From: Octopus bimaculoides
Lineage: Eukaryota
Assembly: GCF_001194135.2 (NCBI RefSeq)
Contig: NC_068985.1
Span: 122,029,396-122,093,395 of the forward strand
DNA length: 64,000 nt
Direction of reading: 5' to 3'
Part shown: in pieces, positions 1-64,000 of the stretch
Layout: each line of letters starts with the position of its first letter
Position numbering within the stretch: the stretch's first letter is position 1
Program-made: the position numbers and the translations under genes
The notes under the pieces: generated by a model
Told to the model about the DNA's origin: nothing
The model's database searches: none
What the model saw: the letters and a program-made list of their open reading frames with translations, nothing else

Positions 1-48
1 GCTGCATTTTTTGCTACCTGTGTATAATCTTTGTTTCAGAAAATAATA

Positions 49-117
49 ATGGTAGACCATCAGCTTTCTCAAGAAATGAAGAGGCATGCTGTTATTGTGG
101 TTATAAAGGCTGAGCGT
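49..117 (+). mobile_element. Possible 5' fragment of a Tc1/mariner-like transposase, cut off by a TA/CA microsatellite
   Basis: ATG at 49 reads MVDHQLSQEMKRHAVIVVIKAER, resembling the MKRHAxIVA-type N-terminus of invertebrate Tc1-like transposases. Only 23 codons are visible. Confidence 0.35.
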
Positions 118-538
118 ATACACATACATACATACATATAGATATATACATACATACACACATGTATATACATATATATATATATATATACATACACATA
201 CATGCATACATATATATTTATATACATATATACCGTTCATCATCGTTTAACGTCCGCCTTCCATGCTGGCATGGGTTGGACGATTTGACTGAGGACTGGA
301 GAACCAGATGGCTGCACCAGGTACCAATCTGATCTGGAAGAGTTTCTACAACTGGATGCCCTTCCTAACGCAAGCCACTCCGAGACTGTAGTGAGTGCCA
401 CTGGCACGAGGGCCAGTCAAGTGGTACTGGCAATGGCCATGCTCAAATGGTGTTTTTTACGTGCCACCTACACTGGCAACAACCTCGCTCGTATATTTTT
501 CATATACATATATGTATAGACATAAATATATCTTTACA

Positions 539-624
<86 letters not shown>

Positions 625-940
625 TATACATACATATACATTGTTGCATATATATATATATATATATATACACATACATATATACATATCCGTATATATA
701 CACTCATCTATATATACATATACATATGCACTCATCTATATATATATATACATATAAATATACATATATATATGCATATATATTCATATATACACACACA
801 TATATATACACACATATATACGTATACATATATATATATATATACACATACATATATATGTATACATATATATACACATACATATATATATGTATACATA
901 TATACACATACATATATATGTATATATATATATATAAAAC
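118..940. repeat. Compound (TA)n/(CA)n/(TACA)n microsatellite field, interrupted by a SINE at 237-492
   Basis: Directly visible dinucleotide and tetranucleotide runs. Source of the spurious YI-repeat ORFs. Confidence 0.95.
237..492 (-). mobile_element. Family A retroposon (SINE-like, (GAT)n tail), minus orientation
   Basis: Reverse complement of the GAGTGGTTGGCGTTAGGAAGGGCATCCAGCTGTAGAAAC...GGACGTTAAACGATGATGAT element seen many times in this window. Confidence 0.85.
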
Positions 941-1164
941 AGTCTGTACAAACATTCCTCATATATTACTACTGAGTAATTTGCTATTTATTCTTTGCAT
1001 CAATCTCTTGTCAAAACTGCTGAAATTACAAGGCTTTTTGTTTTATATAAAAGTGTAATAAAATTTAGAGAAAGTCAGTATTTTCACTTAGACATATGAC
1101 ATTGTAAGGTCAGCTGAAGTTACTGACTATTGAACCACCTTTAGACTGATTTTAGTAATTTGTC

Positions 1165-1434
1165 ATTCCCTCGTGCCAGTAGCACGTAAAAAGAACTATC
1201 TGAACATGATCAATGCCAGGACTGCCTGACTGGCTCCTGTGCCAGTGGCATGTAAAAAGCACCCACTTCACTCTTGGAGTGATTGGCGTTAGGAAGGGCA
1301 TCCAGCTGTAGAAACTCTGCCAAAGCAGATTGGAGCCTGGTGTAGCCATCTGGTTTCACCAGTCCTCAGTCAAATCGTCCAACCCATGCTAGCATGGAAA
1401 GCGGACGTCAAACGACGACGATGATGATGATGAT
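1165..1434 (+). mobile_element. Family A retroposon copy
   Basis: Same core sequence, ending in GGAAAGCGGACGTCAAACGACGACGATGATGATGATGAT. Confidence 0.85.
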
Positions 1435-1461
1435 ATATATACATATAGATAGCTAGATAGA

Positions 1462-2116
1462 TACTATTCAAGAAGAGTGGTCCCGGTGCGCGCACTCGCA
1501 CTAGCTAGTCGTGACTAGTCGATCCTACAACGACTATCTAGAGCGAATGCACAAAACATGTAAGAGGTTTTTTTTTAAAGTAAATAATTTTTTTTAAAAC
1601 AAAGCAAATAAAACACAGTAAATAATTTTCTTTTGTTGAATCTTCCCCATCTTACTCTTAAAACGTCTTTTTTACGTTCTTCCAGGGAGTATTTTGGTGT
1701 CATATCTATTTCAGTAATCCCATTGTACAACTCCAACAATCAGAATATATAGTCCTCCCTGGTTTGATAAATTTTTTAATAAGTGGGAGAAGAGTTTCAT
1801 AAGAACGGTCAGGTACAAAGACTAAAACCTATTTTTATCCTCTCTATCCCAGCCTCCGTTGTATTTGCGCTTGCACATCATAGATTCATCTATTTCTACG
1901 ATGTGCCCAAGTCCACCAATTTGGTAGGGGTTACGCAAAAGATAATTACTTGTAATGCCCCTCATGTACTGATTATTTACTTTGTTTAGAAAAAACCCTC
2001 ATACATGTTTTGCGCATGACGCGCACTCGCACTAGATAGTCGTAGGATCAACTAGCCACGACTAGCTAGCGCGAATGTGCGACTGCGCGCACGGGGACCA
2101 CTCTTCTTGAATAGTA
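1462..2116 (-). mobile_element. Internally deleted Merlin (IS1016/IS1595-like) DNA transposon with long TIRs
   Basis: TACTATTCAAGAAGAGTGGTCCC at 1462 is the exact reverse complement of GGGACCACTCTTCTTGAATAGTA ending at 2116. Imperfect inverted similarity continues inward for over 100 bp. The interior encodes Merlin-type transposase motifs on the minus strand. Confidence 0.8.
1650..1950 (-). pseudogene. Merlin-type DDE transposase remnant
   Basis: Minus strand reads NPYQIGGLGHIVEIDESMMCKRKYN (VEIDES at 1882-1899). After a deletion and frameshift it reads LVFVPDRSYETLLPLIKKFIKPGRTIYSDCW (IYSDCW at 1733-1750), then HQNT.WKNVKK. These match the GGxGxxVEIDE, VPDRSxxTL and TIYSDxW blocks of Merlin/IS1595 transposases. 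Confidence 0.8.
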
Positions 2117-4239
2117 CTATGTGTATATATATATATATATATATATAATGTGTTTATGAGATATGCATACATACACACTGGTTGTGCTCCAGCATAGTGC
2201 AGTAAATAAGTCTTATTTCATGATAAATCTTTTCAGTTTCATGAGAAAGCTGAGAAAAGGTTATATACATGCAATATCTATCCAACTTCAATTGTACGGC
2301 TTTGATATTTAAAATAGCATATTCTGTGTCAAACACTGTATGTATGTGTCCGTCCGTCCCTTCATTCTCTTGTAATATTTCAGGTATGGAAGGAGTTGAA
2401 TATTTTTTGTTTCCCTACTTGCATCAGTTGTGTATATGAGTTACCTCCCCTCATACGCCCGTTTGTCTTGATTATTTGGGGTTCCTACAATCAAGTATTG
2501 TTTTTTATTATAATTTCATGCATTGTAAGTATCGACCTCAGTACCTGACTAGTACTTTATTATATGAACCCCAAAATAAATGAAAAGCAAAGTTGCATTT
2601 TTTCCGATGCTGTAAAGCTTCTTGCAAATACACACTCCTGCTACAATCATCTCCACTTCAAGTCTCAAGTGTGTACGTGGTCACTTGAAATGCTAGAAAT
2701 AACAGCCAAATTTCTCTCAATCACACATTACTGTTTTACAAAAATACGCGTTGGTTAACCTGGTCTGGGATCCCCACCACATAGGAAAAAGGCTGGATGG
2801 TCATGTTCGAATGTATGAACCAATGAAAAAGGCCCTACAGTCTAAATGAGGAATGGACAACTTTCGTCAACTGGGGGCCGCATCGTACCATTTCCAAGTG
2901 GAAGAGGGCCACATGATAAAACACATATGCATGAAATATTATTTGCCCATTTTACACTGAATTTTTTGCAGTTCTTAATTTTTATTTATCTTACTAGTGT
3001 AAATAAATTATAGTTTGAAATATTGATGTCAAAAAAAAAAAAAAGGAAAAGGAAAATTCATTGATATTTTATTAAAGAACAAATTTCATTCTCTGTATCA
3101 ATGAGATTTTTGCACATTGACATTCTTTACCATATTTTCAATATTAGGTAAAATTCGAGATGTCGCTACTCTTAGGTTATGCTGCAAATTAGTAACCTCG
3201 GAACTCGTCGAGGGCCACAGGTTGCCCATGCATGGTCTATGTTGTCATTCGACATGCTAGAAATAACAGCCGAATTCCCTCGAATTACACCTTACTGTCT
3301 TAGCTAGAAATCGCTTTGTTTTCATGGTCCTAAGTTCACTCCACAGGAAAAAGTTAGAATAGTAATGGCTTGAATGCTTTTGATCATGGCATTGCTAACT
3401 CAGAGATGACTTAGGTTTCATTAAATAATAACCTTCACATTGTGTGTGGTTGCTTGCTTGCTGTCTCTCAAAGCAAAATTCTTGTTATGAATCAAAAGTT
3501 GAATGGGACAATCTAAGTTCATAACTCAAAGAAATTTACATCTTTGAATTCTTTAGAAATACTCAGATTAGGAATTTATTTCTTTCCACTTTGTGTCTTT
3601 TAGGTGGCGCTTAAGGCTTTCATTCTCTTTGTCTGTCTGTCTGTCTGTCTCTCTCTTTCTCTCTCCCCTCTCTCTCTCTCTCTCCCCCTCCCTCTCCCTC
3701 CATATTGCTCCGTCTATGAGGTTTGAACCAAGTTTCCCTTTTTCCAAGTGAGGAACCACTACTTTCACAAGGTGTTGGTGATTCTTCTGACTGTTTGAAG
3801 TTTCTGCAATCAGAAGTTCCTTTCTTTGTATTTCTTTCTATTTAGCCTCAGTTGACTGGCTTAGTGCCTAACCTTCAATGAATGAAGTAGGGCCTTAGTT
3901 TTCTGTCAGAGCTTCTTTATCCTAGACCAGTGATTCGCAACCTATGATCCACAAAAGTAGTACTGGACGTCTGTGAAATAAATTCAAAATTTCATATATA
4001 TATANNNNNNNNNNTATATATACATATATATATATATATACATGCACACACACACACACACACATATAGTGTTGATTTCTATGCCTCTATCTCTAAGGAA
4101 CTGCTAGATAAAGCCCTCACCTTCGCAATCAAATTTATAGAAATTAGTACACAAGATAAGGACATGTACATGGGTGTGAGGGCACGCATTTGTATGTATG
4201 GACTGGTGCGCTTATGTGAATACTATGGACATTTTTACT

Positions 4240-4560
4240 CCCTTACCTTTACTCTCTATCCCCTGACTTAGCGGTCATTCTAATAGCTCCTTTGTCTTAA
4301 TAACGGTCAACCACACAGTAATTTCCCTTTGTTTAACAGTCATTTGCATAGCAATTTTCAATGGCCAGATAACTGAAGAGATGGCGGCGTGGGTTTCCGC
4401 CCCAACATCCGATACTCGGAGTTTTATCATGGCTACCAAATAATTGTCACATATTTTACAGATAAGTGACTATGACATAATATACAAAATGACTCATTAC
4501 ATAACCTAAACCTCCACACTGACTCATTTCACAAGCTCCACATAATAAAACAACGGCTAT
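4240..4560. promoter_or_regulatory. CpG-retaining cluster of cis-regulatory motifs (candidate promoter or enhancer)
   Basis: Octamer ATTTGCAT at 4342-4349, YY1-like GAGATGGCGGC at 4378-4388, two AP-1 TGACTCA sites at 4490 and 4520, and a minus-strand AG|GTAAGG donor at 4247/4246. Confidence 0.35.
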
Positions 4561-4653
4561 CTAGTCCAACGAAAATGCTTTTTCTTGTATTTGTTGCTCC
4601 ATTCTCCAAGTAAATATATATACACACACATACACAATCATATACACACACCC

Positions 4654-4684
<31 letters not shown>

Positions 4685-4715
4685 CACAATCATATACACA
4701 CACACACACATACAT

Positions 4716-4772
<57 letters not shown>

Positions 4773-5571
4773 NNNNNNNNNNNNNNNNNNNNNNNNNNNN
4801 NNNNNNNNNNNNNNNNNNNNNNNNNNNNNNNNNNNNNNNNNNNNNNNNNNNNNNNNNNNNNNNNNNNNNNNNNNNNNNNNNNNNNNNNNNNNNNNNNNNN
4901 NNNNNNNNNNNNNNNNNNNNNNNNNNNNNNNNNNNNNNNNNNNNNNNNNNNNNNNNNNNNNNNNNNNNNNNNNNNNNNNNNNNNNNNNNNNNNNNNNNNN
5001 NNNNNNNNNNNNNNNNNNNNNNNNNNNNNNNNNNNNNNNNNNNNNNNNNNNNNNNNNNNNNNNNNNNNNNNNNNNNNNNNNNNNNNNNNNNNNNNNNNNN
5101 NNNNNNNNNNNNNNNNNNNNNNNNNNNNNNNNNNNNNNNNNNNNNNNNNNNNNNNNNNNNNNNNNNNNNNNNNNNNNNNNNNNNNNNNNNNNNNNNNNNN
5201 NNNNNNNNNNNNNNNNNNNNNNNNNNNNNNNNNNNNNNNNNNNNNNNNNNNNNNNNNNNNNNNNNNNNNNNNNNNNNNNNNNNNNNNNNNNNNNNNNNNN
5301 NNNNNNNNNNNNNNNNNNNNNNNNNNNNNNNNNNNNNNNNNNNNNNNNNNNNNNNNNNNNNNNNNNNNNNNNNNNNNNNNNNNNNNNNNNNNNNNNNNNN
5401 NNNNNNNNNNNNNNNNNNNNNNNNNNNNNNNNNNNNNNNNNNNNNNNNNNNNNNNNNNNNNNNNNNNNNNNNNNNNNNNNNNNNNNNNNNNNNNNNNNNN
5501 NNNNNNNNNNNNNNNNNNNNNNNNNNNNNNNNNNNNNNNNNNNNNNNNNNNNNNNNNNNNNNNNNNNNNNN
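4773..5571. other. Assembly gap flanked by (TA)n; other gaps at 4005-4014, 18881-18998, 20651-21387, 33199-33208 and 47977-48093
   Basis: Runs of N. Confidence 1.
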
Positions 5572-5714
5572 NTATATATATATATATATATATATATATG
5601 TTTGTCCCCCCAACATCACTTGACAACTGATGGTGGTGTGTTTATGTCCCTGTAACTTAGCAGTTCGGCAACAGAGACCAATAGTGGAAGTACTAGGCTT
5701 ACAAGGAATAAGTC

Positions 5715-5866
5715 TGAGTGGTTGGCGTTAGGAAGGGCATCCAGCTGTAGAAACTCTGCCAAATTAGATTGGAGCCTGGTGTAGCCATCCGGTTGCACCA
5801 GTCCTCAGTCAAATCGTCCAACCCATGCTAGCATGGAAAGCGGACGTTAAACGATGATGATGATGA
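5715..5866 (+). mobile_element. Family A retroposon 3' part, little diverged
   Basis: GAGTGGTTGGCGTTAGGAAGGGCATCC...GGACGTTAAACGATGATGATGATGAT. It is preceded by a fragment of a second SINE family at about 5600-5715. Confidence 0.85.
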
Positions 5867-8154
5867 TATATTATATATTTGTATATACATTTTTATTCGG
5901 CTGTTTAAATGTTTTGCCCCCAAAATGCATTATACAATAAACTGCTAAAATTATAATGAAAAAGGAAAAGAAAAGAAAATTCAACTTATTCATTTTAGTC
6001 TTAAAAAGAATCTAAATTGTATAAACTTTTATAATTAAGTCAATATTTTATCTCAGTATTCCAGACTGTGGATATTTGTTTAGTGCTGACCCAGACTCTT
6101 ACTTTGTTACCACATATTTGTATTTAACTAACTTTCACCTTTATCTTTCATATTTCCAGAATTGATTAAAAAATTATCTTTAAACTGAAGAAAAAAAAAT
6201 GCTGGAAATTTATTGCAGCCAACTTATTCTACTTTACTTTTTTCCTTATAGTTATGTAAAATAAATAGATTTTGAAAATGTAGAAATAGAGCCTTGTGTC
6301 TTTACAAAAGAAACCATACTCAATTCTTTCATTTATAAAAACAGGTTCTCACTGAAGATATAAACTTCTGGGTTCTGGGATTGTTTTTTTTTTTTTTTTA
6401 CATAACTGCATTTGCTTTAGTTTTTAATCAATTATTTTATTCCAAAGTTTCACCGTCTACATTTGCTGTATAGTTTTAAAAATCTGGTCATTAGTATGAA
6501 GACTTTTATAAGAACATTTTTACTACTGGCTTGCCTTTGTTAGCATCTTTGAAATAAGCACATTAAAACAGTCTAGTTATCCACTGTCTAGATGCTTGCA
6601 TGAACTCACACACACGCTATCATTTATTTGTTCATTGAGCACACAGTCTCATTGTGTTCTCTCCTACTAGCTGATATACTGTTTTAGGACACTTGCTTAA
6701 GGATATATAAATATGTGTATGTGTGTATATTCTTCTCTACTTTTTATGATATGTAAAAGATATTAATGGTGGCTGAGTTTGTCTTTCATTTCTCTAGTGT
6801 CAATAAAATAAATACCAATCGTTTGACTGAAAGCATTTTAGTATAGTTTCATCTCCCTCACCAAAGTTGGCTTTGTCTGTCTTTCTCCAGGAGGAAACAG
6901 AATAATTAGTGACGATGTTCTGGAATCAGTTCATGTTCTTATATTCTTACACTCTAAATTTCTTATCACTGGAAGAAAAATCCTTAAGAAGTTGTGAAAC
7001 AGTAAAATATTAGAGTAATTTAATTTCTTTCCTTTTAGCTGGCAGTTCAAATCTTGATCAGATGCTTGGAACCAACTCCAAATGTGCTAGAGTTAAATCC
7101 GGTCAGGAACTGCATTGCATATTGTCATATAGTGTTTCTCATTAGAAAGATCTGCAAAGGAAAAAAGCAAATTGTTTTGTTTAATAAAATTAAACAGGTT
7201 TTAACTTTTCCAGTACCCTTTTTTATCTTCTCCCTGACTTGTCCAATACCCTATTTTATTTTCTCATTAACAAAGAGGGTACTTTTTTTTTTCTTTATGT
7301 GTGGTTGAGGGACCTGGTATTTGACAGTTTGGAAACCACTGACAGAGATTGGTTATGTAGTATGGTGTCTCATAAGTAATACTAGAGCTATGGGTGTATA
7401 GTTCTACGTAGAGGGGTTGAGAAAATAGATACTCGCTAGAGTTGATTCTTCTACCAATACATTTCCTTCAACTGTTGACCTTATGCCTTGTAAATTGTCA
7501 CTTTTTTATCCCCAGTATGATTTGAATCTTTGTTCTGCATTTATCTTAACTCCTACCTACATCATACTTCAACTCCTATCATGCTAATTTGAATAAGGCA
7601 TTAAATGAAACAAAAATTATTTTAGAGAGAGAATTTATCTATTTTAAAAAATCTTAGCTTTTTTGAAAATGGTCATATCAGTTTCATAAAATAATTTTTT
7701 TAAAAATTCTGTTAAAAGATGCTTTATCTTGTAGACCCCCAATTTCTTTTATAGTAACCTAAGGTTTGTCTGGAACTAATGAGGGGAAACGCTACTCTAT
7801 GGTTCACTTTTATCTGTATTAAATGGCAGAGTATAAGATATTGAAATAGCATCTCCTGTATTGTAAATTCATATCTGCATTTCATTGTCCCCATACAAGT
7901 GGAAGACAAGCAGAAGTTGTTAGAGCTTTGGACTGAATGTCTTGTAATATTTCTTATGGCTCTCAGTGCCCTGTGTTCAAATCCCTCCAAAGTCAACTTT
8001 ACCTTTCATTCTTTTAGAGTCCATAAAATAAAAGACTTGTTTAGGTTGGTGGATTGGCATAATTATGAGAGGGATAATTTGCAGTATCCCTTCTAGTTCA
8101 TGATATTCTGAGTTCAAATTCCACTTGCTATTACTACCACCTTTCTCATTGCAG

Positions 8155-8241
8155 AGAAAACAGGGTTTTCGAGATGCAGCTAATGATGATGGGCCTCCTT
8201 TATCAGGTGGATCAACTTCTTGGATGCATTATTATGCTTGA
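8155..8241 (+). CDS. Candidate terminal coding exon of an unidentified gene (RKQGFRDAANDDGPPLSGGSTSWMHYYA*)
   Basis: Good acceptor (ctttctcattgcag), an open phase-0 frame with A/T at 24 of 28 third positions, and a local GC rise. No homolog recognised; strand and frame are ambiguous. Confidence 0.25.
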   Translation, partial: RKQGFRDAANDDGPPLSGGSTSWMHYYA

Positions 8242-10699
8242 ATACAGACCCTGCACTAAAGTGGGATAAACACTTGGACAGAAAATTGTTTCTATGCATT
8301 AAATTAATTTTGCATTCTTCTGTTAACTTGACTTTTGATATTATGTACTTGATATACAGGAATTTTTAACTGAAATAGATTGGTGTACTGTTGCATGGTT
8401 GGGTCATTGGTGACTAAACCAGCACCCCCACTGGGCTTGCCTGCTGAGGAAGGTTTCTAGAAACCCAGTAGGAGTAAAAACAAGTCCTGTCAAAAAAGAT
8501 AGATGAATCTAGTGTGGGTTCAACTTTCTAGCAATAGCACAGGTCCTCAAAAATTCTGGGTTGGTATCTGGCATGCTGGAAGACCACTGAGAGTGAGACA
8601 CTCTTTAGCTTTCGTTAAAGCATATCTCTAGAACCTGATTCAAACCCAGGCTATGTCTGTTCTGATAATCAGCAGTGACTTTGTCAGCAAATCCTCTGCA
8701 ACGGTCAATAATCAATGGCAAGATGAGCTGCTATGGATCACACTACCCCAAAGTGACCAGGGACCACATGTGAACTGAGATTCCCACTGAAACTTCAAAC
8801 TTGAACTCTACACCTCAACAATGAATGACGACTATGGTGTCTGCACTATCCAACATGCTTGCTCTCCCAGTGGGGCATTTGTCCATCAGATATGGTCAGC
8901 GTTGACTTTAAGAGTAAAACTATGACAAGTATATATATTTTTTTTATTGTTTGCAGTGTCTGTGCTTATTAACTTGTTACAGCAACTTAGACAAATGCTC
9001 TGGTTGTTACTTTACTGATACTTTATATCCAGTCACAGTACTTGACAATATACTGTGGGATGTCCCAGATCAGATTGAACTTTGATAATTTGGGTTGCTG
9101 GTCAAACATTGATCAGCCTATGCCTGTTCTATAAATAGAAAAGAAGTAAGCTGATTGACAAGAACTACTCAATAACACCAACAACAAGCAATATTTAAAT
9201 ACCTAAAACCAGTTACACAATTATACAATGCTGACTAATCATTAACATAAGCAGAAGCTTATCTCATTAATTTAAAATTTATGACCAGCTATATTATTAC
9301 TCCTCCTCCTTAATCTGACTGTGGTGAGCACTATAATTTAGTTAGTAACATCTTGGTGAAGAAACAGTTTTTTAGGACCTGTTTGATTTCTGATTGAAGC
9401 AATATTTCAATTACTGTCAATGCATTTGTTTGTTAATCTTTTTATCAGGAGGGAAAACAATACCCATGATTCTTTCAAGACTGTTGTGAAAAAGTAAAAT
9501 ATGCTCAAACTGAAGACATATCCCAAATGCTTACAACAGAGTGGACTCTATAAAGCCACCCAAGGTGCCAGGTGTTTATGTTAAACTAGGTGATAGGTTA
9601 AGTCTATTACCTAAATGCCTGCAGCAGGATTTGAACATAGAGCAGAAAGAGCTGAAGCAAATAACACGTAGATGTTCTTACAGTTCTGCTTATTCATTGC
9701 CTTGTATGGGTATTTTTTATTGATCCTAAAAGGATAACAAGCAAAATTAACCTTGATGGAATTTGATTGCAAAGAGCAGAGAGTTGGAAACAAATACCAT
9801 GAGATATTCTATCCAACACTATAATAACATTGTTGAAATCAATATTGGTGATCACCAATTGATGGCAAAGAATCAATTCTATTTTACAAGTGTGTTGGGA
9901 TAAATATATTATTTTTTTTTTTGTAAATAGATCAGAAAATTACTATTAATGCTCTGAGTGACTTAATATTGCTTTTTTATGGTCATTTCCACCTCTATTG
10001 ATACTTGACTATATTGATCTTTCCTCCAGTTATTTAATGTTGATACATAGTTGTATGGATACAGAGTTTACTTTGTTATCAGGTGGTCTTGTGTTCTATT
10101 TCATTGAGTGACTCGTGTCTCTTTTACTATTGTCTTATAAGTAATCTGATAGACAAAACTGTTTGGAGCCCATTGTATGTATGTATACATATCCTCAACA
10201 TTTAACATCTACATTCCATGCTGGTATGGGTTGGATGGCTCCAAGGACTGCATGTTCCAATGTGTGATTTTGTCATGCTTTCTATGGATGGATGCTCTTC
10301 CTAACACCAACCACTTTATAGTATGTACCAGGCGCTTTTCTCATGCCACCAACAATTGTGAGGTCACTATGCAGCTTGCATGCCTACAGATCCCAAGGTG
10401 AGGAACTTTGTGCTAGTAGATGAGGGTTAAGGTATGAAAGAAGTGGGCAAGACAGAGCAAGTTCTTGTAGGGGATCTACATAGCTATTCACATTTAGGAG
10501 AGAGAAATGAATTAGTAGTAGCTGTAAAGAGATAATGATGTCTTCAGGTGGAACCTCAATGTACGAAGTGAGAGGTGATGTGTGTGTGTATATTTACATT
10601 CCTACTTCCTGGGATCGTTGTAATCGACTAGCCCCCTCCTCCAAAATTTCAGGCCTTGTGCCTATAGTAGAAAGGATTATTATTATTATTATTATTATT

Positions 10700-10925
10700 A
10701 TTAAGATGGCTAGCTATCAGAATCATTAGTATGCCAGACAAAATGCTGCTAAGCATTTTGGCTATCCTTATGTTCTGAGTTCAAATTCTGCTATGGTCAA
10801 CTTTGCCTTCCATCCTTTCAAAGTCGATGAAATAAGCACTAGTTGAGCACTGGAGTCAATGTAATCAACTGACTATTTTCCTCTTGCAAATTTCAGGCCT
10901 TCTGCCTATTTTAGAAACAATTATT
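10700..10925 (+). mobile_element. Family B SINE (CTGAGTTCAAATTC...GTCAACTTTGCCTTTCATCC...TTATTATT tail); related copies near 7900-8100, 27780-27940, 37990-38225, 38750-38975, 55500-55730 (-) and 60880-61030
   Basis: Recurrent B-box-like GAGTTCAAATTCC followed by a shared body and (ATT)n tail in many copies. Confidence 0.8.
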
Positions 10926-11529
10926 ATTTTTCTTTTTACTTCAACTAACCAAAACTAAGCCATCCTATAGTACCTGCCACATCATTATCATTTGATATCC
11001 ATGTTCCATACTGATGTGGATTGGATGGTTTGACAGGATTTGACGTGTCCAAGGACTGCATCATATTCTACAATTTACAGCATGTACCATGCACTTTTTC
11101 ATGCCACCAGCACTATTGAAGTTACCATGCAACTCCCAAGACTACAGAACCAGGGGGAGGGGTATTTATGTGAGACAAGGAGTTAAAGTATGAAGGAAGG
11201 AGAGGAAGGAGGGGCAAGCAGAGTCTTGTAGAGGAGCTACATAGTTACTTATCTTTAGGAGAGAATGAAAGTGATCAATAGAAACTGCAAGTCCTGGTGG
11301 CTTTTCAAGGTACAAGGTGAGTAGAAGTGTGTTGGCACAGTGGAATTAGGGAAGTGGGTACTTGCAAGAGTGTATGGAGGGACCAAGACATGAGAGGATG
11401 GAAGGCAGGCAACAACTTAATACTGAGAAGGATTGAAGGTTGGATACAGGGAGTGATGGATAATCTATGATGCAGGAGTTGGGGAAGGCAAAATGTAGAA
11501 AAAATTAAGGGAGGAGATAGAGGGGCAAA

Positions 11530-11900
11530 ATGCCATAGAAGGTGATATACATCTCCATCAATTTTAGTCTGTCACTCAATTCCTAATTGAAGCCATTTAC
11601 ATAAAAATTTCAGTCTTTCAGTATGTAATGTTCACCAACCCATAGAAGAAACATGTAACAATATGACCCTCTTCTTAAAAACAGCAACCTCTCAGGCCTT
11701 GCCAATTACTGCCCTTCTGCTATTCATTCAGCAGACCAAAGGTAATGTAGACAATTATAAAGTACCTCTTTTATTAGCTTGAATCTTTTCCTCTTTTGAA
11801 TGACCAGTACAGTTTCTAGAAATTCATATCTACAAAGTTGCTATGTCACTATTTGAAAGATGTCTTTTTCAAGATCTCTTCTTATGAAAGTAATATATGT
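11530..11900 (+). mobile_element. Degenerate CR1/L2/Jockey-group LINE reverse transcriptase fragment
   Basis: Decayed translations KNSNLSGLANYCPSAI, PKVM and LNDQYSF correspond to the RT N-terminal motifs NPSDPANYRPIAL, SKVME and SDHQYGF. Confidence 0.55.
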
Positions 11901-11949
11901 CCAGCATGAGACTTCTAGGAAGTATATGGATGAGACACCTGTAGCAGAA

Positions 11950-12360
11950 ATAAGAATAATGGGTGTGAGATTTTGTGTTAAACACATCTGCAAAGTCCAT
12001 TAATCTTCAGAAGGAAGAGTGGGATACACAACTCAACTTTGAGGTACATTAGAATTTATGAAGTGTAGATCAAAGAGAGTCCCATGAAACCAATGAGTAA
12101 TGGAGTAGTCCAAAATTCTGATCCAAGAAATTAGACAGATGAAGACTATACATGAGCAATGTAACTGAAGCCAGACATGAATCTAAGGGTTTGCTTATGC
12201 TGAAGATACAAGAACAGAGATCAGTAGATATGATTTACAGAAACTGTACTGGTCATCCAAATGAGAAATAGACAGGTGCTTGTTTCCATTACCTTTGGGC
12301 TGTTAGAGTGAAGCAGTAGGTTAGTAATTGGCAGGGCCAGAGGGATTTCTGTTTTTGAGA
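11950..12360 (-). mobile_element. Second degenerate LINE RT fragment, inverted relative to the first
   Basis: Minus strand gives NPSGPANY*P, KVMET, DDQYSF and NSNVPQS*VVYPTL (compare the NSGVPQGSVLSPTL RT motif). Confidence 0.6.
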
Positions 12361-12781
12361 AAAGTCTGAACCTTAATTTACAATTCTTTTGCCTATAGCA
12401 TTCAGTACATCACTCCTTAGCATTTTTATCCAATTTCATGCAAATGAGTTATTTCCCTTAACTCGCTTTAAAAAAAATAATTAAATTTACCATGTCCATT
12501 TTACAAGAGAAAGTGAAGATTCATGATTTTCCTTTGGAAAGATACAGCAGTTGTTTCCTGTTGCCGTCTGCTGTTTTATTTACAACTGTCATGAGCAAAC
12601 TGCAGCCTGTGGGATTTTCTGAATGGCACACCATCGAAAAATTACCTTGCATCTTTTAAAGTAGTACAGCCTGACGATGAACCATGTCTCATGCAGCTTT
12701 ACTACCCAAGAAAGATTGCCCATGCTCGATTTACAGTTTACTCTGCTAATTTCCAGCTCTCCTAAGCTTACTCTTGAGGCA

Positions 12782-12953
12782 CAGAGCCTATTTGACCTTA
12801 AGGCAAGGTTACTGGTTCACGTGACCTCAAAGTATGTCCATACATCAGTGGGTCTGTGTAATACATGTCAAAGGTCCAGCTCTCTTCAGAGTCCTATGAC
12901 CCGTGAAGCCCTAGGCAACTTACCCAGTGTGCCCATGCTTTAAGTTGGCCCTG
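12782..12953 (-). mobile_element. hAT-like MITE remnant
   Basis: Minus strand starts CAGGGCCAACTTAAAGCATGGGCACACTGGG, a typical hAT-like terminus. The other end CAGAGCCTATTTGA matches at 10 of 14 positions. No 8-bp TSD is preserved. Confidence 0.4.
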
Positions 12954-13542
12954 CTCGCCACCAGATGCAGTTGATCAATCAAGATTAAACAGACTGTTCT
13001 CTGTTTAATGAGGTCTAATAAATTGAAATATATTCATAGTTGTCTGTTGCTTTCAGACAATGATCAGATTTTCTTCTAAACATGTAAATTAATTTTGGGA
13101 GATAGAATTTTAATCTGTTGAAATATCTCCTTTCTTTTTTCCTTTGAGGGTCGCTAAAATTTCCGGCAGATTTGTTTTCTTTCCCCGGCTAAGAGGGAAA
13201 TTTCAGTGAAGACATTCTTTTGCGTACGTCATTTAGTATTTACTCTTACACTCTAGCGATTTTGGTTAGTGTTGTCATATGGTTATGACAACTCTATAAA
13301 AATTCTTTTCAAAAATGCTTAACACACAGGTGGAACGTCAAACGTTTGTATTCTGCTTGGTTCTACGAAGCCAGCTATATTCACTTGTGTATGTATGTAT
13401 GTCTATTAGATTAACGAGAGAAAGAAATGCAATCTTAAGAGCGTGCATAAATTTCCAATGACATCAACGATGCATTCGAAAAGAGTTGAAACTATAATCA
13501 GTCGAAAACTGAATCGAGACTTCCCTTTCATTTACTCTACAG

Positions 13543-13731
13543 TCTTAGTACCACTACTGCTGTAACTGACTGCTTGATAAAACCGTTACTGCTAAATGTT
13601 AATGAATGCTGTTTATCCAGGCTGCAACAACCAGCATTACGTTTCGTTTCTGCATTTAGCAAGCAGGAATTCTATTATTATTGCAGCTATATGAGCAATA
13701 AGCTGCTGCTTTCTGCACTCTATCACATCTG
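13543..13731 (+). CDS. Orphan candidate symmetric exon (phase 2-2, 189 nt)
   Basis: Acceptor ttccctttcatttactctacag, donor CTG|gtaact, open frame LSTTTAVTDCLIKPLLLNVNECCLSRLQQPALRFVSAFSKQEFYYYCSYMSNKLLLSALYHI. No homolog recognised. Confidence 0.25.
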
Positions 13732-15559
13732 GTAACTAAAATGATATGGGAGCTATCAAGGGAGCTTCTAGCTGGTCGTTTGACCTGTTAGATATAGCGA
13801 CAAAATTTCCTTTCACTTATGCCCTACTGACTTAAAAATTATATGTAGGATTAGATTGGATAGTGTGGTATTAGATACATGATTAAACATTTTTTTAAAT
13901 TACGAGGTCATTGCTGGAATGCTTATGATCATTGGGTCTGCTCGATCGCTGCTTCACAAAAGGTCTTCAGCATATTTCACTGCGGTGTTATTGACATTTC
14001 GCCTACCTGTAGAAACGAATTCTTCTAACCAGCCCCCTTCCTTCCTTCCTTCCCCCCACCCCACTTCTGTCGCTTTCCCTCCCTCTCTCAGTCACTTTGT
14101 CTTTTTTCGAGCTGGAAACACACTACCTGACACCTGACAGACATGGATAAACATTTTGATACCTGAAATAATTTTAAAATTAGAATTGTGTTGCTCATGC
14201 ACGCATTGGTGCGACTGAGAAATTCTTCCGCTTTTGTAGTCAGTGTTATCAACCAGTGAGTGTTTAGCCCTGATAATTGTTCCTGGCAGCTAAATGAGCT
14301 CAGGTAAACCAACGGGATTTGAACTCCTGGACACACCTTATACACTTGACCATTCATTTCGCTCTCCATCTATATACACATGTACACTTGACGCAAAATA
14401 AAATTAAAATGGAAGTGCATGCGAATTATATACACGCATACATGCACGTGTACGTATTTTTTTTTTGAGTCAATGAGGGAGTCTCTAAGTGATTCGTCCA
14501 TCTGCTTGCTTGAGCCCAATCAAATTTCCCTCAAATCATACACCTTGTTTTAAAAAGGGAAAGACATACTAACATGCCTAGAAAAAAAAAAGACAAAAAA
14601 AAATAATAACCTGGATGGCTCTCAATTTAATCAGGGCCGACTTAGGTTCTTTTCAAGAACAATATACTTACCGTTATTGTTTGGTATATTTCGACCCAGA
14701 GTAGAATATTCAAGCATAGTGACCTAGTTCCTATTATCAGTAAGAATCACTACGTTTTATGCCTATGGTTTTTATGAAAAGCATGCATGTCTCAAGGTTA
14801 AGTTAACAAGGATATAAAATATCTTTTGCACAATTATTTTCTACACACACATACACAAGATCTTAATTGTTTGATATAGTTTAGCGTAGAATCATTTAGC
14901 GCTTCGATTCTCAGCTGAAGTTATTTCTATTTGTTCTTCTTACTTATTTTCTTCAAGAGGGCATGAACACTACACAATCCCATTTCTTCCCAATTTTAAT
15001 AATGAAGTTTGTTTCTGGGCGAATATTATGACAATTGTTATTTAAAATGTATTGAATCACACAGCTAGAATTTTTTTTAATTTTTTTTTACTTCCACTGC
15101 TTAATCACTCGGTAATATTTGTAATATAAGAGACACAAGTCTTTATTTGGTGTAAATGTAGGTTTGATATTCTATATAGATAAGCACACGGATCCCACAT
15201 TATTGAATGATGAAAGAGAAATTCGTTTTAGAAGCTAAGTATGACAAAATTCCACTGGTTACGTAAAAGCGTACATGTGCCCTTGATATTACTCCAAATA
15301 AACATAGCCGTTTTCCACTTCGTTGCTACTGCTGCTGTTACTTTAATGTTACAGGTATCCCCCGAACTGTATCTGCGTATGTGTGTAATCTAGTAGTAGT
15401 AGTAGTAGTAGTATGAGGTTTCTAATAATTACAAACTATTTTTAGTGCGCCAGCTCACCTACTATACACAAATTCAAACCGTTTGTATGCGGGGATGGGG
15501 GGAGGGGAGGAGAAAATAACTCAAATCCAGATATTTCGGGTTTACTCACTGGTTGCAGT

Positions 15560-15660
15560 TATCTACTGCTAACCAATAGGAAGTATCGTTAGGTTTTTGT
15601 TTGTTTTTAATTTTTTTCCCCAGCTAATTTCATATACGTTGCCCATATATCAGTGTCTGT
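15560..15660 (+). promoter_or_regulatory. Candidate upstream promoter of the SUN gene
   Basis: CCAAT at 15573-15577 and Inr-like TCAGT at 15650-15654 in CpG-retaining sequence, about 180 nt upstream of the ATG at 15834. Confidence 0.4.
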
Positions 15661-15833
15661 GTGTTGTCAGACGCATCGACTTTATTCGGCGACGTCTTAG
15701 TCCATATTTTTCATCTCAACGTTGTAGCATATGGCTCCTCTCTCTACTAAGACCGTCCCGGTGTCTTATTTGAAATATCAATCAGTGACTGTTTTACATC
15801 ATCTTTCATATATTAGAGATTTCCGTTAGAAAT

Positions 15834-15895
15834 ATGCAGATGCCAATTCTTAAGAATCGAGGTTATATTAACTCACAGAGCTCTCCGAGGAAAAG
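15834..15895 (+). CDS. SUN1: SUN gene candidate first coding exon ([20 protein letters not shown])
   Basis: ATG at 15834 and strong donor AAG|gtaagc. Ends in phase 2, compatible with the exon at 31908. Confidence 0.55.
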
Positions 15896-15926
15896 GTAAG
15901 CTGGAAAACCCGTGTGTGTGTATGTA

Positions 15927-15982
<56 letters not shown>

Positions 15983-18900
15983 CTTGCTGTAATCGAAGTG
16001 TAATCGATTAGTGTTTTTCTTATGACGAAAATTTTTTAGATTTAAGCTTGATTGTATATGTTATTAGTGTTCTATGTACGTATATTTGTGTGTGTGTTTG
16101 CATGCACGTTCTTTTTAACTTCTCGTTTAACTTGCTAGAATCTAGGTAAATGCGATAGTATTTGTTGCTTTTTAGATACGCTTGACAGCGAGGATCATTT
16201 TTTTCCCTTCCTTCTCAATCAATTTTATAGTTCTGTGGTTTTATTTTAAAATTCTATATTTGGTATAAACCTCATTCACCAATGAATAAGAAAAAAAAAT
16301 AATGGTTTCAATCGATTTCTATTTAGTGGTTGATTGCATGTGTCTGTATGTATGCATGTATGTCTGTTTTGTCTTATGCAACAAGCTAGATTTGATCCAT
16401 GGACATCACTTTTGCAGTGTACGACCTTGCCGATGTCCCGTGCACGCATCAAATGTGTGCATTTTTTATGCATGCATCTGTGTACATTTTGGCGCTCACA
16501 TTAGGAATCTCTTCATACTGTGGTCGTTCGACTTGCTGTAAATAGCAGCCACATTTCCCTCAGGTTACATACGACCATCTTTAAAAAATATATATATATA
16601 CCTATGTGGTCCAATATACTCTATGAACACGATCGGAATGCCTTTGATCCTTGGACTGTTCTATCAAGGTTGACGGGATGCTAAACAATTGCAGCTATTT
16701 GTAAACGCATGAAAGTCAAAAATTCGGCAATCTTTGCCAAAATTCCGTTTAAAATACTTAAAATAGATCTGGTGCTTCGAAATCTTAGTCTTTTATCGTT
16801 TTTAAAATATCACTGATGGCTACATTTTGATATTCATCTTTCAGTTTTCCTTATTTATTTTGCTTCCACTGTGTTCTTATTTTTAATTTGGTAAATTAAT
16901 CTCCAATTTTCTCTCTCTGCTGATTTCCAAAGTTTCTATATTATAAATATTCATTTTTCAACATTCGATCAATTTTACATTTGTGACCGAAATAACTGTT
17001 TTCAAATGTATTAATCCTTTATAATGATTGTTATACATAGGCAATCTCTAGGAATATAATCTGTCTTTTATATACATACACTGAGTGTGGAACTATCAAT
17101 GTGTATGGGAAATATTTTCTTGTGGATCTTTAATCGGAAAATTCTAGGTTAAGTCAACGTGATCATTTACATACTCTCTCTCCGTCCAATCTGCCTCATT
17201 CATTCATACATACACACACACACACACACATATACATACATATATATATACTCACACACACGTACGTTTGGAATCACTTGTTCATCCAGGCATTGATTTT
17301 TAAACCCCCACCCCTCCAACATATTTTAATATACTTAAAAAAAAAAAACGGCAGCCAGGTTTGTTTTGGCCATCAATTTCAGAATCAGTAAATTCTGTTA
17401 TTTCTAATTAGAAACTCCCTTCTACCATGTATGCGATTACAAACATATTTATATAAAGTACCTTTTAATTTGTATATAGATATACTTCGTTTGCATTTGA
17501 AACGTAAAAATGAATATATGCTTGCATTTGAAATTTTACTTTCATCCTCACTTAGAAAATTTAAAAAGCTGTTCATTAAAATTTTTTTATTCTTTTAGTT
17601 GATGCTTTCATTATTGAATACATTCCTATTTTTGTATGTAATTTTTATATTGTTTTAAAAAATTATTTAAAATTTTTTCCTGTTTTTTTTTTTTCTATTT
17701 ATTTATTTTGCATTTTCTGATCATGGATGTATTCAAAACCAGAATCATAATAGCGTCTTTTTCTTGCAGAAAAAAAGGGGGGGGGGGCTAAAAGAAATAG
17801 AAGAGGGAAATGTTAACAAAATCCAAGCTTAAACGTTTGAATAAACGAAAAGAAAAGGCATACTCTTTACATTAAGTAGAATATATGTGTTTTAGTATTT
17901 TTTGTCAGGTATGGGTTAATGATGCACTGAATGACAGGTATGGGTTAATGATGCACTAATTGAAACTTCTCAGTGTCAGCAAACAAAACTCTAGCAGGTA
18001 ATTCTTACTACCTGTCAAGCAGGAGAATATGTCAAGAAATTAAGGATCAGTTGCACATAATTTACAAGCTTATGGGAGAAATTTAGTTATTATATACAGA
18101 CAAGGGACATATTTCGGTTAGATTAGACTTCGTCAGCTTAGTCTACTCAATACTGCTGTGATCAACTGACAGTAGTTTTAACATATAGTGAGTTAAGATA
18201 CGGAAGAATTTTGACCAGTATAATTGGCATGATTAATGAAAGCCAATATAAGTGAATTGTACTATGCTGATAAGGTTCATAAGCCTGAAAACTGTTTATA
18301 GCTGTTCCTCTCTTTGCAAAGATCATATCTTTTCCTTGTGTATGTAAATTTCTTTTTTTTTTCTTTTTTTGCGTCCTTTTTTTAAAGCCTAGCCAGGCTC
18401 ATGGGCCCGGTTTCTATGGCTTGTGTGTTCACCATCTGGACGGGATGCCAGTCCATCGCAAAGTTATTCAAGAAACAAGAAGAAAGTGTGAGCGAAAGTT
18501 GGAGCGAAAGAGTACAACAGGGGTCGTCACCACCCCCCTGCCGGAGCCTCGTGGAGCTTTAGGTGTTTTCGCTCAACACAACACCCGGTCTGGGAATCGA
18601 AACCGTGATCCTCCGACCGCGAGTCCGCTGCCCTAACCACTGGGCTATTGCGCCTCCACATAGTATGTAAATTAATAACGGTAAAATTAATTTCTTCCAA
18701 TTATCTCTTTACTTTTAGTGTCGCTAATAATTATCTAGATAGATAGATAGATAATTATTAGCTACACTAAAAGTAAAGGAGAGATAATTGGAAGAAATTA
18801 ATTTTACAGTATTAATTTACGTTATACACACACATATCTCATTCTCTTTTCTCTTGTACTTGTTTCAGTAAAAAAAAAAANNNNNNNNNNNNNNNNNNNN

Positions 18901-21900
18901 NNNNNNNNNNNNNNNNNNNNNNNNNNNNNNNNNNNNNNNNNNNNNNNNNNNNNNNNNNNNNNNNNNNNNNNNNNNNNNNNNNNNNNNNNNNNNNNNNNTA
19001 TATATATATATATCCTTTTGAAAGCTTCGAATATTGATTTCCTGACTCCAACATATCTACATATGTTTTTATATATATATATATATATATATGTATATAA
19101 ATATAAACGGGGAATTTCATTCAGTACATTTCTTATCTTACCCCTGCCACTGATTGACGCGAGTTATTTCCCTTCGTTCTTTTTCTTATGCAAATTATCC
19201 AGGCCAAATATCCAAGCAAAAGGAATAAAATTTTTAATTTATTAAAACAGGCTTGAGTATACTACACAATTGAGGCTCATTAAGACAGAAACGCCCACAG
19301 CTGTCCCTTTTACGGTAAACAAAGATTTGATTTCCCTGCTAAACGTGGAAATAAATTTTGTGGGATTCTTAATTTCTTCAAATTCTACCGTTTACTTTGA
19401 GAGTCGCTTACAATTATCACTAGATATATAAATATATCTATGTAATTATGCACTTTTTTTTTTATAAATGACCTGATAGTATTGTAACTTCCCAAGACTC
19501 TTCGACACTTGGGGCCTCTGGGCATCTTCCAACCATACAAGTTTTATTTGTCCGTTGTTAGGAAAAATGGAATCGATCTGGCTAGTTTCTGGTCATGTTA
19601 GACTTTCATCAGAGAAAAATAAATATCTATCTTCTGTCCACTGAAAGATTAGTATCTTATAGTTATATATTATAAGTAACACTCTCAACCACAGCTTAAT
19701 TGGTTCGTCGTCTAAGTTGCTTATCAGGATATGTACTGATGTTGTTTGCAACTCCAACAGAGTCGTTCTATCTAACTTTAGCTAAAATCTTAAACTAGCA
19801 CCAAGCGACATAACTCCAGATGTGTACCTCTTCCCCCAACTTTATGAAAAGTAGTTATTTTTCAACGAAATTTTACAGCAAATACGTTTCAGATAATGAA
19901 GATTGCTATTATATCAGAATTCTCCGACCCCATCCCCTAATATTTATTCACATCAAATTCCGACATCTACACCGTTTGAAACGTATCTGTAGAATATTTT
20001 ATTTAAAGATATCCAGTATTTAGAAAGTTATGATGAAATAAATCCGGATGTAAATATTGGGATTTCCTGCGAAAACTTTTTTCTGGGGATATGAGGGGAG
20101 TTTCGAAACTCTTCTTTTCGTCTTTCAGAAAGAAAGTCGTGGTCGGAATACACATTTGTAGTTATACCCATTTAGCTCGGTGAAAAACTTTTACTAGACG
20201 TGTCTGTGGTGGTATAAAATAGATGTATGAATCATGTCGACATAATACTTAGCTTTTTTGGAGGTGGGGGGATATTTCGAAGCGTGTTATGTAATATTGA
20301 AAGTGAAACTGTCCGCTATCGAAGTCCTTAAAGCCATATTGATATAAAATACCGGTCAATGTAAAGATCTTCACCCGTGAACAAAAAAAAAAAAATAATA
20401 ATAATAAACCAGCCTACTGGGTGCTAACAAGTATGTAGAAAACGAATATGAAAAAAAAAAATTGCGCTAACGACCTTAGAGGGGGGCGGCGCTTTCGGAA
20501 ACTTCACAAGATCCGATTTTTTCGTCATAACTTACGGTAAAATGGATATATATTGATTCTTTTTACGGAATCTGTTTTGTTTTTTTGTTTTTTTGTTATG
20601 GATGATCCGATTCTGAAAAAAAAAATTCAAAATTTCAATTGCCCCCCCTCNNNNNNNNNNNNNNNNNNNNNNNNNNNNNNNNNNNNNNNNNNNNNNNNNN
20701 NNNNNNNNNNNNNNNNNNNNNNNNNNNNNNNNNNNNNNNNNNNNNNNNNNNNNNNNNNNNNNNNNNNNNNNNNNNNNNNNNNNNNNNNNNNNNNNNNNNN
20801 NNNNNNNNNNNNNNNNNNNNNNNNNNNNNNNNNNNNNNNNNNNNNNNNNNNNNNNNNNNNNNNNNNNNNNNNNNNNNNNNNNNNNNNNNNNNNNNNNNNN
20901 NNNNNNNNNNNNNNNNNNNNNNNNNNNNNNNNNNNNNNNNNNNNNNNNNNNNNNNNNNNNNNNNNNNNNNNNNNNNNNNNNNNNNNNNNNNNNNNNNNNN
21001 NNNNNNNNNNNNNNNNNNNNNNNNNNNNNNNNNNNNNNNNNNNNNNNNNNNNNNNNNNNNNNNNNNNNNNNNNNNNNNNNNNNNNNNNNNNNNNNNNNNN
21101 NNNNNNNNNNNNNNNNNNNNNNNNNNNNNNNNNNNNNNNNNNNNNNNNNNNNNNNNNNNNNNNNNNNNNNNNNNNNNNNNNNNNNNNNNNNNNNNNNNNN
21201 NNNNNNNNNNNNNNNNNNNNNNNNNNNNNNNNNNNNNNNNNNNNNNNNNNNNNNNNNNNNNNNNNNNNNNNNNNNNNNNNNNNNNNNNNNNNNNNNNNNN
21301 NNNNNNNNNNNNNNNNNNNNNNNNNNNNNNNNNNNNNNNNNNNNNNNNNNNNNNNNNNNNNNNNNNNNNNNNNNNNNNNNNNNNNNTTTTTTTTTTTTTT
21401 TTTTTTTTTTTTTTTTCTTTCTTGAATATAAATGTACTTGTCATTCATCCTGGTGCTAAAAAGCTTTTCCATATCCGAATTACTTCAACAGGCTCCATCG
21501 TTGGCTCGTTATTATAGTTAGTCACTCTCGAGGTGGTTGGTAAGTGATGTATCATTATGATTACAAAAATTACTGTACTGTTTTAAAGGAGAGAGATTCG
21601 ATGTCATCATGTTTTTCACTTTTTAACGACTAATAAATATATTCTTTGGCTTCGTATGTATGTACCTAAAAAACAGGTTGAAAGTGTAAACTCGTATTTG
21701 TCGTTCAACCATAGAAAAAAATCAGATATAAAATTGCCAATCGTTATTTCGTTGTCACTTTCGCGTTTAAAAAGATATACTGTATTTAGAAAATGTTTGC
21801 GTTATAAATTGAACGTTTATTTTGCTAAAACTTTGTTACTCCATTTTCTAACTCCAACTTAATAAACCAAGTAAATTATAGATACAGTTGTAGAAATAAC

Positions 21901-24900
21901 AGAAGTAGCTACGTAGTATTTTAATAATGATTTGTTAACATCAGCACAATACTATACTTGTTCGGGAAATGGATAGAATCGATAAAATTAACTTCTGTAG
22001 TATTTATTTTATAGATCGCCAAAGACTGAAAGTTAAAACTGATCTCGCAATACTTGACATTTTAAAAGCTGTCCCAACCTCGTGGGCAGAAAAAAATGTG
22101 AGTGGAGCACCTACACACACACACACAGAAAAAAGTTTGAAATTCCTGATAATTTTTTTCTGATTTTAACGACAAAAGTCGCATTCATTTTTTCTAGAAA
22201 TTAATAAAGAAGTTACAATTTACGTCATCTCCATACAAAACTACATTTAAAAAAAAAATAATTATAATCTGGTGAAAATTTGAAATACTTCGAGTGGTGA
22301 GAAGAAATTCCACCAGATCCAAAAGGAGTAAATCCTCCACCACTTTTAAAAAGTATTCCTGAGTTTCATCTAACAGAATACGGATCTTGTTAAATTTCTT
22401 CCAACCACTTCAAGAGTTTCAATTTTTTTTTTTTTTTTTTCATATATTTATGATATTATGGTATTTACCATTTTCGTCGAAGATTTTTATTTTTCATATA
22501 TAACACAAACATGTACATCTTTTGGAACATTATCATTTTATAAGATTTTGCAGGCAGATTTTTAAATTAACATAAACATTTATTTACTAGAGAACTTTCT
22601 AATTTGAAATACTTCAAGTGTTTAGGTGAAATTTGACCAGATCCCTTTGTTTATCTTTACTTCGAGGAACTGTTACTCCAAAACCCCACCAATTACGATT
22701 GTTTAACTCTAACGGCCGTCTCTTCGCTCGATCTTTTTCAGACGTGCTAATCACATTTTAGTAAGCATGCTGCAATGATCGCTAAAATAGTAGCACAGCA
22801 TTTAGTAAATGTGTGGTTGATTGTGGTCTTGTTTAGTTTTTATTTGTGTCAGGTCACCTCGTTTCGGGGCCTGTTTGCTTTTCTTTATTTAGTTTATAAA
22901 ATGATGTAATCTGGTAATTTCCCTTTGCTGTTGATTTTCCTGTTTTATTTTGGAATTCATGGCATTATCATACATACATATGCATACACCACCTACACAC
23001 ATCTATATGTATGTGTGTGTGTATATATATACTCTTTTACTCTTTTACTTGTTTCAGTCATTTGACTGCGGCCATGCTGGAGCACCGCCGATGAACTTGT
23101 TCCTCCAGTTTAGCAACTATTGTGTAATCTTATTACCGTAATTATAATAATGATTTTTTTCATTATTTTTCAATGAAATAGAAACAATTCTATTGTTTGT
23201 TTTTTATATTTTGACATTTGAAAGACTAATTTTTTGGGGTATGTGAATATTGTGTTTATACTTAATTTGCACGACTCAAATCCCATCGGATATTAGAAAT
23301 CTTTCTCGGAAACTGGTGTTTTCAGTGTTTCCTCAGGGCATTCCTGAACGGAAGGAAAGTCAAATTCTCATTCATTCATTCACACACACACACACATATC
23401 CCCACCGATGTCACCATTTTCTTTCATCTTGCCATGGTCGATAAAATAAGAGTACCAGTCAAGTAACGTAGTCATCGTAATCGACTAACCCACTTCTCTC
23501 AAAATTGATATAATTTCCTTGTCGCCTGTGCCCCACTGAAATGAATTCACAATCGATACCAGTCAATACTGTACATAGGATTAACTTTGCTTTTCGTTTT
23601 CTCAGGAGTTGATAAAAGAAAAAAGAACTGGTCAAATGACTTAGAAGTCTGTGGTCTTGTGCCAATGTTATTAAAATAAGAGTGGGGTGCATAACGATAA
23701 AAGTTATTGATCGCTGTGGTATTGAAGCTACGCCACTTCGTTTTTTCATTCAAATCAAGCTACATAAGTTTTGATCCTATTGGTTACAGCCATATCTGAA
23801 AATCGATCGCCTTATGTCAGTGTAAAAAATTATTTTATTCTAAGTAGTTTCAATCGTGCTCAAGTTTCTGAAACACTGAAAATGAGCTAACAGATTTTCG
23901 GAGTATTGTATTGTGAGACCAATCTCTGGATCAGCTAGATGGATGTGCTTTTACGTGCCACCGGCACGAGGGCCAGTCACACGGTACTGGCAACGACTAC
24001 GATATTTTATATAATGGAAGAACCATTTAACTGGCCAGATCCAGCCTCTCACACCTACCCTACAATGTCGTTGTAAAAATAGACAATTACGTCATCGAAA
24101 TTTCAAAGCTACAACATAATGTATGATTAATTCAAAACAATGTGAATAAATAAGCGTAACTAAGAATAATTTGAATGTTAAAGGGTTAAATGTTTCTTCC
24201 ATTATATAACTGCTTCAAATTCAGCATTGAAAAATAAAATAAGTACTTGTAAGTCATTGGAATCATTCTTACAAAGTGACCATGACTCAAAAAAAAAAAA
24301 AAAAAAAATTACTAGAAATCTTTATTTCAAAACTGTTGTTTAAACCCAAGTTTGTCCTGAAAGGCATTTCAGACATCACCAATCCATCTTTTAATATTTT
24401 CAGGACTACATTGTCTAGTGGATGCTTTTTTTTTTTTTTTTCTTTTCTAGATGGTAGTGCGGTTTGAGAAAGATGTAGCTGCACTTTCTAATAGGTCGAA
24501 TGACCATGTAAAGGCTCTCTTGGATCTAAAGAAGAGATGACAGCCATGCATTTCGCGGATGGAACAGATTCCATTTCGCAAAAGCATTAGATATATAATT
24601 GAAAAGAAATGTCTGCAACAAACAATCAAAACAAGATTATAAATTCTGTTCATGAGAAACTTATTAAAATTATTTTAAACAGTCTTTTATATTTAGTTCA
24701 ATCAGTTAGTATAACTGTATAAGAGGATTTGAGTAGGGATTCTCTTTGTAATCAACCTTCACCTTTTTCTCGTAATAAATGACTCGTTTCTTTAAATTAT
24801 TTCCCTTTTATATTGATGCTTGTGGAATTCATTGGAAATTCCAGGAATATTTCTGCTAATAATCAATACATGTGCTTCTGTTTATTATGTATTGCTATTG

Positions 24901-27900
24901 TCTTTAAATTCGTACTATCAAGTTTTAATAATGGTGAATGAATAATACTTGTTATAAATTTGAAGAATCTTATTTTTTGTGTGTAGTTTTAGAAAATAGT
25001 GATTGATCTGCTTTCTCTTTCTCTAACACATTCCATTCCAATCAGTTTTTAAGGAGGAATTCCTAAGTGTGAGTCACACATCTTTCATGAACTGCAACAA
25101 TTCTGTTTCTGAAATACCATTTGTTACCTGTCTATTGCTTCCAGTCAATGAAAAACATGCCACAACAATCTGTTCATTTTAAGTTTCTTTATTCATTCAT
25201 TTAGCACTTAATATGCAAAACTGAATATTTTTATTAATGTTTCTTAATCATAAGACCAGTTTTGTAGATGGAAAATAAGTTTAAAGAATGATATTTTTAC
25301 TGTCCTTATTTTTTTTTTTTAATGTTTAGTATCTTCTTTTTTCTTTAAGAAATTTAGGCTTCTGTACACCTAGTTGGTTATGTTACTTTCTTTTGTAAAA
25401 AAACAGTGTTGTAAGAACACAAAGAATGTGAAGTAAAATAGCTACAACTGGGGTTAAAACTAGGTTACTTGTGCACTCAACTTATTTAGAGCTTATCTCT
25501 ATATGCTATTAGTTAAATTAAATTATTTTGATGTGCATTTATTATTTTTATGTTTTTAATATCTAGTAGCACTTAGTAAAAGAGAAAACTTTGGTCAATA
25601 TCAATTTTAATGCAAGGAAAATTAAATAGCTTCGGTGATTCATATCAGCATTTTGCTGGTACAAATGGCAACATTTGCCCTGGTGGGATTTGAACTTAAG
25701 CATAATGTGATATTGAACATGATAGGCATTGACATGGCTGTGTGGTAAGAAATTTGTTTCCCCCCCCCCCCCATGACTCCAGGTTCAATTCCACTGCATG
25801 GCACTTTGAACAAGTGTCTTCTATTATAGCTTTGAGCTGATCAAAACCTTATGAGTTTGGTAGGTGGAACCTGAATTTATGTGTGTGTCTTTGTGTTTGT
25901 CCCCCACCACTACTTGACAACTAGTATTGGCCTGTTTATATCCTTGTAACTTGGCGGTTCAATAAGAGAGACCAATAGAAAAAGGACTGGGGTCGGTTTA
26001 TTCAGCTAAACCCTTCAAAGTGATGCCTCAGCATGGCCATGGCACAATAAATGAAACAAGTAAAAGATGATACCTATCTCCTTTGAAAATTATGAAAATT
26101 ATAGTAATTCCTTACATTTCCCTAGGAAACCATGTAGAAAAGATTATAGGTGATTAAACCAATGTTAAATGCCTGAAGGTGTTAAATTGATAGGGATGTG
26201 AGTTCATTGGGTAGAATGCCTGGTAGAGTTTGTTCCATCTCTATGCAGTCTGAGTTCAAATGCTACTGTGGTCAACTTTGCCTTCCAGCCTTTTGAGTAT
26301 CCATTCAGGGCAGTGGAATGGTGGAACTGTCTAGAGGTTGGGAAAGAGGTCTTGCAGTATCTGTTATGGCTCTTTGTGGTCTGTAATGTTAGGATAAATA
26401 GACATCATTGGCATAGAGAGGGAAAACTCAAGTGCATGGAAACTCAGTGGCCTATGCCAGGGAAAACTGCATGTGCAGGGACATGGTCAGCATGACCAAC
26501 GGAGGCTTTATATAATACTTGTCTGATATTTATTCATCTAAAAGATAAACAGTAAGGTCAACTCTAGTGAGATTTGAACTCAGAACACACAAAGGGATAT
26601 AACAAAATATTATACACTATTTAATCCAAAGCTCTGCAGTTTCTTTCATACCAATTATTGACATTTTCTTTTATTTGTTTGTTTGCATTCATATGTCAGA
26701 AAACATTGATTATAATCCTTCAATAACTGTCACATCTGTTACCTGCTATCATTGCAATCTCTATCTTTCTCAAGTCTCTGAAATTGTTGTAAGTATTCAT
26801 GGGTGTGGTTTTCAATTTAGATTCAGTGGGAAGCTATTTGAGGGTATTTTAAATCCTATGGTTATTGGGTCAGGAATTAAATAGAAATTGCCTTTCGAGC
26901 TGAGAACCATTTTGCACATAAACTGAGCCCATCTTGCTTTTCTTTAATGTAAACCCCACTATCTCTGATCTCTGATCTCAAAACAGCTGAGATAGCAAAA
27001 TAAATACTCTGACAACATCATTTTCCATATAGTCAATCACTGTAAGGAAGGGTACACTGTACACTCGCCAGAGCAGAAGGAAATGTCATTTGCAAGAGCT
27101 TTGATTTTATCGTAACTTTTTGCCATGCTTTGACTTTATCTTAAATCTTTGTCGTGGTTCATGCTTTGGGTTTCTTTTGAACACAACTAAGCAGAAGTAT
27201 TCAGTAACAATGATCTGATTTAAGTGTTCTTATTTCTCAATTTTAATGAGATACAAGCGGCATGAACATGTCTAGTCTTTTTTAAAATTGATACACTGTT
27301 TAAACAGATTGCTGATATATGTGGCTCGTAGCGGTATTGTATATTTAAAGGCATATGATAGTTTGTGTGGGTGGACTTTTGTGGTATTAGAATAAGAATC
27401 TAAAAATAAATACTTGGCTAAATTAATGTTTGTGTGTGTAGGTTTAAATAATGACCTGTAAATGTTCTGACATATCCTGATAAAAATGGGGGGAAAAATA
27501 TTATTTATTTCTCTGACTTGATTAATGTGGTTTTGCTATAGATAAGGGAAATAGAAAATGTTTGATTTTGAAGGTAAAATTGGGTGAATTTAAATAAATG
27601 TGAGGGCTTGTGATTTTGATGTTTCAGTTTCTGTACCCTGCTATCCTTAAAAAGGGATAATGGAAGTACTTATTCTCCTATTTGTTTTAACCACCCCAGC
27701 TTTGGCCAAATGGTTACTTGCTGAACAGTGTGTTTTGAGCCAAATAGTACTTTCAGATTGAACCACATATACAGGGGTGGTGGCTGGCAGAGCAAATAGG
27801 GCTGTGTATAAAATACCCTGAGATTTAGTTACACCCCTTCAAATTCTGAGTTCAAATTTAACTCAGGTCAACTTTGCCTTTCACGCTTCCAAGTTCGACA

Positions 27901-30900
27901 AACATCAGTCCCAGTTAAGTACTGGCATTGATATAATCAGATATACTATAAAGGCAATACTGTATATCATCATTAACGTCTGCCTTCCATGGTACACACA
28001 CACACAAATGTAAAGTGATGAGCTTCATTCAGTTTTCTTCTAAATTCATTTACAAGGTGTTGGGTAACTTAGGGCTACATTAGAAGACACTTGTCCAAGG
28101 TGCCATGCATTGGGACTAAATGTGAAACCATATGGATGAAACAAACTTCTAAACCATACAGCAATGCTTGCAGCTAAAGGATTGGTATTCAGTTTGTTGA
28201 CTCTAGAGGGATTTGATTTCAGTATGTTGAATGAAATAACAAGACAGTCAGTCCACCACAATAATTATTGTAATTATTATGATAGTGATGAATGCAGTTA
28301 AATTTCAATGGCTTCAGTAAATTATTTCCCATGTAACTAGTCATAAGTTTGTCCATTCACATTTATTAGACTTCTTTTGTGTTTCTTAACACTTTATAAT
28401 TAAATTCACTGAATCAAAATGCCATGATTATGTAGTCTAGTTCTTTTAGCACAGCTGATGTCTTCTCTTCCACCATGTTGCATATGTTTCTTTAGTATTC
28501 TATCTCTAATATTCTACCTGTTTTATTTTCAAACTAACTACAAGGTGGTATCAAAAAGTTCCTGGACTAATTATGTTTAATAAGAAATAACTTATTTTCC
28601 TAAGTTTTAATATCATCTCCTTCAAAATAGTCACCTTGTGCAGCAATACACTGGTCCCAACATTCCTGCCACTTTTGAAATCTGGTCTGGAAGTCGTTTT
28701 CCATAAGCAAGTCAAGGACCTTCTGTGATTTACTCTGGATCTCGACAACAGTGTTTAAACAGCAACCTTTGAGCTGCCTTTTCATCTTGGGGAAGAAATT
28801 GATGTCGGCAGGTGTTGAATCTGGTGAATAGGGCAGGTGTGGAAGCAATACCATGTTGTTCTTGGTGAAAAACTCACGAGTGAGGAGAGCTCTGTGAAGA
28901 ATCCAATTCTGGTTGCTTTTGCTGAATGTCCTTCCTCAAACACTTCAAGACATCACAGTAGAACTCTCAATTCGGGGGATGAATTCTTGATGCACAATAC
29001 CACATTTCTGGGGGTGATGCTTATGGCAGATCTTCCAGAGTGCTCATCATCTTCAAGGGATGTCCTTCCACTTTTGAAGTGCCCACGTTACTCGAAACAT
29101 TGTGTACGACCCATTACCTCATTGTTGTTAGCTTGCCAAAGCATGCTCAATGTCTCTGTAGCAGACTTCCCAAGATTAATGCAAAATTTCATGTTGACTC
29201 TTTGTTCCTGTCCATGACAAAATCGCAGACTACAGCTTACACGCGATCACAAAAACACAAATTTCACAACCTGTGAAGTAAGCACAGCAATGTCACTTGG
29301 CACTCTGCCTCATGAAGGTCGCTGCTAGCTCTCACTGTGCACACAAGTGTGTGTCACCATCTGTTGGCACACTGCAGAACTAGTCCAAGAACCTTTTCAT
29401 ACCACCTTGTGTATCTGGCCTCTCACACCTACCCTACAATGTCATTCTAAAAATGATAATCACATCATTGACATTTTGAAGCTAAAAGATAATGCATAAT
29501 TAATTCAAAACGACGGGAGTAAATAAGTATTGCATTTGTTAAACTTCTGTTGGATTATTTAAATGTTATTTGATATTCTTTATGTAATTTGAATGTTTGT
29601 TAACATGTATGTATATGTGAACCAAGTAAATAAGTGTCATCTGATATACAAGGGTGTTAGATTAGTTGTAGGTTACAAACGCAGATGGCAAGTTGGTTGA
29701 ATTTAGAATGCTGGCTACAATGCTCTGCAGTTTGTCATTTGAGTTCAAATCTTGCCTTTTATCCTTTCAAATCTATAAAATATCAGTCCAGTATTGGGAT
29801 AGACTCTCTCTCTCTCTCTTTCTCTCTCTCTCCTCCCCCTCCTCTCTCTCTCTATATATATATATATCCCCATATCTGCAAGGGTGTGAAGCAATTGTCC
29901 AAACCTGGAGAGGGCTTAAAGACCTGCTATATGTCATGTTGGCATCCTTACAAGCCCATTATGAGTTGAGTGTCCAAGAAGTGAAGGCACTCTCATTAAC
30001 ACCACATCTGAACAGCTCTGTTAAATAATTAAATAAATAAAAAGGCTGTAATATTAATAATACAGTAGAAAATTTATGTGTGTGTGCGTGTGTTGGTTAA
30101 TTTTTTGTGCTAATCCAAAATTTAATAGTGATATTACCCAAAGTGTGTCTATTATTTACTGGTTCTTGTTACTTATGTAATTGTATTAATGTCTTTATGT
30201 GGAGGGTTGTTGATATAATCAATAACTAATAAAAAAAATGAAATAACGAAGCCCCCTATTTAGTCACTCAACCTACTAGCAATCACAGTCAAATCTCTTA
30301 AATGGTAGCTTTTTTAAACAGAAAAAAATAAGGACAGAATAGATAATGTGGTCTTCGGTTCCCACCAGATAGGAAAAGAAGACGGAGTAGCCACAGCTGG
30401 CATACCTTTGATCTTAGGCTTGCTGAAGCAAAACTGACTTGTAGCGAGGATCTTTATTCTTTCTGTTCAGACAGATGAATATATGTATTTTTAGGGTGTG
30501 TTCACTAATACACTCATGCACTAACTATATCAATGCATTTGACATTTTCTGCTTTGATAATAAACATGCTAGGCATAAGTTTATCTTAGGTTCAACACAC
30601 TCGTTTAAGTTATTTTCTATATACTGCTGGTGAGTGTATCTGTGTTAACATTTAAGATTTCACTGCATGGGTTTCACACCAGCTTACTATGAGCAACCAT
30701 CAGATAAAGCACATATGAAATTTTAAATCTTAACATGTACATACACATGCATGCATAATATATATTATATCTCAATAACAGAAACTGAGAAATATGTTAA
30801 ATATATTTTTTGCTCTTGATTAATTATTGTCTTTTTACTTTGTTCTGGAAAACAAATGTGTAACTAAGTCAACCAGTTCTGCAGAGAAGAGGAGGAAATA

Positions 30901-33900
30901 AAGTTGGGAAGATTATATATCATTATTATATTATAATATATATCATTATTATAAATAGAATTATGTGCTAATAGAAACATACATGCATGAAGACAAACAA
31001 GGAAATACAATTACACACGTGTGTGTGTGTGTATATAGTAGCACCTGGAGCAAGGTTTTGGCCAACCAAAACCACATGAGTGAATTTGATTGACAAAAAG
31101 TGAAAAGATGCCTTTCATCCGTGTGTATGTACACACAAACATACAGAGAGGGAGAGAGCACTGTGTGTTATTGGATTATAACTGAAAACAAATGTCACTG
31201 TTATATAGTGTTATTAGCAATCAAACACGAACGAGAGTAAAGCATCACCTTGCTTGAAAACAGGTGATAGCAGAGGAAGCATTTGGCCTTGCAAAATATG
31301 TCTCAACAAATTTCATTTGGTCAATGCAAGCATGGAAAAATAGGCATTAAAGTTATATTCACTTATATAAATCTAATTTTTAAATTTTTAAAGTTTGTTT
31401 AATAAACAAATATTGAATCATTTGATAGAATTATTATAAATGAAATATTCTTCCTTTTCATTATTTACTGTAATTGTTCATAAAATCATGCTACAGTGTT
31501 GCATGTCAAAACAACTTAATGCCATTGACCTTGTAATTTGTTTTATATTAACAAATGAAATCTTTTTGTCTCAAGATATTAATCTCTTTTCTATCTGGAG
31601 ATAGATGTAAGGATTAAATTAAGCTAAAGCTGGTTCAGTTTTGTTTCTTATCTTTCAAAACTAGTTTCAATGACACTAATATATACTCTATTGTATTTAT
31701 TTTTTGTGTTTGTAATCTAAGCTGTCCAAGAAAAATGTCATGTTGAACTGACCGGCTGGTGATGGGAGCTACAAAGGCTATTGAGGCAGCCCCTTCCTTC
31801 TGACCAAACTAATGAAAATAAAAGCTCCCCTTACATTGTGATTATCTATTGTATTCTTTTGTTATTTAAATCAGCTGTCACTTGCATTCTTAATGCTTTT
31901 GTTTCAGATCACATTTGAAGTTTAACGAAAGTACAGATAGTGATTCTGATCAAGAATTGTTTGACATCTCCAATTTCCTTGTACATGAGTGGTTTGATCT
32001 GTAAGTATGAAATACTTTTCTTTTATTCTGGTTGATTACAAGGTTCATTGTTTATTATATAGATGGTGATTATGGAAAATTGAGAAGCTTAAATACAAGT
32101 ATTTCACGCATATATTTTTACATCACCTACAAAATGCAGATTGTATATTGCATGAGTTACTAGCATGTATTAGTAGCATGTTACTATTGTTTCATTTATT
32201 TAAAAGATGAAATGGCCAAGGCAATTTGAAGTGAAATAGCAAAAGAGACAGCAAGTTCAAAATATTGCATTTTGGCAGACTATTCTACTTTGATTGGCAT
32301 TGAAGAACAGATATGTCAGCAGTAATGGTTATTTGTTGGCTAAAATAGCTGGATTTAATTTGTTCAGCAGAAATATATGGACTGACTTGGAAGTTTATTA
32401 AATGCTTTATATTGTTAGAATGAATAAACAAAATCTGTTAGAATTCATAAGTTATCCAGTTAACAATAACAGTCACATATTTCTGGACTATTTAAGTGTT
32501 ATTTTCAATATTGTAACTTCTCAAAGCAAATTATGGATTTAGTTTAGTCCAATAGGAGTTTTTACTGATATCTGTATCATCCATTGTAATGTCTTCTATT
32601 ATATTTAGCTGTTATTATGTGTATTTAGATAGTTTGATAACCAAGAAAAATAAATTACAGAAGCATCACACAAAAATAATTGTGCTAAACATAATTTAGT
32701 TAAGTGAAAAAATAAATTTGAAAGGTTAAAATACCATGCTGGTAACATTAGAAATAAAATTATTGGTTTTGAAGCTTTCTTAATTTTTTTAAGTAGCTAG
32801 TTCATTACAGTATGATTGACATTGCCAAGTTATGTGCTGTATCTATATCATTCATTCATTTTATGCCCATTTTCTATACCAGCAACAAATATTATTGAGG
32901 CATTGTTTTACAGCCAGATGCTCTTGTTGCTAACCCTTACTTGTTTTTCAAGTAAGGGTTTTTTTTTTATTCCATGTTTTCAAATGCATAGAGCTAGTGA
33001 ATGATTTCTTGAAAGAGAAGGATCACAAACTTCATTGTTTGTAGTTCATGTAAAGTGCAGATTGTAAGCATTCAGACACAAGAACACACTTGCCCAAGAG
33101 TCTAGCAATGAGACTGAACCCAAAACCACATAGTTGAGAAACACTATGTATATAACCCTACACTCTCTGAGTGGTTGGCGTTAGGAAGGGCATCCAGCNN
33201 NNNNNNNNCTTCTCTCTATGTCTATTCCCTACTTTTACTATCTTCTTTCTTTCTCTTTCGCTATACATATATGTATAATAAATGAAAAATGCATTAAATA
33301 TTACAAAACGTACACGTAGGACAGACACCAGGACCCAAATTCTTTATTAGTTATCGACCGAAATTACTAATACCTAGTTTCATGCCTTTAACGCTAAAAC
33401 AAGGAACTTCGTATATCGGCGGCATCCGCATGATTTGCGTAGAAGTAGGGCTCGAGCAAACAAAATAGGTTGACGTATGAAAGTAAATAACAGTAATTTG
33501 AATCGATAGACGTAAACGATAAATAAATAAAGCCTTAGGGCCAAACACATGATTGAAGGATTAACGCCTAGAAGAAATCCTCAGATGGATATAAAACAGA
33601 ATTAGTGCGAGAGAAGAATAAAGGAGAGAAAAGTTTACCAATACTCTAGGTGTCCAGTGGCGATGAGGCGGAAAATAGAAGATCAGTCACCGGCCATGTG
33701 TGCGGGAAAGGGGGAGAAAGAGAGTGGCAGCGACAGAGGGAAAGAAAGAACAGGGAAATTAAGGGGGAAGTCTAAAATTAAGTGTGAGAAAATGAGAGAG
33801 AAAAGGGTTACTGTGCCAACATATGCTATTTGAACAAATTGTGTCAGTTAATAAAAAAAGTTATGCCACCTTTTGCATTAATTTCAAAATTTGTATGTAG

Positions 33901-35671
33901 GCATACATATGTATATACATATACACATGTGCACACATACACACAATCCAGGATTTTGCTAATTTTGGATGGGGATCTGTGGAAATTCTTACACTCTGTT
34001 AGATATTGTTGTATGACACTGAATTCCATTTTGGTAGTTCTAGCTGTAATACTGTAATCATTAATTTCTTGAAATGTTTTGCTTAGAACTTAATTTCATA
34101 TTTAATTTCAGCAATAATTTGTAATTTCTCTTAAATTAAATTTGTTATTGATTAACTGAAGACTGAGCATTGAATGCACATTTGCATTCAAACTTAGTGA
34201 AATGTTCAAATTTTAATTTAAATGAGTCCTTACATTCTTATCCTTTCTTTTTCTTTGTGAATTTGGATTACTGTATAGAATTTTTCTTCTAGGAATTTTG
34301 TTACCTGATCACATAACAGGTAATTCCAGTAAATATTGCCTTGTTATATTGTTTCTGTTACTTTTAACTTCCAAATAGTTTAGGGTTTTGTTTAGGAGTG
34401 GGTTTCCTTAGCCTGACATGGTTCTTTATCTACTTTTTCAAGAAACCTACGGTTTTCTCAATAAGGAATTTCACTCTGAACATAAACATGAGTTCTAAAA
34501 ACATGACATATTCACAAATAAATGCCTAAACGTACACACAGAGACATGTATACATAAATGGCATACGCACGTATATATATATAAGCAGTTACTATAATGC
34601 ATGTGCTTAGAATAAGTTTTTTCATCTAATTCTAGAATAAACCTGGACTACGAATCTTAGTTATTTAGTATACAGTTGTTCTATTAGTGTTTTTCATTTG
34701 ATGGAACAATGAAGATATTTGAAGAAAACACAGTGCTTACAGCACCCAGGTAACATTTTCACACTATTGGATGCTATTTTCCTGCACATTTCAGTTGATT
34801 TTTAAACCTTTTCCCTTCACTTATACTTCTTTGGTTTCTGCCTTTTATTCTTATAGTATCTCTGTCTTGCTGGCTAAAAAAAAAAAATACATGATAATAA
34901 TAATAGCTATAAAAGTTGATTGGATGAAAGGTTACTAAAAAATTAAATTAACCCTAATATCTTTCTGTAGCTTCATATAGTTCTACCAGAAAGAGTTTCA
35001 CAGGTTTTTTTCACTTCCCTCCCTGCATTTAAGTTCATACATGAGCAGGCATTTCTAGTATATTATATGTATGTTTTGAGATCTTTTATAGTTGCATTTG
35101 CTTTTCACATTAATTTGGGGTGTGAGCCTTACTAATCGACTCCCAAGTCATTATTTAGTACAAATTTTTGTATCAAGAGTGAAATTTCCTTTACTTTTTG
35201 ATCATTTCTCTGTTCATTTATGTCAACACTTCATCCAGAAATCTTCCTTATTTGCTTTCCATTTCTTTCTTCAGATATAATTTCAAAGCATTGTTTCCTC
35301 ATGCAATAACCTGAGCAAATCTTTTATCCTATTATCAACAGTTCATTTATACAAATTTTGATTTTCTCCAGCTATTGCTTAAGTGCGTTATTAGTGAAAG
35401 CTTGATGAATTAAGCAATCAAGAATGTTAAGTGTTGCCAAGGATACAATGCAACAACAAAAGCAGGATATGAACTGTTGATCTTTGAATTTGTAGGCCAT
35501 GACCCTCTCAACTCTGCCAGTTAATAAGATTCTATTAAAGAAGAAACAAGCAACTTCCATATTCAATGCCACTGCATGGTACTTTGGTCATGTGTCTTTT
35601 ATTATAGCCTTGTCAATGAAATTTGGTAGACAGAAACAGTGCAGAAGCCTGTATATATATATATTTTGGCA

Positions 35672-35712
<41 letters not shown>

Positions 35713-38700
35713 TGAGGATGGGGACAATGAAAGACCATTTGAATGAAAATCTATTGTGATATTTGTTTTGAACAAGTTGCACAATATCTTGTCAGTTTTG
35801 CCATCGGAAATGCAGTGAGTCTTTGATTGGCATGTTGGAAACTTGTAATCAACCGAATTATTCTTCATAAAATGTTAAAATGTAAAAAAAATAAATCTCT
35901 AGTACAATTATGAAATATAATATTTAATGAATTTCTCATTTGAGTGTTCAGGTTTAAAATAAAAATTTTAAACTCCCTTTGAACTAGTATTCTTGTAATT
36001 TTTTTGTCTATAGATAGTTGTCATTAAACCACTGGACAGAGGGACATTTAAGATTTAAAACAGGAACCATATACTAATTGATCAATTTCTCCTCTTTGTT
36101 CTCTCTTGATATATACAGAATATTAAACCTTTGAATGACTTTCCAGATACCGTGTATAAGGAATGCTCAACCCACTGGTTTTATATTTTTTTGTTGTTTT
36201 TCATTTTTATTTGCCAACTGAAGTGACTTGTAATGTGTGCAGGAACAGAAAAATTATGATTAACAGGTGTTTCAGTATTCATTTCACTACTTGTTCTGAG
36301 TTGAAGACTTTTAAGTTTCAAAATTGAATTACACTAACAAGAACTTTGATACAATGTCAATATATTTTATGTTCTTGTTTTCATTGCGTCAAACTTAAAA
36401 TGACTCTTTTAAAATCTATCCCATGCTTTTTGCTATTTAATCTGATGTTAACTAATGAAAGAATACTATCTTTAAGCTAACAGTGCTTTCAAAAATCTAC
36501 TTGAAAATTACTAATGTTTAAAAATTATCCTAACAATGCATAGTCTGAAGTAAGATGGAGAAAAGGCTGAAAGGATACAGCTCCAAAGTAAAAGCTGTTT
36601 ACCAAATTTTAGTTTCATCAATCTCAGATCAGGTTCAATTTAGTTTTTCATCCATCCACTGCTCAACAAATGGATACCAGCAATATACTGACTTTAGTAC
36701 AATGATTTAATCTCTTGTGTCAAAACATTACTTTTTATTGCTGGTTAAAAGAAACCATAATTATTGTATTAGGTGTTGTAGTACAGTGCTGTAGTTCTTA
36801 GAAAAAGATATTTTTAAAAAAAGCATTTGTTTTCATTTTTTCACTTGCATGATTAAAGAAAATCAATAAATATCAACTGTCATTTTGCCTATATGAGTCA
36901 TTTTGCCTATATGAACAGCGTAAGTAGTAGAGCACCAGACAAAATACCTTGCCCTAATTATTTACACGCCTTAATATTCTGAATGAGAAATAACTTTGCT
37001 TTCATCATTCTAGTTAATAGAATAGAGTTGTCCCTGTCAAGCATTGGGGGTTGACTATGGCTACGTACCATTGTTAGAAATTATCTTTGTTGTCATTATC
37101 ATCATACTGTCACATTTGATTGGAGGCTTTATTCTAACTAGTATTGTATGTTACTATTGAGGTTAACTTGGCCATTTATTTAGGTGTAGGCTAACATCTT
37201 TCACATAGTGAGTGGAACATAACTTTTAATCAATTGAAACTATAGTTGTAAATGAGAAAAGTCATTAAAGTTAATGAAAATGTATATCAAAAGGGGCAAG
37301 GGAGAGTACTTCAGAATTTCAGTTAAATATTAAAACCAAAAATTACATAGGTATACAGTGTGGACAGTGAGCTCCATGAGCTTGATCTTTGGTAACTATG
37401 ATAGTACCTCTGGACTTGTTTTTCCTTTCCTCCAGAAAATAGAATAAGGCCAAATCATGCAAAATATAAACAAAATCAGTTTCAACTGCCCATTTATATT
37501 TTCCCTCTTAATTTTGTTTATTTTCGCCCTTCCCTTGTTACTTAAGTGCATCATAACTTTGACTTCATTTGAAAAGTTCAAAAGTTGTGGGTTGGTGTAG
37601 GATGTTGTATTGCTGCTTAAGATGGTAGTTTGGGTCAGCAGGAAGTGTCTATTTTTGGTGGTGAAAGAAAGTAGCCAGAGTAAAACTTCTTCACTTAAAT
37701 AAACTCCTCTTCCCTCAGAGAAAATTTATTACTATCAGAAATGTATCATCTAAGATGTTTGATTCCAAAGATATTCTTTAATCAATATAAACAACCTTCA
37801 TGGTAGGTAACAGTGGCAGCTAAAATGGTTTTCATCCTCTTTTTTTTTTTTTTTTTTTTTTCCTTGTTTTAATAGGTTCTAAAAGTTACATTTGAAAAAA
37901 TATTTCTCCTATTTTCTTATTGTTTTCAACTAACTGAGTAAGAAAATTTAATTATATTGCTGTTTTCTTCAATTTTATCATTATCTCTAAGGCTGTTGAA
38001 CTGGCTGAACTGTTAGCATGCCAAGCACAGTGCTTAGTGGCATTTCGCTCGTATTTATAGTAGTCTGAGTTCAAATTCCACCAAGGTTGACTTTGCCTTT
38101 CATTCTTTTAGAGTTGATAAAATAAGTACCAGTTGAGCACTGGGGTTGATGTAATCGACTTACCTCACCTCAGAAAGTGCTGGTCTTGTGCCAAAATTTG
38201 GAACCACTATTATTATTATTATTATTATTATTATCACTATTCATGATGTTGCTTGTTATATTATTTCAAGTTGGTTTATTTTTTTGTTCATTTTATTCAT
38301 TTTTTTTCTTTCTTTTTGCAAATTTTTTTAATGATTTATATTTTTCTTTCCTCGCTTATTTTTATCTAGCAAATAATTGTGTCACTAATTAGCAAATAAG
38401 CAATTCTCACAACAGCACATATGTACTGAATTTATATGTATATAAACACATACTATGTTACATATATTAAACATGCACAAATTATGCTGTAAATTACAAG
38501 TTCCCATACTTAGAACCTTGAAGATCCCATATTACAGAAGCATTGTTTTCATGAAAATTGTGTGTTTATGTGTTTGTAATGCAAAATATACTCTCTTTAA
38601 TTTCCCTATCAAAGGTGTTACAGCACTTTAGTAATATACAGATTAAATTGTATCAAGTTTCTAATGTTGCAACTTCATTCTACTGTTTTTCTTCATTCTA

Positions 38701-41700
38701 TTAAGGTAATGTTTTAATGTACACCTTAATGTTCTATTTTGCTTTTTATTAGCACAGTGGATTGGCAAACTCAGAGCTTTGAGATAAAATGCTTTGTGAT
38801 ATTTGTTCTGACTCTTTATATTTTGAGTTCAAATCCTGACAGGGTCACCTTTGCTTTTCATTCCTCCAGGGTTGATATAATAAAGTGCTAGCCAAGTACT
38901 GGTGTCAAAATCATTGACTAGCCTCTCTCCTCAGAATTGCTGGCCTTATGCTGAAATTAGAAACTAATATTATTTAAGCATTGTTGTAACAGAGATGTTC
39001 GACTACTTGGGCTAAATGTTTACAATATTTAGTTACGTCCCTTAATGTTTTCATGTTCAAGTCATACTTTTCATTATCAATAAAATATCCATCAGTGAAG
39101 TGCTGAGGACTATTGAATCAACTGTATCATTCTTTTACAATTTATGGTGTAATGCTTATGTTAACAATGATTGTTGTCATTTAGCATTGGTCAGTCCTGA
39201 TTCATATGACCTATTGTCACCATGACCACCTCATCTGTGTCTCTGACAGTGCCTTATCTGGAATGACACAACACTATACTATGTTTTGTCTTTTTCCAAG
39301 ATGCCAGAGTATGATTTGAAGAACATGTCAATTCACCCTCCGGTTTATTGAATCGGTTCTTATTTTACTGAACCTGGAAGAATGAAATGTGAGTTGACCC
39401 ATCCAGTTCACTTCAGTGGTATTTGATTTTAAAAAAAAAAAAACAGTATTTAAAGAAACATTGGTTGACATTGTGGATCAGTGTCAACTCATGACAAAAA
39501 CTGTGGATTAGGAACATAGGCAGGGTTGTGCTGTTCAGGAAATTTACTCTACAACCATGTGATTCTAGGTTCAGTCCCACATGTTATGTTAGTCAAATTT
39601 ATTCTTCCATTACCTCACATTGACCAATACTTTGTGGATGTAATTTCATAGATGAAAACTGTGCAGAAGCCTGTACTATATATTTATGTGTGTGTGTGTA
39701 TATGCATATATATATAATATCATCGGTTTAACACACATACACTTCTTCATACTTGTATGGGTCAGACAGTTTGTTAAAGTAGCTTTTCCATGCCCAGATG
39801 CTCTTCCTGTCACCAACTCTTACCTGTTTCTACACAAGGTAATATTTCCCCACAGTCAGATAGGTTTTTGCAGAATATTGGAAATGAATGATATTCATTT
39901 ACAACAACCACATGATGTCAAGACAAGGAGACAGAAATATACGTACACATACAAACACAAGGACTTCGTTTCCATCTACCAAATACACTCACAAAGCTCC
40001 AGGGGCTTCGTTAAATATCCAACCCTTTTTTCATCAAGCTATTGTTTGGAAGATAACAAATGGTTCTTAGATAAAACTATGACATTTTAATTTTAATATG
40101 AACACCATAGAAAGGACTATTTTGTACCAAAGAACCAGGAGGTGGTTTCAAATGAGTTTGTACCAAAAGAGTTAATCTACACTTCTATTTTTAAAACCCT
40201 CTTGATCTACATATTTTCTATGGCTTTTAATAATAATGAAGAAGAAAGGAAAAATCATGTTTTGTATCAGTTTCCACATAGACATTCACTTTCAAATACA
40301 TGCACACAGACACATCTGCACAAAATTATAAATTCCTACTTAACAAGATTGTTTCCTTTCAAAGATCTACTTCATTTTGAGTGTTTCAGTGGAAGCTGGT
40401 GGAAGCTGTGTCAGTTGTCATTGTAATACAAACTTCAAAATCTTGTGCTTTCTATAAATGAAAGTTGAATCATTGCAGATGGGAAACACCCAAAGACAAT
40501 TGTCACATTTTTACTGTTTTATGTTATTTTAAGGTTTGTGTATTTATTTTCAAATTCAGTTAGGCTACTATTATGAACTGATAGGTTTATAGAAATCTTG
40601 AATTGACTAAAATATTAGAGATTTTCGTTATAACATACTAATTTAGTTCATTATTTACTAGCTAACACTGGAGCTTTTATGTGGTCACTTAACCTGTTAG
40701 AAATAGCTGCCAAATCTCCCTTAAATCACACCCTTGCCATGTGACACATGAAAGATGAATACATTGAATAGTGTAGTCCTTTATGCAGTGGGCCTTGGAG
40801 AAAGGCAGGAATGTCGTGGCTGGAATACCTTTGGTGATGTCTTTTTGATCAGGACCAATCTGAAGCCAAACAACTTCATTATTTGTTTTTGTAACACAAA
40901 TTTTACAGGTTAATGTTTTACTAATAGTTTGGTGTGATGACTGTGGGTTGCTTTTTGCATAGGTTGTCATTGCCGACTGTTTTGCTATGCAGAGTGGCAT
41001 GAAGTATACATCATACACTCACTTCCACTGGCCTAGTCCACCTAGCGATGAAAGGATAGGTGATAGTGCGAGTGACTGCTATATGCAACAGGAACCATTT
41101 ATATTTCAGGAGTTGTTCCTAAGCTTATAATATTGAGTTCAAAACCCTGAAGTGCCTAGCAAGGAGGTTTGAGAGACATTTATTTTCTATTGAAATTTTC
41201 AAGACTATTTAATCTACAGGATCATCTGCAAATTCAAGATCTAATTATAATCTCTACATTTTAATATACATATATTTTGAGGCAACACTTTTAACTGCAT
41301 CCAACACTACAGATCCTTATGATCATCATCATGTATTTTATAAAATTCAATTTATTCCTCTCATCCCATTTACCATGCTTAACTTTTTGAGAATGCCCTG
41401 GCACTTACCACCATCTATCTCTCTCTCTTCCTTTCCTCAACCATCTCATTTATATTCTGATCCCTGTTCCTTATGAGTATGCCCAGCATTCTGTCACCAT
41501 CTCTATCCTGCTGCTGTCTCCCACTCCCTCTCTTTCTCCTACACTTCCCTCAGGTTTGGGCAGCCATGTATTTTCTTTGTGGTAGCACACATGTTTCTAT
41601 CTGCCTTCTGGATCTTTCTCTCTCCGGCAGGGTAACCTTGAACTTCCTCTACAGCAAGACACCACTATCTGTCTCATAACTTTTTCATCATCACCTCCCC

Positions 41701-42587
41701 CATTGACTCCTCTTAAAAGTTCTTTTTTTTTTTATGTCTTGCAAGTACTTTGTGACCCTGTCAGTGCAGGCGCCACTTAAAAACACTCAGTTCACACTGT
41801 AATGTGGTTGGTGTTTGGAAGGGCATCCAGCTGTAAAAACCTTGCCAAAACTGACCTTCCATGTGCTTGTGCCACGTAAAAAGCACTAAGTCCACTCTGC
41901 AGAGTGGTTGGTGTTGGGAAGAGTATCCAGCTGTAAAAGTCCTGCCACTACAGTCACAGAAGTCTGGTGCAGGCTTCAGCCTGACCAGCTCTTGTGGTAC
42001 CATCCCACCCATGCTAGCATGGAAGACGGACGTTAAATGATGATGATGATGAACTTTTAGGGAATAGTGTCTATGAGAGAGAAGAGAGACAGAGAGATTT
42101 TACTGATTAGAACCTGATAGTAAATCTTGTAATGTCTTTGTTTGTATCTTTGGAGCAAGGTACTTTGTATGAACGTCCTTCTATTTTATTAAGGCACATG
42201 ACTAAGTAGTCTGGGTATTCAGCTCATGATCATATGATCAGCAGTTCAATTCCTGTTGGTTTGTGGTGTCCTTGAGCAAGACACTTTATTTCAAGTTGCT
42301 CCAGTCCACTCAGCTGACAGAAATGAATAGTACCTGTATTTGAAAGAGCCAGCTATGTCACATTCTGTGTCACGCTAAATTTCCCTGAGAACTTGACATT
42401 ATGGGTATGTATGTTTGTGGAGTACTCAGCCACTTGCTAGTTTATTCCACAAGCAGGGTGTTCTGGTGATCAGAACAACTGGAACCCTTGTCGCCCAAAC
42501 TGACTGAGTGCCAGTGGTTTTTATCTGAATAGCTGCCATGAGAGATGTGCTATGGTTCTTGAACTCTCATGATAACAAATGTTTATT

Positions 42588-42634
<47 letters not shown>

Positions 42635-45600
42635 CTCCATACATATATGTACATACCTACATCTATAAGTATACATACATGCATATATGGGTACAGGACA
42701 TCAAAAAAAAACATTAAACACAATGAGAAACGAAAACAGGAAACAAACTTTTTTCGAACGAAAAAATAGAGAAACGAGACATGCAACATAAAGAGTATAC
42801 CCCTTCGTCAGTTGTCCCTGTTTCATCTACTCCATGTTTTGAAGGCAAGGACAATACGCGACTTCATTGGAACAGTCCTTCCTGCAAAGCAAATTAAATA
42901 AAATTTGGAATTTTTTGCGGAGGGTGAAAGTGTTAACAAGAACAGGACAGTAAAAACAAACGGTGAGGGCTGTTGAGCCAAGACGATAGAAAAATTATTA
43001 TGAACGTTAAGTAGACGTGCCATGAGAGAAGAGACAGAAAAAACATGTCTTTTCTTTAGGAAGGCAGTGGACAGAAAGAGAGATCCCCTTTTGTCACATG
43101 TCAACGACGAGAGGGTCAAGGAGGAAGAGTGAGAGAGAGAGGGGGAATGGTGAAAGGGAAAGAAGAATAGGGAAAGGGTGGGAGAGAAAAACAGAAAGGA
43201 TGAAGAACGAGAGAGGGAGAGAGATAGACAGAGAAGAGATAGAAGAGTGTGCATTGTAATTATTAAGATAAAATTTATTTGGAAAAGGATGTGTGGCGAA
43301 ATAATATAAATATATGCATATATCCATACATATATATATATTCATGTGGTGTCATTCTTTAGCTCCGCATCAGCTCTGATCTAGCAGGCCTATTGTCAAA
43401 GACATTCCAACTATGACCATCTTGTCTTTTAGTTAGTATGCCTTGGACTGCTTTGAATATAGCATTCATTTCTAGAGTGCAATTTAAAGATTTGCTCTCT
43501 TATTTCCTGCAGGTTGAGCAACCATTTAAGTATTTTTCATTGGCTCTGTGTGAGAGTGTATATGTATACACATAAATGCATACATATATTAAATGAAATC
43601 ATGGGACTGAAATACAAAAACAAACTTGTCATACAAGTTGGTTGAAGTTTTCCTCTTACTAAAGGTAGCTCAACAGACTTGTCAAGTAGGGCAAGTTTGT
43701 GCAAATTTTGGCATTGTGTTGGTCAGGCTTGGCTGCCTTGAATGCTAAAGGACTGAATTAAGTTTTGAACTAGTTTTTAATTATAACATTTTCTTAAAAA
43801 TCACTTTTTTCTCACATTTTAATATATATGATAGATGAAATTTAGATTTTTGTTTTTGTTTGTTTACTGAAATAAATTGCTTATATTTATTTTGTAACCC
43901 CCAGTTTGTTGAAGAGCAAAGTCAGCTTCAGCAAAATAGCATCTCAATGAAAAGAATTTTTTAAAAAACGGCATTTAATATCATTTTATGTGATATGTGA
44001 ATTTAAACAGTTTATAATATTTTTCACATAATTATTTATAAACATGTGTTAGAAAATTAGAGCAGCTATTTTACTGGTCCCCTCCATTCACTAATTTTTT
44101 TCTTTGTGTAGATTTGATATTGTTGACATTTTATTTTCCATTTCTGTTTACATACTTAATTATCAACCTTCTTTCATCTTGCTGATTGCTCTCTCTATCT
44201 CTAACATGATCTAGTAGTATATCACAATGAATTCAATAATTCACTGTTTCTGTTTTAGCTTGAAACTTTCCATATGCTCATATTTTTCCACCCCCTCCTT
44301 TGAATAATGACTTAATTATTTTTTGATTTGTTTTCATTTTCCCTTTTTTGTTGTAGTTTTAAGAATATTTATTGCATACAGTGTGTCTGTGTGATTGTGT
44401 GGAAGAGAAATGTATATTTCCTAGTATTACATCAACAAATAAAGTATATCCTTATATTCAAACTTGTAAAGATTAAATAAATATATTCTACTGAAACATA
44501 TTGAATGGTTCTTCATTTTTTTTTTTTTTTTGATAACTACACAAAAAGAGGTGTTGAACTAGAATTGGAAAATGGTCAAGCAGATGAGATATTGGTTTGC
44601 TGCCTCATAAGTCGAAAGTTCAAATTCACTGCTGCTGATTTGTTGCATTTATGGAGAGACAGTACATTAAATTTTACATAGTATCAATTAATTTTCTTCA
44701 ACTATGAAGGAATAGGTATGAGGTTATTTGGTGTAGGTTAACATCTTATCCAGAGGGAAATTCATCCTCTATCTGTTAAATATCATGGAAAGTGGAGTGC
44801 AGTACCAGCCTTACTACAGGCCCTTGTGATTTTGGAAACAATTATCTTTTAATTTAATATGGAAAAGCACACATGTTTGTGCTTTACTGTTAGACAAAAA
44901 ATTCACTGAAGAAGTGATTTTTCCACTTTGCTCTGAACTGAAGATGTGATGAGCAAATTTTTGTTTCAAATGAAATTAAGAACTGTTCTTTACAGATTTA
45001 CCTTAATCCTAATAATTAGCTAATCATAGAATATTGAGTTCCAAAAATTAGTTCTCTGGTTATGCTGAACTCTCGATTAGCAAGTCAAAGGAAAGAAGAT
45101 GCCTCTCTGGGTTTATATTTATGTGTATGTGAGCATGTATCTGTCTGTGCTTGTACCCTGATGAATGACCAATGTCTCGTTGACCATTTTACATTTAAAC
45201 TAGCCAAATCTGGTCACCTTTAAGACACTAGTTTAGATTTATAACTATTTTGGTAGTAAGAAACACATCTCAAATTTCTAAGTTATCTATATATATATAT
45301 ATATATATAGGGTCATCTTATAAATAATGTGGTTTTTTTTTAATACTTTTATTTTTCACAGTTCTTTTTTAATCTAAAATATACTCTCCTTCATTTTCTA
45401 GATTGCTCTTCCATCTATCTGGTAAATTTGCAAGGATCCTCTTCCAAAATTCACTTGTCTGTGATAAAAAATATTCCTCCAGTACTGTTCCGACCTTGTC
45501 TACAGAATTCATATTTTTTCCATCCAAATGATTTCGAAGACTGTGGAATGGATGGAATCAGATAGATGGGCTATCATTTCCCATTCCCTGATGGAAGAAC

Positions 45601-48600
45601 ACCTTTCATCTTGACACCAAAGATGGTCATTTTCCTTCTAGCACTGACTTAAGCTGCTCGCAATAGATCTCTTTTGTTATCGTTTGGTTTGGGTTGGGTT
45701 TAAAAGTTCAAAGTGGACTAAACATTTCATATCCCACCAAACAGATAACAACACTTTACGTGGGAAAAGACATCCTTTAGTCTGAGGTGCTGGTATTTCT
45801 CCTTTCTCTACTCACTGTCTTTAGCATTTGACATTTTTATAGAGAACCCATTTCTCATCACCAGTCACTATTCAGTCCAAAAAAGGTTCATTCGTGAGAC
45901 ATAACAGCAAAGAAGAGCACACATTCACTCTCTGCATGTGATTAGATTTGGAAAGTTTTCAAGAAACCTATTGACTCAATTTATCAGTTTATCCTATCTC
46001 CCTCTGACTTTTAGTTCATGCAGTTGAAAAAAACCCACATAGTTTATGGGATGACCCAATACACACACACACGCACACACACACATGCACGCACGCACAT
46101 GTCTAATAACCTTAAGAAATGCTCATGGATTGAGCTGAACTCTAAAATTGGAATAGGAATGTGAGAAAGTGATGATTTTTAAAAAAAATGTAATTACTCG
46201 GAAGAAAGGAATCCTTTTCCTTTCTCACTGTAACTATATTGATTTTTAACTATCAGGAAGTTCCTAAAGAATTGAGTGTTTTGTTAAAGACAGTTAATTG
46301 TCAGCAATATATTTGAAGGGTTTTTTTTTTTTTTTGTTTCATGAAATTATATACATGTAATATTTAATGTTGAATTAAAAACTATAATTTAAACTTGTAA
46401 TTGAATTTATTTACAGGGAACCCAAAACTGATTACACTTACTCTGAGAGGTAAGTTTTTTCCTCTTTATTTTAAAGATAATTTTATCTTTAACATGTAAT
46501 AAAATATTTTATTATGATTGTAAAACCATTTATCTATTCAGAGACAGTTGAAGTGACCCTGTCATGAATTAATCACAATCAAAGGTCATCTAAAACACAG
46601 TAGAGATAAAGGTCTCTAGGGAATTCATGACATTCATGTTAGGAAGTGACATAGGTGAATTCAAATATCTTGTCTCCAATGATGCAACAGTACTACTGTG
46701 AATATGGCATAAGAGTGGTGATATTGCATAAATTTAATGATGGTAAAATCAAAGCTATTGCACATGCATCGAGAGTTCTGTTACCCACAGAAAGAAACTA
46801 CAGCCAGATTGAAAAAGAGGCGTTATCATTAATCTTCACAGTTAAAAAAAATTCCGTAAATTCTTACATGGGAGGAAGTTTACACTGCAAACGGACCACC
46901 GACTGTTATTGTCTATTTTTGGTTCGAGGAAGGGTATACCCATGCACTCAGCAAACCACTTACAGTGCTGGGAGACTACTCTGTTGAACTACGATTTTCA
47001 GATGGAGTTTTTGCCATCAATGAAAATGGGACACGCAGACGGGTTGTCTAGGCTGATTCCAAAATATGAGGAACCTTTTGAAGACACGGTGATTGCATCG
47101 TTAAAACTAGAAAAGGAACTGAAGAACATTTTGTGCAATGTAGTACGTGGTTTGCGGTAACGCTGGAAGAAATTAAATTGAAATCGGAAAATGATAGGTT
47201 TATAAATAAGATTAAAAATATGTTGTGTAACACAAAAAATATAAAGGAGCGGGACGTAGGTTCAAAGTACTATTCAGTATGTGATGAGGTATTATTATAC
47301 GCACAAAGTGTGGTAATACCTGAAATACTGCAAAACAGAGTATTAAAAGATTTTCATGTTGGACATCCGCGGATTGTCCGGATGAAAAGCCTTATGAGAA
47401 GTTATGTTTATTGGCCAAATATGGACAAGCAAATTGAGAGACTGGTACAACAGTGTAGGGGTTACAGCCTTGGCCAAAAACAGATTCGGCATGGTCTAAA
47501 CTACATGTGGATTTCGCAGGACCATTAAATGGCTCCTATTATATCATTGTGGTGGACAGTTATTCCAAATGGCCTGAAGTGTGTAAATGTTCAAGGCCAA
47601 CCACAAGTGTGACGATTGACTTCTTGGAAGAACTGTTTGCTCGGTATGGAGTACCAGATACAATCGTGTCAGATAATGGGACACAATTCACAGCGAAGGA
47701 GTTCAAAAGATTCTGTAAGTTGGTTCAGATGAAGCATGTGTTAACTCCGCCATACCACCCAAGGTCAAATGGGTTAGCAAAAAGATTTGTCGACACATTC
47801 AAGAGAGCTTTAAGGAAGACTAGACGAGAAACCTTTGAAGATACAAATATGACAAAGTTTTTGCAGGTGTATAGAATGAAACCGAATCCAAATGCAGAGT
47901 CAGGTAGGTCACCCGCAGGTTTGATGTTTTCCAGAAAAATTCGTTCCATTTTTGAAAAATGGTTACCGAGCAGAAANNNNNNNNNNNNNNNNNNNNNNNN
48001 NNNNNNNNNNNNNNNNNNNNNNNNNNNNNNNNNNNNNNNNNNNNNNNNNNNNNNNNNNNNNNNNNNNNNNNNNNNNNNNNNNNNNNNNNNNNNTTAAACC
48101 AATTGAAAAAAAAAGATATACCAAAAACCAAAAGAGGCGAGAGGAACAAATGGATATATGGTATTTGTTCGACGTCCCACAACCACAAGCTAAAGCCTAA
48201 CTGACACGTAGGTCAAGTAGGAAGAGAACACCTGCAGAAATGATGGAAATAAATGCTAAGAGAAAAAGATATGCCAGTTTCTCACCGAGGAAATAAAATT
48301 GATAAATTCTTTTTTTTTTTTTTTGTTTTTTGAAAGAGAAAAAAAAATCAAAAGGGGGAGGTGTTGTGTCGACACCCCCAAGCGAAGAAGTAGGATGGCC
48401 CAAGACATATAAATAGAGGTAGTCTGGCCGTGGTAGGGTTGTTGAGTAGCAGTCGAGTAGAGATCATCCGAAGGTGCTAGATGGCAGTAGCTTGAGACAT
48501 AACAACTACACAAAGAATAAAATAAGTGTAATAAAAAGCAAGCACTGCTATGTTTAAAATGAACACCAATATTGAATCCTTTGCTTTGCTCTGTTTGATT

Positions 48601-50173
48601 CTGAAATATTTTCTTTATCATTCATAGTATGTTAAGTGCATTCTGTGTTATTTGGTCATTAAATATTCACATTGAGTTTCAAAAATTTTCGACAGCTGAA
48701 TTGTTTCAGTGTTATAAAATTTACCCCCCCCCCCCCCACTTTTTTGTGGGGTGGGGCAAAAGTGCAGGGATGTGGAAGGAGAATGCAGTGGCTATATTGA
48801 GAAAGGTGGCAGAGAGAAAAAGAAAGTATTTAGAGAGGGAGTCGGAACACAAGAGCAAGGAATTGGACAACTTTTCAACAGACAAAGAAATTTTCGGTCA
48901 AAGAGAAATTGCTTTATTTATAATTGTAGAAAATATATGAAAATTATCACAAATTGTTAGTGCTTGATGGTGAACTGGGGAGAGCTGCTGCAAAATGACA
49001 AGAAACCAAGAAGAAATAGAAGCAAGGTCTTGGGTTAAAGGAATAACTGAGACAAGACAAAATGTAGCAGAAGAAAATGAAGTAATGTTTGGAGTAAAAA
49101 GAATTACTGGAGGAAGACAAATAAACCCCATCATTTTTTAGGGTACTAAACTAGTTTAGTAATGTATATAAGTCTTATATATAAAAATATATCAAACAGA
49201 ATATAATCATCTTTTAATGTGTCTTCCCTGCTGGCACGGATTAGATGGTTTGATAGGATCTGGTGAGTCATGCTTCAGTGTCTACTTTGGAATTGTTTCT
49301 ACAGTTGAATACTTTTCCTAACACCAGCCACTTCACAGAATGTACTGAGTGCTTTTTTTTTTATGGCACCAGCACTATTGTGGTTACTGTGAAACTCATA
49401 AGACAAAAGAACCTCCTCAACTGAGTAGGAGTAATGTAGAAAGTGGGGTAGCTTTCTATTGAGAAGTTAAAATATGAAAGAAGGATAAAATACTAGAATT
49501 CAACCCTTGCGACAGCTAGTGTTTGTTCTAAAAGTACATGAATTTTGCTTGCTTCAGTCTGTCTTACAAAACGGGCTCTATTTCCTATTCATTCATAAAT
49601 ATTTAGCTGGCCATCAATGTATTAAATTCAATACTTCAATATACATATATTAAAATTTGAAAATCTACTTTTTCTACATTAACATTTAAATTAGTAAAAA
49701 CAAAAATGATGAAAAGGAAGCATCTCTGTATCTATTATCATCATTAACAATTTCCTAAATGTGTTACTTAAATTCTGTTTTCATGTGAATAATTGTTTTT
49801 TTTCTTTTTATTTCTTTTTAGTAAGAGCTATACTGTGAAATGTGATTCAAGCTGCAGAAGCCCAAATATGTCACGTCGAAACCTTCATCGAAATGATCTC
49901 TCGGGGTATAGGGAATCCCCTGGGCAAACCCCTTCTTGCACTCATTGGTTAAGGTCTCGTGAAATATATTCAAATACTTCTCCTCATGAGGAATCTAGCA
50001 TCTCATTTTCCAGTTACCGTTCAGGTTGGTACAAAAATGTGCTTTGTTCATTTTATATATTTTTTTATTCACTTTCTAAGTTCTGGTCAATTTGAACGTG
50101 GTATCAATATTCTTCATCTCTTGTTTGTGAGAGTATGCATTTTTTTAAAGTTACAAAAAATTTATTTTTTTTA

Positions 50174-50242
<69 letters not shown>

Positions 50243-53200
50243 CTTGTTTGACAAGAAGTTAGACTTTAAGTCAATCATAAGTAAGCTTTTGAAAAAAACT
50301 TTTCATATGTACATTGTGAAATCTGATGGTGATCACTTTGGGACAGTGTCTTAGATAACATTATGCAGAATACATAGCAATATCCTAAGTAGGATACTAA
50401 TCCTGATGATAATTGATTATTATAAGTAGTTTCCATAAGTGTGTATATACACATGCATGCGTGCACACAAACTCTTTACTTTCAAGTTCGTTAAACATTC
50501 TGTTACTATGCAGGTTTTCAATTGAAAAACTCACCATAGCAAAAACTTAATCATAAGCTTGAGTCATGTAAACTTTGATACATACACTGAGCACCTTTTT
50601 TCTCTTGTTTGTATATTTATATGCACATAAATAAACTGGTACATTTTAATGTTTATATGAAATAAAGCTTGTTAGCTACAAAGCGAAAGTAAAGAAGGGA
50701 AAATCCTGTAACAGCAACAGTACAATTATTCTGGATTAACAATATTCACATACTCTAAGGAATAAGCTTGCTTGATGTGTTTTTTAGCAAGTACACTCAA
50801 AATAATGAGATAGCTTGTTAGGACATTAGTATTTTTCTTTGATGGCATGAAAAGATGAGATCTGTTGGTAATTAAAGACTACACTTACAGAATGATATTG
50901 AACTTAGAGCAATCAACAAAACTGCTTAAAAATTATCATAATCATTTTACATTGGCCTTTCCACGATGGCATGGGTTGGAGAGATCTACTGTTTTATGGT
51001 TGGATGCCTTTATAATCTCTTATAACATGTAGAGGCACAATCCTCCTATTCTGAAAACCAGGATACACAGGATGTTCTCAAGTACAAGAAGTGTCAGACA
51101 AAAACTGCTTTTCTACTATCAATATTATCCTAATTGGATAACGTTTAATTAAACTTACACCAATAGAATCTGTGGTTAATAGGACTCTCATTCATAACAG
51201 TACTGACATGTCCTAGTGGGTATGGTCATAATCATAAGATAATGGGTTCAATTCTGGGTCTGGATGACACATTGTACCCTTTAGCAAGGCACTTCATTTC
51301 ATGTTGCTCAAGTATGAGCAGGTTACTAGTGCAACAAACACTCTCTCTCTCTTATATCCGGAATATTCCACTGGATCAAGGGTGAGGGGACCCAGAGTTT
51401 GTCTGTGTCTGCTTGTGACTACATATGCACCTAAAACAATTAGCAAAAGCATTGTACTACACTGCTGTGCTAAGTAGATCTATCTCCATACAAATATAGA
51501 CCCTCTCTTATAAAATAGCAATTTGTTTATTAACATTTGGCTGCTTCTCTGATGTATTTTATTCAAGTGGTGTTGGTTTTATTTGTTATTCAGATACTCT
51601 CCGTACTGAACTGTTTGATAGTGATCTTGACTTCACAACTCAAAGTCAGCAACAAGAGCAATGGGGAAAAGATGAACAGTGGAAACAAGAACTGGAAGAG
51701 CGGCGGAGACTTGAAGAGCAGCGGAGACTTGAAGAGCAGCGGAGACTTGAAGAGCAGCGGAGACTTGAAGAGCAGCGGACACTTGAAGAGCGGCGGAGAA
51801 TTGAAGAGCAGCGGAAACAGGAGGAAGAATTACGGCAAAGTTACTTATTTAATGTGGAATCATTAAGCAAAGAATCTCCAATGAAATCTCACACTAACAC
51901 CAAGACTATTTTGACAGTGAAAAACACTGTTACAGAGATATATGATGATGAATCTGATAAATATATAGAAAAGGGAATTCAAGAAGCAAATCTAAGTAAA
52001 GGTTCTCAGAGAGAAGAAGGAACATATGCATCAGGTGACTATACAAAAGAGAGCCGCACTAAACAAGTGACAACCAATATGTATGACTATGTCGATTCTG
52101 AGGATTTTTCAATTGGTAGTAGGAGTAGTGGTTACTTGAGTGATAAACACAAAGATTCCAGTACCCTGACTAAAACAAGCTACTACAGTGAAATGCATGC
52201 TAACTCTTCTGACAGGCCCCAGAACCATTACAGTCTCTGGAATATGGTGACTTCTTCATCTAACTATTTAACTACAAAATTCTCAGCTGCTGCAGCAGCA
52301 GTTGCGGGTGGAATGAGCAAAGTTGGAGGAATCTTTAGAAAGGAAGAGACAACAAATGTCAGGCATATGTATGGTGAGTAAATAGACTTATTGTTTAACT
52401 TTTATAATTCTTCAACAGTTGAATTAATAATTAGTCACAAACTGCATGCTTATTTTCTGGGCAGTGTCCAGTATTCTAATAATATGAACTATAATGCACA
52501 AAGAAACTTTTTGGGGGATAAAAAAGATGCATCTTAGCACTCATTATAGTTGTGTGCTTAGGTGTTTTAAAAAGAAATGTGTGAGTAGAAGGTAATACCT
52601 GTGATGTGATTTAATATATTTGTTAGAAGAGGTAGGATTTGACTTGTTTGAATGGTAAAGGGCAAAATATATATATGATCATTTTAAAGGCTTTTTACAA
52701 AGTGAGTTACAAAGATTGGCTTTCATTTTGAAGAATTATTTATGGTTAGCTTTAAAATAGCAAATGTTACAGAACAGAAGCAAGCTTCTTGCAAAAGAAG
52801 TTCATGGTTTAGTTTTGATTCTCATTTGGTCATTTCAATTCATTTACATTTCTAATGTCTTTGAATTAAAAAAAAGTCATGGATATCAGAAAATCTTGTC
52901 TAGGTTCCTGAAAGAATATAAGAAATGGATAATTGATTGTGCATAGGCACAGGCGTGATTGTGTAGTTAAGAAGCTCACTTTGCAATCATGTGGTTTTAA
53001 GGTCAGTTCCATTGTGCAACACTTGGCCAAGTGTCTTTTATTATAGCTTCAGGCTGACCAATGCCTTGTGAGTGAAATTGTTAGGTGGAAACTGTGTGGA
53101 AGCCCATTGTGTGTGTGTGTGTGTGTGTGTCTTTATGTTTGTCACCCCTCCATTGCTTGACAACCAGCATCAGTTTGTTTGGCTTCATAACAGCAATTTA

Positions 53201-56200
53201 GCAAAAGAGACTGATTAGAATAAGTATCAGACTTTTAAAAGAGTACTGTGGCAGTCTGTTCACTGAAACAAAAGCCTGGTCAACGTTTTTCAAGAAGCAG
53301 GCTGATTGAGACGTGGCTCACCGTCGAGTAGGTCCAGCTGCTAAACGAATTTAAGATAAGTTTTTGTTTAGGTCAGTCATGACTGACCTAAACTCTTAAA
53401 GGCAGTGCCCCAGTCTTGTGACTGCAACAGATAAAAGATAAAAGCACTTGATATCATTAGGATGGTATTTATGTTGTATTTGAATGAATAGTCATGTAAA
53501 AGTCTGTCAATATGTATAAAAATTGATTCTAAGTTTAGTGGATTTTAACTGTTTTGTTAATGCTCTTAATCTATCAAATTTTAACATTAAATTCTTCTTC
53601 TCTCTCTCTCTCTCTCTCTAGGTCTTGATTCAGATTCTGAGCTAGGTACTGTATTCATTTTCATTCTACAATTTTTTTGTTTTTCTATTTGAAAAAAAAA
53701 ATGTATACTCCTCATATTTTTAATGGTCTTCTGCTTTTTATCATGGGAAGCAGTGGTGAGAAAGAATTTGCAGATGCTGGACCTCACTGAGATGACAAGG
53801 GACCAGGACTGGTGATTTGCTGTACTTGAGAAGACACATCAAGCCAAGTAAAATCCATGCGGACAGGCGTGTCTTTTATAACCATGTCCCCAGTCCCTCT
53901 CCCAGCTGAGTGGTCTTTGCTTTGCAAGTGCCAGTGCTACATAAACATACCCAGCACACTGTAAAGTGGTTGGCATTAGGAAGGGCATCCAGCCATAGAA
54001 ACTATGCCAAAACAAACAATTGGGACCTGGACAGCTCCCTGACTGGCCAGCTCCTGTCAAACCATCATGAAATCCGACATACCAGCATGAAAAATGGATG
54101 TTAAACGATGATGCTGATGTATTTCAACCATAACATTTGGCTTAAAACTTTTGCTCTAAGTATTTGTTTTATGTTTTACCTGTATGTAAAAATCAAGGCA
54201 AATATGAGAACATTTTTAGAATATTGATTTTTCTGGTTCGTACAGAAAACAAGTTATGTTTTGTCTTTTTCTATTTTGATAACAACTCACCTAAGGCCAC
54301 CCTTGGTTTTATGATACAAATTTACTGTCTTCCCATCAAAATTTTATGTTCTAAACAAAACAATAATGACAAAGTTAATTGACTAAATTTTTCATTATTT
54401 TCAAGGTCATTTGAATCAATGGCAGTGTATTTCAATAGATATATGGTAACAAAAATGTTAAAGCTAAAATGATGCCTGTTATGAGCCACTCAGTGTCATA
54501 AGGCCCATGCTTAACTTCTGATTCAGTAACATCAAATGGCATGATGCTGTTTGAATATCTCATCATAGATAAGAAACCTGCAATTTTTGTAAACTCAGTA
54601 ACTGAAGTTATCTTTAACCCTTTAGCATTTAAATTAGCTGTATCTGGCCCAAATGTTCTACCAGTTTTATGTTTGAACTAGCTCCAACTGGTCTTTCATG
54701 CCTACCATACAATGTTATTCCAAAAATATATTATCACATATTGAAATCTTGAAGTGACATGATAATACAGGATTAATTCAAAATGATGTGAATAAATAAA
54801 ATATTATATTTGAAAAGGTAATCTAAATGCTGAAAGGTTGGCTAAAGCAAAAATGGATAGGACTTTCCACTTGGGATTTAGATGCCATATATAGATCATA
54901 GCATCAAATATTGTTCACAACCCTCACTTATTTCTAAGCAAGGTAATATATTTCCCCATAGCTAGACATGTTTCCGTAGAAAATTGGAAATGGACACCGC
55001 TTGTATGTTGGTTTCATTTGTTTACAACTGTTGTGCAGTGCAACATCAAGAAGACAAGGAGACACAAATATGCATGCACACACACACATGTATGTATGGA
55101 TGCATGCATGTTTGTAAAGAAGTTCACTTCATGACTATGTGGTCTTAGCAGGGCCAGTTCAAGGTACTGGCAACCGGGGTGCCAAGGAGGGTGTGACAAA
55201 GACAAGGAAATTTCCACAACTGTTAGCTTGTACATGCCAAAGTCCAGCTTGCTTGGGCCACCAGCAACCCTGGGGCTGGCCCTGGGTCTTAGGTTCAGTC
55301 CCACTGTGTGAAACCTTAGATAGGTGTCTTACTATTGCCTTGGGCTGGTCAATACTTTGTGAGTGAAACAGATTGATGAAACTACTCAGAAACCCATTAT
55401 GTATACATGGTTATGTGTGCATATAAATGTCATTTCTACTTCATGCGCAAGAAAAAAAATGGTATCAGTGTATTTACATTCCTCGTAAATATTACACTCT
55501 TTTCTGCTAAAAGCTACTATTGTTACCATAGTTTCTGAAATTTGAGGATGGAGGTTAGTTGATTACATCAACTTCAGTACTTGAGTGGTACTATGGTCTA
55601 TCAACTTCAAAAGGATGAAAGGCAAAGTTGACCTTAGTGGAATTTGAACTCAAAATGTAAAGCTGGAAAAAAAAATACTGCTAAGTATTTTTTCCAGCAT
55701 GCTAATGATTCTGTCTGCTCACTGCCTTTACAATTTTTATAAATCAATTTAACTTCTAAATAATTGTAATTTAAATGTTAAAAACAAAAGGAAACAATGA
55801 ACAAAGAGAAAAACATATTGTGTTGTTTGCTAAATGAGGCATGTACAAATGACCCAAATATGCAACATGGTTTCAGTTCTCAGTTTTAGGTATGTCACTA
55901 ATGTTTTTTTTAAATGACATGAACATTATTGGTTGAAGGCATTGAGCTTGTATAAAGAAATCTACTGTTTCTCAATTGAGACATGTGTTAGCATGAAGAT
56001 TTACTAATTTAAATGAATTCAGGGAGTGTTTCTCTCTGCATCATCCTTGCATAAATTCAATCCACTGCTGGACAAATGCCTCAGTATGTTCTCTCCACCA
56101 ACCACAGTCTGATGTTTTCCTCATCCATGTTTGGGTGCTGAAGAATTTAACAATGTCTCCATTCCAATACCTGCATGGTCTTCCCTTCCATTTTTCTGGA

Positions 56201-58955
56201 CCTGTTGTTCACTCTGTCAATTTGATATTCTATCTGTTGTCCTTTCTTCTAAACATATCACAAAAACCATTTTGGAAATTTTATTTTCCAGATAATATCA
56301 ATTAAATCTGTTGCCATTCTTATCCTGTTGTTTCACCACTTATCCATTTTGTTAATATTCAGCTTTCTCTTTTCTATGGCCCTTTGTGTTGCTCTTAATT
56401 TCTTTTCAATGCTCTTGTTGGTAGTCCATGTTTCTGATGCATACATAATGGTAAGCAGCACACACTGGTTGAAGACCTTTCTTTTTAGACATGTGGGCAA
56501 ATTACTGCTCATGATGTCATTCAATTTTCTTTGGTCTAATTTTATATCTCTTAATGTCTCCAAATTGTTGATTTTTTTTATTGGGATAACCAATTCCTTT
56601 TGGCTCTTTAGACTATATCATTGCAATTATTGCTCTTTTGGTTCTTCTGTTCTGTCATTTGATTTTCATATCTTTTCTTCCAGATTATAACAATGACACT
56701 GACAGATATATTGAAAAATCCCATGATTTCCATTACACGAGACCTAAGAACAGGAGAAGATTTCAGGACTCTGCACTTATCAAAGATAATCAAAAGAGTA
56801 AGGGAGATTTTTTTTTATTATTGTTATATTTTATTAGTATTTTACCTTGTTTCTCCTTTCCCTACTCACTGTCTTCAGCACTTGACATTTTTATAGAGAA
56901 CCCATTTCTCATCACCAGTCACTATTCAGTCCAAAAAAGGTTCATTCGTGAGATGTGACAGCAAAGAAGAGCACATATTCACTCTCGCACGCGAGTAGAC
57001 TTGGAAAGTTTGTGAGGAACTTATTGACCCAATTTACTGACTTTTCCGATGGCACTCAGGTGTTGAGGAATGGTTGAATGACCGAATCCAAGCTTCTCTA
57101 CTAGTTCCTCAACAGTTATAATGGGATTTTGTTCCACCAGGGTTTGCAGGACATCCACATCAAGCTCTATAGATCTTCCAGGAAGAGGCTCGTCTTCTAG
57201 GCTGTAGTTTCCGGTTCGGAATTTCTGGAACCATCGTTGACACTGGCTTGCGCTTATTGTCCGATCCTCATATACTGCATTAATATTCCTCGCACTTTTC
57301 GTTACATTGCTGCCTTTATTGAACTCATAAAGCAAAATATGCCGAATATGCTCCTTTGTCGCTTCCATTATAGCTTTGAAAAAATAACTGCTAAAATTAA
57401 ACTGCACTCTTTAAAATTTGCACTAAGAATAAGGTCAAGTTAGAATTACTACCAGCTTTTATAGCAAGTTGATGCAGGTAGTTTATCCTATCCTCCTCAA
57501 ACTTTTAGTTCATGCAGTTGAAAAAACTGCATTATTTATGGAATGACCCAATAGATATTTTCCAGATGATGATGATATATATTAACTAACCTTTTTGTTA
57601 CTGTATTTATTTCGAGATGCTCTGTGTTTCTTTCAATTAATTTTAAATATAACACAGAATTTTGTAAAATAACATCGGTATCATTAAGCTAGTGTTAGGA
57701 ACATAAATTGTGACTCAGGTTTGGTGGAAGATTTTAATTCAAAACTTATGAAAACAAGACATTTGTACTCAGAGCCGGGTTGGTAACGAAAGAGTTAAAT
57801 AGGTAAATGCAAGAAATTTTTGGAACATTGATTTTATGATTAAAGAAATCTAAATTTTCACTATTACTTTCTCACCATTTTTTTTATAACATTATCTAAA
57901 ATTAAGTCTTTTCTCATGCAATTTTAATATCCAATTCTTTAAAATAATTTTATTCTCAGGTAATCAAAGTTTTGTCACGAAATGTGTTACATCAGTTGTA
58001 GAATGGTTTGTTCCTTATGAAACATCTGCAGAATCACGAAGGTAGACACATTTCTATATTTTCCTGTTAGCTTTTATTTAAATACATGTGTGTGTAATCC
58101 TTGCATGTTAACTGGCTTGTAACTTTTAGTGCTTTCACTAAAAATGTTACATTGGTAAATATGTTTAGAAACTGACAAAACAAATGTCAGTCTATTATAA
58201 AATCTTTTATGGAAAATTCAACAATTCCAAAAATCTGCATAAAATCTGTCATCATTTTTGCATGTGTTTCTCAAGCTGGCATGCATTGAGCTGGTCTTTG
58301 CAATTTGAGTCAGTTTTTATTCAGAGCTACTTCATTCATTACAGTGGGTGGTTTTCCTATCACCAGCCACTTTACAGAGTGTGCTGGGTGCATAAAATCA
58401 TGGCATGAGCATTTGAGAAGTTGTCAAATTCTCTGGTGAGATAGAGCCAAAGGCATCTCTTGACCCTACACTTTCTTTACTCATTTATAAACCACACGGG
58501 TCTTCAGTGAGACAGAACTAAAAGAATCCCTCAACCTTAAGTTATATCTCTGGTTGCTTACCAATCACTCTAAGAGTGCACCAGGTGCATTTCATTGTGG
58601 CACCAACTCAGAAAGGTTTGCTTTGTACACATTAAATATAAAGCATACTCACTACATGTAGAAAATAGAGATAATATATACATGTATGTTTCTGTGTGTA
58701 TCAACATATGTATTTATTCACTCATGTATGTATATGTGTGTGAGTACATGCACAAATGAATAAATACATATGTTGACACACCCACATATGTTCCATGCTG
58801 GTGCTACATAAAAAACACCCAGTACATTCTGTAAAGTGGTTGACGTTTGGAAGGACATCTAACTGTAGAAACCATGCCAAAACAGATAACTGGAGCCTGG
58901 TGCAGTTCTCTAGCTTGCCAGCATGCTAAAAGGACATTAAATGATGATGATCTCT

Positions 58956-58995
<40 letters not shown>

Positions 58996-60331
58996 AAACA
59001 TCAATATCAGTATCTAGTTTAACCACTTGTTTTTTACTTTCAGCAGAAGTCGTCGCTGGCTTTGTTGCTGCTGCCTACCACTGTTGTTGCTGTTCCTTTT
59101 ACCTCTTCTCCTGGCTGCATTATGGCCAGTCGGTTAGTATATGTTACGTTTTAGAATAAGTTTAATTCCATATTAATATTTTCTATTGACATTAATGTTG
59201 ACTATACGCTGATACAGTTGTCCTACAAAATAAACTATACAATTAAAGACCTTACATCTAGTGATACCCATGTCTTGAAATGCATAATCAGACCACTCGT
59301 TTGATTCCTATCCTTGAGTGTAGGCATATATGTTCTAATGACAATGATAATACTCTGTTTAACTGTTAATTTCCTCTAGCTCACTTTTTACAACTGTATT
59401 TCTAAGAATAGACACAGTCCTTTATGTTTCACTTAATTTTTTAAATAATCAAGAATGTTGGTGGGATTCATTAAAATAACTTTCTTTAAATCTGAATGGT
59501 GTTTAGCAAAAATGGTTCATACATAAACTTATAATGAAAGGCTTAAATTAATATCCAAACCTTTCAAAATGAATGTTTTTTTTTTGTGTGTTAGGATGAA
59601 GGGGGTCTCAAGCAGATTAGTATCACAAGAGTTAATAGTGGAAATCAGTCTGATCTAGCCTCATCAAGTATTTTCTGTGGGTCACAAATGATACTAAACT
59701 TCAGATTATTTCCTGACTTGTGTTTTATTGATACAACATCACAGTATTTGCATCAAATTCATCATGTCTCTTTCTAAGGCTACATATATACATGCTGTGT
59801 CATTCATTTATGCTACATGGGACTAATTTAAGTGACTGGAAATCCTCCTGACAAAACTAAGGAAGTCATTATTTACTGCTAACTTGTCTGTTGTAATTGT
59901 TAAGCAGATTAACATTAAGAATATTAGTTTTAAGTAATAGACTTAGGGAATTGTGTAGTACTAAACTACATTCATTACATGTAGGTTTGCCCACAGCTAG
60001 AATTCTATCAGCATCGACTTCATCTTTCACTCCTTGAGAATTAATAAAGTAAATATTAGTTAATAAACTGGAGTAAAATCCTATTGACTACATATTTCCT
60101 CACACCCAAGAAATTAGTCTCCTGGTTAACGAAAAATAATGAATATTATTTTTAATATACAAAATAAGCTCAAGCCAAACCAAGTTTATGGGCTGGTTTC
60201 AATTTCAAATTGCAGTTAATATGCTTCAAGTGCATTGCTTATGCCCTTGAAAATAAAGTCATGAACACCATGCAACAATTTTATTCTCCCTCTCTCTTTT
60301 TCTTCCTAAATTTGTAACCTTGTACCTCAAT

Positions 60332-60366
<35 letters not shown>

Positions 60367-62208
60367 CTTATTTCAGCTGGAGTTGCTGAAAAAAATTCCA
60401 CCTACTTCATCAATCGCTTCTTCATCCTGCCACTTTTGAGTAATAAATCAGAAGTAAGGAAAATTGATCTCTTTTGAATTTGTATTTCCTTTATTTTTTT
60501 CATTTATTTATCATCATTTAATGTCCGTTTTCCATGCTGGTATGGGTTGGGCAGTATTTATGTTTTTGTACATTTCATTTTATTAAGGGCTGCTACATTA
60601 CAGCAATAAATTTTTATTTCACTGGATTGGTCAAAAAAAAAATACTGGATATGTATTGAAATTGGTTTTACTGACCTATAAACTCTACCATTGTAAAAAT
60701 ACATAGACATTGCTATATTGACCAGTACAGAGGTTGAAACGGTAGCAGAAATGCTACCATTAAACAACTTTATCAGTAATTACTATAATATATTCAAAAT
60801 ATTATAGAAAGCTCAGATTATTAAATCTTTTAGTATTTTCATACAAGGAATATTATTTAATAACTATATTTTAAATGTTCTAGTGAGCCATAGGCTGAAA
60901 ATCATCAGAATTTTGTAATATTTTTTTCTAACTCACTCTGCCCTGAATTCAAATCCTGCCACGGTCATATTTGCTTTACATTCTTTTGGAATTAATAGAA
61001 AGTACCAATTCAGGGTATTGATTTAACAGATCTGTTACAGAGTTAAGCAAGGGGCTTTGTGGTATTTGTTCTGGGTCTTTGTATTCTGACAATACTGGCA
61101 TCCAGCTGCATCAGCCCAGGTCATATCTTCAGCAAGATTAAAGGGACCTCAATTCCATACTCAGCAGGATATACTAGATGCATTTTATCATGGCATCAGC
61201 ATTTGAGAGGAGAGAGAGCGTGATGGATAGCAAGAAGTGGATACATGGTGAGGGTGAATGATAAACGTTGCTATTAAATGACCAGGGGGAGAGAGAGAGA
61301 GTATGTGGGTTATATGTTTATCTTATGAGGTCCCCTAAATATATGCCTCAATACAAGTGACAGTAAGAGTGATAGGGATGAGAGAAGGGCAGGTCTCCTG
61401 TCGTTCTTAGTGATGCTAGTGGCATAGTATAATGAGACTGAAAAGAACAGAGAGTGATTGAGAAAGCAATAGAAAATTACTTTATCTATGAGGTCATCAG
61501 ATATTATCTTCAACCTGCAAAATGTAATCTTACCCTTATTTATTGTGTCACTAATTGAAGTTATCATTTGACATTTTCTTCTTTAGCAGCAAACTATAAC
61601 TCCATTAGCAGTTAGTACAACAAACCTGTCCCTTGAACGGCGGATCAGTGAATTGATGGTACAGCTGCAAACTACACAGGATAAGCAAAAAAGTCAACTA
61701 ACTCGTGCTGATGTTGAACTGATAGTCAAAGAACTCCTCTCAGGCAAATTATCAGGCTTATCTGGTGATCTTCACGAACAGAAATTGAAAACAACTGCTG
61801 AAATGGTGATAAATTTTTTTTCAAACATTAAAGGATATATCTTTTAAAATTAAAAATGTTATTTGTTTTTTATTAATTAACTTGCAACTTGTAGTTTTGT
61901 TTGATCCCACCTTCATAAATGGTGTAATGAACTTTTACAAATTAAATAATTAGTAACGATAAAAACGAAAGGTTTGACTTTTAATTTAACCTTTTCAACA
62001 GTTACCTTGATTTAACAAAGCTTTATCAAGATTTTCTTTCTGGATAATAACAAATAAAGGCAAAACAAAAGTGCAAAAGTCAATTTGCCTTTATGATTTT
62101 TTTTTTTTTACACATTTCGTTATCCGTGTTAATTTCCAGGAACAATTAAAACTCAACCAAGCTCAGACTATGGATGAAAGAATTGCACCTCTTATTGCTG
62201 AAGCTAAG
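15834..62208 (+). CDS. SUN1: SUN1/SUN2 (UNC-84)-like inner nuclear membrane LINC-complex protein; 5'/central portion, continuing beyond the window
   Basis: GT-AG exons join in frame: 15834-15895, 31908-32000, 37719-37802, 46417-46449, 49822-50024, 51594-52373, 53622-53645, 57960-58041, 59044-59132, 60377-60453, 61587-61805, 62140-62208. The product has [22 protein letters not shown]...SPNMSRRNL (compare human SUN1 HMYSPPQCVPENTGYTYALSSSY...SPRMSRRSL, quoted from memory), [12 protein letters not shown] (compare HFWGLDDDGDLKG), one Leu-rich TM helix and then a coiled-coil-like segment. The SUN domain is not in the window, so the symbol rests on the N-terminal motifs and topology. Confidence 0.8.
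18384..18659 (-). mobile_element. tRNA-derived SINE with intact Pol III boxes and a Meta/V-type central domain
   Basis: Minus strand has A box TAGCCCAGTGG (18637-18647), B box GGTTTCGATTCCC (18592-18604), body GCGATGGACTGGCATCCCGTCCAG...AGAAACCGGG and an A-rich tail. CpGs are retained. Confidence 0.8.
18667..18820. repeat. Near-perfect foldback palindrome (about 70-bp arms, (GATA)n loop)
   Basis: GTAAATTAATAACGGTAAAATTAATTTCTTCCAATTATCTCTTTACTTTTAGTGTCGCTAATAATTATCTA pairs with TAGATAATTATTAGCTACACTAAAAGTAAAGGAGAGATAATTGGAAGAAATTAATTTTACAGTATTAATTTAC with few mismatches or bulges. Confidence 0.9.
25730..26070 (+). mobile_element. Family C SINE (GTGGTAAGAAG...GGTTCAGTCCCACTG...CAAGTGTCTTCT...AAACAAGTAAAAGA); related copies near 23030-23090 (-), 28060-28170 (-), 39520-39690, 52945-53440, 55270-55420 and 62490-62640
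   Basis: tRNA-like head with a GGTTCAATTCC B box, a shared body with internal (TG)n, and a shared tail across copies. Confidence 0.8.
28541..29409 (-). mobile_element. Internally deleted mariner transposon
   Basis: About 28-bp TIRs (CAAGGTGGTATCAAAAAGTTCCTGGACTA and TAGTCCAAGAACCTTTTCATACCACCTTG), TA on the left. Minus strand encodes [23 protein letters not shown]...[16 protein letters not shown] (HTH) and [14 protein letters not shown]...[19 protein letters not shown] (C-terminus), with stops and a central deletion. Confidence 0.9.
31908..32000 (+). CDS. SUN1: SUN gene exon ([30 protein letters not shown]), phase 2-2
   Basis: Acceptor cttttgtttcag, donor CT|gtaagt, 93 nt open in the required frame. 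Confidence 0.65.
34293..34319 (+). other. Candidate 27-nt microexon (non-coding or poison in the SUN frame)
   Basis: Acceptor tttttcttctag and donor CAG|gtaatt. In phase 2 it contains an in-frame TGA. Confidence 0.3.
34676..34749 (+). CDS. Candidate alternative exon giving an alternative start [13 protein letters not shown](R)
   Basis: ATG at 34709 is open to a strong CAG|gtaaca donor in phase 2, in frame with downstream SUN exons. The acceptor is uncertain (34675 or 34687). Confidence 0.35.
37719..37802 (+). CDS. SUN1: SUN gene exon ([27 protein letters not shown]), phase 2-2
   Basis: Acceptor ctcctcttccctcag, donor ATG|gtaggt, 84 nt open. Supplies the YxxPxxxP half of the SUN1 N-terminal motif. 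Confidence 0.6.
41770..42052 (+). mobile_element. Family A retroposon copy; other copies at 53815-54118 (+), 58790-58951 (+), 49215-49400 (-) and 63703-64000 (-)
   Basis: GTGGTTGGTGTTTGGAAGGGCATCCAGCTGTAAAAAC...GGACGTTAAATGATGATGATGATG. Confidence 0.85.
42640..43310. repeat. Unclassified CpG-retaining, purine-rich interspersed-repeat-like segment (possibly Penelope-like non-coding end); similar composition at 33230-33800
   Basis: Flanked by TA microsatellite, locally CpG-rich inside a CpG-poor intron, with GA-rich tracts. No protein motif recognised. Confidence 0.3.
45308..46059 (-). mobile_element. Mariner transposon, both TIRs present, N-terminal part deleted
   Basis: TIRs TAGGGTCATCTTTATAAATAATGTGGTTTTT and AAAAAACCCACATAGTTTATGGGATGACCCAA, TA-flanked. 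Minus strand reads [19 protein letters not shown]...[11 protein letters not shown]...[18 protein letters not shown]. Confidence 0.9.
46417..46449 (+). CDS. SUN1: SUN gene 33-nt exon ([10 protein letters not shown]), phase 2-2
   Basis: Acceptor ttatttacag, donor GAG|gtaagt. Contains the TDYTY core of the SUN1 N-terminal motif. Confidence 0.85.
46655..48300 (+). mobile_element. Ty3/Gypsy (K02A2.6-like) pol 3' fragment: RNase H, H2C2 zinc-binding domain and integrase; frameshifted
   Basis: [25 protein letters not shown] and GHADGLSRL (RNase H), [21 protein letters not shown]...QCRG (H2C2), [24 protein letters not shown]...VSDNGTQFT...[18 protein letters not shown] (rve), split across three frames. 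Contains the N gap at 47977-48093. Confidence 0.95.
48350..48693 (+). mobile_element. Polypurine tract and probable 3' LTR of the Gypsy element
   Basis: AAAAGGGGGAGG (48350-48361) is immediately followed by TGTTGTG at 48362. TATAAATA at 48408, AATAAA at 48516 and 48530. The right CA end is uncertain (about 48670 or 48693). Confidence 0.7.
49822..50024 (+). CDS. SUN1: SUN gene exon ([21 protein letters not shown]...SSYRS), phase 2-1
   Basis: Long T-rich acceptor, donor CAG|gttggt, SPxMSRRxL motif. Its phase change reconciles the flanking exons. Confidence 0.85.
51594..52373 (+). CDS. SUN1: SUN gene 780-nt exon: EEQRRL repeats plus Ser/Thr-rich nucleoplasmic region, phase 1-1
   Basis: Acceptor atttgttattcag, donor ATG|gtgagt, fully open (includes ORF 51854-52381). 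Confidence 0.9.
51695..51820 (+). repeat. Coding minisatellite, 7 x 18 bp (GAAGAGCAGCGGAGACTT)
   Basis: Translates [42 protein letters not shown] in the exon frame. Confidence 0.95.
53622..53645 (+). CDS. SUN1: SUN gene 24-nt microexon (GLDSDSEL), phase 1-1
   Basis: (CT)n tract plus AG acceptor, donor TAG|gtactg. In frame, and completes the [12 protein letters not shown] motif. Confidence 0.75.
   Translation, partial: VLIQILS
54614..54839. mobile_element. TTAA-flanked (piggyBac-type) MITE; partial copies near 24030-24188 and 29415-29560
   Basis: Starts TTAACCCTTTAGCATT and shares its interior with the copy at 63438-63666. The right end is degenerate. Confidence 0.75.
56040..56620 (-). mobile_element. 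RTE-type LINE 3' fragment
   Basis: ORF 56333-56593 contains [39 protein letters not shown], typical of the RTE ORF2 C-terminal region. An EAFVQQW-like end lies near 56060-56090. Confidence 0.85.
56845..57551 (-). mobile_element. Mariner transposon, 5' TIR and N-terminal half, C-terminal half missing
   Basis: TIR TTGGGTCATTCCATAAATAATGCAGTTTTT with TA. ORF 57021-57407 [15 protein letters not shown]...[16 protein letters not shown] (HTH), then *VPHKL and [10 protein letters not shown]. Shares 72 identical bp with the 45.3-46.1 kb copy. Confidence 0.9.
57587..57798. mobile_element. Second TTAA-type MITE family copy
   Basis: Imperfect TIRs TAACCTTTTTGTTAC and GGTAACGAAAGAGTTAA. Confidence 0.55.
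57960..58041 (+). CDS. SUN1: SUN gene exon ([26 protein letters not shown]), phase 1-2
   Basis: Acceptor ttttattctcag, donor AAG|gtagac, open frame. Confidence 0.85.
59044..59132 (+). CDS. SUN1: SUN gene transmembrane exon ([30 protein letters not shown]), phase 2-1
   Basis: Acceptor tttttactttcag, donor TCG|gttagt. A basic stretch precedes about 20 hydrophobic residues, indicating a type II TM. Confidence 0.9.
60377..60453 (+). CDS. SUN1: SUN gene exon ([25 protein letters not shown]), phase 1-0
   Basis: Poly-T acceptor, donor GAA|gtaagg. Two N-x-S/T sequons fit a luminal location. Confidence 0.85.
61587..61805 (+). CDS. SUN1: SUN gene luminal coiled-coil exon ([28 protein letters not shown]...KTTAEM), phase 0-0
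   Basis: Acceptor ttttcttctttag, donor ATG|gtgata. Overlaps ORF 61653-61847. Confidence 0.85.
62140..62208 (+). CDS. SUN1: SUN gene exon ([23 protein letters not shown]), phase 0-0
   Basis: Acceptor aatttccag, donor AAG|gtatta, open helical sequence. Confidence 0.85.
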
Positions 62209-63437
62209 GTATTAGAATATTTTATGTTATTTGCATGCTTTTGAGGCTATAAACTCCTGAGCTTACCTGCAGATGTTTCTACTATTCCCTAGACTGCTTT
62301 TGTTTTCCATCACCTTCCTCAACTTTTCATTCTCCTTTGCCTTTTCTCCTCCTCATTTCACTCACTCCTCCTCCTTCTCTCTCTCTCTCTTTCACATATG
62401 TGTGTATTTATTTACATATAGACAGACAGCTTGCTAGCTACATAGATAAATAGCTGCCCATGCTTGTAGCAGGTCAGCTACAGGCACAGATATGGCTGTG
62501 TGGTTGCAAAGTTTGTTTTGTAACCATATGGCGTCAGGTTCCATCCCAATGCATAGCAGCTTCTGCAAGTGCCTTCTATTGTAGCTGGCCAGTGTCTTGT
62601 GGCTAAAATTGGTTGATGGAAATGGTCTGAAAGTGCATCATGTGTGCATGCAGGAGTGTTTGTTTCCATGTTTTTGCATTAGCATCATTTGGGTGATAGT
62701 TATCTTAATGTCTCACAATACATCCCATGATTTGGTGGTCTCAGTGATGTTGACATGTGAAGATCAATGGATTAAAAAGTACTTTACTTGAAAGACAAGT
62801 AAGAGTTGGAAACAGAAACGTTATCTGGCTGAATACCACTGTTTCAAAACATCTTGTCTAACCCTTATTAGAATGGGAAAAGTGATTATAAAAATGATGA
62901 CATATTAAGTGAGTAGTTTTGTCGTGAGATCTAAGCTTGCAACCACATCAAATTTTTCCTTAGTCTTTACTGCATTCATCTTTCTGCTACCATGTTTCAT
63001 GTATTTGCACTTTGCCTACATCAACTATTGCTTTTAATATTTAGTTGCTTCTTTTTCTTTCTCCTTTTTATCATCAATACTTGTTTAAACCCTTTTGATA
63101 CCAACTCCTTTCAAGCTTTTCTCGCTTCTGTGATACAAAACTGCCCTTTTTCAAAATGTTCAAACTTCAATTTAAAAATTTAAATCTTCCATCCTAATTT
63201 TATTTAAGAATCTTTTGTTAGGTTTTAAATGGCACAGCAGCTTAAAATGCTAGTTGTTTATATTTTCAAAATTATATATATTGAAAAAATAATGAACAGT
63301 GGGTTATTTTGTTTCTTTGCTTTTTTTCTTTTCTTTTTGCACTTGAGAAATATAGCCGCAAAAAGTTAAACATGTCTCATAATGCACTGCTCAGTGGGCC
63401 TTGTTCATTTCTCTAAAATTGCTTAGGCTCTCTAACT

Positions 63438-63666
63438 TTAACCCTTTAGCATTTAAGCTGGCCATATCAGCTCAAAATATTCTACCTGTTTTAAGTTCAA
63501 ACTGGCCAGATCCAGCCTCTCACACCTACCATACAAATGTCATTCTAAAAATAAACAGTCACATCATCAAATTCTCGAAGCAACACGATAATGCATAACT
63601 AATTCAAAATAATGTGAATGAATAAGCATTACATTTGACAGAGGAATCTGAATGCGAAAGGGTTAA
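63438..63666. mobile_element. Complete TTAA-flanked MITE
   Basis: TTAA-CCCTTTAGCATT ... AATGCGAAAGGG-TTAA, about 220 bp with no coding capacity. Confidence 0.85.
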
Positions 63667-64000
63667 TATCTATGTTTTCACAGTCATGCCGCTGCATATT
63701 TCATCATCATCATCATCATCATCATCGTTTAACGTCCGCCTTCCATGCTAGTATGGGTTGGATGATTTGACTGAGGACTGGTGAAACCGGATGGCAATAC
63801 CAGGCTCCAATCTAAATTTGACAGTTTCTACAGCTGGATGCCCTTCCTAACGCCAACCACTCAGAGAGTGTAGTGGGTGCTTTTACGTGTCACTCGCACG
63901 AAAACGGCCACACTCGAAATGGTGTCTTTTATGTGCCACCCGCACAAACCAATCCAGGGGCACTGGCAACGATCTCACTCGAAAATCCTACAGGAGCCAG

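What the first reader, a model, noticed from the sequence alone, without database searches (positions are those of the whole stretch)
51695..51838. Minisatellite-encoded EE(Q/R)RRL array: a putative single alpha-helix spacer in the nucleoplasmic domain of a SUN protein
Seen: seven near-identical 18-bp units encoding 42 residues, about 70% E/R/K, continuing EEELRQ. The low synonymous divergence indicates recent expansion. Known: alternating E and R/K blocks with i to i+3/4 salt bridges form stable charged single alpha-helices (myosin VI/X, caldesmon, INCENP) that act as extensible springs, and SUN proteins transmit force across the nuclear envelope. I do not recall such an array in vertebrate SUN1/2. 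Inference: a lineage-specific, length-variable mechanical element in a skippable symmetric exon. The Leu every sixth residue means a coiled coil is an alternative.
Basis: partly seen in the sequence, partly recalled or inferred. Interest (0 to 1): 0.7.

Follow-up and report, generated by a model that had tools for sequence, protein, structure and literature searches.

The report
Charged helix repeat in octopod SUN protein
A tandem 18-base repeat really does encode a run of EEQRRL units, predicted to form one long, stiff, charged helix, in the nuclear-side domain of an octopus SUN (nuclear-envelope bridge) protein; the array is shared in worn form with Argonauta but absent from other SUN proteins, so it is a lineage-specific example of a well-known structural motif, with its function still untested.

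Summary
Window 51691-51815 holds 6.9 copies of an 18-bp unit (93% match), and a degenerate eighth unit extends it to 51838. It reads ERRRLE-(EQRRLE)x3[18 protein letters not shown], which is 69% E/R/K.

The frame is fixed by an 11-exon gene model with canonical splice sites and consistent phases. The model is colinear with residues 23-621 of a 964-aa Argonauta hians protein that carries a Sad1_UNC (SUN) domain. The array lies 256 residues N-terminal to the transmembrane exon, so it is nucleoplasmic.

The exon is 51594-52373 (780 nt, phase 1-1) and runs 178 codons past the array into conserved motifs.

Argonauta has an orthologous but diverged array (4.9 copies, 74% match; unit pS 0.64-0.72, pN 0.16-0.24). 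The six core window units have pS = 0. The array is therefore old and constrained, and was recently amplified or homogenised in this lineage. Two other cephalopod-like SUN transcripts and 21 further SUN orthologs lack it.

A charged single alpha-helix is the best reading: 45 attractive versus 1 repulsive i+3/i+4 charge pairs, no hydrophobic seam, and AlphaFold pLDDT of 92-96 amid disorder. A canonical coiled coil is disfavoured. The main caveat is that the array is almost all Arg, and Arg-only designed helices aggregated. The spring or spacer function is inference.

The parts
51691..51838 (+). 18-bp coding tandem array. Seven good units lie at 51698-51823 in codon register, with degenerate flanking units. 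It encodes ELEERRRL(EEQRRL)3[24 protein letters not shown].
   Evidence: TRF gives period 18, 6.9 copies and 93% match. The 18-mer is found only here in the window.
51594..52373 (+). The exon that carries the array: 780 nt, 260 codons, phase 1 to phase 1. The acceptor is ttattcag and the donor is GTGAGT. After the array it encodes the cephalopod-conserved [24 protein letters not shown] motif and a polar region predicted to be disordered.
   Evidence: The frame is open for 293 codons, with chance about 2e-8 per frame. It aligns with P0015 residues 132-388. AF2 predicts a helix at exon residues 9-90 and pLDDT below 50 for the rest.
31908..32000 (+). Upstream coding exon (SHLKFNES...FLVHEWFDL). 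It is not the first exon of the gene.
   Evidence: tblastn with P0015; splice sites.
46417..46449 (+). 33-nt micro-exon encoding [10 protein letters not shown], an N-terminal motif conserved among SUN1-type proteins.
   Evidence: PKTDYTYS is nearly invariant in alignment A1.
49822..50024 (+). Exon encoding [22 protein letters not shown]...HWLRSRE...SSYRS. It holds the conserved PNMSRR motif. The ATG at 49868 is internal and is not the start codon.
53622..53645 (+). 24-nt micro-exon encoding (G)LDSDSEL, which contains the invariant YGLD motif.
56684..56797 (+). Nucleoplasmic exon ([19 protein letters not shown]...).
57960..58041 (+). Nucleoplasmic exon ([27 protein letters not shown]).
59044..59132 (+). 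Transmembrane exon ([29 protein letters not shown]). It places everything upstream on the nucleoplasmic side.
   Evidence: The CC.CLPLLLL motif is conserved in all 13 aligned SUN orthologues.
60377..60453 (+). First luminal exon ([26 protein letters not shown]).
61587..61805 (+). Luminal coiled-coil exon (QQTITPL...[13 protein letters not shown]...KLKTTAEM).
   Evidence: P0011 is 88% identical and comes from a related octopod.
62140..62208 (+). Luminal exon ([23 protein letters not shown]). It is the last exon found; the SUN domain lies beyond the window end.

Best explanation
The array is a coding minisatellite inside a 780-nt exon of an octopod SUN1/2-type inner-nuclear-membrane protein.

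Shown: the 48-residue core (ELEERRRL...EEELRQ) sits in the nucleoplasmic N-terminal domain. It lies between the conserved extreme N-terminal motifs ([21 protein letters not shown]) and a second conserved motif block, 256 residues before the membrane span.

Inferred from sequence and prediction: the hexad E-E-Q-R-R-L lets each Glu pair with an Arg 3 or 4 residues away in both directions, while Leu at every sixth residue winds round the helix in three stripes and forms no seam. The segment should therefore fold on its own into one long, isolated, salt-bridge-stabilised alpha-helix of the SAH or ER/K type. The core would be about 7 nm long, or 9-12 nm with its helical flanks, in an otherwise disordered domain.

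Shown by comparison: the array arose by slippage or unequal exchange of an 18-bp unit before the split of Argonauta from the window lineage. It was kept under purifying selection at the protein level, and its internal units were re-amplified or homogenised recently in the window lineage. Its length therefore differs between species (54 versus 44 residues between fixed anchors).

Inferred function, not shown: a semi-rigid spacer replaces the short polar linker found in other cephalopod-like SUN proteins. It would set the distance between the N-terminal module, which in mammals is the lamin A-binding region, and the rest of the nucleoplasmic domain.
For: Repeat:
- TRF finds 6.9 copies at 93% match.
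- The 18-mer occurs only at this locus in the window, with 0.03 matches expected by chance.

Frame and gene:
- The open frame is 293 codons long, with P about 2e-8.
- Eleven exons all have AG/GT sites and continuous phases, and the 594-aa product is colinear with P0015 residues 23-621.
- P0015 (Argonauta hians, 964 aa) and P0012 (a full-length transcript) carry PF07738 Sad1_UNC.
- P0015 reads straight through ...[20 protein letters not shown]..., which shows that the exon continues past the array.
- Sun1 is a type II inner nuclear membrane protein (PMC2064544 abstract).

Helix:
- The array has 45 attractive versus 1 repulsive i+3/i+4 charge pairs.
- My simplified Waggawagga-style score is 0.58-0.72 relative to EEEEKKK. 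The published cut-offs are 0.25-0.35 (PMC5812594).
- There are 0 hydrophobic networks, hydrophobic a/d occupancy is at most 0.21 in every heptad register, and Leu shows no periodicity at 100-105 degrees.
- AF2 on the single sequence gives pLDDT 95-98 across the array.
- AF2 with an alignment gives one helix at exon residues 9-90, with 10-residue block means of 87-96 for residues 21-80 and below 50 from residue 93 onward.

Evolution:
- The Argonauta exon has the same structure and an 18-bp array of 4.9 copies at 74% match.
- Unit divergence is pS 0.64-0.72 versus pN 0.16-0.24 in Argonauta, and pS 0.00 versus pN 0.088 in the window.
- None of 24 other SUN-family sequences has a comparable stretch; their best scores are 1-11, against 26 for the window and 15 for Argonauta.

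Placement:
- Lamin A binds SUN1 residues 1-138, the extreme N-terminus (PMC2823409).
Against: - No experiment or transcript from this species was available. Helicity, monomeric state and stiffness are predictions.
- AlphaFold cannot tell a single helix from a coiled-coil strand.
- My SAH score is a simplified re-implementation without the published weight matrices.
- The array has 14-15 Arg and 1 Lys. Wolny et al. (PMC5347031) found that Arg-rich de novo repeats (AEEERRR, AEEEKRR) aggregated rather than behaving as monomeric SAHs.
- SUN proteins are generally held to trimerise through their luminal coiled coil (my own knowledge, not checked here). Three arrays would then be held close together, and inter-helix contacts are conceivable.
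- The equivalent linker in other cephalopod-like SUNs is short, polar and unconserved, so the position tolerates almost anything.
- The recently added units (pS = 0) have had little time to be tested by selection.
- The Argonauta array is less SAH-like. Its simplified score reaches only 0.28 over 49 residues, which meets the 0.25 cut-off that PMC5812594 gives for that window but is well below the window's 0.58.
- The spacer function and any link to lamin binding are extrapolated from mammals.
Confidence: 0.6

Rival explanations
1. The array is a selectively near-neutral low-complexity expansion. Replication slippage amplified an 18-bp unit inside an intrinsically disordered, poorly conserved linker of the SUN nucleoplasmic domain. 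It may be helical, but it has no specific role, and its length drifts.
For: - The six core units have pS = 0, so the amplification is very recent.
- The corresponding linker in P0012, P0013 and P0014 is a short, unconserved N/S/H/Q-rich stretch, and non-cephalopod SUNs do not align there.
- EEQRRL-type repeats occur in many unrelated proteins, and these were the only hits when the repeat was left in the query.
- The rest of the exon is predicted to be disordered.
Against: - In Argonauta the units are close to saturation at synonymous sites (pS 0.64-0.72) but still keep E-Q-R-x-L-E (pN 0.16-0.24). This indicates long-term purifying selection on the pattern.
- The array and its flanks (QQQxQW ... 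[10 protein letters not shown]) are retained in two octopod lineages whose exon 2 proteins are only about 47% identical.
Confidence: 0.22
2. The array is a self-association element. It forms a coiled coil or another inter-helix bundle, for example between the three nucleoplasmic tails of a SUN trimer. The contacts would come from Leu and promiscuous Glu-Arg salt bridges, so it would not be a monomeric helix.
For: - There is a Leu or Ile every sixth residue.
- Arg-rich E/R designed repeats aggregated because Arg forms promiscuous salt bridges (PMC5347031).
- SAHs and coiled coils are commonly confused by predictors (PMC5347031 introduction).
- SUN proteins are generally held to be trimers (my own knowledge, not checked here), which would raise the local concentration.
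Against: - A 6-residue spacing puts Leu at 0, 240 and 120 degrees, so there is no hydrophobic seam.
- Hydrophobic a/d occupancy is 0.14-0.21 in all seven heptad registers.
- There are no i, i+3/4, i+7 hydrophobic networks.
- Leu periodicity has negligible power at 100-105 degrees, against peaks at 60 and 120 degrees.
- Only 17% of residues are hydrophobic.
Confidence: 0.1
3. The array is a binding helix: a charged single helix whose surface binds nucleic acid, chromatin or a lamina protein, in the way the CAF-1 KER helix binds DNA. On this reading, spacing is not its main role. This does not exclude the best explanation.
For: - The helix is nucleoplasmic and Arg-rich.
- The CAF-1 KER region is an SAH that binds DNA and acts as a spacer (PMC10335832).
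- SAH-containing yeast proteins are enriched for nuclear localisation and nucleic-acid binding (PMC5812594).
- SUN1 N-termini may contact chromatin (PMC2823409 discussion).
Against: - The net charge of the 48-residue core is about -2 (18 E against 15 R and 1 K in the 54-residue stretch).
- The hexad geometry spreads Arg in three stripes around the helix, so there is no continuous basic face (geometry derived).
- No partner is known.
Confidence: 0.08

Closest known systems
Charged single alpha-helices (SAH domains, or ER/K helices) such as those of myosin VI/VIIa/X, caldesmon, INCENP and the CAF-1 KER region
   Same: - About 70% of residues are E/R/K.
- The array has a dense network of i to i+3/i+4 Glu-Arg pairs.
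- It has no hydrophobic seam.
- At 48-80 residues it falls in the usual 40-200 range.
- It is predicted as an isolated helix flanked by disorder and lies between functional modules.
   Different: - It is built from a strict 6-residue repeat with a Leu and a Gln in each unit. It does not have the irregular or heptad-like E4K3 pattern.
- It is almost exclusively Arg, with an R:K ratio of about 15:1. Natural SAHs mix K and R, and Arg-only designs aggregated.
- It is encoded by a near-perfect DNA minisatellite.
- No biophysical data exist for it.
SUN1/SUN2 (UNC-84, klaroid) LINC-complex proteins
   Same: - The N-terminal motifs are conserved ([14 protein letters not shown]).
- There is a single membrane span with the CC.CLPLLLL motif, followed by a luminal coiled coil.
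- The exon-by-exon structure is colinear with an Argonauta protein that ends in a Sad1_UNC domain.
   Different: - No other SUN orthologue examined has a charged helical array in the nucleoplasmic domain. The set covered teleost SUN1, insect klaroid, Schistosoma, bivalves, Patella, a chiton and two cephalopod-like transcripts.
- The SUN domain of this gene lies outside the window.
The orthologous array in Argonauta hians LOC115212367-like protein (P0015; GCA_054771915.1)
   Same: - It occupies the same exon, the same phase and the same position between the QQQxQW and [10 protein letters not shown] anchors.
- It has the same 18-bp period and the same E-Q-R-x-L-E unit.
   Different: - Argonauta has 4.9 copies at 74% match, against 6.9 copies at 93% in the window.
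- It is 10 residues shorter.
- Its units are diverged at synonymous sites.
- It is less Arg-rich (M, N, V, Q and K substitutions) and scores lower for SAH character (15 against 26).
Coding minisatellites or tandem-repeat low-complexity regions in disordered linkers
   Same: - The copies lie head to tail with identical codon usage.
- Copy number differs between species.
- The array sits in a poorly conserved linker.
   Different: - The repeat pattern is maintained at the protein level over a long time in Argonauta.
- The array is predicted to be structured as a helix, not disordered.

Membership tests
SUN1/2-type LINC protein | C-terminal Sad1_UNC (SUN) domain, PF07738 | not testable with these tools
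   The gene runs off the window. The last exon found (62140-62208) aligns to P0015 residues 599-621 of 964. The orthologues P0015 and P0012 do carry PF07738, and the window product is colinear with P0015 over 11 exons.
SUN1/2-type LINC protein | Single transmembrane segment with the long N-terminal domain on the nucleoplasmic side (type II topology) | tested here: met
   Exon 59044-59132 encodes [27 protein letters not shown]. The motif is invariant or nearly invariant in 13 SUN orthologues. Type II topology is taken from the Sun1 literature (PMC2064544 abstract) and was not measured here.
SUN1/2-type LINC protein | Conserved N-terminal motifs of SUN1-type proteins (xTDYTYS / NTGYTYS and PNMSRR / PRMSRRSLRL) | tested here: met
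   [10 protein letters not shown] lies at 46417-46449 and [10 protein letters not shown] in exon 49822-50024. S59 and R60 are invariant, and K34-Y39 and P56-M58 are nearly invariant, in A1. The same motifs are visible in teleost SUN1 P0027-P0031.
Charged single alpha-helix (SAH / ER/K) | Sequence rich in E, R and K, with many i to i+3/i+4 opposite-charge pairs, scoring above the Waggawagga cut-offs (0.25-0.35) over at least 14-49 residues | tested here: met
   The array is 69% E/R/K and has 45 attractive versus 1 repulsive pair. The simplified normalised score is 0.72, 0.63, 0.62 and 0.58 for windows of 14, 21, 28 and 49 residues. The scoring scheme comes from PMC5812594, but the published weight matrices were not available, so this is an approximation.
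Charged single alpha-helix (SAH / ER/K) | No hydrophobic seam | tested here: met
   There are 0 hydrophobic i, i+3/4, i+6/7/8 networks, a/d occupancy is at most 0.21, and Leu periodicity peaks at 60, 120 and 180 degrees with negligible power at 100 degrees.
Charged single alpha-helix (SAH / ER/K) | Isolated helix without tertiary contacts | tested here: inconclusive
   AF2 predicts one long helix (10-residue block pLDDT means 92-98 across the array) while the remaining 170 or so residues of the exon score below 50. AF2 models a monomer only and cannot exclude oligomers.
Charged single alpha-helix (SAH / ER/K) | Monomeric, highly helical in solution over a range of salt and pH, with weakly cooperative melting | not testable with these tools
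   This needs CD and AUC or SEC-MALS on the peptide. Arg-rich de novo repeats aggregated (PMC5347031), and this array is about 15 R to 1 K.
Canonical coiled coil | Heptad (or hendecad) periodicity with hydrophobic a/d core positions | tested here: not met
   Hydrophobic residues recur every 6 positions. The best heptad register has 21% hydrophobic a/d positions, and there is no power near 103 degrees.
Coding minisatellite | Head-to-tail copies of a 10-100 bp unit with near-identity at the DNA level | tested here: met
Coding minisatellite | Copy-number variation | tested here: inconclusive
   Variation between species is shown: 6.9 versus 4.9 copies, and 54 versus 44 residues between conserved anchors. 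Variation within a species could not be tested, because no other sample of this species or of a close relative covering this exon was found.

The most novel reading that the evidence does not exclude
Octopods evolved a SUN-specific 'molecular ruler'. On this reading the array is a genetically length-tunable, Arg-based rigid helix whose copy number sets the reach of the lamina- or chromatin-binding N-terminus of the LINC complex from the inner nuclear membrane. Alternatively, it zips the three tails of a SUN trimer together through Glu-Arg contacts. Either way, slippage of an 18-bp unit would directly tune nuclear-envelope mechanics between species or individuals.
Probability: 0.15. Interest if true: 0.6.

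Novelty: new member of a known kind. Interest (0 to 1): 0.35.

Why it matters
SAH or ER/K helices are used in nature and in protein engineering as rulers and constant-force springs. LINC complexes carry force between the cytoskeleton and the lamina. I found no report of such a helix in the nucleoplasmic arm of a SUN protein: three literature searches returned nothing, and none of 23 non-octopod orthologues has one.

If the segment really is a stiff spacer, octopods offer a natural length series (about 5 worn units in Argonauta, 7-8 here). That series could test how the reach of the SUN N-terminus affects lamina coupling.

It is also a natural, almost pure Glu/Arg hexad repeat. This bears on the open question of why Arg-only designed SAHs aggregate while natural ones mix K and R.

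If the array is only a tolerated low-complexity expansion, the finding is an ordinary lineage-specific repeat in a disordered linker.

Tried and rejected
- **Homologue search with the repeat left in.** It returned only unrelated EEQRRL-rich proteins, so it was uninformative for orthology. It does show that the motif is common.
- **Search with the 178 residues after the array.** It found nothing. The word index missed the distant cephalopod hits that the exhaustive search later found.
- **Pfam on the exon products.** There was no family for the nucleoplasmic region and only a spurious sub-threshold SNARE hit.
- **PDB sequence search with the array.** The only match was a non-significant ribosomal L14 tail.
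- **My first assumption that the ATG at 49868 (MSRR...) was the start codon.** I rejected it. Conservation with P0012 and P0015 continues upstream, and two further upstream exons exist.
- **An exon end at 51838 (AA|GTTACT).** I rejected it. The donor is weak, the frame stays open, P0015 reads through, and the array itself contains no GT.
- **Direct joining of exon 51594-52373 to the TM exon.** I rejected it on phase. Three intervening exons were then found, including a 24-nt micro-exon.
- **Exact-sequence look-up of the exon ORF to find other samples of this species.** The sequence is not on record, so within-species copy number could not be examined.
- **Attempts to name the organisms behind the Logan runs SRR27666082, SRR9969973 and SRR11869384.** They failed. 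I call P0012, P0013 and P0014 'cephalopod-like' only because Argonauta is their best named hit and they share the RR(L/W)CCCCLP motif.
Full report
**1. The observation**

The sequence at 51691-51838 is a head-to-tail array of an 18-bp unit.
- Tandem Repeats Finder gives 51691-51815 with period 18, 6.9 copies, 93% matches and no indels.
- The unit GAGCAGCGGAGACTTGAA occurs six times with at most 2 mismatches. All copies are contiguous (51698-51805) and there are none elsewhere in the 64-kb window. Chance predicts 0.03 matches.
- In the third forward frame the seven units read [12 protein letters not shown] x3, [12 protein letters not shown] and EQRKQE. That is 42 residues at 69% E/R/K, followed by EELRQS.

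**2. Is it coding, and in that frame?**

The window is eukaryotic genomic DNA: 33% G+C, scaffold gaps, microsatellites and transposon relics.
- The EEQRRL frame is open for 293 codons. At a stop-triplet frequency of 0.059 this has a chance of about 2e-8 per frame.
- The exon is bounded by ttatttgttattcag| at 51594 and |GTGAGT after 52373. It is 780 nt long, phase 1 at both ends.
- It does not end at 51838. That GT sits in a poor donor context (AA|GTTACT), and the array itself contains no GT.

An exhaustive profile search with the non-repeat parts of the gene found three relatives. A follow-up search found a 964-aa protein of Argonauta hians ('uncharacterized protein LOC115212367 isoform X1') with a Sad1_UNC domain.

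Using it as a guide, I found eleven exons in the window: 31908-32000, 46417-46449, 49822-50024, 51594-52373, 53622-53645, 56684-56797, 57960-58041, 59044-59132, 60377-60453, 61587-61805 and 62140-62208. Every one has AG/GT boundaries, and the phases are continuous. The 594-residue product is colinear with Argonauta residues 23-621. The Argonauta protein reads ...[27 protein letters not shown]... without interruption. This independently fixes both the frame and the continuation of the exon.

**3. What gene is it?**

The product has the following features:
- the N-terminal motifs EPKTDYTYS and SPNMSRR, which are also seen in teleost SUN1 as NTGYTYS and PRMSRRSLRL;
- an invariant YGLD motif encoded by a 24-nt micro-exon;
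- a membrane span [21 protein letters not shown];
- a luminal coiled-coil region.

Its full-length relatives P0012, P0014 and P0015 end in a SUN domain. The SUN domain of this gene itself lies beyond position 64000, so family membership rests on orthology rather than on the domain.

SUN1 is a type II inner-nuclear-membrane protein (PMC2064544). The array ends 256 residues N-terminal to the membrane span, so it is nucleoplasmic.

**4. Evolutionary history**

The Argonauta exon has the same boundaries and phase. At the same place, between the anchors QQQxQW and [10 protein letters not shown], it carries an 18-bp array of 4.9 copies at 74% match.

| Measure | Window | Argonauta |
|---|---|---|
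| Copies (TRF) | 6.9 | 4.9 |
| Match between copies | 93% | 74% |
| pS among units | 0.00 (six core units) | 0.64-0.72 |
| pN among units | 0.088 (six core units) | 0.16-0.24 |
| Residues between anchors | 54 | 44 |

Sources.

The Argonauta units are EQRMLE, EQRNLE, EQRRLV, EQQRLE and EQRKEK. They are close to saturation at synonymous sites yet keep the E-Q-R-x-L-E pattern. The array therefore predates the split of the two octopod lineages and has been under purifying selection at the protein level. In the window lineage the internal units were amplified or homogenised very recently.

Two other SUN sequences lack the array. P0012 is known only from an assembled transcript. P0014 is also an assembled transcript, and the genomic exon ORF P0013 appears to come from the same species. 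These are closest to Argonauta among all hits and share the CCCCLP motif, so they are presumably other cephalopods, but the species are unknown. In place of the array they have a polar linker of roughly 25-35 residues. None of the 21 further SUN orthologues from bivalves, Patella, a chiton, teleosts, insects and Schistosoma has any comparable stretch. 'Lineage-specific' is right; 'recent origin' is not.

**5. Structure**

The hexad geometry explains the behaviour.
- E1 pairs with R4 and R5, and E2 with R5.
- R4 pairs with E1' and E2' of the next unit, and R5 with E2'.
- That is six favourable pairs per six residues in both directions.

Measured values:
- The array has 45 attractive and 1 repulsive i+3/i+4 charge pairs.
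- A simplified re-implementation of the Waggawagga score, normalised to EEEEKKK, gives 0.58-0.72. The published cut-offs are 0.25-0.35 (PMC5812594).
- Leu at every sixth residue rotates by 240 degrees per unit. It therefore lies on three stripes and forms no seam.
- There are no hydrophobic networks, at most 21% hydrophobic a/d positions in any heptad register, and no periodicity near 100-103 degrees. A canonical coiled coil is therefore disfavoured.
- AlphaFold2 predicts a single uninterrupted helix. The 10-residue block mean pLDDT is 95-98 across the array from the single sequence and 92-96 with an alignment. In the aligned run the helix spans exon residues 9-90 and the remaining 170 or so residues of the exon fall below 50.

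This is the signature of an isolated helix in a disordered domain. The core would be about 7 nm long, or up to about 12 nm for the whole predicted helix.

There are three caveats.
- AlphaFold cannot exclude oligomers.
- My score lacks the published weights.
- The array is almost purely Arg (about 15 R to 1 K). Wolny et al. found that Arg increases helix stability, but that Arg-rich designs (AEEERRR) aggregated because Glu-Arg bridges are promiscuous (PMC5347031).

SUN proteins are generally held to be trimers (my own knowledge, not checked here). If so, inter-tail contacts cannot be dismissed.

**6. Function**

What is shown is placement. The helix separates the conserved extreme N-terminal motif cluster from a second conserved block ([24 protein letters not shown]) and from the membrane. 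In mouse SUN1 the extreme N-terminus (residues 1-138) binds lamin A, and more distal parts bind emerin and nesprin-2 (PMC2823409).

My best-supported mechanism is inferred, not demonstrated. I propose a semi-rigid spacer that fixes the separation of these modules, with a length that changes by 6-residue (about 0.9 nm) steps through slippage.

The rivals are:
- a tolerated low-complexity expansion with no role;
- self-association;
- a binding surface like the DNA-binding KER helix of CAF-1 (PMC10335832). The near-neutral net charge and the absence of a basic face argue against this last one.

The 'extensible spring that transmits force' idea is possible but has no evidence here.

**7. The 'skippable symmetric exon'**

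The exon is phase-symmetric (780 nt; 765 nt in Argonauta), and skipping it would keep the frame. Mammalian Sun1 does use alternative splicing of nucleoplasmic exons (PMC6853637). However, this exon is a third of the nucleoplasmic domain and contains conserved motifs. It is present in all three full-length orthologous transcripts or gene models available. No transcript data for this species could be reached.

**8. Comparison, novelty and verdict**

The element works like a known kind, an SAH or ER/K helix, which has been reported in roughly 4% of proteins (PMC5347031). It sits in a known protein family (SUN1/2).

What appears to be new is the combination. I found no report of an SAH in a SUN protein (searches returned nothing), and none of the 23 non-octopod orthologues has one. 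The sequence itself is already public in an unannotated Argonauta protein. I therefore rate it a new member of a known kind, of moderate interest.

Noticed in passing
window 46655-47525 (+): A decayed Ty3/gypsy-type retrotransposon pol lies here. RT_RNaseH (E 5e-11) and Integrase_H2C2 (E 7e-13) are spread over three shifted reading frames. It sits inside the SUN gene intron between micro-exon 46417-46449 and exon 49822-50024.
   Followed up: partly
window 57024-57410 (-) and 28603-28935 (-): There are Mos1/mariner transposase remnants. An HTH_48 domain (E 1e-21) lies in the intron between exons 56684-56797 and 57960-58041. A second fragment with a PYSPD-type motif lies at 28.6-28.9 kb. It has no significant Pfam hit and I recognised it by eye only.
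   Followed up: partly
window 53622-53645 (+): A 24-nt micro-exon encodes (G)LDSDSEL. Its acceptor tract is a (CT)n microsatellite. The Y-G-L-D motif it completes is invariant in all 13 aligned SUN orthologues. I know of no function for it.
   Followed up: partly
window 59044-59132 (+): There are four consecutive cysteines ([10 protein letters not shown]) at the nucleoplasmic edge of the membrane span. They are shared by the window, Argonauta, P0012 and P0014, whereas bivalves have CCLCLP. A possible acylation site; not examined.
   Followed up: no
window 247-293, 1365-1427, 5804-5866, 63713-63775; L004 about 35838-35901: A short dispersed repeat of about 60 bp is present in several copies in the window. 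It also occurs just downstream of the orthologous exon in Argonauta, at 78-85% identity. It is probably a SINE-like element shared by octopods.
   Followed up: no
window 50174-50241; 369-1055; 53108-53130: Microsatellites are present. (CT)34 lies 150 bp after the donor of exon 49822-50024, there is a long TA/CA-rich tract at the window start, and (TG)11.5 lies in an intron.
   Followed up: no
window 4005-4014, 4773-5572, 18881-18998, 20651-21386, 33199-33208, 47977-48093: Runs of N mark scaffold gaps, so the assembly is a draft. The copy number of a 126-bp near-perfect array in such an assembly should be confirmed with long reads.
   Followed up: no
L001 (Logan SRR11869384), aligned to window 61273-63309: A genomic contig from an unidentified related octopod is 82% identical to the window across exons and introns. 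It includes the two luminal exons, and P0011 is 88% identical at the protein level. The contig is too short to reach the array exon.
   Followed up: partly
window 49868: The ATG that begins MSRRNLH looks like a start codon but is internal. Conservation with the orthologues continues upstream ([11 protein letters not shown]), and two further upstream exons exist. At least one more 5' exon is expected, since Argonauta has one about 14 kb upstream, but I did not find it.
   Followed up: partly
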